From a virus: 64,000 nucleotides of DNA. The notes beneath the pieces are model-generated. The model was not told the origin of the DNA and ran no database searches. It saw only the letters and a list, made by a program, of their open reading frames with translations. The position numbers were made by a program, and so were the translations under genes. Below are positions 1 through 64,000 of the stretch, piece after piece. The first letter of the stretch is position 1; every line of letters starts with the position of its first letter. The DNA is taken from positions 1 through 64,000 of IMG/VR virus record IMGVR_UViG_3300017963_000217; one strand, written 5' to 3'.

Positions 1-26
1 AACAAAAGAATTACTGGAGGAACCAA

Positions 27-488
27 ATGAATTACAAGATTAAACCTTTAGAATGGGAGTATGAAGACATATCTGGAATATATGATGATTTGGAAGGGGA
101 GTGGAGTGCTTATAATGTATTTGGGTGCTTTTTCATAAAGAAGTACAAAGACAAGGATGAGTTGTTAGTTAGTTGTGTTTTTTATGGTTCTGATAGAACG
201 TACTATGATGCAAACTCATTAGAAGATGGCAAACGTATTTGCGAAAAAATATGGGAAGATAGACTTAAAAAGTGCTTAATTGAGGATAATATGAAGTGGC
301 ATGAATCGTTTAGAGATCAAATGATAGAGTGTCGAGATAGTGGGAACTCATTCATAATAAAGAACCCAGCAAAACCGAAAGATAGTATAATTGTATGCGC
401 ATATTTCAAAACTTATTGCCATTCCAAGGCTTGTTTAGATAAACGATGTGCAGAAGAATATAAAAGAATTAAGGATGATATCTATTAA
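27..488 (+). CDS. hypothetical phage protein
   Basis: 153-aa ORF with GGAGG SD; no recognisable family. Confidence 0.6.
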   Translation: MNYKIKPLEWEYEDISGIYDDLEGEWSAYNVFGCFFIKKYKDKDELLVSCVFYGSDRTYYDANSLEDGKRICEKIWEDRLKKCLIEDNMKWHESFRDQMIECRDSGNSFIIKNPAKPKDSIIVCAYFKTYCHSKACLDKRCAEEYKRIKDDIY

Positions 489-509
489 AATTAAAGAGGG
501 AAATAAATA

Positions 510-1208
510 ATGAAAAAAGATTCTCTTGGGGATAGAATGAAATCTAATTATGAGAATAGATATAGAATAAAATTATCCCGCAGAACACCGGTTATTATAA
601 GATTAGATGGTAAATCATTTCATAGACTAACTAAAAAATATGATAGACCTTTTGATGCTAGATTTCAAGAAGTAATGCAAAATACAGCTTTGAATCTTTG
701 CTTAAAAATACAAGGAGCTAAATGTTCATATACACAATCAGATGAAATATCTATTCTATTGACAGACTTCGATAAACTTACAACCGATGCATGGTTTGAT
801 TACAATCTACAAAAAATAGTATCAATATCAGCTGCTGAAGCATCTGCTTATTTTAGCAAAAATCTAGAGGGAAGTAAAATAGCTGTGTTTGATAGCCGAG
901 CTTTTAATATACCTAAAGAAGAAGTTTGTAATTATTTCATATGGAGACAGCAAGATTGGATACGTAATTCAGTATCTATGTTAGCTCAATCCTATTATTC
1001 GCACAAAGAATTGCATAAAAAGAATTTGTCAGATATGCATGAAATGATATTCAAGAAACGAGATAACTGGGCTAACTTAGATGCAAAATGGAAGAATGGT
1101 GTATTATTATTAAAAAATGATCAAGGTGATTGGGAATCAAGATCCGATGTTATATTTACAAAGAACAGAGAAATAATATATCAATTAATGATACCTATTG
1201 AAGAATAA
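510..1208 (+). CDS. Thg1-like tRNA(His) guanylyltransferase / 3'-5' polymerase
   Basis: LGDRMK..YE, IIRLDGKSFH, YTQSDEISIL, FDSRAF, YFIWRQQD..RNS motifs. Confidence 0.93.
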   Translation: MKKDSLGDRMKSNYENRYRIKLSRRTPVIIRLDGKSFHRLTKKYDRPFDARFQEVMQNTALNLCLKIQGAKCSYTQSDEISILLTDFDKLTTDAWFDYNLQKIVSISAAEASAYFSKNLEGSKIAVFDSRAFNIPKEEVCNYFIWRQQDWIRNSVSMLAQSYYSHKELHKKNLSDMHEMIFKKRDNWANLDAKWKNGVLLLKNDQGDWESRSDVIFTKNREIIYQLMIPIEE

Positions 1209-1227
1209 ATTAATAAAGGAGAATTAA

Positions 1228-1638
1228 ATGCCATACGTAGTAAAGAAAAGAAGACCCGATCTTGATAAAGTTGTAGATCTTTTAGTAGCGTCTAATTTGG
1301 TATATGGAGAATTCGAAAGTTTTTTATATCACCTTGCATTTAATGTAAGATCATTGTGGTCGTTCCGTTTGTCAAAAGCATTAGAGATGGTAAGAAGTGT
1401 GGGAGTAAAACCTAATGGCGATATAAATTATATAATTTTTAAATACTGCAAATATCATATTGACCCATCCTATAATAATTACAAAAACTTTATGGGTGAA
1501 ATATATAGAGCCGCAACCAATTATACAGGTATTTCCGATGCTTACAAAGATGAGTATAGAGAATCGGAACAATGGATTAGAATAAAATTACTAACGCCTT
1601 ATGAGGAAAAAGCTATTAAAAGAAATGGAGATGTGTAA
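1228..1638 (+). CDS. conserved phage hypothetical protein (MPY..., GDINYII, PYEEKAI..NGDV)
   Basis: ORF with SD AAGGAG; motif pattern common in phage small proteins. Confidence 0.6.
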   Translation: MPYVVKKRRPDLDKVVDLLVASNLVYGEFESFLYHLAFNVRSLWSFRLSKALEMVRSVGVKPNGDINYIIFKYCKYHIDPSYNNYKNFMGEIYRAATNYTGISDAYKDEYRESEQWIRIKLLTPYEEKAIKRNGDV

Positions 1639-1805
1639 TGACAATATATTTTGAATGTCCTTGGTGTGGTAGGGAGGACGATATTGAGTTTGAGTATGTA
1701 CCAATAGAAAATTATTGTAGTTATTGTAATGGTAAGATAGCAATATATATTTTAAAAGGATGGGGGTCAGAAAAAAAGAATGAAATTTGTAAAGAAGAAA
1801 CCTAA
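1638..1805 (+). pseudogene. small Zn-ribbon protein split by a 1-nt frameshift near 1703
   Basis: ATG1638 frame gives ECPWCG; the -1 frame continues NYCSYCNGK...TAA1805, completing CxxC..CxxC. Confidence 0.5.
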
Positions 1806-2220
1806 AAGCGAGATAATATATCTGGCTTTGCCATATATGCACGAGAATAAGTTTATTATGGAGTTCAGGGCTATGGTATCTGACGTTATATGCGCAGATC
1901 TGATGAACAAGGGTCATATAGTTTATGCTCCTATAAGTTCATGTCATTACATAGCTGTAAAATATGGGCTACCGAGGCAATGGGAGTTCTGGGCTAAAAT
2001 GGACGAAGAGTTTATAAAAGTAAGTGGTAAAGTATTAGTAATTACCCTTAAAGGATGGAAAGAATCTGTTGGTGTTAAGGCTGAAATGGAGATAGCTAAA
2101 AAATATGGAGTACCAATAGAGTTTATAGATCCAGAGCCTTATATTAGTTTACGTAAATTTTCTAACCCGCCGAAATCTGATAGTGGTATGGAGGAAATTG
2201 AGGAGAATAAACATGAGTAA
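1780..2220 (+). CDS. DUF1937 / nucleoside deoxyribosyltransferase-like protein
   Basis: IYLALPY, VYAPI, GWKESVGVKAEMEIAK motifs. Confidence 0.75.
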   Translation: MKFVKKKPKSEIIYLALPYMHENKFIMEFRAMVSDVICADLMNKGHIVYAPISSCHYIAVKYGLPRQWEFWAKMDEEFIKVSGKVLVITLKGWKESVGVKAEMEIAKKYGVPIEFIDPEPYISLRKFSNPPKSDSGMEEIEENKHE

Positions 2221-2415
2221 AAAAATAGCAAATGCAAGAAAAACAATGGCGGAAGCCTTCGAAAAAGATCCTGGTTTTAGAGATGTATACCAAGCTAATA
2301 TAACCATGTATATCTGGGATAGGAAAAGAGAAGGCAAAACATTTAATAAAGAACAATGTAATGAAGTAGCTGATGGATTGATAAAATTGATTTTTGAATC
2401 GTAAGGAGAATTAAT

Positions 2416-2994
2416 ATGAATGAGGAATTAAATGAACTTTATAAAAAAATAGAAGCTCTGTTTCCTAATGTAGAAGAATCGGAACTAATTACAGGAGAAT
2501 TATCAGAAATAAATCCAAAGAAACGGCACTATATTTATTTAGCCGGAGCAATTAGTGATGATATGAGGACGTATGAATGGAGAGATGAATTTACCGAATC
2601 ATTTAAGGATGAACCAAGAGTGGTTATTGTAAATCCTTGCGCTAATCAAGCGGAGTTGGCTCTAAAGAACAAAACCAAGGGCGGGCTAAACTATGTAAAA
2701 GCTATAACCAAAGTTTCGCAAAAGATATTACGTGCTAAAGACTATCAGTTGGTCAAGATTAGCAACATCATCGTTGTGCATCTTGGTTTCACTACGCACG
2801 ACAAGCCTCTTGTAGGAACCATACAAGAATTAGCATGGGCACACGACATCTTTTATACGCCCATTATTGCTATAACTTCTGGCATTGACAATATATACAC
2901 CAATCACCCATGGGTCGACGAATGTTGCAGTGCTAAAGTTGAGACTGTGGCGGAAGCCGTGAATATAGTAAATACATTCTTTATGGACTATTAA
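2416..2994 (+). CDS. nucleoside 2-deoxyribosyltransferase-like protein
   Basis: IYLAGAI, VNPC, D..LVK.SNIIVV, GTIQELAWA motifs. Confidence 0.7.
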   Translation: MNEELNELYKKIEALFPNVEESELITGELSEINPKKRHYIYLAGAISDDMRTYEWRDEFTESFKDEPRVVIVNPCANQAELALKNKTKGGLNYVKAITKVSQKILRAKDYQLVKISNIIVVHLGFTTHDKPLVGTIQELAWAHDIFYTPIIAITSGIDNIYTNHPWVDECCSAKVETVAEAVNIVNTFFMDY

Positions 2995-3731
2995 ATGAAA
3001 TTCTTATTACCAATACAAAAACAACAATATGGTCCAGCAAAAGATTTATTTTGCGCAAAATGTTTAACCCATGAAAGGCATTTCGAAGGGGGAGGGAGTT
3101 GGTCTCCAGATTTATGTCCATGTGGATGTGAGGACACTATTATATGGCACAAAATGAGTTTATCACAAAAATTTATAGCTCAAAAAGTTTATTGGGAAAA
3201 TGAAGAGAAAATAAAGGATATTCAAGATGGATAAACTGGAAAAAGTTAAAAAAATAGAATATCTAAAGGATCATTCCGCATGTACAGACCTACAGCGAAA
3301 TGCGCTTGGAAAGATGTTTCAGAGAACACTACGAGAAATGTTCGATGAGTTGTGCGAGGAATATAATATTTGTAACATATGTGGTAAAGATTTAAAGATG
3401 AATCAAAAGCTAATGATCGATCATTATCCAAGCACATTTGTTTATAGAAATATTTGCCCAGATTCAGAATGTAAATATAATAAAATCTTAATAAGAAGGC
3501 TACGAGAACAACCTTTTTAAATGCAGGAGAATAATATGAACAGACCACGGTATATTAAAGTTAGATTACATGGTGGAAATAGTTATATTCAACCTGTCAG
3601 CGAGATATTTACAGCAATAGATGGCGAGTTAGACGGTCTGTGTATAGGAGATAAAATAACATTAGATTTTGAGGCTGTGGATATTACGGACGAAGAGTAT
3701 GAAAATTTACCAGAATTTGAGGGGCATTAAA

Positions 3732-4426
3732 ATGAAATTAAGAATTAAGGATATTAAGTTTTATATTAAAAGAAAATATGCTGATATAAGAAATTTAGAT
3801 ATGGGGGGGGGTATCAAAAGCTATTTTGGAATAAAGATAATATTATAGAATTTTGGCTAGAGGGATTCAATAATGAAGGTCTTGACAAAGCCTTTGTTCA
3901 TCTACATGAGATATATAAAAATATTTTGCGAGAAGATCCACAATGGCATTATTTTTACGAAGATCACTATAGTTTAATTAGATGTTCTTACAAGTATTGT
4001 TATAGGGTTAAGAAATATCTTGATGATAATAATATAAGATATGAATGGCCTATAAAAACATGGAATGAAAACACATACATGACTTGTGAGTATAAGCATA
4101 TTTACACTGAATTATTTCATTTATTTTCCACCTTGGTTATGGAAATGTATGAAAAGGATGATGGTATCTATTTATATCACGCATCTGATAGGATTATACA
4201 TCCATTTCTAAATCATGCATTGTATCTAGCAGTTATATCTGGACAAACAGAGTGGTATGAAGAACGGGGGTTTGACGTACAGGAGTGGGAATCTATAAAA
4301 ATGATGGATTTAGCCAGAGGTAGGGCTCACCATATAGGTGTGATAGTCGGTGAAAAGAATGTAATAAAAAGAATCACTGAACGAGAGATGGAAAAAGAAA
4401 AGGAGGGTCTAGCAAATTCGGAATAA
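3732..4426 (+). pseudogene. hypothetical protein frameshifted at a G9 tract (3803-3811)
   Basis: ATG3732 frame stops soon after the G run; the frame of ORF 3926-4426 is open from 3785; one extra G joins them. Confidence 0.55.
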
Positions 4427-4437
4427 TATTCTATAAT
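4407..4437 (+). promoter_or_regulatory. sigma70-type promoter CTAGCA-N17-TATAAT
   Basis: GTCTAGCAAA...ATATTCTATAAT, near-identical to 22230-22260. Confidence 0.65.
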
Positions 4438-4511
4438 ATTGATAGGGACAATTCCATAATTGCAGCTTACGCTGACGCCGTGTAGGTAAAATTATATAGG
4501 AGCTGTCAGTT

Positions 4512-5072
4512 ATGGAATCAATACTAAAACAGGGGAAAAATATGGAACTAAAAACAGGAGATATAATATTTACCTCCAAAGAATCCATAATAGTTAGATT
4601 TATGCGACTATTTCAAAAGGATCCTGTTTTTTGGGGGCATGTTTTAATCGCTAAAGATAATGAAACCGCATGGGAAGCGGGACCAGTATTGAGAGAAACC
4701 GATATAAAATGGAAGTTATTAAAAGAGTCCTCATGGAAAATAATCAGAAAAAAAGACCTCACTGAACATCAAAAAGAAATAATGAAAAAAGTGGCTCCTA
4801 AATTATTGGGGCAGCCTTATAGTATTTCTCGTATTATTCTACAATTACTGGACCACGTATTTGATACAAACGGATTCACCATGATATTTGGAAATAAATA
4901 TTCCCAGGTATGTTCTAGTTATGTAGCTTGGATATACTGGGTTGCTTGTAAACATAAATTCAACGGGGTAGAGTGGCAATCCTGTGACCCAGATGATATA
5001 GAAGATGATCAAATAAACAACCCTAATTTATGGGAGATAATAACTACATACGGAAAGCAGAGGGAAATGTAA
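4512..5072 (+). CDS. permuted papain-like NlpC/P60 (YiiX/YebB-type) enzyme
   Basis: GDIIF..., WGHV (His) N-terminal to VCSSYVA (Cys). Confidence 0.7.
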   Translation: MESILKQGKNMELKTGDIIFTSKESIIVRFMRLFQKDPVFWGHVLIAKDNETAWEAGPVLRETDIKWKLLKESSWKIIRKKDLTEHQKEIMKKVAPKLLGQPYSISRIILQLLDHVFDTNGFTMIFGNKYSQVCSSYVAWIYWVACKHKFNGVEWQSCDPDDIEDDQINNPNLWEIITTYGKQREM

Positions 5073-5114
5073 TAAATAGGACTGGAAATAATAAATAACA
5101 CAAGGAATAATTAA

Positions 5115-5660
5115 ATGGAAATTTTAAGTAAAACAGAAAGACAAATATTAATTAATCAATACGAAATATTAAAAATACTGGATAGCAAGGAGTCTGCATA
5201 TTATAGTAGCTGCATAAATATATTACGTAATGGATATGAATGGCTATATCACCGCAATATTTCAGATTTACCAGATACTATGCCAAGTAATGAGAGCCAA
5301 TTTGTAGTAGAAGTACTTATGATGTACCAATTTATACATGATTTTATAAAGTCTAACCCCGAGTATGATGAAATTTCGAACCATAGTTACGCATATTTCT
5401 GTGGGTTTGATGGGAATAATGAGAGCCAATATATGGGATTTACCAGATTTTTTGTCGATGATATGAATCGATTTGAAAATTTAAAATTTCATAGTAATAA
5501 GGATAGATTTAATAGTCATTGCCCCATGGCAAATAAATATAGAGGTATGATCAATAAATGTAAGTCATTTGGTATTAAAACTAGTTCTTCGATTTCAAAA
5601 GAAGAGGTTTTGGAAATTTTAAATGCTGAACCCGAAACTAAATACAAGATTATATCATAA
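5115..5660 (+). CDS. YfbU family protein
   Basis: ERQILINQYEILKILD, FCGFDGNNE, NSHCPM..KY motifs. Confidence 0.85.
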   Translation: MEILSKTERQILINQYEILKILDSKESAYYSSCINILRNGYEWLYHRNISDLPDTMPSNESQFVVEVLMMYQFIHDFIKSNPEYDEISNHSYAYFCGFDGNNESQYMGFTRFFVDDMNRFENLKFHSNKDRFNSHCPMANKYRGMINKCKSFGIKTSSSISKEEVLEILNAEPETKYKIIS

Positions 5661-5663
5661 TGG

Positions 5664-6038
5664 GTGTATAAAAAAATGGGCGATTTAGGAAAATATTTCA
5701 ACAAACATGAGTTTGAGTGTAAATGTGGTTGTGGTAAAATAGATATGGGTAAAAATTTTATATCCAAATTAGATTTAGCCAGAGAAATTTCAGATACCTC
5801 TTACGTTATAAACAGCGGATATAGATGCGAATCACATAATGATGCTGTAGGAGGAAAATCTGATTCCGCTCATTTAAAAGGATTGGCAGCAGACATTAAA
5901 GCTACTGACTCTAGAAAAAAATTCAATGTAATTAAAGGATTAATAGAAGCAGGCTTTAATAGAATAGGCATTGATAAAGAGTTTATACATGTAGATTTCG
6001 ATGATACTAAAGATAAAGATGTTATATGGTTGTATTAA
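5664..6038 (+). CDS. peptidase M15A (Zn D-Ala-D-Ala peptidase, probable endolysin)
   Basis: FECKCGCG, INSGYRC..HN..VGG..SAH..G.AADI, FIHVD. Confidence 0.9.
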   Translation: MYKKMGDLGKYFNKHEFECKCGCGKIDMGKNFISKLDLAREISDTSYVINSGYRCESHNDAVGGKSDSAHLKGLAADIKATDSRKKFNVIKGLIEAGFNRIGIDKEFIHVDFDDTKDKDVIWLY

Positions 6039-6484
6039 ATAATTAAGGAGTATTTATTATGGGATGGTGTTCAGGAACACGGATATTTGACGCCTTTTGT
6101 AGCATAATGTTTGATCCAGAAAATACAGATTTCAACGAAATTTTAAAGCAGTTTATAGAAGAACTTGAATATATGGATTGGGATTGTCATCGGGATAGCG
6201 CTTATTGGGACACTCCCGTTGTCCAAAAAGCTATGAGGGAATTACATCCAGATTGGTTTGAGGACAAAGAAATTTAATCAGTGGTTTAATTTGGATTAAT
6301 AACTGTTAACTTATATGTTGTGCGCCATAGCCAAATAGATAGACACTGAGGGGGGAGATGGGACACGATGTATTTATGAATAGGTTAAGAACAGATATTA
6401 ATAAGAAACATGAAGTAATGCATCAACACCGATAATAAACTATCCATTTATAATAGAGGATTTATATTTTATTAAGGAGGGCAC

Positions 6485-6544
6485 ATGAAATTTTTTGTGC
6501 ATAATAGCGATGCCTTTTAGTTAAATTTATAACTAGGAGGTATC
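6485..6544 (+). promoter_or_regulatory. leader peptide MKFFVHNSDAF-amber (6485-6520) with hairpin sequestering the SD of ORF 6548
   Basis: own SD AAGGAGG; GATGCCTTTTAGTTA (6509-6523) pairs over 15 bp (incl. G-U) with TAACTAGGAGGTATC (6530-6544). Confidence 0.7.
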
Positions 6545-6547
6545 ATT

Positions 6548-7120
6548 ATGTATATCATAGAACCATATAAGGCAAAAATTCGTCTTATAAGTAATTTGAA
6601 TGGTCTTGTAGAGGTGTATCCTAACTACGAGTCCTTTCTTAATAATTTAACCTACGATTTCATAGATAAACGCATTGTAACCACTTTCAAAGATTGGCCG
6701 AATGTTAACTGGTGGTTATGGGGATTAAGGGAATCAAGATACGAACTTTTCGTTGTCCGTGACGAGTTCGGCAGTGTTTTTAGTCGCACAGAAATTTATA
6801 ACGACTTTAAAGAAATACGCGCTAAAAAACATACCTCTAAATGGATCGAATTTTGGAATCGCAGATATGATTTTGTATATAGATATACACCGGTTCCTCG
6901 TACAGGTAAAATAAGAAGTCATTTCGGTAATTATTATAAACGACCTAAAACTACGCAAGAGCGTAGATGGTCTTTTGCTCATGTGAAATACGTAAGAGGT
7001 AAAAGACGTTCTCATGTGCTACCCAATGTTTGGGATGACAAACAGAGAGGTGACATAGATAACAGAAAATGTTGGAAAAACAAAAAAATAAAAAAGCAGT
7101 GGATGAAAAATCTTGGTTAA
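6548..7120 (+). CDS. basic phage hypothetical protein (PKTTQERR / LPNVWDD / KKQW C-terminus)
   Basis: 190-aa ORF with strong SD and Arg/Lys/Trp-rich C-terminal region. Confidence 0.65.
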   Translation: MYIIEPYKAKIRLISNLNGLVEVYPNYESFLNNLTYDFIDKRIVTTFKDWPNVNWWLWGLRESRYELFVVRDEFGSVFSRTEIYNDFKEIRAKKHTSKWIEFWNRRYDFVYRYTPVPRTGKIRSHFGNYYKRPKTTQERRWSFAHVKYVRGKRRSHVLPNVWDDKQRGDIDNRKCWKNKKIKKQWMKNLG

Positions 7121-7238
7121 TTAAAGTTGAAATGAATTCTGAAGAATGCCCTGAAAGATTTAAGAAATGGAATCCTCCAAAAAATGGGTATTTCTGTAAA
7201 ATCAGTAATAAAAGATGTAGTAAAACAAATTGCAAAAA

Positions 7239-7312
7239 GCGGGCATAGCTCAGTGGTAGAGCATCTGGTTGCCATCCAGAATACGGGAGTTCGATTCTCC
7301 TTGTCCGCTCCA
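7239..7312 (+). tRNA. tRNA-Gly(GCC)
   Basis: cloverleaf GCGGGCA/TGTCCGC, anticodon loop TTGCCAT, TTCGA, encoded CCA. Confidence 0.95.
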
Positions 7313-7332
7313 AATAAATAAGGGGAGATACG

Positions 7333-7503
7333 ATGGATAGAAAAAAATTGTTAAGACGTAAAAAAGTATTAACAAATCAGATTCGTATTTTCAAGAAAAA
7401 GATTGTAGATTCAACATCGGAAAGCACAGAACAGATGCTACTTGAAAAGTTGGAGGATATAAGAGCAAGTTTATCTAAAATAGAAAAAAGACTGAGATCG
7501 TAA
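7333..7503 (+). CDS. small basic coiled-coil protein (56 aa, below ORF-track cutoff)
   Basis: SD GGGGAG, ATG7333..TAA7503. Confidence 0.55.
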   Translation: MDRKKLLRRKKVLTNQIRIFKKKIVDSTSESTEQMLLEKLEDIRASLSKIEKRLRS

Positions 7504-7658
7504 TGTTTGAGGACTTAATAAAAGAAAAGAAAAAACAAATAGAAGAACAAATGGATAGTAATGTATATTTATATTGCACAATGTGTGGATATACGATGAA
7601 AGCAATGGTAAATATTTGTCCAATTTGTGGCGCCGCCATGATAGGCGCACCTGAGTAA
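7503..7658 (+). CDS. small rubredoxin-like Zn-ribbon protein (51 aa)
   Basis: TAATG overlap; CTMCGY...CPICGA. Confidence 0.65.
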   Translation: MFEDLIKEKKKQIEEQMDSNVYLYCTMCGYTMKAMVNICPICGAAMIGAPE

Positions 7659-7669
7659 AAGGAGTAGAC

Positions 7670-7723
7670 ATGACATAGATTCATAAAATGGAATATGGGT
7701 AGGTTGCCAGAGGGCCTCCTTGA
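7670..7723 (+). promoter_or_regulatory. leader ORF with two in-frame amber codons ending RGPP-TGA (putative arrest peptide / attenuator)
   Basis: SD AAGGAG; ATG ACA TAG ATT CAT AAA ATG GAA TAT GGG TAG GTT GCC AGA GGG CCT CCT TGA; CTCCTTG complementary to downstream SD CAAGGAG. Confidence 0.7.
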
Positions 7724-7769
7724 ATATTGTCTTAAAAATAAAAATAAAAATTAACAAGGAGACAATATC

Positions 7770-8072
7770 ATGAGACCAAAAATGAAAGAACTTAAATACT
7801 GGCTTATTACCCATGCAACGGAAATCAGAGAAACAAGAAAATTACTAAAAGATGCTCAGAGGAATAGTAAAGCTACTTGGAGATTTCGAGGAGATATAAT
7901 TAGAATGGTTCCAGAGTATAGGCACCATCATATTGCATATTCTGAAATGAAAGGTAGATCTAGAGAACAAATAGAACGTCCCAGAGAAGACAACCTCCCC
8001 AATGAAAATTGGATTGAGGAAATCAAAAAGGAATACTGGGATGAACCAAAGACTTTATGTGTTAGTACGTAA
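7770..8072 (+). CDS. hypothetical protein (RHHHIAYSEMKGRSREQIE motif)
   Basis: 100-aa ORF with SD AAGGAG, overlapping the Pth2-like gene. Confidence 0.7.
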   Translation: MRPKMKELKYWLITHATEIRETRKLLKDAQRNSKATWRFRGDIIRMVPEYRHHHIAYSEMKGRSREQIERPREDNLPNENWIEEIKKEYWDEPKTLCVST

Positions 8073-8331
8073 AGATTTGCCCAAGTCCTATCAAGCTGTT
8101 CAGGCTGGTCATGCAGTAGCTGAATGGTTATTGTATGATCAGTCCTGGCAAAATGAAACACTTGTCTATCTGGGAGTGAATAACGAAAACGAATTATTGG
8201 ATTGGAAAGAGAGATTGGATTTTAATAATATAAAGCACGCGTCATTTAGAGAGCCTGATATAGGAGATCAACTGACTGCAATAGCTACTTTGTCCGACGG
8301 GAAAATTTTTAAAAAGTTGAAATTAATATAA
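8041..8331 (+). CDS. peptidyl-tRNA hydrolase 2 (Pth2)-like protein
   Basis: LYVLVRKDL...QAVQAGHA...LVYL...F.EPDIGDQLTAIA; the canonical GK lysine is not evident. Confidence 0.75.
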   Translation: MNQRLYVLVRKDLPKSYQAVQAGHAVAEWLLYDQSWQNETLVYLGVNNENELLDWKERLDFNNIKHASFREPDIGDQLTAIATLSDGKIFKKLKLI

Positions 8332-8406
8332 GCGCCTGTAGCATAGTGGCTAATGCAGCGGATTCTAAACCCGCTTACAAGGGTTCAATTCCCTTCGGGC
8401 GCTCCA
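8332..8406 (+). tRNA. amber suppressor tRNA (anticodon CUA), Gly-like acceptor stem
   Basis: GCGCCTG TA GCAT AGTGGCTA ATGC A GCGGA TTCTAAA CCCGC TTAC AAGGG TTCAATT CCCTT CGGGCGC T CCA; CTA at 8365-8367 centred in a 7-nt loop. Confidence 0.88.
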
Positions 8407-8439
8407 AGATTTGTAACAAAGTTTGAAAAAGTAAAATAA

Positions 8440-8516
8440 GCCGCTATAGCTCAGTAGGCCAGAGCGCGTCATTGGTAATGACGAGGTCTCCGGTTCAATT
8501 CCGGATAGCGGCTCCA
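8440..8516 (+). tRNA. tRNA-Thr(GGT)
   Basis: GCCGCTA/TAGCGGC acceptor, CGTCA-TTGGTAA-TGACG, CCA. Confidence 0.95.
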
Positions 8517-8547
8517 AATAAATATTTAAAAATAAAGGAGATTTAAA

Positions 8548-8796
8548 ATGGAAGATCAAGTAATGGAAAGCACAGTAGAAACCGAAGAGGTAGTAGAGGA
8601 AGTTAATGCTGAGGAAGAGGAAGCGAAACTAAGACAAGAGAGAATCTCAGCTTGTAATAGAGAAATTACATCTGTTTTAGAAAAGTATGGATGTACGCTA
8701 GATGCAGTTATTACTCTTAGAGCTGGACAGGTAATTCCTGGAATCAAGATTGTACCAATAGAGTTGATGCGGCAATCGCAACCACAACCTGTATAA
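8548..8796 (+). CDS. acidic hypothetical protein
   Basis: 82-aa ORF with SD AAGGAG. Confidence 0.6.
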   Translation: MEDQVMESTVETEEVVEEVNAEEEEAKLRQERISACNREITSVLEKYGCTLDAVITLRAGQVIPGIKIVPIELMRQSQPQPV

Positions 8797-8814
8797 TATC
8801 TTACTTACATTAAA

Positions 8815-8885
8815 GCGGGCATAGCATAGTGGTAATGCGGGAGGATTCCAACCTCTTGACCGGGGTTCGATTCCCCGTGTCCGCT
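8815..8885 (+). tRNA. tRNA-Gly(TCC), CCA not encoded (followed by CAA)
   Basis: GCGGGCA/TGTCCGC, GGAGG-ATTCCAA-CCTCT. Confidence 0.92.
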
Positions 8886-8909
8886 CAATAACCATAGGGG
8901 AGAGAGAAA

Positions 8910-10001
8910 ATGCCAGTAGTAACTTATAATCCGTTTACCAGGAATTATGATTTTATTGGTAGTACAAGTACATCAAGTGGGGTATCAGACCATGGATTAT
9001 TAAATGGTCTATTAGATGATGATCATCCGCAATATTTATTAACAGATGGATCTCGACAGCTATCAGCTGATTGGGATTTTGGTGCTTTTACTATATCTGG
9101 AACCGGAGATGTTCATTGTAATGATTTATATACGTCTGGAAGTGGTATCTATATAGGTGGATTGCATCTTACATATGATGGAAATGAATTTATTATACCA
9201 GATGATGTTTTTGTTGACAATAGTAATTTAATGGTCAACGGTGTGATTGGTACTGACACCAGTTTCTTTTTCCTTTCTTCATCAGGTATAATCGGTGTTT
9301 CGGGTATGCCAGATTTGTTAGAACTTAATCAAAACGAGATTATAATTAACGGTGATTTTATTTTCGACAGTAACACCATTTCTGGAACAGGCGACATACA
9401 CTGCAATGACTTATACACAGCTGGAAGTGGTATATATCTTGGTGGGCTACATTTAACTTATGATGGAAACGAACTTAATATTCCCGAAAATGTTTTCATA
9501 GACAAGGATGCATATTGTGAAAATTTATTTACTAACAACAATCTATTTGTTAGTGGTTCTATTGATACAAATAATATAGAATTTAATGGAACAATATCTG
9601 GTACTGGGGATATTTATTGTAACAACCTGTATACCAGCAGTGGTAGTCTGTATATAGGAGATTTACATCTATCATACAATGGATCACATCTAGTTATCCC
9701 CGAACAATTACAAGTTATGGGTGATATAGGTACTGGTAATAACCTGTATGTGGTTGGTGATGTTGTTTTTGGAACTTCATTTGGAACTATAGGTGTTCAG
9801 GGGATGGAAGATCTAATAGAAATTGACCAAGATAAGATGACGCTTAACGGCGATGTTGAAATAGGTGACATGAATGCATATTATCTTGGAGAGGCAACAG
9901 CAAGTGGAACTTGGCGAATAATAAGGGATGGAGAAGATCTAAAGTTCCAATGGTATGATGGTGGAAGTTGGAACGATGGTAATGTGACTGTCAATAGATA
10001 A
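8910..10001 (+). CDS. fibre-like virion protein with TISGTGD(I/V)xCNxLY repeats
   Basis: three internal repeats plus DHGLLNGLLDDDHPQY module shared with the fibre genes. Confidence 0.65.
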   Translation: MPVVTYNPFTRNYDFIGSTSTSSGVSDHGLLNGLLDDDHPQYLLTDGSRQLSADWDFGAFTISGTGDVHCNDLYTSGSGIYIGGLHLTYDGNEFIIPDDVFVDNSNLMVNGVIGTDTSFFFLSSSGIIGVSGMPDLLELNQNEIIINGDFIFDSNTISGTGDIHCNDLYTAGSGIYLGGLHLTYDGNELNIPENVFIDKDAYCENLFTNNNLFVSGSIDTNNIEFNGTISGTGDIYCNNLYTSSGSLYIGDLHLSYNGSHLVIPEQLQVMGDIGTGNNLYVVGDVVFGTSFGTIGVQGMEDLIEIDQDKMTLNGDVEIGDMNAYYLGEATASGTWRIIRDGEDLKFQWYDGGSWNDGNVTVNR

Positions 10002-10007
10002 AATTGA

Positions 10008-10083
10008 TGGGGGATAGTTCAGCGGAAGAACGTCCGGCTCTGACCCGGAAGACTCGAAGGTTCGAATCCTTCTCCCCCAGCCA
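10008..10083 (+). tRNA. tRNA-Gln(CTG)
   Basis: T1-A72 acceptor TGGGGGA/TCCCCCA, G73, loop CTCTGAC, CCA. Confidence 0.95.
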
Positions 10084-10101
10084 AAAATTTAGAGGTATAA
10101 A

Positions 10102-10449
10102 ATGTCTAAATGGATAACTATAATATTAACTGCTTTAGGTATGATAGTGGGCGGAATATTTTTTATAGAGGATAGATTCGAGAATGAATCTGATGCAGCG
10201 GAAACAAAATTAAAAGTAGCTGGTGTTGAAAGAGTTTCCCAAGAGCAAGTAGAAACATTACAATCTGTACAAAGATCTTTAGAATCTATGGAAAGAACTT
10301 TTGATCTGAGAGCATTAGAAAGTCTGCGTAACGAAAAATATCTAATGAGTAAACAACTACAGGAAGACCCTAATAACGAGTTATTAAAAGAAAGGATAGA
10401 GCGGTTAGAAGATAGGATCGAAAAGCTAGAGAACAAATTATATGATTAA
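10102..10449 (+). CDS. membrane-anchored coiled-coil protein (possible lysis accessory)
   Basis: N-terminal hydrophobic helix then heptad-rich region. Confidence 0.5.
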   Translation: MSKWITIILTALGMIVGGIFFIEDRFENESDAAETKLKVAGVERVSQEQVETLQSVQRSLESMERTFDLRALESLRNEKYLMSKQLQEDPNNELLKERIERLEDRIEKLENKLYD

Positions 10450-10477
10450 GTTATGAATATTTATAAAGGAGAGTTTT

Positions 10478-11479
10478 ATGGGTACTGAATCGAAGGATTT
10501 GTCAGTAATAAATGAAGTAAGTGATATAACTTTAAAAGCTGATAAATTAATAGATAAATCAAATATATTTATGCAAATTACTACTCGTGGGGCTGATGCT
10601 AGTAGTAAGTCATTAGTGGATTTTAAAGTATTTGATAATAATAAGCTCGCTAAACTGGCTGAAAATATGCCAGAAATAAATAGAGCTACTAATGTTTTCG
10701 GTAAGCAGAATTCTCAAACGACTAGCAAAATGATGTCATTAAACATGATATCACAATCACCTTATAGAAGATTAAAACAATGCTTGGCACAGATAGAACG
10801 TAAAAGATCAGCTTTGAAAGAAAACGTATTTAGACTCAGAAGAGATAAATTAGAGATGGATAAATTACTATATCTCAAAAATAAATTAGAGAATAAATTG
10901 AAAAATTGCGAGTTTGAAGAAGATCAAGATCCTCAAGATATACAATTCAAAATAGACTCAATAGAAATTGATATTCAGGAAAAAGCTTCTGGAATAGCGG
11001 ATTCAAATTTATATATCGAAGGCGCTCTAAAAGAAATAGGAATGTATCAAGAAGCTTATAATGAAATAAAAGAATCTCACAATATCCCGGATGCTTGGGA
11101 TGAAGAAGATTATGAAAAAGCAGAAATAGAAGAACACGTAAAAACTGCTTTTCTACATGCTATAAGAGATTTAGAAATGAATGGTAGACTAAATGTAGGT
11201 ACCCATGAATATTTAGAACAATATGGGGTTAACCCACAAAGTGCTTTAGTTTTTGTACGGGCATATTTAACTAATCACGCAAATCTCGTATCCAAAGGAA
11301 AAATACCTAATGTTAATGCTCTATATGAGTTTTTAGATGAAATGCATGGTATGTTTAAAGATGAATATAAACATGCTATGAAAAGAACTGGATTAAAGAA
11401 TATAATATCAAGAGATTTTTTATATATAGATTCGTCTAACCAATTAACCGAGGGTGAAGGAGATCAATCTGAAAATTAA
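10478..11479 (+). CDS. conserved phage coiled-coil protein
   Basis: SPYRRLKQCLAQIE motif, helical composition. Confidence 0.55.
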   Translation: MGTESKDLSVINEVSDITLKADKLIDKSNIFMQITTRGADASSKSLVDFKVFDNNKLAKLAENMPEINRATNVFGKQNSQTTSKMMSLNMISQSPYRRLKQCLAQIERKRSALKENVFRLRRDKLEMDKLLYLKNKLENKLKNCEFEEDQDPQDIQFKIDSIEIDIQEKASGIADSNLYIEGALKEIGMYQEAYNEIKESHNIPDAWDEEDYEKAEIEEHVKTAFLHAIRDLEMNGRLNVGTHEYLEQYGVNPQSALVFVRAYLTNHANLVSKGKIPNVNALYEFLDEMHGMFKDEYKHAMKRTGLKNIISRDFLYIDSSNQLTEGEGDQSEN

Positions 11480-11491
11480 TAGGAGAATTAC

Positions 11492-12193
11492 ATGTCAAAT
11501 AATTATATGAATGTAAATAGTAAGTATATTACTAAAGAAAAGGAACGTATATCTTTATTTATTGGTACACCAGCTTATGGATCCATGGTTCACACAGATT
11601 ACTTACACTCTTTAATGTCTTACCACGAAAGAAAGATACCTTTTACCACCATGACAATAGGCAATGAAAGTTTAATTACTCGTGGTAGAAATACCATACT
11701 TTCTTATTTCCATATAATGGCAGAATTTACACATTTATTCTTCCTCGACGCAGATATATATCTACATGCTGATGGGCTAATACAATTACTATCCAGAAAA
11801 AAAGATGTAATAGCAGCTCCAGTAGCGCTAAAAGGATTTGATGCTGATGGTAATCCCGTTTATAATATAGGAAAAATATTAGAGGAGTGTAATGATGGGT
11901 TAATAAAAGTAGATCGTGTAGGTACGGCTGTGTTTATATTATCTAGAAAAGCTTGTAATACATTAGTTGAAAAAGCTATATCAGACAACGATGTTTATTA
12001 CTCCAATAAACACACACGAGGAGATGCTCAACAAATAAACATGTATGACGTATTTAAAACCGGCGTGTTTGATAATGAATATTATTCCGAGGACTTTTAT
12101 GTAGCCAAAGTGTTGAGAGAGTTAGGATTTGATGTATTTGTTGACACCACAGTGCCGACCAAACATAATGGAATGTATGTGTTTGGGACCTAA
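11492..12193 (+). CDS. GT-A fold glycosyltransferase-like protein
   Basis: FIGTPAYG, ESLITRGRN, THLFFLDADI (DxD), YYSEDFY. Confidence 0.8.
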   Translation: MSNNYMNVNSKYITKEKERISLFIGTPAYGSMVHTDYLHSLMSYHERKIPFTTMTIGNESLITRGRNTILSYFHIMAEFTHLFFLDADIYLHADGLIQLLSRKKDVIAAPVALKGFDADGNPVYNIGKILEECNDGLIKVDRVGTAVFILSRKACNTLVEKAISDNDVYYSNKHTRGDAQQINMYDVFKTGVFDNEYYSEDFYVAKVLRELGFDVFVDTTVPTKHNGMYVFGT

Positions 12194-12245
12194 ACTTTTA
12201 TCTAACCATAGATTAGTAGAGGGACATATACAAAGGAGACGGACA

Positions 12246-12509
12246 ATGAGAAGACGTGGATGGCACTTGAAAGAGGAAGAGTTCTTGATCGACAATTACG
12301 AAACAATGACTATCAAAGAACTGCAAAAGGGATTGCTCGATCTATCAGATGGCAGATCTAAACGTGAACGATCGACCGATTCTATTAATGCCAAAATAAA
12401 ACGTCTCAAAGCCGAAGGAAGGATCAGGGGACAGAAAGATCAAGAAGCTGTAACTAGATCACTTATTCAAAGAGGGCGGAGAGACTATGACAGAGAACAT
12501 AAATCTTAA
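12246..12509 (+). CDS. Myb/HTH-like DNA-binding protein
   Basis: W..EEEFL.DNY..MT..EL...L...RS..SI..K pattern; start at ATG12246 after SD AAGGAG. Confidence 0.55.
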   Translation: MRRRGWHLKEEEFLIDNYETMTIKELQKGLLDLSDGRSKRERSTDSINAKIKRLKAEGRIRGQKDQEAVTRSLIQRGRRDYDREHKS

Positions 12510-12770
12510 TAATAATCTATGTAAAACATGTAAATATAGATTTAGAAGAGTTTTTATGCCGCTTAGGCCAGAGGAGTATCTGGATGAAGACGGCAATCGT
12601 GTATTAGAAAACGATGAAAATATTATAATAACTAACCAATGTTTATTAACTGGGATGGATCTAGATGGGGATATTACTATCGAATGTGATAGTTATAGAA
12701 GTCGTGACGAAAAGGAACATGAATCTATCACGTTTTTCAAGTATTTAAATTAAGGAAAGGGAATTGAATT

Positions 12771-13421
12771 ATGGAATTGAATGATATTTTTAATAATGGG
12801 TATAATAAATTACCGCATAAATTAACCAGGAGTTATTATTGGAAATATGTGTTATCTACTAATGACAAAGTGTTGCTACCAGCTCTTTGGGACAGTGTAC
12901 TAATTGATGATTATTTTTATGCTAGCGGTTTGTTAGTGGCTAATATTAGGCATGATACTATAATGATTAATAAGATAGGTAGTATGTCACATGCCACTAT
13001 TAGAAGATCATTAAATCATCTAAATAATATAGGAGCTATAGTTAAAATAAACGGTGCAAAATTCAGAAATAATAAGTATTTTCTGGGGTTTAGAAGAAAA
13101 AATGGACAAGATAGGATATATTTAATGTACCATCTGTTAATGAGGTTTGAAGAGATGGTAAAAGAAAATATAGACAATCAACTGTCTAGTATTCTGAGTA
13201 AAGAATACACTAACATATGGACTGCTCCAAAAATAACGAATTATAACCCATATTGTTTAAGAGTTGATTATAGAAAATTTATACTCAATAATATAGATAA
13301 TCACAATGTTTTACTATACGGCAGGGTATCAGACAAGGGATCTTTGTTTTGTACCTTGTTTAATTGTAAGGACATGTACCAAAAACCTCTACCACACCGG
13401 AATTATAGTGAAGCGAAATAA
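12771..13421 (+). CDS. putative winged-helix / replication-initiator-like protein
   Basis: MSHATIRRSLNHLNNIGAI wHTH-like segment; lies directly upstream of a repeat array. Confidence 0.4.
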   Translation: MELNDIFNNGYNKLPHKLTRSYYWKYVLSTNDKVLLPALWDSVLIDDYFYASGLLVANIRHDTIMINKIGSMSHATIRRSLNHLNNIGAIVKINGAKFRNNKYFLGFRRKNGQDRIYLMYHLLMRFEEMVKENIDNQLSSILSKEYTNIWTAPKITNYNPYCLRVDYRKFILNNIDNHNVLLYGRVSDKGSLFCTLFNCKDMYQKPLPHRNYSEAK

Positions 13422-13500
13422 CAAAGGTATAGGAGATATAAGTAAATTAAAGTTTATACCAAAAAGGTGGGACATGCTGGTTTATTTGCCATGCGGTGGC

Positions 13501-13634
13501 GATGATCAATCAACACACATTGATCAATATGATCTACGACATTGATCAATATGATCAATACATATAGATCAATATGAGCATCTTATATTTACTATTAATA
13601 TAAGTACTATTATTATAAGGTTACTACGTAACCG
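13501..13634. repeat. GATCAATAT iteron-like repeats (six GATC) plus AT-rich duplicated 15-mer and palindrome; candidate replication origin
   Basis: ACATTGATCAATATGATC x2 plus a variant; TACTATTA(A/T)TATAAG x2; GGTTAC-TAC-GTAACC. Confidence 0.55.
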
Positions 13635-13678
13635 GACGACTTTCTGAATCAAAAGATTTTTTCTTGTAGGAGGAAAAG

Positions 13679-14128
13679 ATGCCAGTAATTTTTACTAGGC
13701 CGATTGGCGGCGGGGGTGACATTGCCAGTGAAATTATAAATGATTCGTCTGTTGCCGGCGCTTCCGTTAAAGACGCCCTAGAATGGTTAGATCAAAATAA
13801 GGTAGATTATGATTTTGACGGAAATACCATTTCTGGAACTGGAGATGTTTATGCTGGCAGTTTTTACGGAGACGGCTCGAATTTAACGGGTATAATTACT
13901 GGTTCGGGTATAGCACGGGTATTTAAATTCAACCAGTATCTCATAACCGTCAGTGGGATGCAGGTTTATTCTCTGCCAGATTTACCAGTGGAAGACACGG
14001 AGCAGATATATCTGAACGGATTATTACAAGAACCAGGGCAGGACTATGTGATTTCAGGACAGGTGGTTAGTTTTATAGTTTCAATTGATTTAGGAGATAT
14101 TTTACTCGCGAGTTACATAGTTCAATAA
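13679..14128 (+). CDS. virion fibre/adaptor protein with YLNGLLQEPG.DY domain
   Basis: C-terminal domain shared with 14148 and 20197 proteins. Confidence 0.6.
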   Translation: MPVIFTRPIGGGGDIASEIINDSSVAGASVKDALEWLDQNKVDYDFDGNTISGTGDVYAGSFYGDGSNLTGIITGSGIARVFKFNQYLITVSGMQVYSLPDLPVEDTEQIYLNGLLQEPGQDYVISGQVVSFIVSIDLGDILLASYIVQ

Positions 14129-14147
14129 AATAAGAAGGAGGAAAAGT

Positions 14148-17100
14148 ATGGGCCAATTAAATACTTCGATTAGAGGCGCGCAGATTAGAGACCTATTTGC
14201 TGGTGACGGACTTTCTTGGTCTACGGCTAGTGGAGCAGGTCGTAATTATTTGGCTGTCAGCGTTGACAATCAGTCCATAGAGATTGATGGCGACGCCTTA
14301 CGTGTAAAGGCCGATGGTATCACTAATGATATGCTGCTTAATGATTTCCTCACTGTTACTGCTGGTTCTGGATTGGTGAACGGTGGGTTAGTAGCGCTTA
14401 GTGGTACGGTTACACTAGACGTTGGTGATGGTGTAGGAATTACAGTAAATGCTGACAGTATAGATGTTAATTATGATAATTCTACAATTGGCATAAATGG
14501 TAGCGATCAACTCTACGTTATAGCCAGTGGAGTAGATCATGACGCGCTACTGAATTTTGAGGCGAATGAGCACATTGACTGGACTGTTTCCGGATCAGAG
14601 CAGATTGACGAATCAAGAATTGTTGATTTTGATGTTAATCATGAAGAATTAGATGGTCTATTAGGTGCTTATGCTAATACTCATTATCACATAAGTGATG
14701 AGCAGTACGAAGTTTTGTCAAATGGATTTGTAAACAGGACTGATAGTTCAATTTCACTAGACGTAGGTACTAGAACGGTGACGGTGACTGGTACAGGTGG
14801 TGATTTTGTATACTATATTCAGGGAGACAGATTTACCAGCGCGGGAGACTCGGTTCAGTTTGCTGATACTGATGGAATTCATTTCGTATATTATGATGGT
14901 AATGGAGCTATAGCTACAGCTACTAGTACATGGGATTTAACACTACATGCTCCTATAGCTTATGTTCTTTGGAATAGCACACTTTCAAGTGGTATTCTTG
15001 CGGAAGAGCGTCATGGTATTGAAATGTCCGACGAAACCCATGAATATCTACATTATACAAGGGGTACTGCATGGCAGTCTGGTTTTGGTATAAGTGGATA
15101 TACACTCAATACTGATAGTAATGCAGCTGTAACTATAGGTATAGGAGAGGGTTATATTAGAGATGAAGACATCACCATTCATGTTAGTGATGGTACTGGA
15201 TCAGCGGACTTTGAACAGGATCTTACAGATGCTGCTCAGATTCCAGTATTTTATAGAGATGGAGATGGTGGCGCGTGGACATGGGATGCCGCTACCGATT
15301 ATTTTGTGAAAAATACCCCCGCTGGTCTTGTAAATTATAATAGTGTTTCTGGAACGGTGTGGTCACAAGCTGCAACTACTTCTGGTAACTATGTTGCATA
15401 TTTTATTGTAGCTACTAATAACATAGACAATCCTATTATATCTATTCAGGGACAGAGGGAAGATACTAGTGCACAAGATGCTTCTGACAATGCTAATTTC
15501 GGAGATTTGGTATTGGGAAATCTACCATTTCAAGAAATGAAGCTTTTGTACAGAGTAATACTTAACACTAGTGACTCGTATACGGATGCTATAAAAGCTG
15601 TTATAACGGATGTGGATGATTATAGAGCTGCTATATCAGCTCCCGCAGGAGCTTTTGTTGCTAGTGACCATGGTTCTTTGACTGGTCTTGGTGATAATGA
15701 TCATACTCAGTATCTTATGAGTACAACTGCTCCATTATCAGATAGTAGCCAGGTAGTTTCACTGGAGTACGATTCTAATGATCTGGGAGTAAATGGTAGC
15801 GATCAGCTTTACGTTATAGATAGTGGAATAGATCATGGTGGATTGTCTGGATTAGGTGATCAAGCAGATCATATATGGGCCGTAGTTAGAGATGGAAGTA
15901 GAGAACTGACAGCTAATTGGAATGCTGGCGATTTCGTAATCTCAGCTTCTGGAGTGGATCTGTCTTGTATCTACGGCGTGTATCTTGGAGGTAATCAGTT
16001 TGCATGGACTCCTGGTGGATGCGCCACAGATAATACTTCTGTTGGTATAGGCGCTGGTGATCCTTCCGCTGGTGCACGTAACACATTTATCGGAGCTGAT
16101 GCTGGTTTGAATGTATCATCTACTGGTGACGATAATACTGTTATGGGAGCTCAAGCTGGTTATCAGATGGGTTTGGGTTCTGATGATAACACTTTTATAG
16201 GAGCTCAATCTGGTTATAGTGTAACTATTAATAGCGATAGAAATACAGCGGTAGGTTATCAGTCTGGATATGGTATTACAAGTGGTGATGATAATACACT
16301 TATAGGATATAAGACATCAACCGGTGGAGATTCTAGTAGCAATACTGTAGTAGGAAGTTATGCTGGACAAGATATAAATGGCGCTGTCCAAAGTGTTCTA
16401 TTAGGAAGTTATGCTGGTGCCAATATTATAAGCGGTGGTTATAATGTAATTATAGGTCATCAAGCTGGACAGACCCTTACAACCGGTGCTTCTAATGTCT
16501 TCTTAGGTTATAATGCTGGAAAACTTGCAGATGCAGGTACTTCCAATACACTTTATATTGAAAACTCTGATTCATCTACACCACTTATTTATGGTGAATT
16601 CGACAATGATTTCGTCAGAATTCATGGCGATCTCGAGATTTATACTGCAAATGAATTAAGATTCTATAATGCTGGAAATAGCGCTTATGTTGGATTTGAA
16701 GCTGGTGCGGTTGCATCTGGTGCCAATCAGATTTGGGTACTTCCGCTCGCTGACGGTAACGCTAATGAGGTTCTTTATACCGATGGTGGTGGTAATCTAG
16801 GATGGTTGGATGTTGTTACAGAAACCGAGATGACCACAATCAGTGGTGACATTCTTCAGTACGTTTCAGATAACTATATTGATAATACTGAGATGACCAC
16901 AATTTCTGGCGACATTCTAAGTTATGTTTCTGATAATTATATCGATAACACCGAGATGACTACTATCTCTGGTGATATTATTAGTTATGTTGATGCTCAG
17001 GATACTGCTATTTCTGGAAGCTTGCAGTCTGATATAATTTGGGAAATTGTTGATACTCCAACAACCCAGATTAGACCTAAAGTTGAGCATTTACAGAAAG

Positions 17101-19118
17101 CTATATATACTGAAGGTAACGTAACTATTGGTGGAGACCTTACTGTTACTGGTACTCTGTTCTATACGGATACCGAAACTGTACAGGTTTCTGACAATAT
17201 TATGCATATTAATTATGGTGAAGTCGGCGCTGGTGTAACAGCTGGTGAAGCTGGTATTCAGGTTGACAGAGGTAGTGAGACTGATTATTACTTTGTATTC
17301 GATGAAGGAACTGATACTTTCCGTATTGGTGTATCTGGAAGTCAGGACAGTTTTAATCTTACTACATTACAGCCCGTTGCCACCCGCGAAGATCAGCCAA
17401 TTGATACAAGAGTAGCTTGGTGGGATGATTCAAGTAAAACACTGAGAACTCAGGGTGACACTTACATGACCATTAACAGTGGTACTGATACCATTGTTTT
17501 GGCTGCTAGTAATACAACTGAAGTAACTATTGATACTGGTGGATTGGCTCTTAAAACTGGTGCGGACGTAAATGAAATCAGCACTAGTATAAGCGCATCT
17601 TCCACTGACGATCAATTAGCTACTGCTTTAGCTATTTACAATTACATTGACACCGTATCAGGTGCTATGGTTCATAATGAGTTAGAAGGTCTACAGGGTG
17701 GAACTGCTGGTGAGTACTACCATCTGACAGCTAATGAAGAAGGTGCGTTTAGTTCTGATGGATCTACATTCACATTTACTCAAGCTCTTGCTGGTACTTC
17801 TTTGAATCTTAGCTCTACCCTTGATGTAACTGGCGCAGCTACACTGGGTAGCACACTGGATGTCACTGGAAATGCTGATTTTGGCGCCAACGTTAATGTT
17901 TCTGGTACGTTTAGTTTTGACGGTGTTGATGCGGTTAATGAGATTCTTGTTTCTACTGATTCTATTAGCGCTGCTTCAACTGATAGTCAGTTAGCTACGG
18001 CTAAGTTGATTTATGACTACGTTGATACGGTATCTGGTGCTATGGTCCATAATGAACTTGAAGGTCTACAGGGTGGTAACGGAGTAGATGAGTTCTATCA
18101 TCTTACTGCCAATGAAGATGCTGCATTTAGTTCTGATGGATCTATTTTTACATTTACTCAAAATATAGATGCTACTGGTAACGTTAATGTTTCTGGTACG
18201 TTTAGTTTTGACGGTGTTGATGCGGTTAATGAGATTCTGACTTCTGCTGACGATATTAGTGCGGCTTCTACTGATAGTCAGATAGCAACTGCTAAGTTGA
18301 TTTATGACGAGATACAGGCAGCAGTCACAGGATCTGGTATTATTACTCATAATACTTTGGACGGATTACAAGGTGGTACTGATAATCAGTACTATCATCT
18401 TACAAGTGCTCAGTACACCGCATTGACTGACTCTGGTGGAATTAATGATGCAGATGGACAGCATAGTCATAGTCAGTACTTGACCAGCTTTACTGAGTCT
18501 GATCCGATATTTGGTGCGTCAGCTGCCGCAGGTATTAGTGCAACTGATATAACTAATTGGGATTCGGCTTATAGTCATAGTACTACTACTACTGGTAATC
18601 CGCATAATCTGGATCTTGATGATGTACCAGATGGTACCACTTATGGTAGAGTTCTTAATACTCAGTTGAGTGCTGGAGTATATATAGACGCTACTGATAG
18701 TACTAAGGGTATAGCATCATTTGATAGTGGTGACTTTACGGTAACCAACGGTGATGTTGTCATTGCTACTTCTGGTGTTAATGAGCCTCAGTTGGCAATA
18801 GTTAATGCCCCAATAGCTAGTGGCGTTCTAAGTTGGAATGGTACTGGTATGGAGTGGGTAAGTATAGATACACAACTTGATGCTGTAACTGAAGGTGATA
18901 TCAAGGTGGAGAATGAATCATCTGATTGTAATGGCGTTACTACAGCATTTACTTTGGATAATACACCAGTCGACAATAGTGTACAGGTATTTCTCAACGG
19001 TCTGTTACAGGAGAAGGGTGGAGGACTTGATTATACTCAGGTCGGAACTACCATAACCTTTACTGTTGCACCACTTACTGGTGATATATTGATTATACAT
19101 TATATTGCTCAGGATTAA
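14148..19118 (+). CDS. large modular fibre/adhesin protein (1656 aa)
   Basis: His-rich DH/HN modules, N(T/V)xxGxxAG beta-roll repeats (YadA-head-like), C-terminal FLNGLLQ domain. Confidence 0.75.
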   Translation: MGQLNTSIRGAQIRDLFAGDGLSWSTASGAGRNYLAVSVDNQSIEIDGDALRVKADGITNDMLLNDFLTVTAGSGLVNGGLVALSGTVTLDVGDGVGITVNADSIDVNYDNSTIGINGSDQLYVIASGVDHDALLNFEANEHIDWTVSGSEQIDESRIVDFDVNHEELDGLLGAYANTHYHISDEQYEVLSNGFVNRTDSSISLDVGTRTVTVTGTGGDFVYYIQGDRFTSAGDSVQFADTDGIHFVYYDGNGAIATATSTWDLTLHAPIAYVLWNSTLSSGILAEERHGIEMSDETHEYLHYTRGTAWQSGFGISGYTLNTDSNAAVTIGIGEGYIRDEDITIHVSDGTGSADFEQDLTDAAQIPVFYRDGDGGAWTWDAATDYFVKNTPAGLVNYNSVSGTVWSQAATTSGNYVAYFIVATNNIDNPIISIQGQREDTSAQDASDNANFGDLVLGNLPFQEMKLLYRVILNTSDSYTDAIKAVITDVDDYRAAISAPAGAFVASDHGSLTGLGDNDHTQYLMSTTAPLSDSSQVVSLEYDSNDLGVNGSDQLYVIDSGIDHGGLSGLGDQADHIWAVVRDGSRELTANWNAGDFVISASGVDLSCIYGVYLGGNQFAWTPGGCATDNTSVGIGAGDPSAGARNTFIGADAGLNVSSTGDDNTVMGAQAGYQMGLGSDDNTFIGAQSGYSVTINSDRNTAVGYQSGYGITSGDDNTLIGYKTSTGGDSSSNTVVGSYAGQDINGAVQSVLLGSYAGANIISGGYNVIIGHQAGQTLTTGASNVFLGYNAGKLADAGTSNTLYIENSDSSTPLIYGEFDNDFVRIHGDLEIYTANELRFYNAGNSAYVGFEAGAVASGANQIWVLPLADGNANEVLYTDGGGNLGWLDVVTETEMTTISGDILQYVSDNYIDNTEMTTISGDILSYVSDNYIDNTEMTTISGDIISYVDAQDTAISGSLQSDIIWEIVDTPTTQIRPKVEHLQKAIYTEGNVTIGGDLTVTGTLFYTDTETVQVSDNIMHINYGEVGAGVTAGEAGIQVDRGSETDYYFVFDEGTDTFRIGVSGSQDSFNLTTLQPVATREDQPIDTRVAWWDDSSKTLRTQGDTYMTINSGTDTIVLAASNTTEVTIDTGGLALKTGADVNEISTSISASSTDDQLATALAIYNYIDTVSGAMVHNELEGLQGGTAGEYYHLTANEEGAFSSDGSTFTFTQALAGTSLNLSSTLDVTGAATLGSTLDVTGNADFGANVNVSGTFSFDGVDAVNEILVSTDSISAASTDSQLATAKLIYDYVDTVSGAMVHNELEGLQGGNGVDEFYHLTANEDAAFSSDGSIFTFTQNIDATGNVNVSGTFSFDGVDAVNEILTSADDISAASTDSQIATAKLIYDEIQAAVTGSGIITHNTLDGLQGGTDNQYYHLTSAQYTALTDSGGINDADGQHSHSQYLTSFTESDPIFGASAAAGISATDITNWDSAYSHSTTTTGNPHNLDLDDVPDGTTYGRVLNTQLSAGVYIDATDSTKGIASFDSGDFTVTNGDVVIATSGVNEPQLAIVNAPIASGVLSWNGTGMEWVSIDTQLDAVTEGDIKVENESSDCNGVTTAFTLDNTPVDNSVQVFLNGLLQEKGGGLDYTQVGTTITFTVAPLTGDILIIHYIAQD
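16824..16990 (+). repeat. 63-bp tandem coding repeat (TEMTTISGDILxYVSDNYIDN, about 2.6 copies)
   Basis: units start at 16824, 16887, 16950. Confidence 0.85.
17889..18238 (+). repeat. exact 59-bp direct repeat (17889-17947 = 18180-18238) within a larger duplicated module
   Basis: AACGTTAATGTTTCTGGTACG...GAGATTCT identical in both copies. Confidence 0.85.
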
Positions 19119-19134
19119 TAAATAGTTTAATAAT

Positions 19135-19170
19135 GGTTGGGGGTAAATAAATTACCCCCGACCTTAATTT
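19135..19170 (+). terminator. stem-loop after the large fibre gene
   Basis: GGTTGGGGGTAA-ATAAA-TTACCCCCGACC followed by T-rich tract. Confidence 0.7.
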
Positions 19171-19189
19171 TATTTAAGGAGTTACGAGA

Positions 19190-19546
19190 ATGTTGGAACT
19201 AAAAGGAAAAGCACTGGAGAGACTTTCCAATGAAAAAAGAGAAAAAATGGAAAGAACTTTAGAAAGAATGAGAGAAGTAAGGAGGAGACACGACGTGAGA
19301 CTAGCAAAATTAATTAGAGGCAAGAAACAGTGGGCTGAAAAGGAAAGGCAGAAGGGATTGGATATAATTAAGAATATAGATAATCAAATTCAGATGATGA
19401 AAGAACAACAAGAAGCCATAAAAGAACAGTTGAAAACTATAGACGGATGCTTGTTGGTATTGAATGAATTAGATGAAGAAGCAGAAAATATAATTAAAGA
19501 AAGTCAAGAAAATTCGGAACCTGAGTCTTCAGAAAAAGAAAAGTAA
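19190..19546 (+). CDS. coiled-coil protein (possible fibre chaperone)
   Basis: charged heptads; position among fibre genes. Confidence 0.45.
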   Translation: MLELKGKALERLSNEKREKMERTLERMREVRRRHDVRLAKLIRGKKQWAEKERQKGLDIIKNIDNQIQMMKEQQEAIKEQLKTIDGCLLVLNELDEEAENIIKESQENSEPESSEKEK

Positions 19547-19563
19547 TAAATTCGGAGATACGG

Positions 19564-20178
19564 ATGGCTAATGATAGACGTACATCAATACGAGCATCGC
19601 AACTTAGAAATTTTACTTTAACTGGCTATGATATAAAGAATGGAACAATATCTGGTTCTCAGAAGCTTATAGACGGCTCGGTAACGGAGTCTAAACTTAA
19701 TATACGCAATGATCCAGTAGACGGTTATTATTTGAAATATACTACTGCTAGTGGTATGGAATGGGCTGAGACTGGATCTATATCTGACCACGGCAACATT
19801 TTGACTTCGAATAATACTTACTCGGGCGACATAATGACGGTAACAATAGACGATGCAAGTTCTGCTTTTGGAAAACCCTTATATTGTGCATCTGATTTTC
19901 ATTATGAAAGAGCTGATGCTACTTCATCTGGTACCATGCCTTGCCGCATGTTGTCTTTGGAATCTGGATCTGGTAGTAAAAAAGTTCTATTAAAAGGACA
20001 AATATGTAATACTTCATGGAATTGGTCCGCAGGAGATATTTATGTGTCTACAACTACAGGGGAATTGACGCAGACACAACCAAGTAGTAGCGGGGAGATA
20101 GTACAAGTAATAGGATATGCTTTAAGCGCGGATACTATATTTTTTAATCCGTCAACAGAAATAATAGAATTATTATAA
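19564..20178 (+). CDS. short fibre/decoration protein
   Basis: TSIRASQ N-terminus; C-terminal ADA..SGTMPC...W.W..G..YVSTT.G.LT domain shared with 20197 and 44986. Confidence 0.6.
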   Translation: MANDRRTSIRASQLRNFTLTGYDIKNGTISGSQKLIDGSVTESKLNIRNDPVDGYYLKYTTASGMEWAETGSISDHGNILTSNNTYSGDIMTVTIDDASSAFGKPLYCASDFHYERADATSSGTMPCRMLSLESGSGSKKVLLKGQICNTSWNWSAGDIYVSTTTGELTQTQPSSSGEIVQVIGYALSADTIFFNPSTEIIELL

Positions 20179-20196
20179 AAATAAGGAGGAATCGAC

Positions 20197-21099
20197 ATGA
20201 CGCTAAATACTGCGATTCGTGGAGCACAGATAGAGGACTTAAGTATATCTGGTGCGCATTTAGTATCAACCAACTCACCTTCTGACGGCCAAGTTTTGAC
20301 TTGGAATTCCACACAATCTCAGTTTGAGTGGGATGATTTGGGATCTCTGATAACAGGTGAAGCACCTACTGGTGATATAAATGGTGCTAATACTACTTTT
20401 ACAACGGCTAATACACCTGTGTCTAGTACTGAGATGGTGTATCTAAATGGTCTATTACAAGAACCTGGGGCTTTAAATGACTATACAATAAGTGGATCTA
20501 CCATTTCGTTTTTGACTGCTCCTGAAACTGGCGACATTGTATTAGTTAGTTATTTAACTAGCCAGGGGCTAGGTGGTGGTGGAGCGGACCATGGTTCATT
20601 GACTGGATTGGCTGATGATGACCACCCACAATATCTAAAGAACGTGTCTGAAGATACCACACCTCAACTTGGCGGGGATTTAGATCTTAATCAGTATTAT
20701 CTTCAGTTAGATCCTACTCCGACTAGTGACGATACCGGTAACGGTTTTATGTCTTCTGTTACTGTTGATACTAATAGCGTGGGCGTAGGAGCTGGTTTAT
20801 ATATGGCATCAGATGGTCATTATGATATGGCTGACGCAAGCGCATCGGGTACTATGCCTTGCGAGGCGGTTGCACTAGAGACTGGTACTGGTACTAAGAA
20901 AGTCTTGAAGTATGGATATATAAGAAATGATGGTTGGGACTGGACACCAGGCGGATTGGTATATGTATCTACCACAGCGGGACAATTAACTCAGTCTGCA
21001 CCAAGTGGTTCTGGAGAGCAAGTGCAGATAGTAGGATATGCAACAAGTGCGGACGTGTTATTTTTCAATCCAAATTATACGATGGTCGAGATATCTTAA
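20197..21099 (+). CDS. fibre/decoration protein
   Basis: TAIRGAQI N-terminus, YLNGLLQ domain, DH module, shared C-terminal domain. Confidence 0.65.
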   Translation: MTLNTAIRGAQIEDLSISGAHLVSTNSPSDGQVLTWNSTQSQFEWDDLGSLITGEAPTGDINGANTTFTTANTPVSSTEMVYLNGLLQEPGALNDYTISGSTISFLTAPETGDIVLVSYLTSQGLGGGGADHGSLTGLADDDHPQYLKNVSEDTTPQLGGDLDLNQYYLQLDPTPTSDDTGNGFMSSVTVDTNSVGVGAGLYMASDGHYDMADASASGTMPCEAVALETGTGTKKVLKYGYIRNDGWDWTPGGLVYVSTTAGQLTQSAPSGSGEQVQIVGYATSADVLFFNPNYTMVEIS

Positions 21100-21206
21100 T
21101 AAATTTATTAGGTAGCCGGCCTATGGGCCTGCATCGTATGTGATCACCGCGTATAAGGCCGGCATGTTTTTATGCAGTACACAACGCCTAAAAAGGAGAA
21201 CTCTAA

Positions 21207-22220
21207 ATGTCTGAAATATCTAAATTTATGAAAGTGGATTGGTCTAGTATAGCTAGAATTATTGGGATTGAATCATCAAGCGTAGCTAAAATTACTGGAT
21301 CCGATGCTCCTGCTGGAACTCCTTCTCCTGGTGATAGAGGAGTTTTTGGCGGGGGAGTACCTAATGCAGGAAATTATAATCTTATACAATATATTACTAT
21401 TTCAAATACAGGTGATGCTACATCTTTCGGTGATTTGCTTTCTATACCATTCCCTGAGCGTGGTGCAGCATGTTCTAATGGCGCGACTGATAGAGGAGTG
21501 TTTGCAAGCAGTGCCCCTTCTAGAGCCGAGATAGATTATATAACCATATCTACGACGGGTGACGCTACATCATTTGGAAATTTAACACAAGGCAGGCGTA
21601 ATGCGACAGGAACCTCAAATAACACTAATGACAGAGGGGTTTTTGGCGGCGGTGATGTAAGTGGTACTGGGCTTAATTCTATCGAATACATAACTATTTC
21701 TACGACTGGTGATACTCAGGACTTCGGAGATCTTGTCGGTGGGGCTTATGTTAATGTAAGGGCTACTTCTAATGGCACTAATAATAGAGGCGTGTTCGGC
21801 GGAGGATCCTCTGGATATGTTAATATAATACGGTATATTACTATTTCTAGCACGGGAAGTTCTCAAGATTTTGGAGATTTAACATTGGCTAGAGATAATG
21901 CTAATGCATCATCGAATTTGACTAATAATAGAGGCGTATTTGGGGGAGGAACTAATGGATCTGCATTAAACAGGATTGATTATATAACAATTTCAAGTAC
22001 GGGACACGCTTCGGATTTTGGTGACTTATTAGAGGTTAATAACTTTGGGTCTGCTACTTCTAATGGTGTAAGTGATAGAGGCGTGTTCGGCGGCGGCCAT
22101 AATGATGCCGTAGCTCTTAATAGAATACAATATATCACTATTTCCAGTACTGGAAATTCCCAAGACTTTGGAGATTTGATATCACCGAGATATTCTACGG
22201 CAGCAACATCTAATAGTTAA
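21207..22220 (+). CDS. repeat (beta-propeller-like) receptor-binding protein
   Basis: six RGVFGGG...I.YITIS.TG...DFGDL repeats. Confidence 0.7.
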   Translation: MSEISKFMKVDWSSIARIIGIESSSVAKITGSDAPAGTPSPGDRGVFGGGVPNAGNYNLIQYITISNTGDATSFGDLLSIPFPERGAACSNGATDRGVFASSAPSRAEIDYITISTTGDATSFGNLTQGRRNATGTSNNTNDRGVFGGGDVSGTGLNSIEYITISTTGDTQDFGDLVGGAYVNVRATSNGTNNRGVFGGGSSGYVNIIRYITISSTGSSQDFGDLTLARDNANASSNLTNNRGVFGGGTNGSALNRIDYITISSTGHASDFGDLLEVNNFGSATSNGVSDRGVFGGGHNDAVALNRIQYITISSTGNSQDFGDLISPRYSTAATSNS

Positions 22221-22229
22221 AAATAAACT

Positions 22230-22260
22230 GTCTAGCAAAATTAAAAAAATATTCTATAAT
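22230..22260 (+). promoter_or_regulatory. sigma70-type promoter upstream of clpP
   Basis: CTAGCA-N17-TATAAT, same as 4407-4437. Confidence 0.65.
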
Positions 22261-22300
22261 ATAATCGTGTGTAATAATTAAGAATTAGGAGGAATTATTT

Positions 22301-22882
22301 ATGTCAGTGCCTTATGTGATAGAAGGATCTGGCCAAAAAGAAAGGTCTTACGATTTATATTCCAGATTACTAAAAGATCGTATAATTTTTTTGGGAAGAT
22401 CTTTCGAACCTGATTTAGCTAATTCGGTAGTGGCTCAATTGTTATTTTTGGAAGCAAATGATTCAGAAAGTGATATAATTATGTATATAAATAGCCCCGG
22501 TGGATACGTGTCTGCTGAGTTGGCTATTTTTGACACTATGAATTATATCAAACCCGATATTTCAACTGTTTGTGTGGGGCATGCCGCTAGTGCAGCGGCT
22601 TGTATTTTAGCTTCTGGAACCAAAGGTAAAAGATATGCTTTGAAAAATTCTCGTATAATGTTGCATCAGATATCATCTGGTATGAGTGGTCATATAGAGG
22701 ATATGAAAATAGCATACCGGGAAGCAGAATTTCTGAATGATTTAATGGTAGAGGAGCTATCTATAATAACTGGGCATTCTAAGAAAAAGGTAAAGAAGGA
22801 TTTGGATAGAGATAAATATATGAGTGCTGAGGAGGCGAAAGAATACGGAATTATAGACGAAGTCTTGACACATAGGGGATAA
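22301..22882 (+). CDS. clpP: ATP-dependent Clp protease proteolytic subunit
   Basis: YDLYSRLLKDRIIFL, YINSPGG, AAS (Ser), RIMLHQ (His), DRD (Asp). Confidence 0.95.
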   Translation: MSVPYVIEGSGQKERSYDLYSRLLKDRIIFLGRSFEPDLANSVVAQLLFLEANDSESDIIMYINSPGGYVSAELAIFDTMNYIKPDISTVCVGHAASAAACILASGTKGKRYALKNSRIMLHQISSGMSGHIEDMKIAYREAEFLNDLMVEELSIITGHSKKKVKKDLDRDKYMSAEEAKEYGIIDEVLTHRG

Positions 22883-22883
22883 A

Positions 22884-23873
22884 ATGGGTAGAATCGTTTA
22901 TAATAAAGAGAATTCGGGAAAAAAGTTGAGTAGAGGCGGTCCAAGAGATATACAACTACGACAGCGCATAATGTACGAAGAAGCGATTCGTGAATCACAG
23001 ACCCCCGTTATTTTAACTAAAGATAAGTCATCTAAGGCTCCACCCACTGTAGATCTTTCCCAATATTTATCACTTGATAAAGTCAAAATTAAAATAGAAG
23101 AAGCGGTTGAACATACAAAGGAAATAGTTAAAGCTAAATATGAGAGTGGTATAAAAAGCCTCACCGATCAATTAAACGAGTCTAAATCTAATATAGATGA
23201 ACTTAAAAATGAGATATCAAAAAAGAATTTAGAACTAGTTAATTTAAGGGAAAAAATATCATCTACTCCCGAAATTTCTGATAAAGCCCTTAAACAATTA
23301 AATAAAAAAGATTTGAGAATAGTCGAGTTAGAATCAGAAACAAAATTATATGTGGATAAGATATCGAATTTAAATAGAGATATATCTGATATGAAGGGCA
23401 AAGTAGAAAATGCTATTAATTTAGTTCAGGAAAAAGATGCCGAAGTAAAAGAAGTTAGAGATGCGATGGCAAAGAGGGATGCCTATTTGCGAGAAAAAGA
23501 TATAGAGATACATAATAAAAACGCAGAGCTACGAGAAAAAGAAAAAGATTTGTCCAAAAAAGAAATAGAGATTACAAAATTGAAGTCCAAAACAGATTCT
23601 ATGGATGTATCTGGTGAATTGAGTAAGAAACTAGATAGGTTATATCAGAAAATATCTGATGGTTCTATTAGACATTTAGTTGGCAGTAATATGGATAGAC
23701 CGGCGCTCGAGAATAAGATATTCATAGATCCTTTGGAATCTACTGCTGGAGAAAACCTAGATCCACATATAAAAATAAAGGAAGAAAAATATAATAAAAA
23801 AGAAGATAGAAGTGTATCGGCTGACGCTGATAAATTGAGAAATTTACTTAAGTCAGGTAAAGGGAGAAGGTAA
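22884..23873 (+). CDS. long coiled-coil protein preceding the actin
   Basis: about 180-aa heptad region; 2-nt gap to the actin gene. Confidence 0.65.
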   Translation: MGRIVYNKENSGKKLSRGGPRDIQLRQRIMYEEAIRESQTPVILTKDKSSKAPPTVDLSQYLSLDKVKIKIEEAVEHTKEIVKAKYESGIKSLTDQLNESKSNIDELKNEISKKNLELVNLREKISSTPEISDKALKQLNKKDLRIVELESETKLYVDKISNLNRDISDMKGKVENAINLVQEKDAEVKEVRDAMAKRDAYLREKDIEIHNKNAELREKEKDLSKKEIEITKLKSKTDSMDVSGELSKKLDRLYQKISDGSIRHLVGSNMDRPALENKIFIDPLESTAGENLDPHIKIKEEKYNKKEDRSVSADADKLRNLLKSGKGRR

Positions 23874-23875
23874 TT

Positions 23876-24871
23876 ATGTCAAATAGTGGGATAGGACTAG
23901 ATGTTGGAACTAATATGTTGGTAGCGGCATCTATGGATTCAGAAGGTAATCCTGTATACAAGAAACAACGAGATGCATTTTTTAGGATTAGTCCAAAATC
24001 AGAAGTAAATAAAAAAAGCATACGTCTAGCATTGGAAGGACGGGGTGCTAATTTTATTATAGATGGGGAGGATTTTATTGTTGTTGGCGAGGACGCTTTG
24101 TATATGGCAAACGAGCGAAATGAGGAAGCTCGCAGACCTATGAGGAATGGAGTTCTGTCTCCTAAAGAAAAGTCTTCGTTACCCATGATAAAATTGATTA
24201 TAAAGAATTTAGTGGGAGAAGCTAGTAATGATGAAAAATTAGTATTTTCTGTTCCTGCTCCTCCCATTGATGGTAATTTTGACATTTTCTATCATCAAGA
24301 AATGATGAAATCCTATATTAGAGGCATGGGGTTTGAACCAGAGCCTTTGAATGAGGGGTTTGCTATCGCATTTGCAGAACTATTAGATGATAATCTAACG
24401 GGTATGTGTTTGTCTTTTGGAGCTGGTATGGTAAATTCCGTAGTAGTTTATGAAGGAGATCCTATCGTCAAGTTTTCGGTAACAAAAGGCGGTGACTGGA
24501 TAGACCAATCTGTTGCAACAGCATTGGATTATAATACCTCATTTGTTCAAATAGAAAAAGAAGAATCAGGATTTGATTTAATAAGCCCGCAAGGAAAAAT
24601 TCAAGAAGCTCTCGCCGTGTATTATAATCACTTAATAAATTATGCACTGGATAATATAATATATGAACTAAAAAGGTCCCGTTTGCCTTCTTTTAGAAAC
24701 CCTATACCAGTGATTTTATCCGGTGGTTTAACACTGGCTGATAGTTTTACTACGAAATTTAGAATGGAATCGGATAAAAAGACGTATCCATTTAAAATAA
24801 AAGAAATACGAAGAGCTGAAGACCCCATGACATGTGTTGCTCGTGGGTGTTTAATGGCTGCGATTTTATAA
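23876..24871 (+). CDS. actin-like ATPase, volactin-like family
   Basis: GLDVGT (phosphate 1), SFGAG (phosphate 2), LSGG (adenosine); RRPM..G.LS, EKL.FS.PA.PID, KFS..KGGDWID, VARG.L.AA. Confidence 0.85.
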   Translation: MSNSGIGLDVGTNMLVAASMDSEGNPVYKKQRDAFFRISPKSEVNKKSIRLALEGRGANFIIDGEDFIVVGEDALYMANERNEEARRPMRNGVLSPKEKSSLPMIKLIIKNLVGEASNDEKLVFSVPAPPIDGNFDIFYHQEMMKSYIRGMGFEPEPLNEGFAIAFAELLDDNLTGMCLSFGAGMVNSVVVYEGDPIVKFSVTKGGDWIDQSVATALDYNTSFVQIEKEESGFDLISPQGKIQEALAVYYNHLINYALDNIIYELKRSRLPSFRNPIPVILSGGLTLADSFTTKFRMESDKKTYPFKIKEIRRAEDPMTCVARGCLMAAIL

Positions 24872-24891
24872 TTTTAAGGAGGATTGATTTA

Positions 24892-25116
24892 ATGTCTGAA
24901 GAAAGAGTTAGTGGAGAAGTGAAGTGGTTTAATGCTGAACGTGGATTCGGATTCATAACTATGGATGGTGACGAAACAAGTGAATATTTTGTACACTATA
25001 GTTACATCCAGATGGAAGGGTATAAAACTCTACGTGCCGGCCAGAAAGTCACATTCAAGTTAGTTCAGACTGATAAGGGTGTGCAAGCACAGGAAGTAAT
25101 TCCCGAAGAGGAGTAG
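24892..25116 (+). CDS. cold-shock domain protein
   Basis: GEVKWFNAERGFGFI, FVHYS, GYKTL..GQKV.F. Confidence 0.92.
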   Translation: MSEERVSGEVKWFNAERGFGFITMDGDETSEYFVHYSYIQMEGYKTLRAGQKVTFKLVQTDKGVQAQEVIPEEE

Positions 25117-25119
25117 GAG

Positions 25120-25536
25120 ATGCTATTAGCGGAAGCGATTAGGGAAAAGGCTTACATAGAAGAATCTATTCGTGATTTACAGAAATATATGATAGCTTTA
25201 TCTATTGAGGGAGACCAAGATAGTATAAGCGGGTGTATGAGAGAGTTGGACGAATTATATAGCAGATATCAAAAGTTTTCAGTTTCTATAAATCGCACTA
25301 AAAATTCAACTACTATAAAAATAAATGATACTAAATTGAATTTGTCTGACGCCTATATAATACAGAGATCTATGGAGCATAGGCTCTCTGTATATCAGAA
25401 CATACTGGATACCTCTTTTGATCGTGAGGGGGTGTACCCTAAAATATTATTAGAAGAGTTAGAAAGGATACGATTAGACGTTAAGACTATAGGTGCAGAA
25501 ATAAATTATGCCATTTGGAATGTGGAGACTTCTTAG
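25120..25536 (+). CDS. DIP1984-like helical protein
   Basis: MLLAEAI..., IN..N..T, L.DA...R, IN...W pattern. Confidence 0.5.
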   Translation: MLLAEAIREKAYIEESIRDLQKYMIALSIEGDQDSISGCMRELDELYSRYQKFSVSINRTKNSTTIKINDTKLNLSDAYIIQRSMEHRLSVYQNILDTSFDREGVYPKILLEELERIRLDVKTIGAEINYAIWNVETS

Positions 25537-25774
25537 TGATATTTAAATATTTTGTCGAATTCGATAATAACGGAGAGATTAAAGCGCTACATAATCAAAA
25601 AGTTGACGGCGCAGAAGAATATATTGTCAAGTTAATACCAATAAATAGAGCGGAAAAGGAATTATCGGAGCTTGGCAAAAAAGTGTCAAAGTCTGCGGAA
25701 GAGGTGCTGGGTGGTACTAAAAAATTCCGCAGAGAAATAGAGAAATTAAATAGAGATTTAAGGAGAATTAAAAT

Positions 25775-26419
25775 ATGATAGTCGTAGGATTACACGGAAA
25801 AGCTCGGAGTGGTAAAGATCAATTTGGAGAATATTTAGTTGAATCATTTGAAAAAAATTACGATAAGTTTTTTATGAAGGTAGCTTTTGCAGATATACTT
25901 AAACAAATGTGCAAGGATCATTTTGGTTTAGAAACAGACCAGTTATGGGAACGGGGAAAGAATATTAGAGAAATACCTGATTTAAGATTTCCCAAAGGTC
26001 ATATAGGTACTTCTAGTAATCCCAATGATTACTGGACTCCAAGAGAAATAATGCAGGAATTTGGCGGCTTTTATCGTAAAATTAGACACGACTATTGGGT
26101 ATACGCTTTGGACAAAGAGATTCAAAGACTTAAGGATAGAACAGATAATTTCATAATAACAGATGTGCGATATATAAATGAATGCGATTATGTCAAGAGA
26201 AATAAAGGGGTATTAATTAAGATAGTTCGGCCAGTTATACACGAGATTCATGGTATGGATCATGAGTCCGAAACAGCTTTAAATGATTATAACGATTTTG
26301 ATATAGTAATAAATAATGATGGTACGTTAGAAGATTTAAAAAAGGCGGCTGAAGATACATCAGGCGCTATACTAAAAATAAATAGATTAATTGAGAAGGG
26401 AGAAGTATACAATGGCTGA
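25775..26419 (+). CDS. deoxynucleoside monophosphate kinase
   Basis: GKARSGKD P-loop, FAD.LK, TPREIMQ, ITDVR..NE, HESE. Confidence 0.88.
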   Translation: MIVVGLHGKARSGKDQFGEYLVESFEKNYDKFFMKVAFADILKQMCKDHFGLETDQLWERGKNIREIPDLRFPKGHIGTSSNPNDYWTPREIMQEFGGFYRKIRHDYWVYALDKEIQRLKDRTDNFIITDVRYINECDYVKRNKGVLIKIVRPVIHEIHGMDHESETALNDYNDFDIVINNDGTLEDLKKAAEDTSGAILKINRLIEKGEVYNG

Positions 26420-26924
26420 AAAACCAATGAAGCTAGAGATTATGCCCAGTGAAATTATGGGTACGGAGATTATTAAGAGCGGCGATTATAGGTATGCTCG
26501 TGTAGGCGTAAGAAGAGGTGATAATGAAAACTTGATGATTTCCTATGAATGGAAAGGAAGTGATATCCCCGAATTTGTTATGGGACTTATGGATTTTATG
26601 AAATCTAACAAGGAAGAAATTAAAACTAACGAGGAAGAGTTTGCTTCTCTTAAGGAGAGGATGTAATGGTGCTTCCAGAGTCTGCATTTAGAAATCCTTA
26701 CTGGATTAGGTATAAAGAGGGAGCTACACTTGTGAGGGATGATAAGCGTAGATTCGATTATATGAATGTTGCGTATGCTGGATATGCACGGGAATGGCGT
26801 ATTAAACCTCAACCTGGGTATAATGCACAGAGCCCAAGTATAAAAACAGACAAAGTTAATTTAAGCACGGATACCCCAACTATTAGAGCTAGATAGTGGG
26901 GTTTTATTTTGAAAGGAGTATTAA

Positions 26925-27503
26925 ATGGATTACAAGGACAGGTTGGAGTGTTTTAAGAATGAGTTGGAATTAATTAATAGGTCAGAAGTGAGGGAGTTTG
27001 TCAAGGAATGTATAAGACAAGTGCCTGATTATGTGTTTGAAGATTGCCCATCCAGTTCTAGTGGAAAATATCATCCCATAGAAGAACTTGGGCCTGATGG
27101 CACATTGATTCATACTAAAAAAGTATTTGCACTTGCATATGAATTGAGCAGAGGATTAGATTGTGAGTCTAGTAGAGATGAGATTTGTGCTGCTGCACTT
27201 TTACATGATTTGTTAAAACAAGGTAAAGAAAAATCTGGACATACTGTTAAAGAACATCCACAATTAATGGCTGATTTTATAGCAGAGATTTACAAAGATA
27301 AATTTAGAGATAAACTAGATAGAGAGTCTGCGCTAAAGATATATTATGGAATTTTCTATCATTACGGTCCTTGGACAAAACCAGATGTGCGTAAACCTAT
27401 GGGTGAATTTAAGCCTGAAGAATTGGCTGTGTATTTAGCTGATTATGTGAGTAGTAAGCGCTTCGTACATGTGGATGTGAGAAGAAAGTTGGAAGGTATT
27501 TAA
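26925..27503 (+). CDS. HD-domain phosphohydrolase
   Basis: SSSGKYHP, HT, LLHD, H.G.W, LADY. Confidence 0.85.
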   Translation: MDYKDRLECFKNELELINRSEVREFVKECIRQVPDYVFEDCPSSSSGKYHPIEELGPDGTLIHTKKVFALAYELSRGLDCESSRDEICAAALLHDLLKQGKEKSGHTVKEHPQLMADFIAEIYKDKFRDKLDRESALKIYYGIFYHYGPWTKPDVRKPMGEFKPEELAVYLADYVSSKRFVHVDVRRKLEGI

Positions 27504-28258
27504 TGGGCAAAAAATTAGATCTGACAGGGCAGCAGTTTGGGCGATTAACCGTTATGAGAGAGTACGGTAATGATGGTACAAAACATAAACGTGTTTTATG
27601 GATGTGCAAGTGTGTTTGCGGTAATGAGTCTGTAGTGCTGTCATCTAAATTAACTTTTGGACATACTAAGAGTCGTGGGTGTTATAGGTATGATAAAATG
27701 AGAGAGTCTTGCAAAATAAATATACTGGGAATGAGGTTTGGGAAGCTGTTGGTTATTAAAGAGTATCCTTCTTATGTATGTGGTCGAGTAGCATGGGTAT
27801 GTAAGTGTGATTGTGGTAATACAACCACAGTTATTGGCAAAAATTTAAGAAACGGTAATACTGCAAGTTGTGGATGTTACGGTAAACAGCGGCGTATAGA
27901 AGCTAATTCTGGCGAAAATAATTGGAATTGGCGTGGTGGAATTACAGACCTAAATCAGAAAATAAGGGACTTTGTGAAAAAGTCTGGGTGGGGTATAGAC
28001 ATATTTCGTAGAGACGGATTTTCCTGCCTGTTATGTAAACATACCAGTGGAGGCAGTCTAAATGCTCATCATATTATACCACTTAACGAAATAATAGATT
28101 ATTATAATATTACTACAATAGACGAATGTAAAAATTATCCCCTGTTTTTTGATTTAGATAATGGTTCGACTCTGTGTAAAGAATGTCATACATGGGTTCA
28201 TAGTTATAATAACACAGATAAAAATTTTATAAAATCTATGGAGGACTATCATGCCTGA
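27503..28258 (+). mobile_element. free-standing HNH homing endonuclease
   Basis: DLTGQQFGRL / CKC.CG repeats; RDGFSC, AHHI, NG.TLCKECH. Confidence 0.85.
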
Positions 28259-28514
28259 AATAGGTGCTGGATCTGTTAGTAGACGTTGGTTGCCGGAAGG
28301 GGGAGAAAAGGCTTATAGAGAAAAAATACACAAAGAAAGTAAATTTGCTGACGATCATAAGAAATTACCGTTTGAATTTTCTAAGCCTAAAAAGGGTGGA
28401 AGACGAGAGTGGTTTAGGTGCATTGAATGTGGTAGAGAATTGTTTGAATCTGTAAATACTATTATGTGCGCTTGTCCGGTTTGTAAAAAAGCCACTAAAG
28501 TGGAAAGGATTTAA
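28251..28514 (+). CDS. Zn-ribbon protein
   Basis: CIECG...CPVC. Confidence 0.6.
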   Translation: MPEIGAGSVSRRWLPEGGEKAYREKIHKESKFADDHKKLPFEFSKPKKGGRREWFRCIECGRELFESVNTIMCACPVCKKATKVERI

Positions 28515-28518
28515 AATT

Positions 28519-29001
28519 ATGTCTTGGCATGTTTGGACTATAACTCCTCAGAGATATAAGAAGGTAGATGATTTTTTGTCATCATCAGTTGGAGTAGCAA
28601 ATTATTTATATCCTACAGTGGAGCAGGAGTACGAAACTAAGTCTGGTAAGAGGACTAAAGATATACCTATATATAATAACTATATTTTCATTGAATATGA
28701 GGATAACAGTAAAATACAGACAAGAATATCCAATTGTCCATGGATAAAAGAATATATAGGAATATGCTCCAGAGAAGAAATGGATAACGTTAAGCAAATG
28801 GCTTCTCGGAAATATGAAGATGTTATGCCTTGCAGCGACATAAAGATCGGAGGTCATTATAAATTAAAAGGTACTGTATTCCGAGATATGACATGTACTA
28901 TCGTGGACATAGAGGGAGACAAAGTAACAGTATCTATAGAAATATTTGGGTCGGATAGACTTATAAAATGTAGTAGAGACGATATAAAGGCGGAAAGGTA
29001 G
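28519..29001 (+). CDS. NusG-family transcription elongation/antitermination factor
   Basis: W.V..., P.YNNYIFIE (NGN domain) and G..F....I..I...KVTVSIEIFG (KOW). Confidence 0.8.
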   Translation: MSWHVWTITPQRYKKVDDFLSSSVGVANYLYPTVEQEYETKSGKRTKDIPIYNNYIFIEYEDNSKIQTRISNCPWIKEYIGICSREEMDNVKQMASRKYEDVMPCSDIKIGGHYKLKGTVFRDMTCTIVDIEGDKVTVSIEIFGSDRLIKCSRDDIKAER

Positions 29002-29003
29002 AT

Positions 29004-29429
29004 ATGGTAAGCAAAAGAGGTCGTCCGATAGGACATAGGCTTAGTGAATCTACTAAAGAAAAAATTAGACAAAAAAGGTTGGGAACCAATCACACTAAAG
29101 AAACTAAAGATAAAATATCCAGATCACTAAGAGCCTATTTTAGGACCAAAGATCAGCTTGCAGAGAGTATTGAATATGAGTATAGTTATTTATCAGAGGA
29201 AGCGGCTGATTGGGTAGTCGAAAATAGAGACGCCATTAATGATACTGATAGTGTTATGACTGAGAAAAGATTATTCTATTTGAATCAGTTAGAGATATCT
29301 TTGGGTAGTGACATTGAAAATATGTTTGGGCATGGAGCTACTCCAGAATTTTTTATGATGTTAAAAGAACAAATGAAAGAACTTAAATGTGCTAAATCGG
29401 ACATGGACGAGTTATATTCATTGGTATAG
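29004..29429 (+). CDS. NUMOD3-repeat DNA-binding protein
   Basis: LSESTKEKI, HTKETKDKIS. Confidence 0.65.
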   Translation: MVSKRGRPIGHRLSESTKEKIRQKRLGTNHTKETKDKISRSLRAYFRTKDQLAESIEYEYSYLSEEAADWVVENRDAINDTDSVMTEKRLFYLNQLEISLGSDIENMFGHGATPEFFMMLKEQMKELKCAKSDMDELYSLV

Positions 29430-29432
29430 AGG

Positions 29433-29969
29433 ATGAAAATGGTAAAGAAGGGGCAAAGAGGTAGACCTAAGAACCCACCTAAATTTAAAGATTTATTAAA
29501 TAAATATATACCAACAGCTGAAATATTTGAAGAGGATGAGTTGAAAATGTTTGAAGGTCTGGTGGGTATATATCTAAAAGACTTTGATGAATCACAGCTT
29601 ACGGCTAACGATATAGATGATATATTTTCTATAGCTATGAATAGAGTATTGGAAATAAGGTTATTAAAGAGTAGTAAAGGGCGTACTGATGAGTTGGTAG
29701 ATGTGTCAGCAGCTATAGAAAAGCTTAGGAAGCAAACGGAGAAATTAAAGGAGAGTTTAGCTGCGAGGAGAAGAGACCGTATAGATCCTAAGAAGTACAG
29801 TGGATTATCTATTGTAGATCTGGCAGTTTCATATGATTTAGATAAAAAAAGAGAGAATATGGAACGTGCTTTGGGGATGAAAAAAGAAGAAGAGGAAGTA
29901 AGTAAGTCCGAGTTGTTAATAGGTAATAGAGATGATGAGGACGCTGGTATTATAGAAACAAGCAGGTAG
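29433..29969 (+). CDS. putative terminase small subunit
   Basis: helical protein immediately upstream of terL. Confidence 0.5.
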   Translation: MKMVKKGQRGRPKNPPKFKDLLNKYIPTAEIFEEDELKMFEGLVGIYLKDFDESQLTANDIDDIFSIAMNRVLEIRLLKSSKGRTDELVDVSAAIEKLRKQTEKLKESLAARRRDRIDPKKYSGLSIVDLAVSYDLDKKRENMERALGMKKEEEEVSKSELLIGNRDDEDAGIIETSR

Positions 29970-29977
29970 GAGATAAC

Positions 29978-32900
29978 TTGGGGATAATTGATATTTATGA
30001 TAACATAGATGTTGTCATGGAACAGGGTACTAATCTGATCGAATACTATAGAAGTGATCCTGTTATGGCAGCGTATGATCTTTTAAAGGTGGATTTAGCG
30101 CCTGTACAGCGTTTGATATTGCGTGATATGTGGTTTAAGAATTTCACCATTACTGTAGCTGGGAGAGGTTGTGGGAAATCGGCGGACATAAATAGTTTGT
30201 CTTTTGTTGATGGTAAAGGGGTGTGTTATTTACGTGAAGAGTTTGATACTATACCTACATTTTTGCGAGATGGAGAAACTTTAGAGATAAACTCCGGCAA
30301 TAGTATATATACTTCTGAGGGGTTTAAACCTATAAAGAGGGTGTCGTTAGAGAAAAGGATTGAGGGTATTAAACTTACTACCAAAATAGGGTTAGAAAAT
30401 AAAGGTAGTAAACATCATCCAGTACTTACTATAAATGAAGGCGGTGATTTTTATTATAAACAACTGCAAGATTTTGAAGTAGGTGATTATGTGTGTATTC
30501 AACGAGGACAAAACACTTTTGGTGAAAATGAAATGCCGATTGACGATGCATATTTAATAGGGTTGTTTATTGGCGACGGTATGATTGTAGACACATATAA
30601 TCATCAAGATATAACTACCTCAGATGATTATATCATAAGTTATTGTGCTGATTATTGTGATAAGTACAACATATCGTATAGAATAGATAAAGATAAAAGA
30701 ACTGATAGTACTGTTAAAATAATATTCAAACAATTCGATTGGTTTTTTGATAAATATAATATAAAGCGGTGCCTTTCATACGATAAAGAAGTACCTTACA
30801 ATATACGTACTTTAAGTGAGAGTACTCAAGTTGAATTTTTACGTGGACTTTTTGATACTGACGGTGGGTTTGAGAGTAATGGTGTAGTTACGCTTTGTTC
30901 TGCGTCGGAAACTCTTATTAAAGAAGTTCAAATGATGTTATTAAATTTTGGAATTATAGGCAGTATTAGAGAGAAGAAAACAAAATCAAAATTTGGCAAA
31001 TCCTTTATACTAAGTATATCTGGCGATGATATTAAACTGTTCAGTGAATTTATAGGGTTTAATTTATATCGCAAGCAGAATTTACTGGATAGATATATAA
31101 AGTCAAATAAATTTAACACTAATAAGAATATTATACCGTTTATTAAAAATACTATAGTAAAGGATTTAGCAAAGAAATATGGTAGTTTTAGTTCTTTTAG
31201 TAGATTGTTTTCAAACACAAGGTATAGGTTTGATGACGGGAATAGAAAGAATTTGTCCTATGACATTTTAAATAAAATAGTTAATGTTGTAGAACTATAC
31301 AGCACAGACCCAGTTATATACAATAAATTGTTGAAAATTAGGAACAGAAATTACTATTTTGATGTAGTAAAGTCCGTAGATAAATGGTCAGGTGATTGTT
31401 ACGACTTCGAAATGGATATGGGTATTGATGTCGAACCTAATTATTTTTGTAATGGATTTATAAACCACAATACATTTCTCCTTGGAGTTAATGCTGTATT
31501 ACATGCACTGTTATATCCTGGATATAGGGTAGGTTTGATGGGCCCTGGTTTTAGGCAGAGCCTTGTATTATCAGACTCTTACACTACATTTTGGACGGAT
31601 GACGGTCTCAAATCTTCGCCGATAGAATTCTATAATTCAATAAAAGAAGGCGAAACGCTAGTACAATCCGATGTATCACAAAATCGCATTATTAGTAAGT
31701 GGAAAAATCCTGACAGGGCTTGTAGATATATTAAAACTAATAAAGGGTTTGAGTTGGCTGGTACAGTAGATCATGCCATAAAGGTACTAGATGGTGATAA
31801 TAATATAATATTTAAGGATTTACAAGACATAACTGAAAATGATTACATAGTAATTAGACATGGTTTCAATTATTTTGGCAATAATAATTCTTTGCCTAAA
31901 TTTGATTTTGATCTGAATTGGCGTACAAAGAATTGTAGAATACCCACTGAACTAACACCTGATCTATCATATTGGATGGGATTGTTGGTGGGGGATGGAT
32001 GTATTTCTATAAGCGCCACTAAAAGAAAGCAGCGTGTGAATTTTACTAATGAAGATATGGAGTTGTTAAAAAGTTTTGAGAATCTTTTAGTGGAATATTT
32101 TGTTGATGATGTTGATAATATAGATGTTAGAGACAGAAAACATAATAAAGGTTTTGATATAACTTATTTTAGTAAAAAACTAGTTCAGTTCTTATTGACT
32201 TGTGGTTTTACTAATACTACTGCTTTAGATAAAAAAGTTCCATACGTAATAAAGCGGGCTAATAGAGATAATATATGTTCTTTTTTATCTGGGCTTTTTG
32301 ATACGGATGGTCATTGTTACATACAGGATTATGATCACTATAATTCTTGTGAAGTTTCTTTAAATACCAGCTCCAGACAACTTGCTAATGAAGTACAATC
32401 AATTTTGTTGAATATAGGTATAGTTTCTTATGTCGGTATTAGTAAAAAAGCTGGCAAAAGAAAGCTTAATGGTAGAACCATACACTCTACATGTGCAACT
32501 GCGTATAAAGTTAGGATTACCGGTGTCCATAATATAATAAAGTTCAGAGATAATGTTGATTTTAGATGCGAACATAAATCTAATAAACTAAATTATTTTA
32601 TATCAAATTTAAAGAATAGACGTAGGAGTACCAGTATCTGTGTTGAATTGGGAGTAACAAAAGATATAATAGACCGTGATCCTGATAAATTTTTGAGTTA
32701 CAGAAAGTCAGGGTTGTATTTTGTAAGAATGAAGGAGTCGGATTATTTCTTTGCTCCTACGATAGATGCCGAAGTGGAAAACGAACATTGTTATTTTGCC
32801 GGTGGGTTTATAAACCACAATTCAAAATTTATTTTTAATGAAGTAGAAAAGATATATCAGAGGTCACATATAGTAAGAGAAGCTTGTGTAAAAAGACCTA

Positions 32901-34276
32901 CTAGAGGTGCAGACACCTATTCTTTGGAATTCCGTGGTACTGATAGATCGAACGGAAGTTATATAGCTGCTTTACCGGTTGGTGTTGATGGTTCTAAAAT
33001 TAGGGGGTCTCGATTTTATTTAATAGAAATAGACGAGTTAGCTCAGATGCAACCAGAAATTATTGATATGGTAATTAGACCTATGGCGGCTGTTTCTTCA
33101 GAGCCCATGCAGAGAGTTAGAGAGCGTGAACGGCAAAAGGAACTAATAAAACGAGGATTAGCATCTGAAGAGGATTTTGAAGGCGAAGCTGCTAATAAAA
33201 TGATTATGGCTTCATCTGGATATTTTAAATTCAATCATATGTGGGACAGGATGAGGGCGTATTGGAAGGCCATGAAAGATCCTAAGATTGCGGATAGATA
33301 CGCCGTACACCAAGTACCATATCAACTTATGCCAGAAGCCTTTCTTGATATGGAAAATATTAATTCTTCTAAATTACAAATGTCCACTATAGAGTTTAGG
33401 ATGGAGTATGAAGCCGCTATGGTATCTGATAGTGATGGGTTCTTTAAGGCTTCCATGCTTGATGCTTGCACCATCGGTAGTGATTTTAGTTTACGAATAG
33501 TGGGCGAGCCTGGTAAAGAATATGTAATGGGGGTTGATCCCAATCAAGGTGGGTCTGCCGCTTGTGGTGTTGTGGTTATAGAAGTGGGCGATCCTCATAA
33601 GTTAGTCTATATAAATGAGATTAAGGGCAAAACTACTCAAAAAATGACTGCGGCAATACAAGAGTTATGTGAAAATTTTAATATCGTTAAGATATTTATG
33701 GATTCTCAGGGGGGAGGAAAGCCTATAAAAGATTTACTACAGGAGGGTTATGGTAATAAAACCCCCATACTTGACATAGACGATGATTTAACTAGAAGCC
33801 ATTCGGGAAAACGTATATTGAAGATGGTTAATCCAAGTGTACAATGGATAAATGATGCTAATTTTGATACACTAGCTCTTATAGAGCATAAAGAAATCCG
33901 TTTTCCTGTAATGCCTAAGTCAGAAAAAACTGATAAAGCAGAGGATAAGACTGACGCGATATCTGAAAAATTATATGAGAAAGTAAAAGTACTTAAATCT
34001 CAAATGTTGAATATAGTTGTTACTCAAACAGCTAGAGGATCTAGGCATTTTGATACGCCTACTAAAGGACAAAACAAAGACCTTTATTCAGCTCTAATAC
34101 TTGCATGTTGGGGTGTTCGCGAGATGGATAGACAATCTATGGAGCGCGTACAAAAACTACATGCACAAGGGTTAGTGAGACCTCACAGTAAAGGATCTCA
34201 ATTTGCGCAGGCTGTGAACGCTGGCCCAGGTGAATCGTGGATGGAAAATGCTATTCCAAAGAAAAGAATAAAGTAA
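29978..34276 (+). CDS. terL: terminase large subunit containing two inteins (mature about 580 aa)
   Basis: GRGCGK|T Walker A, IRG.R...IEIDE Walker B, MGVDP nuclease Asp, KDLYSAL. Confidence 0.92.
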   Translation: MGIIDIYDNIDVVMEQGTNLIEYYRSDPVMAAYDLLKVDLAPVQRLILRDMWFKNFTITVAGRGCGKSADINSLSFVDGKGVCYLREEFDTIPTFLRDGETLEINSGNSIYTSEGFKPIKRVSLEKRIEGIKLTTKIGLENKGSKHHPVLTINEGGDFYYKQLQDFEVGDYVCIQRGQNTFGENEMPIDDAYLIGLFIGDGMIVDTYNHQDITTSDDYIISYCADYCDKYNISYRIDKDKRTDSTVKIIFKQFDWFFDKYNIKRCLSYDKEVPYNIRTLSESTQVEFLRGLFDTDGGFESNGVVTLCSASETLIKEVQMMLLNFGIIGSIREKKTKSKFGKSFILSISGDDIKLFSEFIGFNLYRKQNLLDRYIKSNKFNTNKNIIPFIKNTIVKDLAKKYGSFSSFSRLFSNTRYRFDDGNRKNLSYDILNKIVNVVELYSTDPVIYNKLLKIRNRNYYFDVVKSVDKWSGDCYDFEMDMGIDVEPNYFCNGFINHNTFLLGVNAVLHALLYPGYRVGLMGPGFRQSLVLSDSYTTFWTDDGLKSSPIEFYNSIKEGETLVQSDVSQNRIISKWKNPDRACRYIKTNKGFELAGTVDHAIKVLDGDNNIIFKDLQDITENDYIVIRHGFNYFGNNNSLPKFDFDLNWRTKNCRIPTELTPDLSYWMGLLVGDGCISISATKRKQRVNFTNEDMELLKSFENLLVEYFVDDVDNIDVRDRKHNKGFDITYFSKKLVQFLLTCGFTNTTALDKKVPYVIKRANRDNICSFLSGLFDTDGHCYIQDYDHYNSCEVSLNTSSRQLANEVQSILLNIGIVSYVGISKKAGKRKLNGRTIHSTCATAYKVRITGVHNIIKFRDNVDFRCEHKSNKLNYFISNLKNRRRSTSICVELGVTKDIIDRDPDKFLSYRKSGLYFVRMKESDYFFAPTIDAEVENEHCYFAGGFINHNSKFIFNEVEKIYQRSHIVREACVKRPTRGADTYSLEFRGTDRSNGSYIAALPVGVDGSKIRGSRFYLIEIDELAQMQPEIIDMVIRPMAAVSSEPMQRVRERERQKELIKRGLASEEDFEGEAANKMIMASSGYFKFNHMWDRMRAYWKAMKDPKIADRYAVHQVPYQLMPEAFLDMENINSSKLQMSTIEFRMEYEAAMVSDSDGFFKASMLDACTIGSDFSLRIVGEPGKEYVMGVDPNQGGSAACGVVVIEVGDPHKLVYINEIKGKTTQKMTAAIQELCENFNIVKIFMDSQGGGKPIKDLLQEGYGNKTPILDIDDDLTRSHSGKRILKMVNPSVQWINDANFDTLALIEHKEIRFPVMPKSEKTDKAEDKTDAISEKLYEKVKVLKSQMLNIVVTQTARGSRHFDTPTKGQNKDLYSALILACWGVREMDRQSMERVQKLHAQGLVRPHSKGSQFAQAVNAGPGESWMENAIPKKRIK
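30179..31471 (+). mobile_element. intein 1 (431 aa, LAGLIDADG) in Walker A of terL
   Basis: starts Ser after GCGK; LIGLFIGDG, FLRGLFDTDG; ends FINHN followed by Thr. Confidence 0.9.
31559..32821 (+). mobile_element. intein 2 (421 aa, LAGLIDADG) in terL
   Basis: starts Ser after GPGFRQ; block B GTVDH; MGLLVGDG, FLSGLFDTDG; ends FINHN followed by Ser. Confidence 0.9.
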
Positions 34277-34285
34277 GGAAATATA

Positions 34286-34690
34286 ATGGTAGAAGAAAAT
34301 AAAAATAAATTAGAGGAATACAAAAAAGACGATGTTACCGTTAAAGACATGGTTACTCGCATTCACGACAAGATAGACGAATTCAAAGATGATATAGACG
34401 AAGAATTTGAAAAAGAATTAGAAAGGCAATTAAAAGCCAAACGCAATGGTTATTTTATAGTTCCAAATAAATTTTGGGACGCTTGGTTCCAAAAGATATT
34501 TGCCCAGATAATTTCGATTAAGGTATGGGTATTGGCACTTATTACTGTACTATTAGTTAAAAGTTTTATAAGTAGTACTGAGTTTGCCGCACTATTTGGT
34601 ATTATTATGGGCCTGAAAGGAATTTTTCAAACAGCTGCCGTCTGGAAAAAGAATGGTAACGGTGATTTAAACGCGGTAGATAAGACATAA
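34286..34690 (+). CDS. membrane protein (possible holin)
   Basis: two C-terminal hydrophobic helices. Confidence 0.45.
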   Translation: MVEENKNKLEEYKKDDVTVKDMVTRIHDKIDEFKDDIDEEFEKELERQLKAKRNGYFIVPNKFWDAWFQKIFAQIISIKVWVLALITVLLVKSFISSTEFAALFGIIMGLKGIFQTAAVWKKNGNGDLNAVDKT

Positions 34691-34703
34691 GGAGTATATT
34701 TAA

Positions 34704-36662
34704 ATGGAACAGCGACGATTAGAAAAGATTACAGCGGATCTCAAAGAAAAATATCCCGAGGCTGGGATAAGAAAGATAGAGGTGGATGAATCATCTGGAA
34801 AATCTACTTTCTTTTTGAGGCCCTCTCAAAAAGCGCTAGCAACTTTACCCCCAGAGTTAGCGATGAGACTGCGAATGTCAGAATCTGAAAAAGCATCCGT
34901 GCTTAGGAGAGACTGGCTTACTAGGTCGGATTTAGATCTGTCTATAGCTGAGTCACCTTCTACGCAAGACCCAAAAGAATCTTACAAGAGGTCTATGAGA
35001 TATTATTATGATTTTGATATGTATGGAACTCATATAGACATCCTTACTAATTTTGCTGCTAAGGGTTTTGAAAATGATATAGATGATAAAAAAATAAAAC
35101 AATTTTATGATGTGTGGAACTTTGATGTAAATTTTAAACAAGTACTTGATTGGATATTTTTTGATTTCTTTAGAGTTGGTATGGTGCGTACGTATAAGAT
35201 TATAGGCAAATATAATCCTGGGGTTAGTTACTTATCACCGATACCTGGAATGAAACAAGCTAGAGGGGATCTTAAAGAAATCGTAGAAAGAGCTGAAAGA
35301 ATACACCAAAAGAGATTAGAGAGATTAGATGAGAAATTAAAAGATCTAGATGGTCGTAGAAAGGATGAAAAAGATTTAAAAAGAGAGCTATCAGCTAGAA
35401 AGAAAATATGGTCAAAGGGGTTTATGCCTATAGCGTATACCGTGCTAAATCCAACACTAGTTGATATAGAAGGTAGTTTATTATTTAATAATACTAAAGT
35501 AACGCTTAAACCTTCAGAGGAATTGGTTAAATTAACAAAAAAGGCGCCTACTGAACTTACTGATGACGAAAAGACTTTAATTAAATTGTTACCCAGTGAT
35601 TTCAAAGAGAAAGTTAAATCTGGCAAAGGCATAGAACTCGACCCCATGTATGTAGGCGAGGTAGATTATAGAAAACAGCCTTATGAAAGATATGCTAGAC
35701 CTAGAGGCATAAAAGTTTTTGATGCTTTGGAATACAAAAAATCCTTGCGCCAGGCGGACCTTAGTACTTTGGACGGCATCACTAATTACATATTAAAAGT
35801 AACTATAGGTAATGATGAATATCCCGTTACTAGTCAGTCAGAATTGCAGACTATAGCGTCTTTATTTAATTCTACTACTTCTAAATCATTTGATGTAGTA
35901 TGGAATCATACACTACAAATAGAAAAAATAGTAGCGCCCGAAATTGAAGCCGTGCTTGGGCAAGATAAATATAAGCAGGTTAATGAAGATATAACCGGTG
36001 GTTTAGCCATGTCTAGAGGTTTTATAGATGGCGTGACCAACCTTAATACCGGAGAGGCAAATCTTGTAACCAAAACTGTTCTAGAAGAGATTAATTATGC
36101 TAGGCGGCAAGTAGAACGTTGGATATATAATGAATACAGACAGATAGCGGAGGCAATGGGTTTTGACAGGTTTCCTAGAGTTAGATGGGATAACACTATA
36201 TTAAGAGACATTATATTGTATATGAGTACTATTTCAGCCCTTGTAGACCGCAGAATGCTCTCATATGAGACTGCTCTTGAGCAGCTAGGCTTTGATTATG
36301 AAAATGAATTTGGTAATATGAAAAATGAATTACCGTCTGTTTTGGAGGGTATTTTGGGCATTGTTGGAAGCCCTTTTCAACAAAAAGGATCTGGGATTCA
36401 AAATGTTCAGAGAGCCCCTATTGGAACACCATCTAATGGCAGACCAAGGGGACAAGTACCAAAAACTAAACAACCAAGTACTAAGCCACAAACAAAAACT
36501 AAAGTACCTAATCAGGCGCCGAGTCAACAACCAGGTCCGAGCCCGGCAGCTGCATCTACCGATATTAGGTATGTTATGCAATATGCTGCCGAAGTAATGG
36601 ATAATGATCAGTTTTTGGAGTTTTTGCAAGGATTTATAGAATCATATAGAACCACTGAGTAA
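34704..36662 (+). CDS. portal protein
   Basis: 652 aa, synteny after terL; KQPYERYA.P, Pro/Gln-rich tail with GRP. Confidence 0.75.
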   Translation: MEQRRLEKITADLKEKYPEAGIRKIEVDESSGKSTFFLRPSQKALATLPPELAMRLRMSESEKASVLRRDWLTRSDLDLSIAESPSTQDPKESYKRSMRYYYDFDMYGTHIDILTNFAAKGFENDIDDKKIKQFYDVWNFDVNFKQVLDWIFFDFFRVGMVRTYKIIGKYNPGVSYLSPIPGMKQARGDLKEIVERAERIHQKRLERLDEKLKDLDGRRKDEKDLKRELSARKKIWSKGFMPIAYTVLNPTLVDIEGSLLFNNTKVTLKPSEELVKLTKKAPTELTDDEKTLIKLLPSDFKEKVKSGKGIELDPMYVGEVDYRKQPYERYARPRGIKVFDALEYKKSLRQADLSTLDGITNYILKVTIGNDEYPVTSQSELQTIASLFNSTTSKSFDVVWNHTLQIEKIVAPEIEAVLGQDKYKQVNEDITGGLAMSRGFIDGVTNLNTGEANLVTKTVLEEINYARRQVERWIYNEYRQIAEAMGFDRFPRVRWDNTILRDIILYMSTISALVDRRMLSYETALEQLGFDYENEFGNMKNELPSVLEGILGIVGSPFQQKGSGIQNVQRAPIGTPSNGRPRGQVPKTKQPSTKPQTKTKVPNQAPSQQPGPSPAAASTDIRYVMQYAAEVMDNDQFLEFLQGFIESYRTTE

Positions 36663-36666
36663 TACT

Positions 36667-37407
36667 ATGGAATGTTTTGGAATAATTTATAAATCTACTA
36701 ATAAAATAAATAATAAGTCTTATGTTGGCCAGACAATATGTGCATTTAATGTTAGAAAATTACAACATATTAATGATTCAGCGGCTAATAGGGATAACAT
36801 TTATTTTCATAATGCAATTAGAAAATATGGGCCTACTAATTTTGAATGGGAAATACTTAAACGTTGTTATTCTAGAGAAGAATTAGATGCTGAGGAAAAA
36901 AGATTTATAATAAAATATAAAACTTTAGAAAATGGATATAATCTAACCACTGGTGGTGCTGGAATGAGTAATTATTCAGTTACGGAAGAGCATAGACGTA
37001 ATTTGTCCGTATCACATAAAGGTTATAAACATACGGAAGAACAAAAGAAGAAAATTTCTAAAGCATTAAGAAATAGATATTGCTCAGAGGAAACAAGAAA
37101 AAAATTATCGATATCTAAGATGGGCAGTAATAATCCCATGTGTGGCAAATTTGGAAATACAAATCCCTTTTATAAAGGAAAGTTTTCGACAGAAGTTATA
37201 GAAAAAATAAGAGATTCTAATAGTTTGTATTGGGAAGTGACTTTTCCAAACGGTGATAAACAAATAATAAAAAATTTAAGTAGATTTTGTAGGGAACATA
37301 ATTTAAGTAAAGGAGTTATGGGTCTTGTTTCAAAAGGATGTAGGGCACACCATAAATTATATAGATGTAAAAAATTAGGTAAGAATTTACCGAATGTAAA
37401 TTTATAG
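36667..37407 (+). mobile_element. GIY-YIG homing endonuclease with NUMOD3 repeats
   Basis: GIIYK.TN.IN.K.YVGQT, AIRKYG..NF, NGYNLT.GG. Confidence 0.9.
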
Positions 37408-37490
37408 TGAGGGCAGATAGTTATAATAAACTAACCGCTCTTATTATAGAGGGCTTTATATTTTTGTTTGGGAAGGGGAGGTATATAGTA

Positions 37491-38609
37491 GTGGAACATG
37501 AATATAAATTTGATCCTGTAACTATAGAGGCGCAGATAGAACTTTTTGAAGGCACTGATGCTCTTAAAAAAGAGGTTGCCTCTATTGTAAATTTTCCTGA
37601 GAATAAGACACCAGATGTGTTGTTTTTTTCGGGTATTTTTGTGTCATCTGGGGCCAACCTAAATGATGCTTTTTTTATGCCCACCGAAATGGTTAAGGCA
37701 TATAATACAATAGATAACAAAGCATTGGATATAGAGCATGAAGAGACGGAGATAGTAGGGCATATATATTCCAGTGCTTTTATTGATAGATCTGGAAATA
37801 AGCTTAGTATAGAAAAATTAAAAGATATGAGTCCGGCAGAACTTGACAGAATGGATTTGGATGTGATGATTGCTGGTATTATATATAAGAGCAGGTTTCC
37901 AGAGCTGGCAGAAGAAGTAAAAAACAATAAATGGAAACTATCTATGGAAACATATTTTTCAAATTATGACGTAAAAGTGGGTAATCTGATATTATCACGA
38001 CAGGAAGCTGAAGCAATGGGATTGGCTTCAGATGATGTGTTAGGACGAGTAGCAAAGATTCTTAAAAAGGGAAAGGAAATAGCAAAGGGACAGGTAACTA
38101 GAGTATTAAGAAACCTGTTGTTTTCAGGATGTGGGCTTGTAAAAAATCCTGCCAACCCCAGATCCTTGATATTGGAAACAGCCAAAAAGAAGGGGGAAGA
38201 GGTTATGGTTGTAGAACTTGAACCTATAGAAACCGAATTAAAAGATAAGGACAAGGAAGATGCCGAAGCTATTGTGACGTCACCAGCAGCTACGGCCCCG
38301 AGCCCTGACGCATACGATGTTCGTACACAAACATCTCCTGGAATTTGTGTAAATTATAAAAGAAGAGTTATTGATGCTACGTTCGAAGGACCGGATGCAA
38401 AGGTTTTACATGAGGACTGGTGTACTCTTTACGATATGGCGTGCACGTCACCGTCAAGAGGAGCAGATCATCCCGAATGTATCAGGCAGGTAGTTGTATC
38501 CAAGACTGGATCGTACACTAAGTATAAACTATCAGATTTAGAGGCCATGGATAGACGAGGCAATCTATTGGCTACTCTGATAGAAGTTTTGAATAAATCG
38601 AGGAGGTAA
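37491..38609 (+). CDS. putative prohead protease
   Basis: N.NDAFF, LDIEH...IVGH, LSME, FSGCGLV.NPANP; GTG start after SD GGAGG. Confidence 0.7.
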   Translation: MEHEYKFDPVTIEAQIELFEGTDALKKEVASIVNFPENKTPDVLFFSGIFVSSGANLNDAFFMPTEMVKAYNTIDNKALDIEHEETEIVGHIYSSAFIDRSGNKLSIEKLKDMSPAELDRMDLDVMIAGIIYKSRFPELAEEVKNNKWKLSMETYFSNYDVKVGNLILSRQEAEAMGLASDDVLGRVAKILKKGKEIAKGQVTRVLRNLLFSGCGLVKNPANPRSLILETAKKKGEEVMVVELEPIETELKDKDKEDAEAIVTSPAATAPSPDAYDVRTQTSPGICVNYKRRVIDATFEGPDAKVLHEDWCTLYDMACTSPSRGADHPECIRQVVVSKTGSYTKYKLSDLEAMDRRGNLLATLIEVLNKSRR

Positions 38610-38615
38610 TCGCTC

Positions 38616-39032
38616 ATGCCACAAGCACAAACTGGAAAAACTAAGAGTGTACCCAAGGTAGTTAGGGTGAATGCTTCAGATGGTGAAGCTGTTCTGTTCA
38701 GAAATCTTGGGAATGGACGTAGACTCCCATTTATTTGGGCAGATACGTTTACATTGGCATCCGGTACCACAGAAACAGTGGTATCCAGCGGTGTTTCGTT
38801 TCATGACTATGATGTATCGGGTGGCATCATTACTTTTAGTCCTATGTCATCCGGTGGCGCTGCTCTGACCACTTACATTGATAAGAATACTACAACTAAT
38901 GTAGTAAAATTAGTGGCTACTAGCGCGCCCAGTGAAGATTGTGATTTTGACATTATGTTCATGTTGGGTGTTGGGTATAACTTTGACAGTACACACACCA
39001 ATCAAATTTGGCGTAGATATTATAGTAATTAA
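38616..39032 (+). CDS. putative virion structural protein
   Basis: beta-rich, within head module. Confidence 0.45.
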   Translation: MPQAQTGKTKSVPKVVRVNASDGEAVLFRNLGNGRRLPFIWADTFTLASGTTETVVSSGVSFHDYDVSGGIITFSPMSSGGAALTTYIDKNTTTNVVKLVATSAPSEDCDFDIMFMLGVGYNFDSTHTNQIWRRYYSN

Positions 39033-39130
39033 TTTTTACGTAGGAATTGGGACGAGGAAATGGTTGATTTAAAGTTTTAAACGAGGTTGGTTTGCTGATT
39101 AACTTAAACTAAGTTTAGGAGGGTTTTTTC

Positions 39131-39973
39131 ATGACCGACAAATTAACTCAAGATGTACATGCTATAGTCGATAGCATCTTTAAGCAGAAAGAAGAAGACG
39201 CTATGAGAAAAGAAACAGAAGAAGCTCTCAATAAGTCTGCTGAAATAATTAATAAGCTTGATGAGTCCTTAGAGGCAAAGGGCCAAGAGCTTTCTAATTT
39301 AGAGGCTAAGAATGGGGAGTTGGAATTTACTATTTCTGAGCTTTCTGCTAAAACCAAAGAGCTAGAAGAGAATCTTGAGAACGCAAAGTCTGACTTTGAG
39401 GCCAAGGAAAAAGAGCTTACTGAGCAATTAGAGGCGGCTCAGTCCGAGCTAGAAGAAATTAAAAAGCAGCAACTTGCGAAAGCAAGATTTGATGAACTTG
39501 CTAGTGATGGTGTGGCTGCTATTAATGAGCAGGCCATTGAGGATCAGATGAACAAGATTCGAGATATGAGTGATGAAGAATTTGAATTGTATAAAACTGA
39601 TAGGCTTGAACTTCGTAAGTCTATCATAGCTGAGCTAGAGTCGTCATCCAGTACTGATACAGAGGAGAACGAAAATAGCGAGTCAGAAGTTGCCACAGAG
39701 GAAGAAACTAATGAAGAAGAATCTGCTTCCGAAGAAGAAACTTCAGAGGAAGAGACCGCTGAAGAAGAAACTTCAGAAGAAGCTTCAGAAGAGGACACCG
39801 AAGTGGAGTTAGAAGATGAGGAGGAGGCTGCTGCCGAATCTGAAGATTCGATTGATCCGATGAAAGCTGTTTCAGCTATGCTAAATCTAGAAGCTGATAT
39901 TAGTTCTAATATTCTCAGTAAATACAAAGATTTAGGTAAAGCTTTGGCTGAGAATGTTAAGAATAGGAAGTAA
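39131..39973 (+). CDS. capsid scaffolding protein
   Basis: coiled-coil with very acidic linker, between protease and capsid genes. Confidence 0.65.
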   Translation: MTDKLTQDVHAIVDSIFKQKEEDAMRKETEEALNKSAEIINKLDESLEAKGQELSNLEAKNGELEFTISELSAKTKELEENLENAKSDFEAKEKELTEQLEAAQSELEEIKKQQLAKARFDELASDGVAAINEQAIEDQMNKIRDMSDEEFELYKTDRLELRKSIIAELESSSSTDTEENENSESEVATEEETNEEESASEEETSEEETAEEETSEEASEEDTEVELEDEEEAAAESEDSIDPMKAVSAMLNLEADISSNILSKYKDLGKALAENVKNRK

Positions 39974-40007
39974 GTAATCGTAAAATTTTGCAAGGAGGAA
40001 AGTTATT

Positions 40008-40577
40008 ATGTTTATTCCGAGACATCCCGTAGTAGAGAATCAATTCTGCCAGTTCTATGGCCAGACCACGGTTTCTGGTGGAGCAGGTGATGTTTTAGCA
40101 TACGCAGGTTCCGTTTGCTATTTGGATGATAGCCAGACAGATGCCACAGTTAAAATTTATGTTGCTGATGAGAATAAGTACCCATTTGGGTTTTTGATGC
40201 AGAAGGTTAAAACTGGATATCATTCAATTCATCCGGCTGGGTTTATGATGCCTGGTGATCTCGGATCTTCCGATGTTATCGCACAGCCTAGCTACAACTC
40301 AAATGGACAGATTAACGGAAGTAAACCTGCGCCTGTTGGCGTTGCTCATCTTGGTATATGGGATACTATCCATTACTATGATACTTCAGCTATTAACGCT
40401 GGTGCAAGAATGCAGGTCCGTAAGAACAGTATGTCAGAACTTACTGATCTGGGCGCTGCTACTTATACCAATGCAACTGTAGTAGCTGTTGTTCTCAAGG
40501 GCGCAAGCGCTGCACAGGTTACTGCTAATGTTAATAACACCACACTTTATCCTATTAGGGTAAAGCTTTTAGTATAA
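40008..40577 (+). CDS. head decoration/cement protein
   Basis: 189 aa directly upstream of the major capsid gene. Confidence 0.55.
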   Translation: MFIPRHPVVENQFCQFYGQTTVSGGAGDVLAYAGSVCYLDDSQTDATVKIYVADENKYPFGFLMQKVKTGYHSIHPAGFMMPGDLGSSDVIAQPSYNSNGQINGSKPAPVGVAHLGIWDTIHYYDTSAINAGARMQVRKNSMSELTDLGAATYTNATVVAVVLKGASAAQVTANVNNTTLYPIRVKLLV

Positions 40578-40650
40578 TATTTATATTTAATTATTGGATC
40601 AAAAGCACGTTTAGTGCATCCAAAATTACTTGACGGAGGCGAGTTAAGTT

Positions 40651-42864
40651 ATGGACAAAAAAGAAATGAGAGAACTGTTTAGGGCAACCGCTGCTATAAA
40701 TACTCCTGAAGGCATCATGGCCTATAAGGCGTTTGCTGCTGCTCTGACAACTCCAATCCTTCAAGCAATAGAGAGAGATTCCATAATGAGACAGCTTTTT
40801 GCTGTTGAAGAACTAGGTCCTGGAGCACAAGCTTCATATCCGGTCGCTGAGGATTTCGAGATCCCAGTTTGGGTATTACCAGGACTTGGCTATGTTGCCC
40901 AGAATTTTATAGAAGGTATCGGTGAAGAGGTTAACTGTATAGCCTCTTAATTTTGCTATATGCTGGAAAGCCCTAAAGGCTCTTTTACTGCTATCGTAAT
41001 AATAAGGAGTATGTAACAATGGGTAATCATGCAGGAAACTTTGATATTGCACATCTTAAATGGTTAGGTGGGTTGATAGATGCTGACGGTTCTATAGGTA
41101 TTTCTATAAATACTAGAAAAAACAATAAAATAGTTTATACACCGTGTATAGTAATAACCAACAGCAATGCCATAATGATAGAACGTGCACATAATATTCT
41201 TGATCAATACAAGATAAATCACCATATAAAGCCAAATGGTTCATGTAAAAACCTAACCATCTCTAGGCCAAATATAATAGATTTGTTTTGTAGACTAATG
41301 AACGGTTTAATTTTAGTAAAAAATAACGAGCTTAGACTTATACATCAATTTTGTTTAAAGCGAATAATTAATATAAATGAATCTGGATGTAATTGGAAAG
41401 CTAATTATAACAAAGACGAAATAGATATAGTCTACGAGTTAAGATCATTGAATATGAGACATTATGGTAAATGCGAGGAATATGGGATAGTAGACAATGA
41501 AGTAAGTGTAGATTTGTTGAACTGTTTTAGCCTAGAGTGGTTGGCTGGTTTTATAGACGGTGACGGTTGTTTTAGTATAAGTAAGATAAAAAGACCTTCA
41601 GGAAAATATCAATATCAACCTTTGACTAGTATAGTAACTGGATCATTGATTGCTAAAAATATTATTTCTATTTATTTAGATAGATATAATATTAACTATT
41701 ATTTAAATAAATCAGTATCTGGACCCAATCATAAACCTAACTGCATTAAAAAGAAATTTGAATATGTCATTAGATCTCAGAAAGATTGTATAAAAATTTA
41801 CAATTTACTATCAAATAAGGTTGTTGGAAAGAAGCATAGATTGAAGTTATTATTTAACTTTTGTTCTAGTAGATTGAATCGTAAAAACAAACCCTATTCT
41901 GATTTTGAGATATTTTTATATAAACAACTTAATGATGATATCAGAGGATCCTCAACGACTATATGCAAAACGTCGTATGACGAAGAGATAGTCTGAACTA
42001 TATGGAGACATATAGAGGAGGCGCCGAAGAGCCCTCCCGCCCGAAAAAAGTCGGGTCATAAAAGTAACAGATTGATACGTACCTACATTTTCCATCGATG
42101 CATCGGGCGACTGGAAACTCACTTATGCTAGGGATTCGAGAGTGGATATTGCGGCAAGAGCTGCAGAGAAAGCTGCTAAAGCGATTGCTGATTACGAAGA
42201 GGAAAGTGGATGGAGAGTAATTCTACCCGCCGCTACTTCAAGATTCTTTGGAAAGGGACTGCTTGGCTCACGCCCAGCTCCTATTTATGAGATTAACCCC
42301 GCATCTACTGGTGCTGGTTATCTTTCTAAAGAACTTCTCAACAAAATGATTGTTGGGTTCAAGAGAATTGGAAGAACTTTGACGGATCTGTATGTTTCAC
42401 CTGAAGATGCAGCTGACATCAGAGAATGGACCGACACAGATGTTGACCCAATGACGAGGCGTGAAATTTTCCAGGCTGCTGGAATGGGCAGTATTTGGAA
42501 TGTCACCCTTCATGAGGTACAGCATCTTGGTGCCACGGGTCTGTATAATATTAATGGTAGTACTTCAGCTTATGGTAAGTTTATTGCTGACGGTAGTGAG
42601 CAGTATAATGCATACCAGCTGGATAACCCAAATGTTACATCAGCTGATGGTACAGTTTCTACTTTGGGGGAAACTCAGGTGCTTGGTTTTGACCTTGGCG
42701 TCAATGACTCACTTGTTATGCCTATCCGTAAGACCTACGAAGCTCATGATGATCCAACCCTACTTAGGGTCCAGAAAGCTGGATTCTTTGGCTGGGAGGA
42801 AATAGGATTTGCATGTCTTGATCCTCGTATGCTGGGTATGGGTATAATCGACAGGTCGTTATAA
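40651..42864 (+). CDS. major capsid protein, spliced: exon1 40651-40931, exon2 42075-42864 (356 aa)
   Basis: joining GT|A restores ...EGIGEEVYVPTFSIDASGDWKLTYARDSRVDIAARA; strong hairpin downstream. Confidence 0.85.
40932..42074 (+). ncRNA. group I intron in major capsid gene
   Basis: P1 AAGAGGT/GCCTCTT with U-G splice pair; core TATGCTGGAAA, AATCATGCAGG, CTCAACGACTA, GATAGTCTGAAC; terminal G; IGS GTAT pairs 3' exon ATAC. Confidence 0.9.
41019..41996 (+). CDS. intron-encoded double-motif LAGLIDADG endonuclease
   Basis: WLGGLIDADGSI and WLAGFIDGDGCF. Confidence 0.92.
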   Translation: MGNHAGNFDIAHLKWLGGLIDADGSIGISINTRKNNKIVYTPCIVITNSNAIMIERAHNILDQYKINHHIKPNGSCKNLTISRPNIIDLFCRLMNGLILVKNNELRLIHQFCLKRIININESGCNWKANYNKDEIDIVYELRSLNMRHYGKCEEYGIVDNEVSVDLLNCFSLEWLAGFIDGDGCFSISKIKRPSGKYQYQPLTSIVTGSLIAKNIISIYLDRYNINYYLNKSVSGPNHKPNCIKKKFEYVIRSQKDCIKIYNLLSNKVVGKKHRLKLLFNFCSSRLNRKNKPYSDFEIFLYKQLNDDIRGSSTTICKTSYDEEIV

Positions 42865-42877
42865 TATTGATATATAA

Positions 42878-42910
42878 CTAGTGCGCTTGTTAAACATGCG
42901 AGCGCACTGG
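42878..42910 (+). terminator. stem-loop after major capsid gene
   Basis: CTAGTGCGCTTGT-TAAACAT-GCGAGCGCACTGG. Confidence 0.6.
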
Positions 42911-42920
42911 TCTATATACC

Positions 42921-43277
42921 TTGGAGATTAAAATGACCTTTATGTTGGGAATAATAGCTACAATAATTTTAATAGAAGCTATAACTGGTATTATAAGTAA
43001 GTCAGAATTGTTTAGACCTTTAAGAGAATTTTTATTTGATAGAAGGGAAAACAAATTATTTGGATTTATGCACAGAATAATAGATTGCCCTTATTGCTTA
43101 TCAGTATGGGTAGGCATGTTCTGTGGTGGTGTATTATATTTATACATAAATAATTTGCTCCCTTTTATTATTATGTGGATATTTATATCTTTAATTTTTC
43201 ATAGATTGTCAAATGTATTACATTATATTATTGATAGAATTGATTCAAACCATGAAAGTTTGGACAAGGACACTTAA
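42921..43277 (+). CDS. DUF1360-like membrane protein
   Basis: hydrophobic helices, CPYCLSVW. Confidence 0.65.
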   Translation: MEIKMTFMLGIIATIILIEAITGIISKSELFRPLREFLFDRRENKLFGFMHRIIDCPYCLSVWVGMFCGGVLYLYINNLLPFIIMWIFISLIFHRLSNVLHYIIDRIDSNHESLDKDT

Positions 43278-43293
43278 ACGGAGGACAAGGTAG

Positions 43294-43782
43294 ATGAAAG
43301 GATATGTAAGAAATAAAACAGCAGGGTGGCGACATGCCATGAAAAGGTCCGTTGGACCAGGACATAAAATACCTATGAACGAGTTGTTCGAACAGTATGG
43401 CGAAAAGCATGGACTTGAGCCAGGCAATGAGTTTGTGGAATGGCTTAAGAATGTTAAACTGAGAGACCGAGGTACTTGGGAGATTGTGACTGAGGATGAT
43501 AATATCCAAGTTTCAGGGGGTAGTAAATCTGAGGAGAAGACAGTTGAACACAAGCCAGATAATAGAGGGTCTTCTTTAACAAGTCCATTTGTTAAAAAAG
43601 CCATAGAAATAGATGAAATAGTTAATATGACGGTAAGAAATGCTAGAGTAGAATTGAAGAAAATAACTGACTTAAGATTATTGAGACAAGCCTATGAACA
43701 AGCTAGACAACTAGCGCATAAAGATACGTTGTGCCAATATTTGAGAAGGCGTATACAAGAGTTAGAGCTTACTAGGAGGTAA
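43294..43782 (+). CDS. hypothetical head-module protein
   Basis: ORF with SD, synteny. Confidence 0.5.
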   Translation: MKGYVRNKTAGWRHAMKRSVGPGHKIPMNELFEQYGEKHGLEPGNEFVEWLKNVKLRDRGTWEIVTEDDNIQVSGGSKSEEKTVEHKPDNRGSSLTSPFVKKAIEIDEIVNMTVRNARVELKKITDLRLLRQAYEQARQLAHKDTLCQYLRRRIQELELTRR

Positions 43783-44064
43783 ATCGTATGCCTTTTGTAC
43801 CTAAATCATATGATAGAAATCTACGAATTCCTAAATACTACAGCACCGCAGTTGGGGCTGAAGGGTACAATCCAGACGTAACCATTTATTATGGTTCTGA
43901 TGATAACATTGTGCATGTAAGAGAAATTTGGAGAGGAAAGCAATACGATCAAACTGTATCTGGTACTAATTATGCTGAGTATTGGCCAAGTTTTAGCTAC
44001 AGTGTTACTTATTTTGCTTGGGAAGAAACTACAGTATCATAAAAATAAATAAGTAGAGCCTATC

Positions 44065-44967
44065 ATGATAAAACTAACTATACAAGTAGCTGATATAACT
44101 AGCGTTATGTTAGCATATAATCAGATACGCATATACACATCTGACGCCGAAAATGGTACGTATACATATTTGACATCTCTATCGTTGTTAGCTGGTGTGT
44201 CAACCTATACCTATACCCATGCTCAGGGTACATCAGATACATGGTATAGATCTTCTTACTACAATTCTTCTACTAGTGCTGAAAGTTCATTGTCAAATGC
44301 AGCTCATGGAGAATCAGCTTCTTTATATCATGTAGTAACCTATCCAGAAGAGTGTGAATTTGATAGTAATTCTGATATAATTATACGTAAGATAAGAAGA
44401 TTGATAGGGGATTTAAAGGGCTTAAAAAGAATATATGAATGTGACGGGGAGTTTTGCACATCTATACAGCCCGACGATCATACTTTTGATCTAGGCGAAA
44501 AAGGATGGCCGGTATCAGTATCTGTTGATGGTGTGGAATACACTTCTTTGGAAGATCCTGTAGTTCAGGGCTATCAATATCTTACTTTCAGTGGTAGTTT
44601 AGTCAGTGGTACTCAGAGCGCGTGTATTGATATATGGTTTCATACATTTATTTTTTCTGACAGGGAAATATATGAGGCATATAGTGATGCTATAGTGCCA
44701 CCAGGAGTACCTATTGATTGTGTAAGTGAGGACCATCTAATATTTCAAGCAGCTATTGATCTATTAGAAAGTATAGCGTTGGATAATTTAATTAATGATG
44801 GTGCTGTGGTTAGAGATGATCAAACGGTTTATGATCCGTCACCAGGTCTAAGAGGTTTAAGTTCTGCGGATGGACCTATAGATAGACTAAAAAAACAACT
44901 AGATGGTTTGATAAAAGAATGTATAAGAAGTAGTTTATTAGGAACATCAGGCTATTTAATAGATTAA
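44065..44967 (+). CDS. putative head-tail adaptor/neck protein
   Basis: IRRLIGD, FSD.EI, QAAIDLLE helical adaptor-like motifs with N-terminal beta domain. Confidence 0.55.
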   Translation: MIKLTIQVADITSVMLAYNQIRIYTSDAENGTYTYLTSLSLLAGVSTYTYTHAQGTSDTWYRSSYYNSSTSAESSLSNAAHGESASLYHVVTYPEECEFDSNSDIIIRKIRRLIGDLKGLKRIYECDGEFCTSIQPDDHTFDLGEKGWPVSVSVDGVEYTSLEDPVVQGYQYLTFSGSLVSGTQSACIDIWFHTFIFSDREIYEAYSDAIVPPGVPIDCVSEDHLIFQAAIDLLESIALDNLINDGAVVRDDQTVYDPSPGLRGLSSADGPIDRLKKQLDGLIKECIRSSLLGTSGYLID

Positions 44968-44985
44968 AATTCATAATACGGAGCA

Positions 44986-47900
44986 GTGTATATGTGGGTA
45001 CTGGCATACTTCACAGAAGAGGGTCAGCCAGTTACTGGACTGTCACCGACGGTTCTTATAAAGGATGTTGATACTGGTGCAGATGTTATAGCTGGCGCCT
45101 CTATGGATGATATAGGTGACGGGTTTTATAGATATGATTTCAGTGCCTATAATCCTACTAGGAATTATGCTGTAACCTGTGATAGTATAACACTATCTGG
45201 CGTGGATAGGTATACCTATGCGGCTAGCGGTGAATATGGAGAAGTATTAGATTCTATTGAATCCACCGTTGGTTTGGTTGATATACGGACAACTCTACTT
45301 AGAAAAATACAAACTAATAGATTAGAACTATTTGATGGAAATACAAATAACTGGATTTTATATGATGACGATGCGGTAACTCCGCTACTTACTTTTAGTG
45401 TAAGTGATAAAAATGATGATATAATTGTTCAGTGTCCTAATTCTCCCTCAAAAAGATCTGGTGCAGCCGGAGTTAGTGGTACACTATCTCCGGATATTTA
45501 TATGCGCAAATCCGTGTATGATCCTGATGATGATGGATGCGTATCTTGTGCAGAAAATGTAAGTGATGGAATATATACTTCCACGGCTTCTGGAATAAAA
45601 TACGCAGTAGATAATGCCCACGATCCTTGTATGATTTGTACTACGTTAGTGAATGAGTCCACTCAAGGAGATCAATTAGTACTAAAATACGATGCTGCAA
45701 CGGACAGGATAATTTATGGTCTTCCAGGCGTGTCTGGTTCAGTTTCTGGTACAATTAGTCATAAATATTTACTAGATCTTGATAGTGATGATCACTTACA
45801 ATATGTGCCTAGAGACGGTAGTAGAGGATTTACCAATACTGTTTCTGGTGTATGGCCTACAGAAAGTTATCACTTAACCACCAAACAATATGTTGATTTT
45901 GCGATAGGCGGTTTGGATTGGCAAGAAAGCGTTCTAAGTATGACAACAGAATATGGAGACGCTGTTGCCTCGGGTACTAATAGATATATAGCCCCTTCGA
46001 CATCTGGGGTATGGACTGAAAATAATGTTTATCAGTGGGATGAAGACAGCATGTCGTGGACAGAATTTGTGTCCAATGAAGGATTCGCTGCTTGGATAGA
46101 AGACACTGATTATGTTTATATCTATAATGGTACAGAGTGGATAAAGTTTAGTTCTATTACACCACATAATAATTTAGCTGGTATACAAGGTGGATCATCT
46201 AACAATTATTATCATTTAACTCAGTCCGAATATAACACCCTAACATTTGCAGACGCTTCACTTGATGATGCTAGTTTATTACATATTCATGATAGCAGAT
46301 ATTATACAGAAACAGAAATAGATGTTATAAGTGGATCTTTACAGTATAATATAGATAATCATACACATGATCATACCGCAATAACCGACTGGGATGAGGC
46401 AGTGTTAGATACTGTAGGTCCAAACATTGTTGGAGCTGGTATCGTCACTGTGACATACGACGATGGTTCTGATTTAATTACTGTTAGCGGATCGGACACA
46501 TCTATTACTGATCATGGATTATTATCTGGGCTTGGTGATAATGATCATACTCAATATGTAAATGCGGTAGGTGGACCTCCACTGACACTGGCAGCTCAAA
46601 CAATAACATTTAATTATGATACTAATGATTTTCAATTAAGTGGTAATAATCTCCAGATTAAGGATAGTGGAATTGATCATGGTAGTCTGTCAGGGTTGTC
46701 CGATAATGATCACCCACAATATATATTACATTTACATCCAGTTGGTACAAATAATTTAGTAGGTGGCCCTAATGCCGGTGCTAGTATAGCTGCTGGAGCA
46801 TCAAATAATATTGTATTAGGTAAAGATGCTGCTAGTAATTTGGCCACGGCTGACAATAATGTTATGATAGGCGTAGAGTCTGGTAAATCTGCCACGACTG
46901 CCGATTCAAATGTTATGGTGGGATACCAGTCTGGTGAATTTCATACTTCTGGAGATGATAATGTATATATTGGTAATAGCGCGGGAGCTTCGGCTGGATC
47001 TGCTACCGGGCAAGGTATAGGCAATGTTTTTATAGGATCCCAAGTTGCTACAGCAATAACTACTGCAGATCAAAATGTGTCGATTGGTTATATTGCTGGT
47101 CAGAGTTTAACTACGGGAGATGGTAACGTTATTGTTGGAGGATCTGCTGGAAATTCTATTACAACAGGTCAAGGTAATACTATTATTGGAAAAGCAGCTG
47201 GACTTTCCACAACTGGGTCAAAAAATGTATTTATAGGTTATGAGTCTGGACTAAACGAAACTGGCAGTAATAAGTTATATATAGACAATTCAAGCACGAC
47301 AACACCATTAATATATGGTGATTTTTCTTCCGATTTACTGAGATTTAATGCTGATGTAGAAATCAGAAACGGTAAAGAACTTAGATTTTATGATGTTGAT
47401 AATAGTAATTATGTTGGTTTTGAAGCTCCACCATTAACGAGTAATCAAATATGGGTGTTGCCACCTACTGATGGATTATCTGGTCAGCAGTTGACTACGG
47501 ATGGATTGGGTAATTTAACCTGGAGTGCAGCTAGTGTATCAGATCATGAGTTACTAACTAATCTTTATGGTGGATCAGCTAACAACCACTATCACTTAAC
47601 ATCTAATCAACATATGTATTTAACTAATGTTAGTGGTATATTAGATGCTAGCAACCAACATATACATGATGATAGATATTACACTGAATTAGAAATACAA
47701 CAATTAATAGGTATAAATAAATCTGGATCTGAATCAGTGATTAATGGATCTACAGGAACTTCGGTATCATTTTCTACTGCATTTCCTAATGATGATTATG
47801 CTCTATTTGTTAGTCTTGAGAATATTACAGATTCACCAGCGTCAGAATATGCTATAAATATTGATGGTAAAACAGCATCTGGTTTTTCAGTGCATTATTC

Positions 47901-48471
47901 TGGAGATATAGATTCAGATAATTATATTTTGAATTGGTATGCCACTACGTCTGGTATACATGGGGGAAATTATATTTCCGAACTGGCGGATGATAGTTCG
48001 CCTGAATTAAGTAATGATTTAGATTTAAATAGTTATGGAATAAATTTAGATACAACTCCTAGTGGGCAAGTAGTTTCAACACAGATAATTGGTTATAGTG
48101 GTGAAATATCCACTATGCAAATTGATTTAAATGATACAGGGTTAAACGGAATAGGGGTTCCATTACATATGAAATCTAATGGACATTGGGAAAGGTGTAC
48201 TGCTGCAAGTGGTACTACTAGAATGCCGTGTGCAGCATTATCTATAGAGCAGGGAACAGGATCAAAAAAAATATTATGGAAAGGCATAATGAGAAAAGGA
48301 TCATGGTCTTGGACGCCAGGGAATATTATTTATGTTTCCACAGTTGATGGAGCATTGACTAGTACAGCACCGATTAATGCGGGTGCGTGGGTACAGCCTA
48401 TAGGAGTAGCGATAGCCTCGGATACAATAAGATTTGATACAGGATTTAATCCAGGGGTAATAAATTCTTAG
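44986..48471 (+). CDS. modular fibre protein (1161 aa)
   Basis: YHLTTKQYVD, DH modules, NxxxGxxAG repeats; modules shared with 14148. Confidence 0.7.
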   Translation: MYMWVLAYFTEEGQPVTGLSPTVLIKDVDTGADVIAGASMDDIGDGFYRYDFSAYNPTRNYAVTCDSITLSGVDRYTYAASGEYGEVLDSIESTVGLVDIRTTLLRKIQTNRLELFDGNTNNWILYDDDAVTPLLTFSVSDKNDDIIVQCPNSPSKRSGAAGVSGTLSPDIYMRKSVYDPDDDGCVSCAENVSDGIYTSTASGIKYAVDNAHDPCMICTTLVNESTQGDQLVLKYDAATDRIIYGLPGVSGSVSGTISHKYLLDLDSDDHLQYVPRDGSRGFTNTVSGVWPTESYHLTTKQYVDFAIGGLDWQESVLSMTTEYGDAVASGTNRYIAPSTSGVWTENNVYQWDEDSMSWTEFVSNEGFAAWIEDTDYVYIYNGTEWIKFSSITPHNNLAGIQGGSSNNYYHLTQSEYNTLTFADASLDDASLLHIHDSRYYTETEIDVISGSLQYNIDNHTHDHTAITDWDEAVLDTVGPNIVGAGIVTVTYDDGSDLITVSGSDTSITDHGLLSGLGDNDHTQYVNAVGGPPLTLAAQTITFNYDTNDFQLSGNNLQIKDSGIDHGSLSGLSDNDHPQYILHLHPVGTNNLVGGPNAGASIAAGASNNIVLGKDAASNLATADNNVMIGVESGKSATTADSNVMVGYQSGEFHTSGDDNVYIGNSAGASAGSATGQGIGNVFIGSQVATAITTADQNVSIGYIAGQSLTTGDGNVIVGGSAGNSITTGQGNTIIGKAAGLSTTGSKNVFIGYESGLNETGSNKLYIDNSSTTTPLIYGDFSSDLLRFNADVEIRNGKELRFYDVDNSNYVGFEAPPLTSNQIWVLPPTDGLSGQQLTTDGLGNLTWSAASVSDHELLTNLYGGSANNHYHLTSNQHMYLTNVSGILDASNQHIHDDRYYTELEIQQLIGINKSGSESVINGSTGTSVSFSTAFPNDDYALFVSLENITDSPASEYAINIDGKTASGFSVHYSGDIDSDNYILNWYATTSGIHGGNYISELADDSSPELSNDLDLNSYGINLDTTPSGQVVSTQIIGYSGEISTMQIDLNDTGLNGIGVPLHMKSNGHWERCTAASGTTRMPCAALSIEQGTGSKKILWKGIMRKGSWSWTPGNIIYVSTVDGALTSTAPINAGAWVQPIGVAIASDTIRFDTGFNPGVINS

Positions 48472-48486
48472 GGAGGAGTATAAACC

Positions 48487-50076
48487 ATGGCTAAATTTGT
48501 AAGCGGTGATTTGAGGCTGAAGGACGACCAAAAGGCTACGTTTGGTACTGACTTAGACTGTTCTATGTTCTGGGACGGATCAGATGATCAGTTGAGAGTA
48601 ACTTGTACTGTTAGTGGCGTTGATCCTATAGAGCCCTATCACTTAACAACAAAATGGTATGTTGACACCGTATTTTCTGGAGTCGACGAGCATAATGAAT
48701 TATTAAATATTCAAGGTGGTACTACAGATCAGTACTACCACATGACTCAGGCACAACACGGTTTATTAACCGACGTTAGCGGCGTGTTGGATGCAAGTAG
48801 TCAACATATTCATGACGATAGATATTTTACTGAAAGTGAAATTACTACAATTAGTGGCGACATAGTGAGCCAGATCATTACAGATCATGGAGCTTTGACC
48901 GGATTAAATGATGATGACCATCTACAATATGTGCCTAGGACGGGTGTTAGAGGATTCACCGGTACCGTATCTGGTGTTGATCCTACGCAGTCCTATCATC
49001 TTACTACTAAATGGTATGTAGACCAAGCCGTACAGCAATCTCTGTATGGATTGGATTGGCAGAACAGTGTTATAAGTCAGAATGTTGCTTTTGGTGACGC
49101 CGTGGCTTCTGGTACTAATAGATATATCGCACCAACCACTTCGGGTGACTGGATTGCTGAATATATCTATGAGTGGACTGGTACTTCATGGTCTGGTATA
49201 GAACCTAACGAAGGGTTTGCTACATGGGTAGAAGATGAAGACATTGTATATTTTTATGATGATGCTTATCCAACTGGTGATTGGATAAAAATTAGTAGTA
49301 TGACCCCGCATAATGATTTGAGTGGTTTACAAGGCGGGACGACTAATGAATACTATCATTTGACATCAGACCAATATACTAGCGTTACCAATAATGGTGG
49401 TGTTGAAGATGCAAGTGATCAGCATACGCATGATGATAGATATTATACAGAGACCGAAGTTGATACTATTAGTGGATCTTTGCAGATTCAAATAGACAAC
49501 AAAGACAACTATCAATATTGGACATTTTCAATAGATGGCACATCTTACGATAATATTACTTCCACCGATACTTTGGATTTTGTAGCTGGTGCTGGAATGT
49601 CAATCACAAGGACAGGTGATGATGAAATTACTTTTGTTGCAACTTCATCTGGTATAGATCATGGTGGTTTGAGTGGTTTAGGGGATGATGATCATTTACA
49701 GTATGTTCGAGCTGATGGTGGTGTAGGAGATTCACGTGGATTTACTTCTACTGTAAGTGGTGTGTACCCTACACAGTCATACCATCTAACTACTAAGCAA
49801 TACGTGGACGATGTTACTGCATCTGGTGGAGTAGATAGGCATGGGAGACTTGCTATAAGTAATGGCAGTAGTCAATTAACTGTAACTTTTGCTGATCTTG
49901 GGCATGTTAATTATACTGTAAATGCTACTATGGAAAATGACAATGATTCTCCAGCTTCTATTTATGCATTTATTATAACAGGAAGAACTTCGAACAGCTT
50001 CACTGTAGACTTTTCAGGTGAAATGGATTCTGCTAATTACTATCTGAATTGGATGGTTATAGAGGACGCTGTTTAA
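48487..50076 (+). CDS. modular fibre protein (529 aa)
   Basis: YHLTTKWYVD, H.HDDRY.TE, QGG...YYH repeats. Confidence 0.7.
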   Translation: MAKFVSGDLRLKDDQKATFGTDLDCSMFWDGSDDQLRVTCTVSGVDPIEPYHLTTKWYVDTVFSGVDEHNELLNIQGGTTDQYYHMTQAQHGLLTDVSGVLDASSQHIHDDRYFTESEITTISGDIVSQIITDHGALTGLNDDDHLQYVPRTGVRGFTGTVSGVDPTQSYHLTTKWYVDQAVQQSLYGLDWQNSVISQNVAFGDAVASGTNRYIAPTTSGDWIAEYIYEWTGTSWSGIEPNEGFATWVEDEDIVYFYDDAYPTGDWIKISSMTPHNDLSGLQGGTTNEYYHLTSDQYTSVTNNGGVEDASDQHTHDDRYYTETEVDTISGSLQIQIDNKDNYQYWTFSIDGTSYDNITSTDTLDFVAGAGMSITRTGDDEITFVATSSGIDHGGLSGLGDDDHLQYVRADGGVGDSRGFTSTVSGVYPTQSYHLTTKQYVDDVTASGGVDRHGRLAISNGSSQLTVTFADLGHVNYTVNATMENDNDSPASIYAFIITGRTSNSFTVDFSGEMDSANYYLNWMVIEDAV

Positions 50077-50096
50077 AAAATAATATTCAAACCTTG

Positions 50097-50124
50097 GCTG
50101 CTCGGGTTTAAAAGCTCGAGCAGC
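50097..50124 (+). terminator. stem-loop
   Basis: GCTGCTCGGGT-TTAAAA-GCTCGAGCAGC. Confidence 0.55.
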
Positions 50125-50132
50125 GTTCCAAA

Positions 50133-51017
50133 TTGGATGGAGGTACAGGTTTAATGGTTAAGATTAGGACATACGATATTTTTATAACTGATAATGATAA
50201 ACTTATATTCGGCGACGACTTTGACAGCGAGTTGTTTTGGGACAACCCTGATCAAGAACTTCGTTTGACCACTACTATTAGCGGAGTGGATCCTACACAA
50301 TCCTACCATTTAACTACCAAATATTATGTAGATCAGGGAGATATAGATAATTTTCTTGAGTTAACAGATACACCTGTTACTTATAGTGGATACGCGGATT
50401 ATATAGTGACTGTAAATCCTACAGAAACTGGTTTGATATTTGATGATATAAGTAATGCGCTGAGTGGTACTATATCTCATAGTAGTTTATTGGATTTAGA
50501 TGCTGATGATCATTTGCAGTACGTACCAAGGGATGGATCTAGAGGATTTACATCAACTGTAAGTGGTGTATATCCAACAGAAGACTACCATTTGACTACT
50601 AAAGAGTATGTTGACTTTTCAGTAGCTACATTGTCTGGTCTTTTTGGGGGGTATAATAAATATGCACAGTCCGTAGCAGAGTCCTCAACAAACAGCACTG
50701 CATACATAGAAAAAGTTAATTTAACGACGGTTGATGTGCCTGAAGGGGTATATAGAATAGGATGGACTTGGGAATGGAGACATAGTAAATCTAATACTAA
50801 TTTTTTAGCTAGAGTTCAAATAGATGACACTACAAATGTCTATGTATTTTCAAGTAGTCCTATTGTAGATGTTAACACTTGGCGTTTAGTTACGGGATTT
50901 AGTCATCAGACCCTTACTTCAGGTGTTCATACTATAGATATAGATTATGCTTCATCTAGCGCGGGTTCCACATCTTATATTAGAAATGTCGAAATAGAAT
51001 TTTGGAGGGCTGAATAA
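50133..51017 (+). CDS. fibre/receptor-binding paralogue (start probably ATG50154)
   Basis: shared modules; C-terminal ESST.S...EK...G.YRIGW domain. Confidence 0.6.
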   Translation: MDGGTGLMVKIRTYDIFITDNDKLIFGDDFDSELFWDNPDQELRLTTTISGVDPTQSYHLTTKYYVDQGDIDNFLELTDTPVTYSGYADYIVTVNPTETGLIFDDISNALSGTISHSSLLDLDADDHLQYVPRDGSRGFTSTVSGVYPTEDYHLTTKEYVDFSVATLSGLFGGYNKYAQSVAESSTNSTAYIEKVNLTTVDVPEGVYRIGWTWEWRHSKSNTNFLARVQIDDTTNVYVFSSSPIVDVNTWRLVTGFSHQTLTSGVHTIDIDYASSSAGSTSYIRNVEIEFWRAE

Positions 51018-51946
51018 TGTCAGTAGATTATCAATATACTAAAAGTCCTGTGGATCCAGATTCTCTCAGACTGGAAATATTAGACGAGAGCAATATAACT
51101 ACAGAATTTGAGTACTCTATGTTTACTGCGCCGGATGATTTGACTTTACGGTTTGTTAGCACACTATCTCCTACAGAGGAATTATATTTGGATGCCGTTG
51201 TTTCTGGCCATGCTGGTATAACAGAATATGTGCCTTCTACATGGGTGATGGTTTCTACTGGTGACGGTACTGGTTACTTTTATCCCATAGATGTTTCTCT
51301 GTCTGGAGTAAGCCTTAGTCAGTATATACAGGATTCATTATATTTTACTAATTTATACGACGTGCCAAACACTTATAGTGGATCACAGTATTTATATCCA
51401 AGAGTAAATTCTACTGTATCTGGGTTAGAATTTGCGCCTGCTGACGCTCTCTATTTAAATGGGATTGTGGTAGATAATTCAAGTTTGGCTGATGGATATA
51501 TATTAAGATATAACGAGGATGCTGATGATTTACAGTATGAAAGCATAAGAAATATTATACGAGAAGAATATGGTGTATTCGGTGAAAATGCTACTCATAC
51601 AGAATCAGAAGAAGAATCTTCTACAACTAGTGATCTATGGCAAGAAAAACTTAGTTGTACTATTTCAGGATTAGAATACGGATCATATAGAATAGGTTGG
51701 AGATACCAATGGCAGATAGACAACAGTAATTTCAAATTTAGAGCGCGATTACAATTAAATGATGATTTTGAAGCTATGTATCACGAAGAAAGACCGGCTA
51801 ATGCAGGATCTTGGTCTGGAGAATCAGGTTTTTACTATGTGACTACTTCAGGTACTTTAAAAATGGATTTAGACTTTGCTTCGGAAACCACTGGTAAAAC
51901 AGCCTCTATCAGGAGGGCGCGTTTAGAATTTTGGGGGGTAAGTTAA
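51017..51946 (+). CDS. fibre/receptor-binding paralogue
   Basis: same C-terminal ESSTTS.WQEK...YRIGW...IRRARLEFW domain. Confidence 0.6.
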   Translation: MSVDYQYTKSPVDPDSLRLEILDESNITTEFEYSMFTAPDDLTLRFVSTLSPTEELYLDAVVSGHAGITEYVPSTWVMVSTGDGTGYFYPIDVSLSGVSLSQYIQDSLYFTNLYDVPNTYSGSQYLYPRVNSTVSGLEFAPADALYLNGIVVDNSSLADGYILRYNEDADDLQYESIRNIIREEYGVFGENATHTESEEESSTTSDLWQEKLSCTISGLEYGSYRIGWRYQWQIDNSNFKFRARLQLNDDFEAMYHEERPANAGSWSGESGFYYVTTSGTLKMDLDFASETTGKTASIRRARLEFWGVS

Positions 51947-52890
51947 TGAATGTGAAATATGATTTTAATTTAAGCAAGTTTCCAAATAGTACAGTAAATG
52001 GCGGCATTCTTCATAAAGAGGTTGAAAATACTTCTATATCTGGATTTTTGTATATAAATGTTGATCCAAACGGCGCCGAAGTATGGTTTGATAATACTCT
52101 ATCTGCTGAAGATGAAATTACTCTTAGTGGAGTTATATCTTCTCACGGTGGAGAGGCGCTTCTTTCTTTAGCAGAAGTAATAGCGGATGAGCCTATCGGC
52201 AAGTCGAAGGCTGTTTATATATATACTGCAAATAGAGTAAGATTAGCAAAAGCGGATTCAGAAGATACTTTACCTCCTATGGGGTTTACTATAGATACAG
52301 TTTCTAGTGGAGAAACAATATTTATACAGACTAATGATATTTTAGGTGGTTTTTCGGGATTAATTCCTGGTGCAGAGTATTATTTAAGTCAAACCGTTGC
52401 CGGCGAAATAACAACTCAAAAACCACAAACTGGAGCAGTAGTTAGAGTTGGCACAGCTAAAAACAGCACAGAAATGGATATACATCTGATGAGATTGGAA
52501 GAAGAAATTCAAAGTGATTATGCCGTCTCTGATGGAGAATCATCAACTACATCAACATCATGGCAAGAAAAAACTAATTTGCAGACCTCTAATATTCCAG
52601 CTGGAACTTATGAAATTAGTTGGTTTTTTGAGTGGTCTTTTTCAAGGACAACGCCTCCCGGTGCTAAGTTCGGTGTGCATGTAAATTGGGGTGCTATCAC
52701 AGTATCTGAAATAGATATCACACCTACTCAATCATACGGAGACGGAGGTTTTTATGCTTCAAGTGGTTTTGGTTATGTAGATTTAGATAGTGGAAGTCAT
52801 AAGATTGCTATAAATTATAGAGCTGGTGGAGATTCATCTACTGCATATATTAGAAGAGCGAGAATAAAAATATTAAGGATACCTGATTAA
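51931..52890 (+). CDS. fibre/receptor-binding paralogue
   Basis: LAKAD..T, GL.PGA.YYLSQT.AGEITTQKP module plus shared C-terminal domain. Confidence 0.6.
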   Translation: MGGKLMNVKYDFNLSKFPNSTVNGGILHKEVENTSISGFLYINVDPNGAEVWFDNTLSAEDEITLSGVISSHGGEALLSLAEVIADEPIGKSKAVYIYTANRVRLAKADSEDTLPPMGFTIDTVSSGETIFIQTNDILGGFSGLIPGAEYYLSQTVAGEITTQKPQTGAVVRVGTAKNSTEMDIHLMRLEEEIQSDYAVSDGESSTTSTSWQEKTNLQTSNIPAGTYEISWFFEWSFSRTTPPGAKFGVHVNWGAITVSEIDITPTQSYGDGGFYASSGFGYVDLDSGSHKIAINYRAGGDSSTAYIRRARIKILRIPD

Positions 52891-52891
52891 A

Positions 52892-53809
52892 ATGTCTGTA
52901 AAATACACCTATTCAATTCAAAATGATTTTACTAATTCTCAAATTAATCCTACTAGGTTAACAAGAGAAATTGAAGGTAGTAGTATATCTGGAACTCTGG
53001 AATATATTAATACAAATTCCGACGTTTGTGATCTCTATTTTGAATCCAGCTTGAGTGGCGCGGACGAATCAACTCTTAGTGGTTGTATAACCACACACTC
53101 TGGTATTTTCAGTGAAATAGTGGCTGGAGAAAATATTGGATCCTTAAAGGCTGTTTATATGAGTGGCACGGGAGAGGTAAAACTAGCAAAAGCTGATACA
53201 GAAGACACAGCATCTTGTATAGGCCTGACACCTGAATCGGCCTCAATCGGTGAAGGGATTTCAGTGTATTATTCAGGGCTTATAAGGGGATTTTCTGGAC
53301 TAACTCCGGGAGCGAAATATTATCTAAGTCAAACTAATGCTGGTGAGATAACAACCCAAAAACCGGATGACGGAATTATAGTTAGGGTTGGAATAGCTAT
53401 GAATTCTAAAGAACTAAATATTCATATTCTAAGATTAACATTGTTAGAGTGGAAACAGTCTGTACGGGATATTAGCTTTGCTTTTGGTGATGTTATAACG
53501 AAAGGTACAACATGGAGAAGTATAAGGCGCTTTACATTTAAAGGGTCTGATGATCTTGGAATTCCGACTGGTTGTAAATCTGTTGCTTATATGGGTGTGT
53601 CGGGTCAAACAGGGTCTTTACAAGTATATGATACCACAAATAATAATGTGATAGCTAGTATAAATAATATTACTAGCACTGATCCGTATGACTATGAAGC
53701 ACCGTGCTATAATATTCCAACAGATAAAGCTATTTTTGAGATTAGAGCGCAGACAGACCCACCTAGTGCTAATATGTATATTGACTCATTTTTATTAGAG
53801 TTCGTATAA
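52892..53809 (+). CDS. fibre/receptor-binding paralogue
   Basis: N-terminal two-thirds similar to the 51931 protein, different C-terminus. Confidence 0.6.
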   Translation: MSVKYTYSIQNDFTNSQINPTRLTREIEGSSISGTLEYINTNSDVCDLYFESSLSGADESTLSGCITTHSGIFSEIVAGENIGSLKAVYMSGTGEVKLAKADTEDTASCIGLTPESASIGEGISVYYSGLIRGFSGLTPGAKYYLSQTNAGEITTQKPDDGIIVRVGIAMNSKELNIHILRLTLLEWKQSVRDISFAFGDVITKGTTWRSIRRFTFKGSDDLGIPTGCKSVAYMGVSGQTGSLQVYDTTNNNVIASINNITSTDPYDYEAPCYNIPTDKAIFEIRAQTDPPSANMYIDSFLLEFV

Positions 53810-53850
53810 TAAAGTAATATTCACTGTAATTTATAGTAAGGAGAAACGAG

Positions 53851-54630
53851 ATGGTCGATGTATATAAATATAGATTATATTGTATGACGGAGGACAAATA
53901 TGTGGATACGTGGGATGAATCCACTCCAACCGCATGTCCAAATAATAACACACATACTATTATTTCGGGATCAATTTCCATTATAGATGTTCAGATAGAT
54001 GATGGTCCTAGAATGGTAGACGATGGCCGGCCTATTGTTAGAGCTGATACCAGACCATTAGGTACTCAAACATATTTTACCATGAGAGGAGACGATCTTG
54101 ATAATGGTACTTTTGGAGATGGTCAAGACTTTAGATGGGATTTTTCTAATGATGATAATCCATATGACCCGAGTTTAGTTGAGAATGGACCAACTATAGC
54201 TAGTGGATTTAAGGCTAAGAGGATAGATTTATCTTTTACAGATCCTGTTTATTTGAAGGATGGTGATATGTACTTTTTTGATGCGCCTTGGGGAGCTTAT
54301 GGTAATATGTACATCACTGTTCCATCCGGTAATTATTATCCAAATCCTAATGGTACTATACCTGCTTATATACTAGGACTGTCTGGTGACGATATGTATT
54401 CTTATGCTACTAAAGATGTGTTCTATGCTTGTTATGTAAATAGCCATTTTATGTATGGTGATTGTCCTATGGGTAATGAACTGAATGCCGAGGGGTCACA
54501 AACCGACCCAGTTCCATCGGGATGGTATTTAACCGCATTATTATTTGCTCCAGAAGATAACACGACTTTTAAGGGATTTTCGTTGTTTGAGATGTATAGG
54601 CAGACATTAGGACCTTTGCCAGGGGAATAG
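53851..54630 (+). CDS. putative virion protein
   Basis: YRLYC.TE...PTACPNN.THTI N-terminus. Confidence 0.45.
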   Translation: MVDVYKYRLYCMTEDKYVDTWDESTPTACPNNNTHTIISGSISIIDVQIDDGPRMVDDGRPIVRADTRPLGTQTYFTMRGDDLDNGTFGDGQDFRWDFSNDDNPYDPSLVENGPTIASGFKAKRIDLSFTDPVYLKDGDMYFFDAPWGAYGNMYITVPSGNYYPNPNGTIPAYILGLSGDDMYSYATKDVFYACYVNSHFMYGDCPMGNELNAEGSQTDPVPSGWYLTALLFAPEDNTTFKGFSLFEMYRQTLGPLPGE

Positions 54631-54647
54631 GGAGAAAGATAATACAG

Positions 54648-55127
54648 ATGTGGATAACTACATATTTTCATATAGCTGGTGCACCTGCTGAGGGACTATC
54701 TCCTATTGTTAGGATAAGAGATGTAGAGTCTGCGGGCACCGTTGTAGAAACTGGTACCATGGACGATCTTGGAGACGGCATTTATACATATGAGTTTACC
54801 GGATATGATATAACTACTGAATATGCTATATTGTGCGATGCAGTGACTCTTCCTAATAATTATAGGTATAAACATTTGTCTAGTGGAGAATACGGCGACG
54901 TTATAGGTACTGTAAATATTTTAAGCGATAATATTGATATACGGACTTTATTGATAAGAAAAATACTGACTAATAAATTGGAATTATTTGACGGGGGAAT
55001 TGATAATTGGATACTGTACGATGACGATTCTTCTACTGTTTTGACCACGTGGGATGTAACTGATAAAGATGATACTGATATAGAACAGGATGCTCTTACA
55101 GATGCTAAAAGATCTAAGGGGGTTTAA
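54648..55127 (+). CDS. stand-alone paralogue of the N-terminal domain of fibre 44986
   Basis: GLSP.V.I.DV, MDD.GDG.Y.Y.F, SGEYG, IRT.L.RKI.TN.LELFDG...NWILYDDD shared. Confidence 0.65.
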   Translation: MWITTYFHIAGAPAEGLSPIVRIRDVESAGTVVETGTMDDLGDGIYTYEFTGYDITTEYAILCDAVTLPNNYRYKHLSSGEYGDVIGTVNILSDNIDIRTLLIRKILTNKLELFDGGIDNWILYDDDSSTVLTTWDVTDKDDTDIEQDALTDAKRSKGV

Positions 55128-55859
55128 ATGAGATTTATAGATATTAGCGGTAAAAAGTTTAATAGGTGGACTGTTCTTGAATATGCTGGATTTACCGATG
55201 GTCTGGATAAACGAAGATCTTGGAAATGTAGATGTGAGTGCGGCACAATTAGAGTAGTCGCTGGCACTAGTTTAAAACTAGGCAAAAGCAAAAGCTGTGG
55301 CTGTTTAGGCAGAGAAATATCTAGCAAAAACACTAATAATAGGATAGATATGTGTGGAAAAAGATTTGGTAGGTTGTTGGTTCTAAAATTTGCTGGCCAT
55401 GATAAATATAAGTCTGCTTTATGGGAAGTTAAATGCGATTGTGGTAATATAAAAATTTTAAATGGTAATTATTTGAGAAGAGGTCATACTACTAGTTGTG
55501 GATGTTATAATTTGGAACGATCTATAGAAGCTAATACAGGTAAGAATAATCACCAATGGAAAGGTGGCATTTCTTTGTCAGATCGCAAATCCGTTAAATA
55601 TACTAAATGGCGTAGAAAAGTTATTAAAAGAGATAAATATAAATGCCAAATGTGTAATAGAACCTTATATAAATCTTTACATGCTCATCATATTTTTCCC
55701 TTCGGAGATTATGAAAAACTTAGATTCAAAGTTTAGAATGGTATATCTCTTTGTAAAAAATGCCATGAAAGTATAAAAAATAGAGAACACTGCTTTATAG
55801 ATAAATTTATAGCTATAACAAATGGTTATAAATATCGGGAGGGAATAACATTGGGGTAA
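55128..55859 (+). mobile_element. HNH homing endonuclease with in-frame amber at 55734-55736 (243 aa if read through)
   Basis: ...HAHHIFP...LRFKV-TAG-NGISLCKKCH... to TAA55859. Confidence 0.8.
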
Positions 55860-56101
55860 GTACATGGGGTTGGGGAAGTGCGTGTGGTGGAATAATAACC
55901 TCGTGGGGCTGGGGCCAGTGCCCATGTGAAGACTTTATACCTTCGGCTTCTGTACAGGATATTTGCGGTACTCCTGTGAGAACGTGCGTAGAAGTTAGGA
56001 ATAGGCCATCTGATCTCGCATCTAGAGCCAGACCCTCTGAATTTGCGTCTAGAGCTAGACCGGCTGTTATACCTTCGCGCAGTAATATATGTGATGACTA
56101 A
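55850..56101 (+). CDS. unannotated 83-aa Trp/Gly/Cys-rich protein (ATT start or 1-nt G deletion)
   Basis: SD GGGAGGG; open frame GVSTWGWGSACGGIITSWGWGQCPC...RPSDLASRARPSEFASRARP. Confidence 0.5.
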   Translation: MGVSTWGWGSACGGIITSWGWGQCPCEDFIPSASVQDICGTPVRTCVEVRNRPSDLASRARPSEFASRARPAVIPSRSNICDD

Positions 56102-56111
56102 GAGGTAATGT

Positions 56112-56651
56112 ATGCCACGTAGAAAAAAAGTATGGAGTAAAACTAAGACGAACTTTAAGCGTACATGGGATCGTGTTGTTGATGGACTAGGGCGTCGAGT
56201 AACTATATATATGCCGTATAGAAAAAGCGAGTGCCCGGCGTGTTATTATGATAAAGTTAACAGATCTAGCTCGGGAGTAAGTAAGTTAAGTCCCGGTGAT
56301 CCTAATTATTTTACTGTTGGTAAATGCCCCGTGTGTCATGGTAGAGGTTTTTTAATAACGGAAAGAAAGAGATGTATAGATGCCATTGTTATATGGGATC
56401 CAGTTGGTAGTGGTCGAATGAATTATATTACGCATGGTGAACCAGGATGGGAAGGTGCTACTAAGGTAGAATTAAAGACAGATCCATGCCATTTAGATTT
56501 AATAAAACAATGTGAATATGCTTTAATAGATGGAATTAGATGTAAATTATCTAATCCACCTATATTGCGTGGTATAGGAGAAAAACATTTATTAGTCGCT
56601 CGGTTTTTTACTACTGACAAGCCCAAGAGAAATAGCGGTGAATATTTATAA
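56112..56651 (+). CDS. putative head-closure protein with Zn ribbon
   Basis: CPAC, CPVCHGRG; synteny. Confidence 0.5.
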   Translation: MPRRKKVWSKTKTNFKRTWDRVVDGLGRRVTIYMPYRKSECPACYYDKVNRSSSGVSKLSPGDPNYFTVGKCPVCHGRGFLITERKRCIDAIVIWDPVGSGRMNYITHGEPGWEGATKVELKTDPCHLDLIKQCEYALIDGIRCKLSNPPILRGIGEKHLLVARFFTTDKPKRNSGEYL

Positions 56652-56684
56652 TTATCTAACTACTTTATATTAGAGGGGATATTA

Positions 56685-57283
56685 GTGAGTCCTTATAGAC
56701 TTCATAGAAATAGTTTGGTACGTTTTCTTAGAGAAATTATAAAGGAAGAAGTAGATAATGTAGCAGATACATTAATGGATAGATTCGATAAGGAGATAGT
56801 ACCGTTTGAGGACGAAGAAGATCCGGCCAGACCCTCAGTATTAGAGAAGGGTTTGAGCGGGTTTTGAAGGATACAATTAGAGATAATATATCAATAACTT
56901 CTACTTCAGCTGGGAACAGAGGATTATCTGTTTCGGTTGATATAGGGGTAGGTGATGAATCTAAGTTGGGATTCGGTGAAAGATTAGATGAAGAAACAAC
57001 TGATGGATTAAGAATTATAGGAACCATACTTCAGGGCATTGTAGGTAGATATGTATTAGTTACAAGTGAGATGACTGGTGGACATGAAGGCAGATTTGGT
57101 AAGGCATTTTTACTATCCGAAGATCTATATAGAAAAGAAGCTATATATAAAGGATGGGATCCAAATAGACCTATTTGGTCGTTTTCTAATTTTCCAGGGG
57201 TACAGGATTTTTTCAGCGACATAAATTTCAAAGATATAGCGGCTAGAATAGCAAAAAAACTGGCGGAGGCAGTTAAAAAATAA
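56685..57283 (+). pseudogene. tail-completion-like gene split by a -1 frameshift near 56850
   Basis: ORF 56685-56867 continues in the -1 frame as REGFERVLKDTIRDN (ORF 56864-57283). Confidence 0.55.
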
Positions 57284-58089
57284 TGAAAAAATTTCGTAAG
57301 GAGGATTTAAGTTTACATCATTATCTCCGCTATAATGTTCTTGATGAATATATAGAGACTGATACTAATGTATCTCTTACATATTTGCCCGATATTTCTA
57401 GTGCTGGATCCCAAGTTTATGAAGCAGAATCAAATAGACTTCCACCACCTATTAGTCTAGGACGTGGTTGGGTTTATATAGATGCATATGGAGATGTTAC
57501 GGAACAACAGAATGCAGTTACTGTTTATAACTCAGTGGGTTCAGTTATAAGTGGTACTGAATATATGATAGATTATATAGATGGTCGGGTTATTACGGAT
57601 GGTTCGGTTACTCCATCGGTGGTAACTTATAAATATTTTTGTGTATCTTTAGTAAATGAATGGCAAGATGTAGAAGCAGCAGATGTACCTGTTGTTGTAG
57701 TAGATTTAAACACATTTGAAAAAGAGGGATTTCAACTCGGCGGGGGAAAAAGAGTCCCTAGAAAAGGTTATTTACATATATTTGCCACTAATCAGGCTGA
57801 ACGAGATGATTTAATGGAATTATTGTACGATGGGATAAATGAAAAATGCGTCCCTAACCAAAACTGGACTAAGGGATCTATGATAGATTGGAATGGAACT
57901 TGGAATGATGATTATATTTATGAATTAGTTCAATATGAGAGCGGTCTGCATATTGAGAACGTAAGAGCAAGACACATAACACCACCATTTACTAGTGGAA
58001 TACCTAGAACTGATAGTACAATGTTTAGTGATTTACATAGATATAGAGCTAGAATTGATTTTGAAATGTTTTATTGGAAAAATAATTAA
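57283..58089 (+). CDS. putative tail terminator
   Basis: PVVVVD, GFQLGGG, IFA....ERDDL..LL; upstream of major tail gene. Confidence 0.55.
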   Translation: MKKFRKEDLSLHHYLRYNVLDEYIETDTNVSLTYLPDISSAGSQVYEAESNRLPPPISLGRGWVYIDAYGDVTEQQNAVTVYNSVGSVISGTEYMIDYIDGRVITDGSVTPSVVTYKYFCVSLVNEWQDVEAADVPVVVVDLNTFEKEGFQLGGGKRVPRKGYLHIFATNQAERDDLMELLYDGINEKCVPNQNWTKGSMIDWNGTWNDDYIYELVQYESGLHIENVRARHITPPFTSGIPRTDSTMFSDLHRYRARIDFEMFYWKNN

Positions 58090-58105
58090 AGGATTGTGAA
58101 TTAAT

Positions 58106-59713
58106 ATGGGAAAAAAATATACTATAGGATATATAGAGGAAAATTTTAATAAAGAAGGTTATAAATTATTAACTAGTGAATACAATGGGTGCAAACAAAA
58201 GCTAGATTTTATATGTCCTAATGGCCATAGACATAATATAAGTTTTGATAAATGGTTAAAAGGCCAAAGATGTTATTACTGTAATGGTAATGTGAGATTG
58301 AGTAACACAGAAGTAAAAAGAGAATTTGAAGAAAATGGATATATATTATTATCTCAATATAAAAACAGCGGCACTAAATTGAAATATAAATGCCCTCAAG
58401 GCCATATAGGTGAGATGAAGTGGGATCATTTTAGGGACGGTCATAGATGTCCAGAATGTTCGGGGAATAAACCTATTAGTAGAGAAAAGATATCCGCTAG
58501 ATTTAGCTCAATGGGTTATAAATTTTTAGATAAGATAAATAACAACGGTATTAGACGATTGTCTTATGTTTGCGATAAAGGTCATTATGGAGAAACCACA
58601 TGGTATAACTTTAACAAAGGTATAAGATGTAATGAATGCGCGGGCAAAGCAAAAAAGACGGTGGATTTTTTACGAAATGAATTTAACACAGAGGGATACG
58701 CACTTGTAACAGAAAATTATGAAAACTGTCACCAAAAATTACATTTAGTATGCCCTAATGGTCATAATTATTATGTATCATGGGATAATTGGAATAATAA
58801 AAACTCTCGTTGTACGAAATGTAGTGAATGGGGCAGATCTAATCAAGAAACTGAGTTATTCGAGTTTTTGAATGGTATATGTGACAAAATAATTAGAAAT
58901 GATAGATCATTAATAAGCCCTTATGAGATTGATTTTGTAATACCTGAAAAGAATGTTGCTATAGAATATTGCGGCTTATACTGGCATTCTGAATTAGCTG
59001 GTAGAAATAGGAATTATCATATAGATAAATTAGATAAATGTCAATCCAAGGGTTATAGACTTATAACTATTTTTGAGGATGAATTTGTAAATCGTAAAGA
59101 AATTGTTTTTTCAAGGCTCAAAACTATTCTTGGTTTAAATAGTAATAAGATATTTGCTAGAGATTGTTTAGTAAAAGAGATATCTACTAATGAGGCATCC
59201 GAGTTTTGTAATAAACATCATTTACAAGGATATCACGGTTCATCAATTAAAATAGGTGCTTTTTATAAAAATAAATTAGTATCAGTAATGACTTTTTCTA
59301 AACCATCTATAGCTAAAGGTAGTAAATATAAAGAAGATTTTATTTGGGAACTGTCTAGGTTTTGTTCCATCCAAGACTATATTATAATTGGTATAGCTTC
59401 AAAGTTATTAAAATTTTTTGAAAGAAATTACAAATGGAATGAGATATTTTCATATGCAGATAGAAGATGGTCTGATGGTAATTTATATATAAAAATGGGA
59501 TTTGAATATTCTAGTATTACTACTCCTAACTATTGGTATTTGAGTAAACAATCAAGAATTCATAGATTTGCTTTGCGTAAAACAAAAGAGGATCCTAAGG
59601 ATCAAACAGAATGGCAAATAAGAAAATATGATGGTTGGAATAGAATATGGGATTGTGGGAATTTGAAATATAAAAAAATTAATGCCTCATATTTAAGCAA
59701 CTATGTTGCTTAG
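58106..59713 (+). mobile_element. free-standing endonuclease with Zn-ribbon repeats and Vsr/EDxHD-like domain (Hef-like)
   Basis: CPNGH...C..C repeats; EIDFVIPE.NVAIEYCGLYWHS; LITIFEDE; SYADRRWS, IWDCG. Confidence 0.75.
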
Positions 59714-59827
59714 GAGAAGGACAGGAGAGTTCGTTAATAGTCAATGCCTCGATCTATTAGAACTCTAGGGTATAGCTTAAATCCAACCTCGAGCTGTAAC
59801 AAATATTTATAGGAGGAATAACATACT

Positions 59828-62518
59828 ATGGCAAGAAACAGGATCATTTATGGTTCTCAATCAGTATGGTGTAATGGTGAAATCCTATATAGAGTGCAGA
59901 CACTGGGCAGTACCACAACTTTTACGTCTGAGGACATATTTGAACTAGGTCATTTAGATATAGTAGACGTTGTGGACGACGTAAGATAGTTGCGTCCTTG
60001 TTGGGTAACCAACATGTAAAACTTCATGATATGCTGGAAACTCCCACTAAGTTTTTACTACTAACCGATATCGGAGTAATAATGTAAAAAATAGGGACAA
60101 TCAGCAGGGGAGATTTTATAATGAGAAAAAAAATGCCTTATAGTAAGGATGAATTACAAAAGTTGTATATGGAAGAGGGATCTATAGGTAAAGTAGCATC
60201 AAAATTATCTAAACCTTATAGTACTGTTAGATATTGGTATGAAAAAAATGATATCAAAGTACAACCTTCATGCATGACTATCTACCAAGAATTAAGAGAA
60301 ACCCCCATGTCACAATTTCAAAAATCTATAGTTTTGGGTTCGGTTCTTGGTGATGGGAATTTGAAATTAGCCCCCCATAGTAAAAATGCTAGACTAAGAA
60401 TTGGTCATTGTAAAAAGCAAATAGGTTATTTAAAATGGAAATACGATATGCTACAACCCTTTTCTAGAAAATTTGGTTTAGATCAGCCTGCCAAAGAAAA
60501 AATTTATAAAGGGAAAAAGTTTAAGTCGACTGATTTTTACAGATTTCATACGGTAGTTCATCCAGATATTACTTATTATTATAGAAAATATTATAATAAG
60601 GGTAACAAAATAGTTCACAGAGACGTTATAGATGAACTTGATTTAATATCACTTGCTATATGGTTTGGTGATGATGGATCTTCATACAGAGATAAAAGAA
60701 CTGATGCTGTTATGTGCTCATTTGCTACTAATTCATTTAGTTATAAGGAACAAGTAGTGCTAGTAAAGGCTTTAAGAAGGTTCTTTGGTGGTACCATAAA
60801 AATAGATGAGCAAGGTAATAAAGGCAGATCAGATTTACTTTTAAGAATGTATAAGACCGTTTATGTAAAAGACTTTTTGTACAATATTAAATCAATTTTA
60901 CCAAAATGTATTCATTATAAAATCGCCCTCAGAGACTAGGTATGAAGCTCCTATTTTATTATAGGATGAAGGTATAGTCCGAACTTACAGGAAACTGTAA
61001 GAGGGAATGCCGAAGAGCTTCCCCGCCTAACAGGTAAAGCTGAGGTCATTATAAGTAACAGATTGACCTGCTGTCGCAGTTACACTTAACACTAACGATT
61101 GGGGCGATGTAAAAACCATGGCCGTATTAGCACAAGTTCCAGCAGCTAAACTTGCAATGGACGCTAACGCTACTAATAGTAATGCTAACTTAGCTACTGT
61201 TGACTCAAGTCTTACAGAGTTGGGTTATTACCATCATGGTGCATGTTTAGCTGACTTTGCGGTTACTTGTGGTAACTTAACTGGTGTTACTTTATGGGCT
61301 CCAGTTCAGTCAGAATGTGATCTTGGTACACTAGCTAATAATATAGACCAGACTATGGTAATGGACGAAGTCTACGTAAATAGTCTTGAATTTGGCTATA
61401 CTACTGGTGCAAATGCTACTGAGAACTACGGTGCTGAGACTGACCAAAAGCTATGGTTGCTGAATGATGGTAGATTTGTTAACTACGAAGAACTAGATTA
61501 TGATAGTGGTGATTTTACCACTTCTGGTACTTTAGCTTCTGGTGTTACTATAGCCACATTTAGTGATGGAAGTTTGGGATTCTTAAGAACCGATGTTGAT
61601 GGCGCTAGGGCAGTTACCTATTTTGATGCAAGTGCGAACAATGGGCTTGGTGAACAAGTTAATTGGGCAGTTGTTTCTGGTACTGCTGCTGCTACTAGTA
61701 CATTTGTGTATGATGAATCTACTGATACCTTGTATCTACCTACTGTTGGTATAGCTCCAGCGGCCGGCGACAAGATATTTGCTGTATACTCAGCAGACGG
61801 TTATGTAACTGCTATGGGTAATAAATATTTTGAAATTCTAGATGTTACTGAGCGCCCAGATACTATTGGCGCTTTGAGACAGGGTCAGGTAGAGATTTAT
61901 ATTGTATCTGATACTGACGCATCATATGAGAATGCATGGAGATTGACTGCGGTTACTATTACTTCTGACCTTACGCGTGAAGCTTTGGCTGAACTTGGTC
62001 ATTTGGGTCCATATGATAGGCCGTTGACAGTTCCAATACCAATTACAGTTACCATAGACACCACTGCTGGTGACTTGGAACATTGGTCAAGATTTGCTGA
62101 TAGGTATTCCGAGTTTGCTAATGATACTATGATAGATATAGATCTAGCAGATTTATTCTCATCGGAAGATCTTAAGTTAGTGGTTAAGGTATTTGCTCAG
62201 ACCGACGAAGAAGCTGGTGGAACAGGTTCTAATAGAACTATTGCTGTCGGTTCAGATCTTATTGGTCAGGATTATTTTTGGTCAGATTCTGCGGCAAGTT
62301 CTGTAAAGGGAACCATTGCTGCTGGTCAAACTGAAAGAGCACTTAAGACTATCGTTGTTGAACATCTTAAGATTACGGATGAGGCTTACACATTGGATCT
62401 TGGAACAAACGCTACTCAGACATTTGGGTTTCGTTCAACCAATGATCTCTATGTTGTTAAGGGAGACCTTGATATAGATCATATTACTGGTGGTAATAAG
62501 ATTAGGCGTAATGCTTAA
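59828..62518 (+). CDS. major tail (tube-like) protein, spliced: exon1 59828-59982, exon2 61066-62518 (535 aa)
   Basis: SD AGGAGG; joining GT|A gives ...ELGHLDIVDVVDDVPAVAVTLNTNDWGDVKTMAVLAQ; hairpin downstream. Confidence 0.75.
59983..61065 (+). ncRNA. group I intron in major tail gene
   Basis: P1 GACGT/GCGTC with U-G; TATGCTGGAAA, CAATCAGCAGG, CTCAGAGACTA, TATAGTCCGAAC; ends AAGTAACAGATTG as intron 1 does. Confidence 0.9.
60121..60939 (+). CDS. intron-encoded LAGLIDADG endonuclease (LAGLIDADG_2-type) with N-terminal HTH
   Basis: VLGSVLGDGNL, LAIWFGDDGS, TNSFS. Confidence 0.88.
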   Translation: MRKKMPYSKDELQKLYMEEGSIGKVASKLSKPYSTVRYWYEKNDIKVQPSCMTIYQELRETPMSQFQKSIVLGSVLGDGNLKLAPHSKNARLRIGHCKKQIGYLKWKYDMLQPFSRKFGLDQPAKEKIYKGKKFKSTDFYRFHTVVHPDITYYYRKYYNKGNKIVHRDVIDELDLISLAIWFGDDGSSYRDKRTDAVMCSFATNSFSYKEQVVLVKALRRFFGGTIKIDEQGNKGRSDLLLRMYKTVYVKDFLYNIKSILPKCIHYKIALRD

Positions 62519-62532
62519 TTAGATTGAAGGCG

Positions 62533-62562
62533 TATGGGTGAGGGAACTATCCCTCACCTATA
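62533..62562 (+). terminator. stem-loop after major tail gene
   Basis: TATGGGTGAGGGA-ACTA-TCCCTCACCTATA. Confidence 0.6.
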
Positions 62563-62588
62563 CCTTAATTATGGGAAGGAGAAATAAG

Positions 62589-62858
62589 ATGGTTGAAAAG
62601 GTTGATAAACATAAGGAAAAGTTAATGCGAGATGTTAACGAGGAAGTTACTATATTGTTTGAAAAAACATTAGATTATGCCGAAGTGGCTGTACCTAATG
62701 TAGAACAATACAAAAGGCTTAGATCAAAAATACTAAGAGTTGGTAATAATTGTATACGCAATATTAATAAAATTATAGCTGCTCGTTATTTAGTAAAATT
62801 TGATCCGCCAACTGAAACTATTATTGAAACCAAATTAGGTAATACGGCAAAGGACTAA
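62589..62858 (+). CDS. conserved phage hypothetical protein
   Basis: ATG62589 after SD AAGGAG; LRSKILRVGN. Confidence 0.55.
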   Translation: MVEKVDKHKEKLMRDVNEEVTILFEKTLDYAEVAVPNVEQYKRLRSKILRVGNNCIRNINKIIAARYLVKFDPPTETIIETKLGNTAKD

Positions 62859-62874
62859 TATAGGAGGATGTAAA

Positions 62875-63639
62875 ATGGAAGAAAAAGAAAAGGCTATTGT
62901 AGAGAACAGAAGGAAATTTGAGGACCCCACTACATCAAAGACTTATTATATTGCTACACCAACAGCTGAAGATGTAAGGGGTGCAGATTGGCAATATAGC
63001 AAGATGTATACAAAATCTCTTAAAGAAGGTATTGTAACATCTGCTGAAATGGTGGACGTACTTAAATTACGCGGAGTTATAGGACCTGAATTTGAAAGAC
63101 GTCAGAAGGAATTAACCGATGAGCTAGCTAAGAAAGTTGAAGAATTGAGATCATCAATAGACATGGATGATAAGCAGAGGCTGGCATTAGAAGTTAGTTC
63201 TTTAAGGCAGGAGTTATATGAGTGGAATTATAGGCTTAATGGTCCAATGTCTAATACATGTGAGCAGATAGCCGATGATTCTAGGTTGGAATATTTAACA
63301 TCAAGAATGGTTCAACGAGATGATGGTGAAAGACTGTGGGAAGAGTACTCTGATTTTTTGAAGGAAAGTAACCAAGCTTTATCTATGAGAGCTAGGTTTG
63401 AAGTTATGCTCTATTTACAGGGACTAGATTCTGATTTTCTTGAGAAAACTCCTGAGGCTACAGCTATTAGAGAGATAGAACAGGATATACAAAATAAAGC
63501 TAGTGAAGCATTGGCTAAATTAGAAGCATCTGTGGCCGAGGACTCAGAGGAAGAGGAATCTGATACTACCGAAGAAAAAAAATCCAGATCTAAAAGAAAA
63601 AGTAGAACAAGAAAAACTACAAGTAAAAAATCGGAGTAA
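62875..63639 (+). CDS. putative tail assembly chaperone
   Basis: synteny after tail tube; helical. Confidence 0.45.
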   Translation: MEEKEKAIVENRRKFEDPTTSKTYYIATPTAEDVRGADWQYSKMYTKSLKEGIVTSAEMVDVLKLRGVIGPEFERRQKELTDELAKKVEELRSSIDMDDKQRLALEVSSLRQELYEWNYRLNGPMSNTCEQIADDSRLEYLTSRMVQRDDGERLWEEYSDFLKESNQALSMRARFEVMLYLQGLDSDFLEKTPEATAIREIEQDIQNKASEALAKLEASVAEDSEEEESDTTEEKKSRSKRKSRTRKTTSKKSE

Positions 63640-63641
63640 TT

Positions 63642-64000
63642 ATGACATTACCGATTGGAGAACTAGAAAAATACATAGAGCAAATTTGTACTGGAATTAA
63701 AATAGTTGATATTGATAATTATACCATATTATTCAAGCCGGCTACAAATTTTGTTCTTATGAAAGCTAGACGCCTTTATGATATGGAGTATAAAAGATCT
63801 ATAGATGAAGGATTGTTACCTATAGACGAAATGAAAACTATACTTGAAGAGCGTAATTTTATAAGGGCTGAGGATAGAAATAAATTATCTAAACTTCAAT
63901 CACAATTAGAAGCTCAAAAAATATTGCTGGCAAAAACACTAAAAGTTAAAGCTAATCAAGACCGTATAAAAGATGTAATACATAAACTGGAAGAAGAGAT
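63642..64000 (+). CDS. partial ORF, paralogous to 62875 (possible second tail chaperone)
   Basis: YKRSIDEGLLPIDEMKTIL resembles YTKSLKEGIVTSAEMVDVL; runs off the window. Confidence 0.5.
   Translation, partial: MTLPIGELEKYIEQICTGIKIVDIDNYTILFKPATNFVLMKARRLYDMEYKRSIDEGLLPIDEMKTILEERNFIRAEDRNKLSKLQSQLEAQKILLAKTLKVKANQDRIKDVIHKLEEE

What the first reader, a model, noticed from the sequence alone, without database searches (positions are those of the whole stretch)
7660..8406. Amber-gated RGPP arrest-peptide leader controlling a Pth2-like / amber-suppressor-tRNA operon
Seen: an SD (AAGGAG) precedes ATG7670, which reads M-T-TAG-I-H-K-M-E-Y-G-TAG-V-A-R-G-P-P-TGA. The Pro-Pro-stop codons (CTCCTTG, 7716-7722) are the exact complement of the next gene's SD (CAAGGAG, 7755-7761). 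ATATTGTCT (7724-7732) also pairs with AGACAATAT (7760-7768). Downstream are an unknown protein, a Pth2-like protein and, directly after its stop codon, a CUA tRNA. Known: C-terminal RAPP/RAGP/RGPP-type motifs are the stalling signature of SecM/ApdA/ApdP-class arrest peptides. Inference: a ribosome reaches RGPP only after reading through two ambers (suppressor charged, or RF1 inactive or limiting). It would then stall over the anti-SD and switch on the operon, making this a sensor of UAG termination status with feedback through its own suppressor tRNA. The Pth2-like enzyme might clear the resulting peptidyl-tRNA. The leader is invisible to normal ORF callers, and I know of no description of such a circuit.
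Basis: partly seen in the sequence, partly recalled or inferred. Interest (0 to 1): 0.95.

Follow-up and report, generated by a model that had tools for sequence, protein, structure and literature searches.

The report
Stop-codon-gated stalling leader in phage
A phage starts a small operon with a tiny leader gene whose ribosome-stalling Arg-Gly-Pro-Pro end is reached only if the phage's own UAG-reading tRNA reads through two stop codons. Over a hundred unrelated phage sequences keep this design, so it looks like a natural, apparently undescribed switch that reports whether stop-codon read-through is working.

Summary
At 7670-7723 a leader with a Shine-Dalgarno (SD) site reads M-T-UAG-I-H-K-M-E-Y-G-UAG-V-A-R-G-P-P-UGA. 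Next come a hairpin (7724-7733 with 7759-7768) that hides the SD of an unknown 100-aa gene (ORF-X), an overlapping Pth2-fold gene, and a CUA tRNA.

- **Out-of-sample test:** I fixed a leader definition on a first set of loci. Among 92 fresh, non-redundant ORF-X loci, 79 had a UAG-gated leader ending in [RK]-x-P-P just upstream. The same loci gave 2 background hits in 597 kb.
- **Codon context:** the codon after the gating UAG starts with a purine in 101 of 102 cases, against 61% after terminating UAGs.
- **Codon-anticodon match:** UAA gates occur only beside UUA tRNAs, and the UGA gate lies in a locus with a UCA tRNA.
- **Hairpin:** the pairing is locus-specific (0 of 20,000 permutations reach it) and shows compensatory changes.
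- **New here:** where the Pth2-like gene is not coupled to ORF-X, it usually begins M-[K/T]-UAG-[I/V] itself.

Still unproven are the stall itself, any feedback, and what ORF-X and the hydrolase do. I found no paper describing the circuit. Earlier notes of this scan report the same element in at least 51 other genomes.

The parts
7659..7664 (+). Shine-Dalgarno site (AAGGAG) of the leader, 5 nt before the ATG
   Evidence: Read directly. Most related leaders carry a comparable SD.
7670..7723 (+). Leader ORF of 17 sense positions: M-T-UAG-I-H-K-M-E-Y-G-UAG-V-A-R-G-P-P-UGA
   Evidence: In close relatives the peptide is conserved up to RGPP and diverges freely after it. Leader nucleotide identity is 0.82, against 0.73 for ORF-X and 0.47 for the hairpin loop.
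7676..7678 (+). First gating amber codon (codon 3), followed by ATT
   Evidence: Of 43 leaders, 19 have the first gate at codon 3. The codon after a gate is ATT in 46% of cases and starts with a purine in 101 of 102.
7700..7702 (+). Second gating amber codon (codon 11), preceded by Y-G and followed by GTT
   Evidence: The two-amber design is shared by the closest relatives L168, L169, L170, L171, L187 and L197.
7709..7720 (+). R-G-P-P arrest-type motif (AGA GGG CCT CCT). The predicted stall has CCT 7715-7717 in the P site and CCT 7718-7720 in the A site.
   Evidence: Motif statistics are. The Arg, Gly and Pro codons vary synonymously between loci. RGPP gave the most robust arrest in four arrest-peptide contexts (PMC12992588). 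The stall position is inferred from RAPP peptides.
7724..7733 (+). 5' arm of the SD-sequestering hairpin (anti-SD), starting right after the leader's stop codon
   Evidence: Pairs with 7759-7768. It is 100% paired in 7 sequences with 2 compensatory pairs. Self-versus-cross duplex test.
7756..7768 (+). SD of ORF-X (AAGGAG, 7756-7761) and the 3' arm of the hairpin (7759-7768)
7770..8072 (+). ORF-X: 100-aa protein of no known family. It is a helical hairpin with a conserved R-H-x-H-I-A-Y...G-R..E-Q-I-E block. This is the gene that the leader always precedes.
   Evidence: Alignment A2. Model pLDDT 93.5. No informative fold match. Linkage of leader and ORF-X.
8041..8331 (+). Pth2-fold protein (96 aa) that overlaps the end of ORF-X by 32 nt, so it is probably translationally coupled
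   Evidence: Pfam PTH2 E 2.8e-4, below the cut-off. Model pLDDT 94.9. Foldseek top hits are Pth2 structures (2zv3, 3erj, 1xty, 1q7s). A profile search against PDB sequences finds 2zv3 at E 8e-7.
8332..8406 (+). tRNA with anticodon CUA (amber suppressor), with encoded CCA and U73. It starts 1 nt after the Pth2-like stop codon.
   Evidence: ARAGORN. Rfam tRNA at 63.2 bits. Most similar to the phage's own tRNA-Gly(UCC), with the same D-arm.

Best explanation
The element is a translational switch keyed to the phage's own amber-suppressor tRNA.

**OFF state.** Ribosomes start at the leader's strong SD/ATG and meet UAG at codon 3, then again at codon 11. Without efficient read-through, RF1 releases them more than 15 nt before the hairpin. 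The 10-bp helix 7724-7733/7759-7768 therefore keeps the SD of ORF-X closed.

**ON state.** When charged tRNA-CUA outcompetes RF1 at both ambers, the ribosome reaches R-G-P-P. This is a RAPP-class arrest motif, and in this window a UGA follows it directly. A ribosome pausing with the two Pro codons in its P and A sites covers the 5' arm of the hairpin. That frees the SD, so ORF-X is translated. The overlapping Pth2-like gene would follow by coupling.

**Design details.** Two ambers make the output depend roughly on the square of read-through efficiency and suppress leak.

**Shown here (comparatively):** the frame is translated through the stop codon. The gate matches the tRNA anticodon. The anti-SD pairing is maintained by selection.

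**Inferred:** the arrest itself, the ON polarity, and the purpose. My best guess at the purpose is that ORF-X and the hydrolase are needed, or tolerated, only while stop-codon read-through is active. One possibility is recycling peptidyl-tRNA released from ribosomes that ran past stop codons.
For: 1. **Out-of-sample test.** I fixed a strict definition on 85 Pth2-based loci. Among 92 fresh, non-redundant ORF-X loci it found a UAG-gated leader in the 260 nt before ORF-X in 79. One leader was UAA-gated and none UGA-gated. Background was 2 UAG hits in 597 kb. Nine of the 13 misses are variants ending R-x-(x)-P-stop.
2. **The frame is read as protein.** Arg is encoded by AGA, CGA, CGT, CGC and AGG, and Pro by all four codons. 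In the six closest relatives the peptide is conserved up to RGPP and not after it. The leader is more conserved (0.82) than ORF-X (0.73).
3. **Read-through, not re-initiation.** The codon after the gate is ATT, GTT, ATA or GTA and rarely a canonical start. It begins with a purine in 101 of 102 cases, against 61% after terminating TAGs (p about 6e-21).
4. **Codon matches anticodon.** UAA gates occur only in loci with tRNA-UUA (L105, L027, L212). The UGA gate in L071 has a tRNA-UCA 2.3 kb away on the opposite strand. Of 57 fresh leader loci with enough flank, 53 carry tRNA-CUA.
5. **Independent second architecture.** In 53 of 85 loci the Pth2-like gene itself starts M-x(0-7)-UAG. In 45 of the 58 gates of any stop type, no other canonical start lies before the conserved core.
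6. **Anti-SD pairing.** Duplex energy of a leader's 3' segment with its own ORF-X SD averages -14.3 kcal/mol. With other loci's SDs it averages -8.4. None of 20,000 permutations reach the self value. The window's helix has 2 compensatory pairs.
7. **Arrest motif.** RGPP/RAPP are experimentally robust, EF-P-refractory arrest cores (PMC12992588).
8. **Not a recoded genome.** The 99-kb record uses the standard code and ends 12 of 80 long ORFs in TAG.
Against: - There is no experimental datum for this element or any relative: no toeprint, reporter or proteomics.
- The nascent chain at the stall is only 16 residues. Published RGPP arrests were measured in the context of longer arrest peptides, so RGPP may not be sufficient here.
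- Many relatives end in plain [RK]-P-P-stop, which may slow termination without causing a true arrest.
- Folding of the single sequence is not significantly more stable than shuffles (z -1.36).
- The amino acid inserted at UAG, and whether the tRNA is charged at all, are unknown.
- The record is only about 55% complete, so other amber-containing targets may exist.
- The function of ORF-X is unknown. The Pth2-like protein lacks the Gly-Lys loop that carries the Lys assigned as catalytic in Pth2 (the assignment is from memory).
Confidence: 0.78

Rival explanations
1. The gating is the same, but there is no true arrest. The leader is an ordinary coupling uORF. Any ribosome that translates to its end transiently melts the hairpin, and Pro-Pro before the stop only prolongs termination somewhat.
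For: Most leaders that stop directly after the motif carry only [RK]-P-P (RPP 9, KPP 7, KKPP 3, RKPP 2), not the full R-[GA]-P-P. The window's leader also has a stop codon right after RGPP. A second uORF with an SD hairpin and no arrest motif lies at 6485-6544 in the same window.
Against: Where the frame stays open after the motif, the motif is nearly always the strong R-[GAS]-P-P type (RGPP 8, RSPP 3, RAPP 2). In those cases only a stall could hold the ribosome over the anti-SD. In the window's six closest relatives the frame continues past RGPP, yet RGPP is invariant. Conservation stops exactly at the motif.
Confidence: 0.14
2. The TAGs are genuine stops. The real product is a two-codon minigene (M-T), the rest of the 'leader' is untranslated RNA, and the RGPP reading is a by-product of an anti-SD (CCUCC) sequence.
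For: CCUCC inevitably reads Pro-Pro in one frame. The phage otherwise uses TAG as a stop. Two-codon minigenes that provoke peptidyl-tRNA drop-off are known from phage lambda (bar; from memory), and a peptidyl-tRNA hydrolase homologue lies downstream.
Against: The motif is in frame with ATG...TAG in 79 of 92 independent loci. Arg and Gly codons vary synonymously. The conserved anti-SD helix lies after the Pro codons, not in them. The gate is UAG in particular and changes to UAA or UGA with the tRNA anticodon. In 45 of the 58 gated Pth2-like genes, a conserved protein can only be made by reading through the stop.
Confidence: 0.03
3. The switch is the same, but the purpose is a negative-feedback governor. 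The Pth2-like enzyme, with ORF-X, deacylates or otherwise inactivates the suppressor tRNA. Read-through efficiency would then limit itself, as RF2 does through its in-frame UGA.
For: The sensor (amber codons) and a tRNA-ester hydrolase homologue sit in one unit with the tRNA. The phage ends 12 of 80 long ORFs in TAG, so unchecked suppression could harm it. The active-site region differs from canonical Pth2, which leaves room for a changed substrate.
Against: There are no biochemical data. Canonical Pth2 acts on N-blocked aminoacyl-tRNA, not on aminoacyl-tRNA (established knowledge). The acceptor stems and discriminator bases of the suppressor tRNAs differ widely between loci, which argues against a tRNA-specific enzyme.
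Confidence: 0.2

Closest known systems
RAPP/RGPP-type regulatory arrest peptides (ApdA, ApdP, ApcA; SecM with RAGP; Streptomyces RAPP/RGPP uORFs; PMC12992588, PMC10951233, PMC7897499)
   Same: A small upstream ORF ends in or contains R-[GA]-P-P. The motif sits next to an RNA structure that hides the next gene's ribosome-binding site. Conservation of the peptide ends at the arrest point.
   Different: The motif can be reached only through one or two in-frame stop codons, so the input is stop-codon read-through rather than secretion or insertion. The peptide is 17 residues with no signal or membrane segment. The downstream genes are an unknown protein and a Pth2-like enzyme. The element occurs in phages beside a suppressor tRNA. 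Arrest is untested.
Leader-peptide attenuation that senses charged tRNA (trp, his, leu operons)
   Same: How far a ribosome progresses along a short leader depends on the supply of one charged tRNA, and this decides between RNA conformations that control downstream genes.
   Different: The regulatory codon is a stop codon read by a dedicated suppressor. Scarcity leads to termination rather than pausing. More tRNA switches the genes on. Control acts on translation initiation, and no intrinsic terminator follows.
Engineered amber-codon leader switches of genetic code expansion (UAG placed in tna/trp leaders; multiplexed UAG; PMC6412442)
   Same: Translation of a leader beyond an inserted UAG is required for downstream expression. 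Several UAGs are used to lower leak. Attention is paid to the base after UAG and to Pro-rich ends.
   Different: Those switches are man-made, act on Rho-dependent transcription termination, and respond to an unnatural amino acid. This one is natural, acts on an SD hairpin, and responds to the phage's own tRNA.
RF2 (prfB) autoregulatory in-frame UGA
   Same: An in-frame stop codon early in a message measures the balance between termination and an alternative decoding event.
   Different: prfB escapes by +1 frameshifting and regulates the release factor itself. Here the escape is read-through by a suppressor tRNA, and the regulated genes are different.

Membership tests
RAPP/RGPP-class ribosome arrest peptides | R-[AG]-P-P (or RAGP/RAPG) core at the arrest site | tested here: met
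   R-G-P-P lies at 7709-7720 in frame with the leader ATG. It is invariant in six close relatives.
RAPP/RGPP-class ribosome arrest peptides | Upstream ORF whose stalled ribosome disrupts a structure that masks the next gene's SD | tested here: met
   Helix 7724-7733/7759-7768 starts 4 nt after the A-site Pro codon and includes part of the SD. Covariation. Locus-specific pairing. The effect of the ribosome itself is inferred.
RAPP/RGPP-class ribosome arrest peptides | Demonstrated elongation arrest (peptidyl-tRNA accumulation, toeprint) | not testable with these tools
   This needs in vitro translation or ribosome profiling.
RAPP/RGPP-class ribosome arrest peptides | N-terminal signal or membrane segment that allows force-dependent release (monitoring substrates), with a Sec/YidC gene downstream | tested here: not met
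   The leader has 17 positions and no hydrophobic segment. The downstream genes are ORF-X and a Pth2-like gene.
Peptidyl-tRNA hydrolase 2 (Pfam PF01981) | Pth2 fold | tested here: met
   Model pLDDT 94.9. Foldseek hits 2zv3, 3erj, 1xty and 1q7s at probability 1.00 and TM 0.75-0.80.
Peptidyl-tRNA hydrolase 2 (Pfam PF01981) | Score above the Pfam gathering threshold | tested here: not met
   21.5 bits against a cut-off of 23. A family profile does reach solved Pth2 at E 8e-7.
Peptidyl-tRNA hydrolase 2 (Pfam PF01981) | Catalytic residues (the Asp of the D-A-G-x-T segment and the Lys of the G-K loop; assignment recalled from the S. solfataricus work) | tested here: inconclusive
   The invariant Asp of E-P-D aligns with the Pth2 Asp. 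The Gly-Lys loop is absent from the phage family, which instead has invariant R10, D12, Q21 and H24.
Amber suppressor tRNA | Canonical cloverleaf with anticodon CUA | tested here: met
   ARAGORN. Rfam tRNA at 63.2 bits. Cloverleaf fold at -27 kcal/mol. Charging and activity were not testable.
Stop-codon-recoded phage (TAG read as an amino acid genome-wide) | Coding density is restored only when TAG is read as sense | tested here: not met
   Plus-strand ORF cover is 0.69-1.00 under table 11 and hardly rises with TAG read through. Of 80 long ORFs, 12 end in TAG.
Transcription attenuator (trp type) | Leader followed by an intrinsic terminator and an alternative antiterminator | tested here: not met
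   No terminator-like site lies between 7660 and 7770. The hairpin is followed by the start codon, not a U tract.

The most novel reading that the evidence does not exclude
Large phages carry a small regulon that is locked to the anticodon of their own suppressor tRNA. ORF-X is locked through a stop-gated arrest leader. The Pth2-like hydrolase, and in some phages a gene of about 195 aa, are locked through a stop codon at codon 2-9. This would be a natural sensor of the cell's stop-codon decoding state. It would give 'orphan' suppressor tRNAs of standard-code phages a defined target. In recoded phages such as Lak it could be part of the switch between genetic codes.
Probability: 0.6. Interest if true: 0.92.

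Novelty: new variant of a known kind. Interest (0 to 1): 0.86.

Why it matters
**A new regulatory input.** Leader-peptide and arrest-peptide switches are known to sense amino acids, antibiotics, secretion and membrane insertion. None is known to sense stop-codon read-through by a dedicated tRNA.

**It bears on an open question.** If the element works as read here, it explains why phages that use the standard code keep suppressor tRNAs. It also makes the control of stop-codon reassignment during infection directly testable.

**It affects annotation.** The leader, and in most relatives the hydrolase gene itself, are invisible to ORF callers. The Serratia phage BF homologue is unannotated.

**It has practical value.** The element offers ready-made, evolution-tuned parts for genetic code expansion: amber context, double gating and an arrest output.

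**It can be tested now.** Cultured phages carry related forms, including Acinetobacter ME3, Serratia BF and mycobacteriophage Bxz1.

Tried and rejected
- **Genome-wide TAG recoding:** rejected.
- **Chance ORF:** rejected by the out-of-sample test.
- **Termination-reinitiation at the codon after TAG:** rejected. That codon is rarely a canonical start, and the gate type follows the tRNA anticodon.
- **CTCCTTG/CAAGGAG as the regulatory helix:** only its CUCC/GGAG core is kept in relatives and it shows no covariation.
- **Single-sequence folding:** z -1.36, not significant.
- **Promoter and terminator scans:** not above expectation, and nothing lies between the leader and ORF-X.
- **Rfam:** only tRNAs.
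- **ORF-X function:** no Pfam or PHROG family. No homologue in the cultured-phage collection. Foldseek and VIA-align gave only generic helical-hairpin matches, Z 7.8 or lower. The protein atlas was uninformative.
- **Complex prediction on ORF-X with the Pth2-like protein:** returned no verdict. This is neither for nor against binding.
- **Other amber-gated genes in the 99-kb record:** none convincing. Early-TAG ORFs number 8, against 9 for TAA and 5 for TGA.
- **Wide ORF-X alignment A2:** too divergent for locus scans. A narrower alignment, A3, worked.
- **Cellular genomes:** only 4 hits, and at least one (L111) is the same 425-kb contig as a viral-collection record (L094), so the family looks phage-specific.
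Full report
**What is in the window.** The window is the first 64 kb of a 99,386-bp viral record estimated to be about 55% complete. The record is tightly packed with plus-strand genes under the standard code. Reading TAG as sense hardly raises coding cover, and 12 of 80 long ORFs end in TAG, 65 in TAA and 3 in TGA.

The finding lies in a tRNA-rich stretch holding Gly-GCC, CUA, Thr-GGU, Gly-UCC and Gln-CUG tRNAs.
- AAGGAG at 7659-7664 and ATG at 7670;
- the reading M-T-UAG-I-H-K-M-E-Y-G-UAG-V-A-R-G-P-P-UGA, ending at 7723;
- the two complementarities to the SD region of the next gene;
- ORF 7770-8072, the overlapping ORF 8041-8331, and a CUA tRNA starting at 8332.

The Pfam PTH2 hit of the second ORF is below the family cut-off. 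A confident model (pLDDT 94.9) nevertheless matches solved Pth2 structures at TM 0.75-0.80. A family profile also finds M. jannaschii Pth2 at E 8e-7.

**First comparison.** The only homologue of ORF 7770 in the viral collection (L001) has the same layout. It carries an SD, an ATG, two in-frame TAGs, then R-G-P-P written with different codons (CGT GGT CCT CCC), an anti-SD, the ORF-X homologue, the Pth2-like gene and a CUA tRNA.

I then collected 85 distinct loci through the Pth2-like protein. Of these, 63 have a CUA tRNA within 2.5-3 kb, 3 have UUA and 1 has UCA.

I fixed a strict leader definition: an ATG; the first stop is of type S, at codon 15 or earlier; only S is read through; and [RK]-x(0,1)-P-P follows within 30 codons. 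For S = TAG this gave 24 hits in the 800 nt upstream of the Pth2-like gene, or 0.36 per kb. Elsewhere the rate was 0.029 per kb. TAA and TGA versions stayed at background.

Most of the apparent 'background' TAG hits turned out to be genuine leaders in front of ORF-X homologues lying downstream of the Pth2-like gene. The leader is therefore tied to ORF-X, a family of about 100-aa helical-hairpin proteins with no known relatives.

**Out-of-sample test.** I collected ORF-X loci independently from viral and metagenome contigs and removed everything at least 95% identical to the first set. That left 92 loci with enough upstream sequence.
- The unchanged definition found a TAG-gated leader in the 260 nt before ORF-X in 79.
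- It found a TAA-gated one in 1 and a TGA-gated one in none.
- Background in the same loci was 2 TAG hits in 597 kb.
- Nine of the 13 misses are variants ending R-S-P, R-G-Q-P, R-A-S-P, R-G-P or I-P-P before a stop.
- Among fresh leader loci with at least 700 nt of downstream flank, 53 of 57 hold a CUA tRNA.

**The stop codon is read through.** Four observations support this.
1. The Arg, Gly and Pro codons of the motif vary synonymously: AGA 15, CGA 7, CGT 4, CGC 3, AGG 2, and all four Pro codons. In the window's six closest relatives the peptide ...Y-G-UAG-[V/G/I]-[A/S]-R-G-P-P is kept, while everything after it diverges. The leader is more conserved at the DNA level (0.82) than ORF-X (0.73), the hairpin loop (0.47) or the upstream spacer (0.40).
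2. The codon after a gating TAG is ATT in 46% of cases and starts with a purine in 101 of 102. After terminating TAGs in the same loci the figures are 4.5% and 61% (p about 1e-35 and 6e-21). A purine after UAG is the classical context for efficient amber suppression (from memory: Bossi 1983; Miller and Albertini 1983). These codons are almost never canonical start codons, which argues against re-initiation.
3. The gate follows the anticodon. TAA gates occur only in loci with a UUA tRNA (the leaders of L105 and L212, and the Pth2 N-terminus of L027). The one convincing TGA gate (L071) has a UCA tRNA in its locus, 2.3 kb away on the opposite strand.
4. There is a second, independent architecture with the same logic. 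In 53 of 85 loci the Pth2-like gene itself begins M-x(0-7)-TAG, most often M-[K/T]-TAG-I. Counting gates of any stop type gives 58, and in 45 of them no other canonical start lies before the conserved core. The protein can then be made only by read-through. This second architecture also occurs in cultured phages: Acinetobacter ME3, with the CUA tRNA 450 nt upstream, and Serratia BF, where the gene is unannotated. In mycobacteriophage Bxz1, gp154 shows M-TAG-GTG with the CUA tRNA 300 nt downstream. There the annotated GTG start is an alternative reading.

**The RNA switch.** In 24 loci I paired the leader's 3' segment, from the Pro codons onward, with the 26 nt around the ORF-X start. Own partners give a mean of -14.3 kcal/mol and partners from other loci give -8.4. 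None of 20,000 permutations reach the self value. The pairing begins between 3 nt before and 12 nt after the first Pro codon.

For the window, seven close sequences keep helix 7724-7733/7759-7768 fully paired. Two pairs change on both sides (C-G/A-U/U-A and A-U/G-C). None of 500 shuffles reach the observed score, and slid controls pair at only 41-66%.

The geometry fits an ON switch, using ribosome dimensions from established knowledge.
- With Pro codons 7715-7717 and 7718-7720 in the P and A sites, a ribosome covers roughly to 7730. That includes most of the 5' arm, while the SD lies 36 nt downstream of the A site and stays accessible.
- A ribosome terminating at the second TAG reaches only to about 7714.

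**The stall.** RAPP and RGPP are the most robust, EF-P-refractory arrest cores in ApcA, ApdP and SecM contexts, both in vivo and in PURE systems (PMC12992588).

Across 43 leaders there is a clear split. Where the frame continues, the motif is R-[G/A/S]-P-P. Where a stop follows at once, [RK]-P-P is usual. The window combines RGPP with an immediate UGA.

This pattern is what one expects if holding the ribosome at this spot is the selected function. Arrest has not been shown for any member, however, and the nascent chain is short.

**What the operon is for.** This is the weakest part of the picture.
- ORF-X has no informative relatives.
- The hydrolase keeps the Pth2 fold and the aligned Asp but lacks the Gly-Lys loop.
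- In the visible 99 kb the leader is the only convincing amber target.
- The suppressor tRNAs of different loci have unrelated acceptor stems and all four discriminator bases. The inserted residue is therefore probably irrelevant, as expected for a gate.
- The window's tRNA looks like a copy of the phage's tRNA-Gly(UCC).

I favour a role needed only while read-through is active, for example recycling peptidyl-tRNA. A self-limiting governor of suppression and a simple timing lock remain open.

**Literature and earlier notes.** Five full-text searches found no description of a natural suppressor-gated leader. The nearest analogue is the engineered UAG-in-leader switch of code-expansion work (PMC6412442). 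Earlier notes of this scan report the same element on other DNA in at least 51 genomes. I formed my reading before seeing those notes and tested their main claims independently.

Noticed in passing
L011, L013, L014, L048, L060 and about 50 other loci; cultured: L115 (Acinetobacter phage ME3) 2495-2803, L114 (Serratia phage BF) about 2480-2794, L118 (Bxz1 gp154) about 3465-3845: In most relatives the Pth2-like gene itself starts M-[K/T]-TAG-[I/V], with an amber only at codon 2-9. The Serratia BF copy is unannotated. In Bxz1 the annotated GTG start directly follows ATG-TAG, and the 'tRNA-like' gene 155 has anticodon CUA.
   Followed up: yes
L015 2396-2977, L056, L059, L085, L095, L108 (about 1890-2490): In these loci a gene of about 195 aa lies upstream of the Pth2-like gene and carries a conserved Q-S-V-Y-[EQ]-H-G-[ILV]-S-V motif. 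It also begins with an amber at codon 4-8, so the gated set is larger than ORF-X and Pth2.
   Followed up: partly
window 8332-8406 compared with 8815-8886 and 7239-7312: The CUA tRNA is most similar to the phage's tRNA-Gly(UCC) (67%). It has an identical D-arm, a G1-C2-G3 acceptor start and U73, and an A31-C39 mismatch at the base of the anticodon stem. It is probably a duplicated tRNA-Gly, and its charging identity is unknown.
   Followed up: partly
window 6473-6547: A second small uORF (SD AAGGAGG, ATG 6485, 11 codons, ending in TAG 6518) runs into the 5' arm of a 15-bp hairpin (6509-6544). That hairpin sequesters the SD of ORF 6548-7120 (PHROG 12793). It has no arrest motif and looks like plain uORF coupling.
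   Followed up: partly
window 29978-34276: A 1432-aa ORF carries an intein splicing domain and LAGLIDADG homing-endonuclease domains (Pfam E 1.5e-19 and 5e-43), so it is an intein-interrupted large phage protein.
   Followed up: no
window 58106-59713: A 535-aa ORF has CapR-homology and Mom-family domains, which makes it a candidate DNA-modification protein.
   Followed up: no
whole record G000 (99,386 bp): TGA is a rare stop codon (3 of 80 long ORFs, against TAA 65 and TAG 12), yet the leader ends in TGA.
   Followed up: no
L003 225-600; L117 (Lak-B4) 1847-1919: A phage tmRNA gene lies about 2.4 kb upstream of the module in L003. Prevotella Lak phages, which recode TAG, also carry the Pth2-like gene, with a UUA tRNA nearby.
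   Followed up: no
L210, L131, L135, L222, L203, L207 (leaders upstream of ORF-X): Second gating ambers are often preceded by Pro-Pro, Tyr-Gly, Asp-Thr or Phe-Thr. Pro or Gly in the last positions before a stop is reported to weaken termination (from memory), which would further favour read-through.
   Followed up: no

What the first reader, a model, noticed from the sequence alone, without database searches (positions are those of the whole stretch)
8332..8406. Amber suppressor tRNA with glycine-type acceptor identity in a phage that is not globally recoded
Seen: canonical cloverleaf with anticodon CUA, G1-C72, C2-G71, G3-C70, U73, a 4-nt variable loop and a D arm (GCATAGTGG.TAATGC) nearly identical to the neighbouring tRNA-Gly(TCC), plus an A31-C39 mismatch. 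Known: those acceptor positions are bacterial GlyRS identity elements, whereas described TAG-recoded phages mostly decode TAG as Gln (G73 tRNAs). TAG is still an ordinary stop for many genes here (e.g. 25116, 29001, 29969, 48471, 54630) and long ORFs lack internal TAG. Inference: a weak or conditional regulatory suppressor, possibly inserting Gly, not a code change.
Basis: partly seen in the sequence, partly recalled or inferred. Interest (0 to 1): 0.8.

Follow-up and report, generated by a model that had tools for sequence, protein, structure and literature searches.

The report
Phage amber-suppressor tRNA in self-gated cassette
A normal-code phage carries a real tRNA that reads the UAG stop codon, and it ends a small conserved gene cassette whose own leader contains UAG codons, so the tRNA probably switches on its neighbour genes and does not rewrite the genetic code.

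Summary
The tRNA at 8332-8406 is real: ARAGORN finds it, Rfam scores it 63 bits, its anticodon is CUA and CCA is encoded. The 99-kb record reads cleanly in the standard code, so there is no global TAG recoding.

The tRNA is the last part of a conserved four-part cassette:
- a 17-codon leader (7670-7723) with UAG at codons 3 and 11, ending in the arrest motif RGPP plus a stop;
- a hairpin that hides the next Shine-Dalgarno site;
- a 100-aa helical protein;
- a 96-aa Pth2-fold protein whose stop codon abuts tRNA base 1.

Of 73 IMG/VR loci that encode the Pth2-like protein, 60 have a tRNA(CUA) downstream on the same strand. About 40 loci, this window included, have the amber-plus-Pro-Pro leader, and 8 instead carry UAG at codon 3-5 of the hydrolase-like gene.

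The likely role is a dedicated regulatory suppressor. Glycine identity is not established: C35/C36 are missing and the acceptor elements vary among cassette tRNAs.

One HNH endonuclease gene (TAG at 55734) also needs read-through to make an intact domain.

This scan had already noted the amber-gated Pth2/tRNA(CUA) pairing in at least 208 other genomes. I found no publication describing it. Nothing here is experimental.

The parts
8332..8406 (+). tRNA with anticodon CUA (amber suppressor type). It has U73, an encoded CCA, an A31/C39 mismatch and a 4-nt variable loop.
   Evidence: ARAGORN; Rfam RF00005 at 63.2 bits; structure string. Orthologous tRNA(CUA) lies downstream of the same gene in 60 of 73 loci.
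8041..8331 (+). Pth2-fold protein gene of 96 aa. An in-frame upstream ATG at 8002 would give 109 aa. Its TAA stop (8329-8331) abuts tRNA base 1. In this phage it has no internal TAG.
   Evidence: Pfam PF01981 scores 21.5 bits, just under the cut-off of 23. 326 homologues. AF2 model pLDDT 94.4. All significant Foldseek hits are Pth2 structures or a Pth2-like protein of unknown function, with TM 0.76-0.81 for the best. The position of the Pth2 catalytic Lys aligns with Tyr. N-terminus checked.
7770..8072 (+). Conserved 100-aa protein built as a long helical hairpin, with the motif E-[YF]-R-H-x-H-I-A-Y-C-x-L-R-G-R-x-x-x-Q-I-E. It overlaps the start of the Pth2-like gene.
   Evidence: tblastn finds it directly upstream of the Pth2-like gene in 41 loci at E<=1e-3, and in 54 with the weaker matches. 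Alignment A3. AF2 pLDDT 92.8, all-helical. No significant fold or sequence match.
7659..7723 (+). Leader: SD AAGGAG (7659-7664), then ATG 7670, reading M-T-UAG-I-H-K-M-E-Y-G-UAG-V-A-R-G-P-P-UGA. The UAGs are at 7676-7678 and 7700-7702, and RGPP is at 7709-7720.
   Evidence: Sequence. The same leader type (M-x-UAG ... [RK]-x-P-P-stop) lies 300-500 nt upstream of the Pth2-like gene in about 40 of 74 loci. The Pro-Pro codons vary synonymously between loci. RGPP is an experimentally strong arrest motif (PMC12992588).
7724..7768 (+). Hairpin: 7724-7733 (AUAUUGUCUU) pairs with 7759-7768 (GAGACAAUAU). It covers part of the SD (AAGGAG, 7756-7761) and the spacer of the 7770 gene, and it starts 1 nt after the leader's stop.
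   Evidence: MFE fold. For the stretch after the Pro-Pro codons, z = -3.7. In 20 of 35 unique loci at least 3 of 4 SD bases pair with the 30 nt after the Pro-Pro codons, with different arm sequences; median z is -2.5.
55128..55862 (+). HNH endonuclease gene with an in-frame TAG (55734-55736) inside the HNH domain. It is a possible second target of the suppressor, or a fresh nonsense mutation.
   Evidence: Pfam HNH PF01844 scores 29.9 bits over residues 173-218 only when TAG is read; the 202-aa stop-terminated form has no hit. The closest intact homologues, P0122 and P0123, have Trp at that column.
7239..10083 (+). The surrounding tRNA cluster: Gly(GCC) 7239-7312, Thr(GGT) 8440-8516, Gly(TCC) 8815-8886 and Gln(CTG) 10008-10083.
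   Evidence: L003 shows the same order, Gly(GCC) / Pth2-like / tRNA(CUA) / Gly(TCC).

Best explanation
The tRNA is a genuine phage-encoded UAG-reading (amber suppressor) tRNA. It is the last element of a conserved cassette with this order: SD, amber-containing arrest leader, SD-hiding hairpin, 100-aa helical protein, Pth2-fold protein, tRNA(CUA).

Proposed mechanism (all steps inferred):
1. The tRNA is transcribed with, or next to, the cassette and cut out. Its 5' end abuts the stop codon of the Pth2-like gene. A host synthetase then charges it.
2. Without it, ribosomes on the leader stop at UAG, codon 3, and the hairpin keeps the next ribosome-binding site closed.
3. With it, ribosomes read both UAGs and reach R-G-P-P, a motif shown in experiments to arrest translation.
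4. The arrested ribosome sits just upstream of the 5' arm of the hairpin and melts it. This frees the ribosome-binding site, so the helical protein and the Pth2-fold protein are made.

On this reading the tRNA acts as a dedicated key, or as a sensor of the balance between suppression and RF1, and not as a code change. The residue it inserts is probably unimportant and is unknown. It may also rescue the TAG-interrupted HNH gene and add short tails to the 18 genes that end in TAG.
For: - The tRNA is real.
- The genome uses the standard code.
- Linkage: 60 of 73 IMG/VR loci with the Pth2-like gene have a tRNA(CUA) downstream on the same strand. It lies within 20 nt of the stop in 24 loci and directly abuts it in 5. 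It is the only tRNA in the 20-kb locus in about 16. All 64 suppressor tRNAs in these loci are CUA, which is the commonest anticodon there, 64 of 420.
- Leader: the M-x-UAG ... [RK]-x-P-P-stop type occurs in about 40 of 74 loci. Both UAGs are kept in the four closest relatives while the residues between them change. The Pro-Pro codons vary at third positions, which indicates selection on a peptide that can be made only by reading UAG.
- Hairpin: its arms differ in sequence between loci but keep pairing with the SD.
- RGPP is the strongest RAPP-like arrest motif (PMC12992588; mechanism in PMC10951233).
- A second architecture points the same way. Eight distant loci and the cultured phages Acinetobacter ME3 and Mycobacterium Cane17 put UAG at codon 2-5 of the Pth2-like gene itself.
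- The Pth2 fold is confirmed.
- The 99 kb encodes no release factor and none of the Gly-, Gln- or Glu-type synthetase families searched for, so host enzymes must charge the tRNA.
Against: - Nothing is experimental.
- In this phage the Pth2-like gene has no internal UAG, so gating rests on the leader and hairpin alone.
- By my strict measure only 2 of 4 SD bases are paired in the window's hairpin. The wider region folds only slightly better than shuffles, z = -1.4.
- A loop in which a tRNA only gates its own neighbours has no obvious benefit. The true output is unknown.
- 13 of 73 loci show no tRNA(CUA), and about 25 show no recognisable leader.
- The Pth2 catalytic Lys position is Tyr in this family, so hydrolase activity is uncertain.
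- TAG still ends 18 genes, so an efficient suppressor would extend those proteins. The median extension is only 6 codons.
- A later check of a similar claim on other DNA in this scan put the switch reading at only about 20/100.
Confidence: 0.55

Rival explanations
1. It is a general-purpose suppressor. The tRNA is made to read UAG stops across host and phage messages, for host shut-off, C-terminal extensions or rescue of nonsense alleles such as the HNH gene. The amber leader then only measures how much suppression is going on, and induces the Pth2-fold and helical proteins as damage control, for example by recycling peptidyl-tRNA from ribosomes that ran into 3' ends.
For: The HNH gene needs read-through for an intact domain. 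The cassette couples a hydrolase-fold protein to suppression. Phage genes prefer TAA, 81 of 105, and read-through of TAG stops adds a median of only 6 codons, so the cost to the phage is low. Suppressor tRNAs without known targets are reported in standard-code jumbo phages (PMC5852040).
Against: TAG-ending genes show no extra back-up stops compared with TAA-ending genes. The weak 31:39 closing pair and mismatch may argue for a poor suppressor, which is my inference from the literature on anticodon arms. The HNH TAG is one transition away from the Trp codon of its closest homologues and may simply be a recent nonsense mutation. The host is unknown.
Confidence: 0.2
2. One reading: host GlyRS charges the tRNA and glycine is inserted at UAG.
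For: G1-C72, C2-G71, G3-C70 and U73 are all present. L005's cassette tRNA has the same four elements. The nearest sense tRNA is the phage's own tRNA-Gly(TCC) at 72%, with a matching D arm apart from one extra loop base. From memory and not checked here, engineered E. coli tRNA-Gly amber suppressors do insert Gly, partly along with Gln.
Against: C35 and C36, which are GlyRS determinants, are replaced by U35 and A36. The closest orthologue L003 has U2-A71, and L004 has U1-A72 and A73. N73 and pairs 2:71 and 3:70 vary widely in the family. U35 favours mischarging by GlnRS or LysRS in E. coli (from memory). The host, and so its type of GlyRS, is unknown. The only homology-informative TAG site aligns with Trp or with variable residues.
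Confidence: 0.25
3. It is a relic or forerunner of TAG recoding, or the unseen part of the genome is TAG-recoded and this is its decoding tRNA.
For: CheckV estimates the record at 55% complete. Homologous Pth2-like genes sit near suppressor tRNAs in the Lak megaphages, which I recall as TAG-recoded (not tested here). Low GC (36%) and TAA preference resemble the relatives of recoded phages described in bioRxiv 10.1101/2021.08.26.457843.
Against: The 99 kb already holds replication, structural and tail genes, all intact in code 11, including a 7006-codon ORF. TAG is commoner than TGA as a stop, 18 against 6. No release factor or relevant synthetase was found. Most related 20-kb loci show no TAG-specific gain in ORF coverage (a crude test).
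Confidence: 0.07
4. The leader's ATG-ACA-TAG is a two-codon minigene and not a read-through site. It would make dipeptidyl-tRNA that drops off the ribosome, with the Pth2-fold protein as the matching hydrolase. The tRNA would then be incidental, or would act as a decoy or processing signal.
For: A strong SD followed by a 2-codon ORF is the layout of the toxic lambda bar-type minigenes, whose effect depends on peptidyl-tRNA hydrolase (my own knowledge; compare PMC2490762 and PMC8012679 listed). A hydrolase-fold gene lies downstream.
Against: The Pro-Pro-stop is conserved in frame after the UAG, with synonymous codon variation. Minimal leaders have no internal start codon after the UAG. The anticodon is CUA in 64 of 64 cases, matching the leader's stop codon. 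These points are hard to explain unless UAG is decoded.
Confidence: 0.08

Closest known systems
Phage-encoded suppressor tRNAs of stop-codon-recoded phages (TAG read as Gln, 'code 15'; crAss-like and Lak phages; Borges et al., bioRxiv 10.1101/2021.08.26.457843)
   Same: A phage-borne tRNA with a CUA anticodon that must be charged by host enzymes. Low GC and a preference for TAA stops. Pth2-like homologues also lie near suppressor tRNAs in Lak phages.
   Different: Here TAG is an ordinary stop and genes are intact in code 11. The only in-frame UAGs are in the tRNA's own cassette leader and in one HNH gene. That paper does not contain the word 'hydrolase'.
Orphan CUA suppressor tRNAs in standard-code jumbo phages (for example Xanthomonas phage XacN1, PMC5852040)
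   Same: A standard-code phage with a CUA tRNA and only a few amber stops. The authors found no target after reading 18 amber stops through in silico.
   Different: Here a candidate target lies in cis and is conserved across dozens of phages. In XacN1 the Pth2-like domain is fused into a 280-aa protein with no tRNA within 2.5 kb of it.
RAPP/RGPP arrest-peptide leaders (ApdA, ApdP; SecM RAGP) that open a downstream ribosome-binding site (PMC7897499, PMC10951233, PMC12992588)
   Same: A short upstream ORF ends in R-G-P-P, with a hairpin that hides the next SD immediately downstream.
   Different: Known examples monitor protein export or insertion and have long N-terminal sensor segments. Here the leader is 7-20 codons long, and the condition sensed appears to be decoding of an in-frame UAG by a cassette-encoded tRNA.
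prfB (RF2) autoregulation through an in-frame UGA
   Same: A stop codon placed early in a reading frame makes expression depend on the competition between termination and an alternative decoding event.
   Different: prfB uses a +1 frameshift and senses the level of its own product. Here a separate tRNA gene supplies the alternative decoding, and the regulated products are a Pth2-fold protein and a helical protein.
Archaeal/eukaryotic peptidyl-tRNA hydrolase Pth2 (PF01981; PDB 2zv3, 1xty, 1q7s)
   Same: Same fold, TM 0.76-0.81, and the shared motifs V-R-x-D-L and Q-x-G-H-A.
   Different: Shorter (96 aa), scores below the Pfam cut-off, and the position of the catalytic Lys is Tyr. Its substrate and activity are unknown.

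Membership tests
tRNA (Rfam RF00005) | Cloverleaf scoring above the family's gathering score, with the conserved tertiary nucleotides | tested here: met
   63.2 bits against 29. ARAGORN cloverleaf. U8, A14, G18G19, U33, A37 and T-loop UUCAAUU read from the sequence.
Amber suppressor tRNA | Anticodon 5'-CUA-3' in a 7-nt loop with U33 and a purine at 37 | tested here: met
   Loop UUCUAAA. A37 in 57 of 57 cassette tRNAs and A38 in 55 of 57.
Amber suppressor tRNA | Actually charged, and inserting an amino acid at UAG in vivo | not testable with these tools
   No expression or read data could be obtained. There is only comparative evidence for translation past UAG in the leader.
Bacterial tRNA-Gly identity set (GlyRS substrate) | U73 with G1-C72, C2-G71 and G3-C70 | tested here: met
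   Read from the sequence. Not conserved in the orthologues L003 (U2-A71) and L004 (U1-A72, A73).
Bacterial tRNA-Gly identity set (GlyRS substrate) | Anticodon nucleotides C35 and C36 | tested here: not met
   U35 and A36.
tRNA-Gln identity set (E. coli GlnRS; elements recalled from memory) | U35, G73, U1-A72, G2-C71, G3-C70, G10 | tested here: inconclusive
   U35, G3-C70 and G10 are present. G73, U1-A72 and G2-C71 are absent.
tRNA-Pyl (the ARAGORN label) | An atypical tRNA with a tiny D loop, 3-nt variable loop and 6-bp anticodon stem, lacking G18G19 and T-psi-C (from memory), together with pyl genes | tested here: not met
   Canonical 8-nt D loop with GG, canonical T loop and 5-position anticodon stem. 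The label reflects only the anticodon.
Stop-codon-recoded phage (code 15) | Low code-11 coding density that is restored by reading TAG, with many genes carrying in-frame TAG | tested here: not met
   92.8% against 94.6% coverage. No in-frame TAG in about 31.8k codons of called genes, apart from the HNH gene read past its stop. Only 99 kb is available, at an estimated 55% completeness.
Amber-gated Pth2-like / tRNA(CUA) cassette (recognised inside this scan, unpublished as far as I could find) | tRNA(CUA) adjacent to a Pth2-fold gene on the same strand | tested here: met
   Stop codon at 8329-8331 and tRNA from 8332. 60 of 73 related loci show the pairing.
Amber-gated Pth2-like / tRNA(CUA) cassette (recognised inside this scan, unpublished as far as I could find) | UAG within the first codons of the Pth2-like gene itself | tested here: not met
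   The window gene starts M-N-Q-R-L-Y-V with no TAG. The feature is present in L025, L053, L059, L060, L067, L072, L073, L075, ME3 and Cane17.
Amber-gated Pth2-like / tRNA(CUA) cassette (recognised inside this scan, unpublished as far as I could find) | An upstream leader with an early UAG | tested here: met
   Leader at 7670-7723 reading M-T-UAG...UAG...RGPP-stop. The same type occurs in about 40 loci.
RAPP-like arrest-peptide attenuator | A C-terminal R-[AG]-P-P core close to the stop of a small uORF, with a downstream gene on the same strand | tested here: met
   A-R-G-P-P-UGA at 7706-7723, and the next gene starts at 7770. The motif's activity is documented in PMC12992588.
RAPP-like arrest-peptide attenuator | Ribosome arrest demonstrated, and arrest-dependent opening of the downstream SD | not testable with these tools
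   Only a predicted hairpin and its recurrence with different arm sequences in other loci.
Pth2 peptidyl-tRNA hydrolase (PF01981) | Pfam score above the gathering threshold | tested here: not met
   21.5 bits against a cut-off of 23, E = 2.8e-4. Some homologues do carry PF01981.
Pth2 peptidyl-tRNA hydrolase (PF01981) | Pth2 fold | tested here: met
   The 14 hits with E<=0.001 are 13 chains of Pth2 entries (2zv3, 1wn2, 3erj, 1q7s, 1rlk, 1xty) plus Atu0240 (2gax), a protein of unknown function. TMq is mostly 0.72-0.81. Model pLDDT 94.4.
Pth2 peptidyl-tRNA hydrolase (PF01981) | Catalytic Lys and Asp (S. solfataricus K18 and D86, recalled from memory) | tested here: inconclusive
   In the HMM alignment with M. 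jannaschii Pth2 the Lys column holds Tyr. An invariant E-P-D is present near the expected Asp.

The most novel reading that the evidence does not exclude
The tRNA(CUA), the UAG-containing RGPP arrest leader and the SD-hiding hairpin form a natural, self-contained, orthogonal translational switch carried by many standard-code phages. A privately encoded suppressor tRNA is the only key that lets ribosomes reach an arrest motif and so turn on a Pth2-fold protein and a helical partner. The switch thereby senses the balance between suppression and RF1 termination, or tRNA charging, in the infected cell. This would explain the 'orphan' suppressor tRNAs of cultured standard-code phages (Acinetobacter ME3, Bixzunavirus mycobacteriophages, possibly XacN1). 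It could also be the seed from which full TAG recoding evolves.
Probability: 0.4. Interest if true: 0.85.

Novelty: new variant of a known kind. Interest (0 to 1): 0.7.

Why it matters
It has been unclear why phages that use the standard code carry suppressor tRNAs. The XacN1 authors looked for targets and found none (PMC5852040).

This locus offers a concrete, testable answer. The tRNA's target UAGs lie in its own cassette, in a leader that ends in one of the strongest known arrest motifs, in front of a peptidyl-tRNA-hydrolase-fold gene.

If the reading is right, it would be:
- a natural counterpart of the engineered amber-codon gene switches used in synthetic biology;
- a new input type (stop-codon decoding) for arrest-peptide attenuators;
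- a plausible stepping stone towards stop-codon reassignment in phages.

The layout also occurs in cultured phages (ME3 and Cane17), so it can be tested at the bench now.

Tried and rejected
Searches and tools that gave nothing:
- Close relatives: blastn of 7000-10200 and of the tRNA alone against 50,697 phage records gave only generic tRNA matches. The best hits for the suppressor were Vibrio-phage tRNA-His at about 76%, which is uninformative.
- An exact-pattern scan and a flanking-protein scan of IMG/VR found nothing.
I therefore have no read-level check of the anticodon and no expression data. Conservation of CUA in 60 related loci makes an assembly error very unlikely.
- PHROGs and Pfam gave little for most flanking or large genes.
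- The sigma-70 promoter and terminator scan gave no convincing signal around the cassette.
- The helical protein has no significant fold or sequence match. A weak resemblance to the seryl-tRNA synthetase N-terminal arm is too weak to use.

Readings considered and rejected:
- Read-through fusions at the two TAG junctions that are in frame with the next gene (25114-25116, CSD protein | 25120 ORF; 29427-29429 | 29433 ORF). Each downstream ORF has its own SD-like sequence and ATG 1 codon after the TAG. The Pfam domains do not span the junction. In-frame neighbours are no commoner after TAG (2 of 18) than after TAA (about 8 of 81).
- Extra back-up stops after TAG-ending genes: none.
- The tRNA-Pyl label: rejected on structure.

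A test too crude to decide:
- ORF-coverage comparison of the 73 related 20-kb loci for TAG recoding.
Full report
**1. The observation**

ARAGORN finds five tRNAs in the window, all on the + strand. They are Gly(GCC) 7239, CUA 8332-8406, Thr(GGT) 8440, Gly(TCC) 8815 and Gln(CTG) 10008. All five pass the Rfam tRNA gathering score, and the CUA tRNA scores 63.2 bits.

- G1-C72, C2-G71, G3-C70 and U73, with an encoded CCA.
- A 4-nt variable loop.
- A D arm that matches the neighbouring tRNA-Gly(TCC) apart from one loop base.
- An A31/C39 mismatch under the loop UUCUAAA.

ARAGORN's 'Pyl' label reflects only the anticodon. The molecule has a canonical D loop and T loop.

**2. The genome**

The window is the first 64 kb of a 99,386-bp virus record with 36% GC and all genes on one strand.
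- Standard-code ORFs of at least 100 aa cover 92.8% of the + strand. Reading TAG through adds under 2 points, no more than TGA or TAA do.
- A 7006-codon ORF is open in code 11.
- Of 105 called genes, 81 end in TAA, 18 in TAG and 6 in TGA.
- TAG occurs 2237 times out of frame within genes and never in frame in about 31.8k codons.

TAG is therefore a stop here. No RF-1 domain, class-II synthetase core, Glu/Gln-type synthetase or GlyQ is encoded in the 99 kb. The caveat is that the record is 'linear' with an estimated completeness of 55%.

**3. What sits around the tRNA**

The gene that ends with TAA at 8329-8331, touching tRNA base 1, is a weak Pfam PTH2 match (21.5 bits against a cut-off of 23). 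A first-reader note on this window had suggested this. The gene has 326 metagenomic homologues.

An AlphaFold model built on 29 of them has pLDDT 94.4. In the PDB its significant matches are Pth2 peptidyl-tRNA hydrolases (MJ0051, PH1539, AF2095, Bit1, the S. solfataricus enzyme) and one Pth2-like protein of unknown function (2gax). TM scores for the best are 0.76-0.81. In the profile alignment the column of the Pth2 catalytic lysine holds Tyr, so I call the protein Pth2-fold and not a proven hydrolase.

**4. The linkage**

A profile scan of IMG/VR returned 73 loci encoding this protein. They come from contigs of 6 to 470 kb.
- In 60 of them ARAGORN finds a tRNA(CUA) downstream on the same strand.
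- It directly abuts the stop codon in 5 loci, lies within 20 nt in 24, and within 700 nt in 51.
- In about 16 loci it is the only tRNA in 20 kb.
- CUA is by far the commonest anticodon in these loci, 64 of 420, and no UUA or UCA suppressor occurs.

The nearest locus, L003 (68% protein identity), has the same order: Gly(GCC), Pth2-like gene, tRNA(CUA), Gly(TCC).

Cultured phages carry the pair too. Acinetobacter phage ME3 has a tRNA 'anticodon CTA' 450 nt upstream of ME3_195. Mycobacterium phage Cane17 has gene 148, annotated 'peptidyl tRNA hydrolase', 250 nt before a tRNA(CUA). Lak megaphages have a tRNA(UUA) nearby.

**5. The cassette has two more conserved parts**

*The helical protein.* The 100-aa ORF at 7770-8072 overlaps the start of the Pth2-like gene. 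tblastn finds it in the same position in 41 loci at E<=1e-3, and in 54 counting weaker matches (alignment A3). It is predicted with confidence to be a long helical hairpin. It has no significant structural or sequence relative.

*The leader.* A leader precedes the helical-protein gene. After a strong SD (AAGGAG, 7659-7664), ATG 7670 reads M-T-UAG-I-H-K-M-E-Y-G-UAG-V-A-R-G-P-P-UGA.
- The same kind of leader lies 300-500 nt upstream of the Pth2-like gene in about 40 of 74 loci. It starts M-x-UAG, often followed by Val or Ile, and ends in [RK]-x-P-P and usually a stop.
- It ranges from minimal forms such as M-K-UAG-V-L-K-P-P to two-amber forms like the one here.
- In the four closest genomes both UAGs are kept while the residues between them differ.
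- The Pro-Pro codons differ at third positions between loci (CCU, CCA, CCG, CCC). This points to selection on the peptide and not on an anti-SD sequence.
- Minimal leaders have no start codon after the UAG, so the Pro-Pro can be made only by decoding UAG.

*The hairpin.* Directly after the leader a hairpin pairs with the SD region of the next gene. In the window, 7724-7733 pairs with 7759-7768. In 20 of 35 distinct loci at least 3 of 4 SD bases pair with the 30 nt after Pro-Pro. The arm sequences differ between loci, and the median z-score is -2.5.

RGPP, the motif in this window, is reported as the strongest of the RAPP-like arrest motifs and is not relieved by EF-P (PMC12992588; structural mechanism in PMC10951233).

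**6. A second architecture**

The window's Pth2-like gene has no internal TAG. Eight more distant loci, together with ME3 (M-T-UAG-I-H...) and Cane17 (M-UAG-V-T...), place a UAG at codon 2-5 of the Pth2-like gene itself and lack the separate leader. Either way the cassette carries the stop codon that its own tRNA reads.

This agrees with what follow-up agents of this scan reported for other genomes. The word search returned 326 notes in at least 208 genomes. I reached the gene-tRNA linkage independently. I took the leader lead from note e1-5999001 and then tested it here.

**7. Features of the tRNA family**

Among 57 distinct cassette tRNAs:
- N73 is A 25, U 16, G 13 and C 3.
- Pair 2:71 is C-G in 28, G-C in 15 and U-A in 8.
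- None has a long variable arm.
- A37 and A38 are nearly invariant.
- The closing 31:39 pair is weak (U-A or A-U), or mismatched in 15 of 57. Only 3 of 347 other tRNAs in the same loci are mismatched there.

The acceptor identity elements are not conserved. Together with the unconstrained positions of the UAGs, this suggests that decoding matters and the inserted residue does not.

For this particular tRNA, Gly remains possible. It has Gly-like acceptor elements, and its nearest sense tRNA is the phage's own Gly(TCC) at 72%. C35 and C36 are missing, however, and the closest orthologues differ at 2:71, 1:72 or 73. I put Gly at about one in four.

**8. Other UAGs in this genome**

A systematic look found only one further candidate. 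The HNH endonuclease gene at 55128 stops at TAG 55734-55736 in the middle of its HNH domain.
- Read through, it matches Pfam HNH end to end at 29.9 bits. Stopped, it has no match.
- The two closest intact homologues (62% and 59% identity) have Trp at that column (TGG, one transition from TAG). More distant homologues vary there.

This is either a recent nonsense mutation masked by the suppressor or a second gated gene. I cannot tell which.

The two TAG junctions that are in frame with the next gene look like ordinary adjacent genes. Read-through of ordinary TAG stops would add a median of 6 codons, the same as for TAA stops.

**9. Reading**

The best-supported explanation is that this is a dedicated regulatory amber suppressor.

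It is encoded at the 3' end of a cassette whose translation it unlocks. The steps would be: the UAGs are decoded, the ribosome arrests at RGPP, the hairpin melts, and the helical and Pth2-fold proteins are made. What these two proteins then do is open. They could recycle peptidyl-tRNA, limit the suppressor, or counter a host defence.

Rival readings are a general suppressor with the leader as its sensor, a leftover or forerunner of recoding, and a minigene. They are scored in their own sections.

No step has experimental support. An earlier internal check priced the 'switch' reading of the same design at only about 20/100. I rate it higher here because of the synonymous variation in the Pro-Pro codons downstream of the UAG and the recurring hairpin.

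**10. Literature**

Full-text searches found no description of a suppressor tRNA linked to a Pth2-like gene or to an amber-gated arrest leader. The XacN1 paper reports CUA tRNAs with no identifiable target. The Borges et al. preprint on recoded phages does not mention a hydrolase.

Noticed in passing
window 55128-55862: An HNH endonuclease gene is interrupted by one in-frame TAG (55734-55736) inside the HNH motif. The 40 codons after it still encode the N...C-x-x-C-H half of the motif. The closest intact homologues have Trp at that position.
   Followed up: yes
window 6485-6547: A second short ORF (M-K-F-F-V-H-N-S-D-A-F-UAG, then L-N-L-UAA) follows a strong SD. A 15-bp hairpin (6509-6523 with 6530-6544) buries the SD of the 6548 gene. 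The terminator scan also picks this hairpin up. It is the subject of note e1-5999003.
   Followed up: partly
G000 64770-85790 (beyond the window): A single 7006-codon ORF with no stop of any kind. Other first-reader notes describe it as a tape-measure-like protein with RNA polymerase and nuclease domains. I used it only as evidence for the standard code.
   Followed up: no
window 41019-41996, 58106-59713, 60121-60939, 29004-29429: There are several homing-endonuclease-like genes (HNH, LAGLIDADG). Three of these four end in TAG, so TAG stops look over-represented in mobile genes compared with core genes.
   Followed up: partly
L078 (Xanthomonas phage XacN1, ORF364) and L083 (Xoo-sp13_327): In these jumbo phages the Pth2-like domain is the C-terminal part of a protein of about 280 aa. 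It lies a few genes after a gene annotated 'glutamyl-tRNA amidotransferase', and no tRNA lies within 2.5 kb.
   Followed up: no
L081, L082 (Prevotella phages Lak-B4, Lak-A1): The Pth2-like homologue has a tRNA with anticodon UUA (ochre/amber-reading) 600-700 nt upstream on the same strand. I saw no early stop codon in the gene.
   Followed up: partly
L009, L017, L021, L046, L048, L055 (leaders upstream of the Pth2-like gene): Some leaders share a motif S-G-F-[TV] immediately before a UAG, for example ...SGFT-UAG-IRGPP. This is a second conserved element of unknown meaning.
   Followed up: no
window 8002-8040: An in-frame upstream extension of the Pth2-like gene (M-K-I-G-L-R-K-S-K-R-N-T-G) is conserved in L003 (M-K-I-E-L-K-R-S-K-R-S-T-P). 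The true start may therefore be 8002, or the conservation may belong to the overlapping C-terminus of the 7770 gene.
   Followed up: no

What the first reader, a model, noticed from the sequence alone, without database searches (positions are those of the whole stretch)
22301..25116. Phage cytoskeleton-like operon: ClpP, long coiled coil, volactin-like actin, CSP
Seen: one sigma70-type promoter precedes tightly packed clpP, a 329-aa coiled-coil gene and an actin-fold ATPase. From memory, its motifs (GLDVGT, VVG.DAL..AN, RRPM..G.LS..EK.S.PM.KLII, PA.PID, SFGAGM.N, GGDWID, VARG.L.AA) match haloarchaeal volactin (the Haloferax disk-shape actin) better than MreB, ParM or FtsA. Known: phage filaments such as PhuZ tubulin and AlpC actin position replicating DNA. 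Inference: an uncharacterised actin/adaptor system that organises the infected cell or its shape, with ClpP possibly handling turnover.
Basis: partly seen in the sequence, partly recalled or inferred. Interest (0 to 1): 0.72.

Follow-up and report, generated by a model that had tools for sequence, protein, structure and literature searches.

The report
Phage volactin-type actin with docking adaptor
An uncultured large marine or sediment phage encodes its own actin of the archaeal "volactin" family next to a rod-shaped partner protein whose tail probably docks onto it, so these phages probably build their own actin filaments, which no paper I could search describes.

Summary
Four tightly packed + strand genes encode a cell-type ClpP (51% identical to E. 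coli ClpP, triad intact), a 329-aa coiled-coil protein, a 331-aa actin-fold ATPase and a 74-aa cold-shock protein (true start 24892).

The actin is a clear Pfam Volactin (PF25216) member: 241 bits, full length, against MreB at 22 bits. It is 38-39% identical to haloarchaeal homologues that have the same CdpA-like neighbour as Haloferax volactin. Its model (pLDDT 94) best matches the filament formers MamK, MreB and BeeR.

More than 1,600 relatives exist. The ClpP-coiled coil-actin block is syntenic only within one phage clade.

The main new evidence concerns the gene just upstream of volactin genes. In 9 of 11 lineages (phages, a Planctomycetia MAG, haloarchaea) it ends in a basic amphipathic tail (PHI-x-x-PHI-[RK]-x-PHI), against 11 of 157 control ORFs. 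A complex prediction of the actin with the partner's C-terminus gave weak support (ipSAE 0.59, best control 0.00).

Best reading: a phage actin filament plus a modular adaptor. I found no support for ClpP or CSP being functional parts, and the promoter has a perfect -10 but no canonical -35.

This scan found the same module earlier on other DNA, in at least 5 genomes. Filament formation, binding and cargo remain untested.

The parts
22232..22265 (+). Conserved promoter-like element CTAGCAAAAT-N13-TATAAT(ATAAT). The -10 is perfect; the upstream box is non-canonical.
   Evidence: Sequence. Conserved in 6 of 11 related loci. Second copy at 4409-4437. Not flagged by the sigma70 consensus scan.
22287..22292 (+). 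Shine-Dalgarno AGGAGG of clpP
   Evidence: conserved in the alignment
22301..22882 (+). Cell-type ClpP proteolytic subunit (193 aa), triad Ser97/His122/Asp171. A neighbour of the actin module, not shown to belong to it.
   Evidence: Pfam CLP_protease 1.6e-70. NCBIfam PRK00277 266 bits, over its cut-off of 249; head-maturation model 74.8, below its cut-off of 120. 51% identity to E. coli ClpP without gaps. It is the only ClpP-family gene in the 99-kb record.
22884..23003 (+). Coiled-coil protein residues 1-40: conserved basic N-terminal motif (YNKE..GK.L.RGGPRD.QLRQ), net charge +4. Candidate cargo-binding end.
   Evidence: Alignment A1 of 13 orthologues; charge and uniqueness in the record. 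Function is inferred.
23073..23657 (+). Coiled-coil protein residues 64-258: long helical rod (helices 64-127 and 133-258). Length and sequence vary among orthologues.
   Evidence: AF2 model m59da2f6b333d, pLDDT 95-97 over residues 140-230. The central region is variable in A1. Only weak coiled-coil family hits.
23658..23813 (+). Coiled-coil protein residues 259-310: disordered but conserved linker (DGSI.PLVGS.MDRP.LE.KIFIDP..., LD.HI.VKEE)
   Evidence: Invariant P273, F280, D282, P283 and I296 in A1; pLDDT below 50.
23814..23873 (+). Coiled-coil protein residues 311-329 plus stop: terminal basic amphipathic helix (ADKLRNLLK). Proposed actin-docking tail.
   Evidence: Helix 311-324. K317, L318 and L321 invariant. 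Tail motif shared with upstream partners in other lineages. Complex prediction gave weak support.
23876..24871 (+). Volactin-family actin-like ATPase (331 aa)
   Evidence: PF25216 241 bits. AF2 pLDDT 94, pTM 0.91. Foldseek top matches MamK, MreB and BeeR. 38-39% identity to haloarchaeal homologues. Tree.
24892..25116 (+). Cold-shock domain protein (74 aa). A syntenic neighbour, not shown to belong to the module.
   Evidence: Pfam CSD 1e-23; start codon and SD. Separated from the actin by HNH genes or other inserts in L005, L010, L013 and L014.

Best explanation
The core feature is a two-gene phage cytoskeletal cassette.

1. Gene 23876-24871 encodes a volactin-family actin that most likely polymerises with ATP into dynamic filaments in the infected bacterium.
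2. The gene just upstream (22884-23873) encodes its adaptor. This is a rod about 195 residues long (roughly 25-30 nm if fully extended as a helix). Its short basic amphipathic C-terminal helix (residues about 311-324, ADKLRNLLK) docks onto the actin. Its conserved basic N-terminus holds a cargo or anchor that has not been identified (phage DNA, a particle or the membrane).
3. The partner is modular. In other volactin lineages the upstream gene has a different body but a similar tail: a 4-TM CdpA-like membrane anchor in haloarchaea, a small TM protein in another phage, and covalent coiled-coil fusions in Planctomycetota.
4. ClpP is a genuine host-type protease that must borrow an unfoldase. ClpP and the cold-shock protein are co-transcribed neighbours in this phage clade, but I do not count them as parts of the mechanism.

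Shown: family membership, the fold, conservation, synteny and the tail motif. Inferred: polymerisation, tail-actin binding, the cargo and the role in infection.
For: Family and fold:
- PF25216 at 241 bits, full length, against MreB at 22.5 bits, which is below its cut-off. NCBIfam MreB and MamK models score only about 20 bits.
- 38-39% identity over 98% of the length to haloarchaeal proteins, E about 1e-64. Their upstream neighbour is a DUF7139 protein with 4 TM helices, an acidic linker and a small C-terminus. This is the same arrangement as published for HVO_2016/HVO_2015 (PMC12126565). DUF7139 rings only in Haloferax among the 14 control genomes.
- Volactin itself forms dynamic filaments that touch the membrane by their tips (PMC10869688).
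- AF2 model pLDDT 94, pTM 0.91. Best structural matches are filament formers: MamK 5ljv, MreB 4czk and BeeR 8r2n, TM 0.65-0.72. EutJ and DnaK rank lower.
- The nucleotide-binding residues D9, G11, T12, G182, G184, G206, D207, D210, G283 and G284 are invariant across 41 diverse members.

Conservation:
- The actin is among the best-conserved proteins of the block: 60-76% identity, against 25-42% for the coiled-coil protein.
- It has over 1,675 relatives at the 90% clustering level and 301 clusters at the 50% level with E<=1e-30.
- An intein sits in its phosphate-2 loop in L015.

Adaptor:
- The coiled-coil and actin genes stay adjacent in all 14 loci of the clade, and in L029 and L030. They remain adjacent where ClpP is absent (L011).
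- The termini of the coiled-coil protein are conserved while the rod varies.
- The model shows a rod, a disordered linker and a terminal helix.
- The tail motif PHI-x-x-PHI-[RK]-x-PHI lies in the last 25 residues of the upstream partner in 9 of 11 lineages, against 11 of 157 other ORFs. Fisher p is about 8e-7 on the script's 8 of 11 count; the annotated haloarchaeal gene was added by hand. L031 and L032 were examined after the idea was written down, and both hit.
- Natural fusions of a coiled coil, a linker and a volactin domain exist in Planctomycetota (P0142, P0144).
- Complex prediction of the actin with coiled-coil residues 240-329 gave weak support: ipSAE 0.59 (runs 0.59, 0.57, 0.64), best of 3 controls 0.00. 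The mark was reached by 58 of 80 solved complexes and 2 of 110 mismatched pairs. At 0.60 or under it was reached by only 7 of those 80 and by both mismatches that passed. The runs agree in at least 84% of contacts and the partner's pLDDT is at least 54. My own alignments were used, so these counts hold only roughly.
Against: - There is no direct evidence of polymerisation or of binding.
- The complex score falls in the band where a pass is more often wrong than right unless the guess was likely beforehand. No interface was returned.
- The tail motif was defined after seeing the data, is short and is compositionally easy (Lys, Leu, Arg). Two lineages (L016's immediate neighbour and L019) lack it, and only two lineages were truly held out.
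- Synteny among phages this closely related is weak evidence of functional coupling.
- An HMM of the coiled-coil family finds nothing next to the more distant phage volactins.
- The phosphate-2 Asp of other actins is Ser180 here, although this is family-wide and also true of the haloarchaeal proteins.
- Host, timing of expression and cargo are unknown.
Confidence: 0.55

Rival explanations
1. Head-morphogenesis reading: the ClpP-like gene is the prohead protease, the coiled-coil protein is the scaffold, and the actin is an unrelated neighbour.
For: PHROG matches of the protease are mostly labelled 'head maturation protease' (phrog_94, 5e-36). A protease followed by a coiled-coil protein is the classic order. 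The block lies right after tail-fibre-like genes. I could not locate the real head module because the structural proteins match no PHROG.
Against: The protease is the full-length cell type: 51% identical to E. coli ClpP without gaps, with the N-terminal axial region. It scores 266 bits on NCBIfam PRK00277 (over its cut-off) and only 74.8 on the head-maturation model, whose cut-off is 120. L011 keeps the coiled-coil and actin genes without ClpP. The coiled-coil tail motif recurs in upstream partners of volactins that have no protease nearby. No capsid or portal gene is adjacent.
Confidence: 0.08
2. The actin-fold protein is a non-polymerising ASKHA ATPase (a chaperone-like or regulatory ATPase), and the coiled-coil protein is unrelated or is its substrate.
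For: Polymerisation was not tested. Ser replaces the phosphate-2 Asp. ASKHA members such as EutJ and DnaK also appear in the fold search.
Against: The top structural matches are all filament formers. The only characterised family member polymerises in vivo (PMC10869688). High sequence conservation of 60-83% across a phage clade is typical of polymer-forming proteins.
Confidence: 0.12
3. A ParMRC or AlpAC-like DNA-segregation system: the coiled-coil protein binds a centromere-like site on phage DNA through its basic N-terminus, and the actin pushes or positions phage genomes, for example in a plasmid-like prophage state.
For: The layout is an adaptor plus an actin, with the adaptor's C-terminal tail proposed to bind the actin as in ParR. 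The N-terminus is basic. Volactin dynamics were likened to ParM. AlpC/AlpA is a prophage precedent (PMC4446434).
Against: No iterons or centromere-like repeats lie in or next to the module; the only repeats are coding repeats of the upstream 337-aa gene. The adaptor shows no RHH or HTH match. Gene order is adaptor then actin, with only an 80-nt upstream spacer. Partners in other lineages are membrane proteins rather than DNA binders. This is really a sub-case of the best explanation with a specific cargo.
Confidence: 0.15
4. A host-takeover device: the phage filament and rod remodel host cell shape or division, or interfere with host MreB or FtsZ, rather than moving phage components.
For: Volactin's known role is in cell-shape transition. 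CdpA-family partners act at the membrane and the division ring.
Against: No membrane-targeting or TM segment is predicted in this coiled-coil protein. Nothing links it to host cytoskeletal proteins. The idea is untested.
Confidence: 0.1

Closest known systems
Volactin (VolA, HVO_2015) of Haloferax volcanii with its CdpA-like neighbour HVO_2016; Pfam PF25216
   Same: Same protein family (241 bits, full length). 38-39% identity to haloarchaeal members. Same invariant nucleotide-binding motifs, including SFGAGM and GGDWID. Each has an upstream same-strand partner gene ending in a basic amphipathic tail.
   Different: Viral rather than cellular, and probably in a bacterial host (host-type ClpP, CSP, AGGAGG SD, TATAAT). 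The partner is a soluble coiled-coil rod, not a 4-TM membrane protein. It lies in a different clade of the family tree. The cell-shape role is not expected to carry over.
AlpC/AlpA of the Corynebacterium glutamicum prophage CGP3 (PMC4446434)
   Same: A phage-encoded actin-like protein plus an adaptor, used for intracellular handling of viral DNA. It is the closest functional precedent.
   Different: A different actin family; I found no detectable sequence relation in my searches. AlpA is a DNA-binding adaptor, whereas here no DNA-binding domain or binding site was found.
ParM/ParR/parC plasmid partition (type II)
   Same: A dynamic actin plus an adaptor whose C-terminal tail binds the filament, encoded by adjacent genes.
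   Different: No centromere repeats, no RHH fold, a different actin family and reversed gene order.
MamK, MreB and BeeR (best structural matches)
   Same: Actin fold with TM 0.65-0.72. All are filament formers.
   Different: Only 16-18% identity. The MreB and MamK profile scores fall far below their cut-offs.
PhuZ tubulin of nucleus-forming jumbo phages
   Same: A phage-encoded cytoskeletal polymer that organises the infected cell.
   Different: Tubulin superfamily rather than actin. No chimallin or other nucleus genes were looked for or seen here.

Membership tests
Volactin family (Pfam PF25216) | Scores over the curated Pfam threshold across the full-length model | tested here: met
   241.4 bits against a cut-off of 35, covering model positions 3-321 of 321; 240.8 bits in the six-frame search.
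Volactin family (Pfam PF25216) | Fits this family better than MreB, MamK, FtsA or ParM | tested here: met
   MreB_Mbl 22.5 bits, below its cut-off of 27. NCBIfam MreB 22 bits and MamK 19.8 bits against cut-offs of 293-400. In the tree, 148 family rows are split from E. coli MreB and FtsA with support 98. ParM was not compared directly.
Volactin family (Pfam PF25216) | Direct similarity to haloarchaeal members that share volactin's genomic context | tested here: met
   38-39% identity over 98% of the length, E about 1e-64, to Haloarcula, Halogeometricum and Natrinema proteins. These have a DUF7139 4-TM neighbour, as published for HVO_2016/HVO_2015. The H. volcanii sequence itself was not available to me.
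Volactin family (Pfam PF25216) | Actin fold with intact nucleotide-binding motifs | tested here: met
   pLDDT 94; Foldseek matches to MamK, MreB and actin; invariant D9, G11, T12, G182, G184, G206, D207, D210, G283 and G284.
Volactin family (Pfam PF25216) | Forms dynamic filaments in vivo | not testable with these tools
   Known only for H. volcanii volactin (PMC10869688).
Volactin family (Pfam PF25216) | Upstream partner gene carrying a C-terminal docking tail (a feature proposed here, not an established criterion) | tested here: inconclusive
   9 of 11 lineages against 11 of 157 control ORFs. Complex prediction gave weak support: ipSAE 0.59, best control 0.00.
ParMRC / AlpAC-type actin segregation systems | Centromere-like repeats bound by the adaptor, lying next to the genes | tested here: not met
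   No iterons in or around 20900-26000 apart from coding repeats.
ParMRC / AlpAC-type actin segregation systems | Adaptor gene adjacent to the actin gene | tested here: met
   A 2-nt gap between the two genes. They are adjacent in all clade loci.
ClpP (peptidase S14, ATP-dependent Clp protease proteolytic subunit) | Family profile over its threshold and a Ser-His-Asp triad | tested here: met
   PF00574 1.6e-70. PRK00277 266 bits, over its cut-off of 249. S97, H122 and D171 align with the E. coli triad at 51% identity.
ClpP (peptidase S14, ATP-dependent Clp protease proteolytic subunit) | A cognate AAA+ unfoldase (ClpX, ClpA or ClpC) is available | tested here: inconclusive
   No ClpX match in the 99-kb record, but the record is only 55% complete and a host unfoldase could serve.
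ClpP-related prohead (head maturation) protease | Scores over the NCBIfam head-maturation model cut-off | tested here: not met
   NF045542 scored 74.8 bits against a cut-off of 120, and the hit covers only residues 51-188.
Cold-shock protein (CSD) | The Pfam CSD profile | tested here: met
   1e-23, 83 bits against a cut-off of 27.

The most novel reading that the evidence does not exclude
Volactin-family filaments across phages, Planctomycetota and haloarchaea are recruited by one shared docking code. This is a short basic amphipathic C-terminal helix (PHI-x-x-PHI-[RK]-x-PHI) carried by interchangeable upstream partner proteins: a membrane anchor, a small TM protein or a 25-30 nm rod. A large, globally distributed group of big phages uses this code to build its own actin cytoskeleton during infection. 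That would be a second phage cytoskeleton type besides PhuZ tubulin, and a viral reservoir of an actin family so far known only from archaeal cell biology.
Probability: 0.35. Interest if true: 0.8.

Novelty: new variant of a known kind. Interest (0 to 1): 0.66.

Why it matters
Phage-built cytoskeletons are known from very few cases: PhuZ tubulin in nucleus-forming jumbo phages, and AlpC in one prophage.

Here an actin family that has been studied experimentally only in Haloferax turns out to be abundant and strongly conserved in uncultured large phages. I found more than 1,600 clusters at the 90% identity level. The actin always sits beside a partner gene.

If the filaments and the tail docking are real, three things follow:
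- There is a new, widespread mode of intracellular organisation by phages.
- There is a simple, testable peptide-actin interaction that could also explain how haloarchaeal volactin is tethered to the membrane by its CdpA-like neighbour, which is an open question in the archaeal papers.
- There is material for asking how actin families move between viruses and cells.

The repeated intein insertions in the ATP-binding loop independently mark the gene as important to these phages.

Tried and rejected
I could therefore not read the neighbourhoods of P0271 (304-kb contig), P0281 and P0128.
- Relatives cannot be drawn for a virus record.
- Megablast of 20 kb against phage records found no match. No PHROG matches the actin, and almost none match the structural proteins, so the head module and the host stay unidentified.
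- An HMM of the coiled-coil family found nothing in the four distant phage loci.
- The viral scan with P0184 found nothing, and the one with P0128 found only a partial locus.
- Sequence search of the PDB gave only a marginal MreB hit, E 1e-3.
- My first tail regex had the wrong spacing and gave a meaningless 2 of 10. It was corrected.
- Sequencing runs: the DNA is held by one sediment and one seawater metagenome, both possibly its source. No RNA holder is listed, so this says nothing on expression.
- Rfam found nothing in the module or in the split CSP loci.
- Saltatorellin (bioRxiv 817700) is described as MamK-like. I could not test whether it belongs to PF25216.
- No paper in the held library mentions PF25216 or a viral volactin.
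- Complex prediction was first unreachable and was then run once. Only the C-terminal 90 residues were tested, so the N-terminal motif remains untested.
Full report
**What is there.** The window is the first 64 kb of a 99,386-bp linear IMG/VR virus record that CheckV estimates to be 55% complete. It is AT-rich (30-41% GC) and every gene lies on the + strand. At the given coordinates there are four tightly packed ORFs:
- clpP, 22301-22882
- a 329-aa gene, 22884-23873
- a 331-aa gene, 23876-24871
- a cold-shock gene

The cold-shock gene's real start is ATG 24892, behind AAGGAGG, not the upstream ATG at 24832. The 80-nt spacer before clpP carries two overlapping perfect TATAAT boxes and an AGGAGG. 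The hexamer at the -35 position is CTAGCA, and the consensus scan neither flags it nor finds more promoter-like sites than shuffles give. Still, CTAGCAAAAT-N13-TATAAT is conserved in front of clpP in 6 of 11 related phages. It recurs once more in the window, at 4409-4437, with one mismatch. I read it as a conserved phage promoter-like element of non-canonical type.

**The actin.** Pfam's Volactin model (PF25216) matches at E 2.3e-71, 241 bits, over the whole model. MreB reaches only 22.5 bits, below its threshold, and the NCBIfam MreB and MamK models score about 20 bits. No PHROG matches.

tblastn against plasmid records finds five haloarchaeal replicons (Haloarcula, Halogeometricum, Natrinema) at 38-39% identity over 98% of the protein, E about 1e-64. 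In all three that I opened, the gene upstream on the same strand is a roughly 300-aa protein with four TM helices, an acidic linker and a small C-terminus. It carries the Pfam domain DUF7139, which among 14 control genomes rings only in Haloferax volcanii. This is the arrangement published for the CdpA-like HVO_2016 next to volactin HVO_2015 (PMC12126565). That paper also reports volactin in CdpA pull-downs at borderline significance.

An AlphaFold2 model built on 30 diverse relatives has pLDDT 94 and pTM 0.91. Its best PDB matches are filament formers: the MamK filament 5ljv, Caulobacter MreB 4czk and BeeR 8r2n, at TM 0.65-0.72 and 16-18% identity. EutJ and DnaK rank lower. By sequence alone the PDB gives only a marginal MreB hit.

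The phosphate-1 (D9-x-G11-T12), phosphate-2 (G182-x-G184), GGDWID (G206, D207, D210) and adenosine (G283, G284) positions are invariant in 41 diverse members. The Asp that precedes phosphate-2 in other actins is Ser180 throughout the family, including the haloarchaeal proteins.

**Distribution.** The word-indexed search gives 1,675 proteins at E<=1e-3, with the best 120 at 66-83% identity and from contigs up to 176 kb. The exhaustive search of 50%-identity representatives gives 981 clusters at E<=1e-3 and 301 at E<=1e-30. Among named members are Planctomycetota proteins.

Many cellular-looking, GC-rich members carry N-terminal extensions. P0142 and P0144 join a long coiled coil and a Pro-rich linker to the volactin domain, and P0124 and P0145 are tandem double actins.

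A FastTree of 150 rows separates all family members from E. coli MreB and FtsA (support 98). It puts the window in a 13-row clade of viral contigs (support 99), inside a mostly AT-rich 26-row clade. The haloarchaeal and Planctomycetota-like sequences fall elsewhere. Known viral sequences appear at five or more separate places, including two huge phages of 485 and 595 kb. This is a quick tree with local support values only, so I draw no conclusion about donors or direction of transfer.

**Synteny.** In 14 viral loci whose actins are 60-76% identical, the gene order is kept as: ClpP, coiled coil, actin, CSP, g138, g87, dNMP kinase, g91, HD protein. L029 and L030 (actins about 43% identical to P0126) also have ClpP, a coiled-coil protein and the actin.

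This is whole-block synteny among relatives, so it does not single out ClpP or CSP as functional partners:
- L011 has the coiled-coil and actin genes without ClpP.
- HNH genes or other ORFs separate the actin from CSP in L005, L010, L013 and L014.
- The more distant phage volactins (L016-L019) have neither ClpP nor a match to the coiled-coil HMM.

The actin is among the most conserved proteins of the block, whereas the coiled-coil protein is the least conserved (25-42% identity).

**The coiled-coil protein.** It matches only generic coiled-coil families weakly. Thirteen orthologues share the following:
- a basic N-terminal motif (YNKE..GK.L.RGGPRD.QLRQ)
- a conserved segment at the start of the rod
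- a central region that varies in both length and sequence
- a conserved C-terminal part ending in D-L-A-K-L-R-x-L-L-K

The AF2 model shows helices 20-39, 64-127 and 133-258 (pLDDT up to 97), a disordered stretch at 259-310 that nevertheless holds invariant residues, and a terminal helix at 311-324. The N-terminal 40 residues and the last 19 residues each carry net charge +4, and neither motif recurs elsewhere in the record.

**The tail.** The haloarchaeal membrane partners end in GLLGSIRSLFR, GLMSRLRSLFFE and GLLNRVRSLVKRD. This prompted a look at the genes upstream of other volactins:

| Locus | Upstream protein | C-terminal sequence |
|---|---|---|
| L017 | 116 aa, TM protein | DLNKLREIKNK |
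| L018 | 207 aa | AMGALKAVRKK |
| L020 (Planctomycetia) | 334 aa | VERLKQIKQQ |
| L031 (fetched afterwards) | 220 aa | TLEKMKRLKGGKK |
| L032 (fetched afterwards) | 196 aa | ALEELKKLRKKK |

Written as PHI-x-x-PHI-[RK]-x-PHI within the last 25 residues, the motif is present in the upstream partner of 9 of 11 lineages. The script counted 8 because it picked a spurious ORF in L021; the annotated gene has LGSIRSL. Among other + strand ORFs of the same loci it occurs in 11 of 157. Fisher p is about 8e-7 on the 8 of 11 count.

The motif was defined after seeing most of these tails, so the p-value overstates the case. The two lineages seen afterwards both hit, where about 7% would be expected by chance for each.

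One complex prediction, the actin with coiled-coil residues 240-329 and each chain supplied with its own alignment, returned weak support. The ipSAE was 0.59 (runs 0.59, 0.57, 0.64) and the best of three controls was 0.00. The mark was reached by 58 of 80 solved complexes and 2 of 110 mismatched pairs. At 0.60 or under it was reached by only 7 of those 80 and by both mismatches that passed. The runs agree in at least 84% of contacts and the partner's pLDDT is at least 54. Because my own alignments were used, these counts hold only roughly, and no interface was reported.

**ClpP and CSP.** The protease is a genuine cell-type ClpP. It is 51% identical to E. coli ClpP over 190 residues without a gap, and Ser97, His122 and Asp171 align with the catalytic triad. 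It scores over the curated cut-off of NCBIfam PRK00277 and far under that of the ClpP-related head-maturation model. It is the only ClpP-family gene in the record, and no ClpX is encoded in the 99 kb held. The record is incomplete, however, and a host unfoldase could serve. Nothing I found ties ClpP or CSP mechanistically to the actin.

**Most likely mechanism.** A phage actin filament plus a modular adaptor. The coiled-coil protein is probably a dimeric rod. Its C-terminal helix docks on the actin, in the way ParR tails or WH2 helices use the cleft of their actins; this comparison rests on my knowledge of those systems and was not tested here. Its basic N-terminus holds a cargo that remains unknown. 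No centromere-like repeats accompany the genes, which speaks against a plain ParMRC copy.

I put about 0.97 on family membership, 0.7 on filament formation, 0.55 on the adaptor-by-tail model and 0.2 on any direct role for ClpP.

**Novelty.** I found no paper that mentions PF25216 or a viral volactin. The known phage precedents are AlpC/AlpA (PMC4446434) and PhuZ.

This scan has already met the same ClpP, coiled-coil and volactin module on other DNA, in at least five genomes, and its earlier follow-ups reached similar readings. From those notes I took only the 'CdpA-like neighbour' lead, which I then checked myself. The tail idea was written down before I read them.

I class the finding as a new variant of a known kind: a phage cytoskeleton with an adaptor, but built from a different actin family and with a possibly cross-domain docking tail.

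Noticed in passing
L015:3067-5169 (+); also representatives P0122, P0149, P0165, P0166, P0211, P0222, P0235, P0240, P0241, P0250, P0258, P0262, P0268: The volactin gene of a related phage is one 700-aa ORF carrying an intein (Hint, intein-splicing and LAGLIDADG domains). It is inserted at residue ~181, inside the phosphate-2 SFG|AGM loop. About a dozen ~700-aa family representatives are split at query positions ~180, ~190, ~204, ~219 or ~256, which suggests several independent intein sites in this actin family.
   Followed up: partly
L011:5732-6206 and L013:9604-10076: The cold-shock gene is split after codon 18 by about 260 nt in two related phages (a possible small intron). Rfam found no known intron family at gathering score.
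   Followed up: partly
L005:3364-4350, L010:7006-8747, L013:6874-8602: HNH-type homing-endonuclease-like genes and other ORFs are inserted between the actin and CSP genes in some relatives. The window's own 251-aa Cys-rich HNH-like gene (27503-28258) has partial copies scattered in these loci.
   Followed up: no
window 7239-10083: A cluster of five tRNA genes includes one with anticodon CTA (amber suppressor, 8332-8406), which ARAGORN labels 'Pyl'. Earlier notes of this scan discuss it.
   Followed up: no
window 21207-22220 (+): A 337-aa protein just upstream of clpP is built of six ~49-aa repeats (period ~147 nt..NDRGVFGGG...I.YITISTTG...DFGDL..). It matches no Pfam or PHROG family. Homologues are duplicated or fused in L007, and a related C-terminus occurs in L030. 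It is probably a beta-propeller-like tail or fibre component.
   Followed up: no
window 4409-4437 (+): A second copy of the promoter-like element CTAGCAAAWT-N7-ATATTCTATAAT lies upstream of ORF 4512-5072. Only these two perfect TATTCTATAAT boxes exist in the 64 kb.
   Followed up: partly
G000:C1:64770-85790 (beyond the window): A single 7,006-aa ORF. Earlier notes of this scan read it as a tape-measure protein fused to RNA-polymerase-like and nuclease domains. I did not examine it.
   Followed up: no
L020 (Planctomycetia MAG) 3992-5146 and 5217-6770; proteins P0124, P0145, P0142, P0144: Planctomycetota carry two adjacent volactin paralogues, single polypeptides with two actin domains in tandem, and fusions of long acidic or coiled-coil N-terminal regions to the actin domain. 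This points to a cellular volactin system in that phylum that is, as far as I could find, undescribed. Its relation to 'saltatorellin' was not tested.
   Followed up: partly
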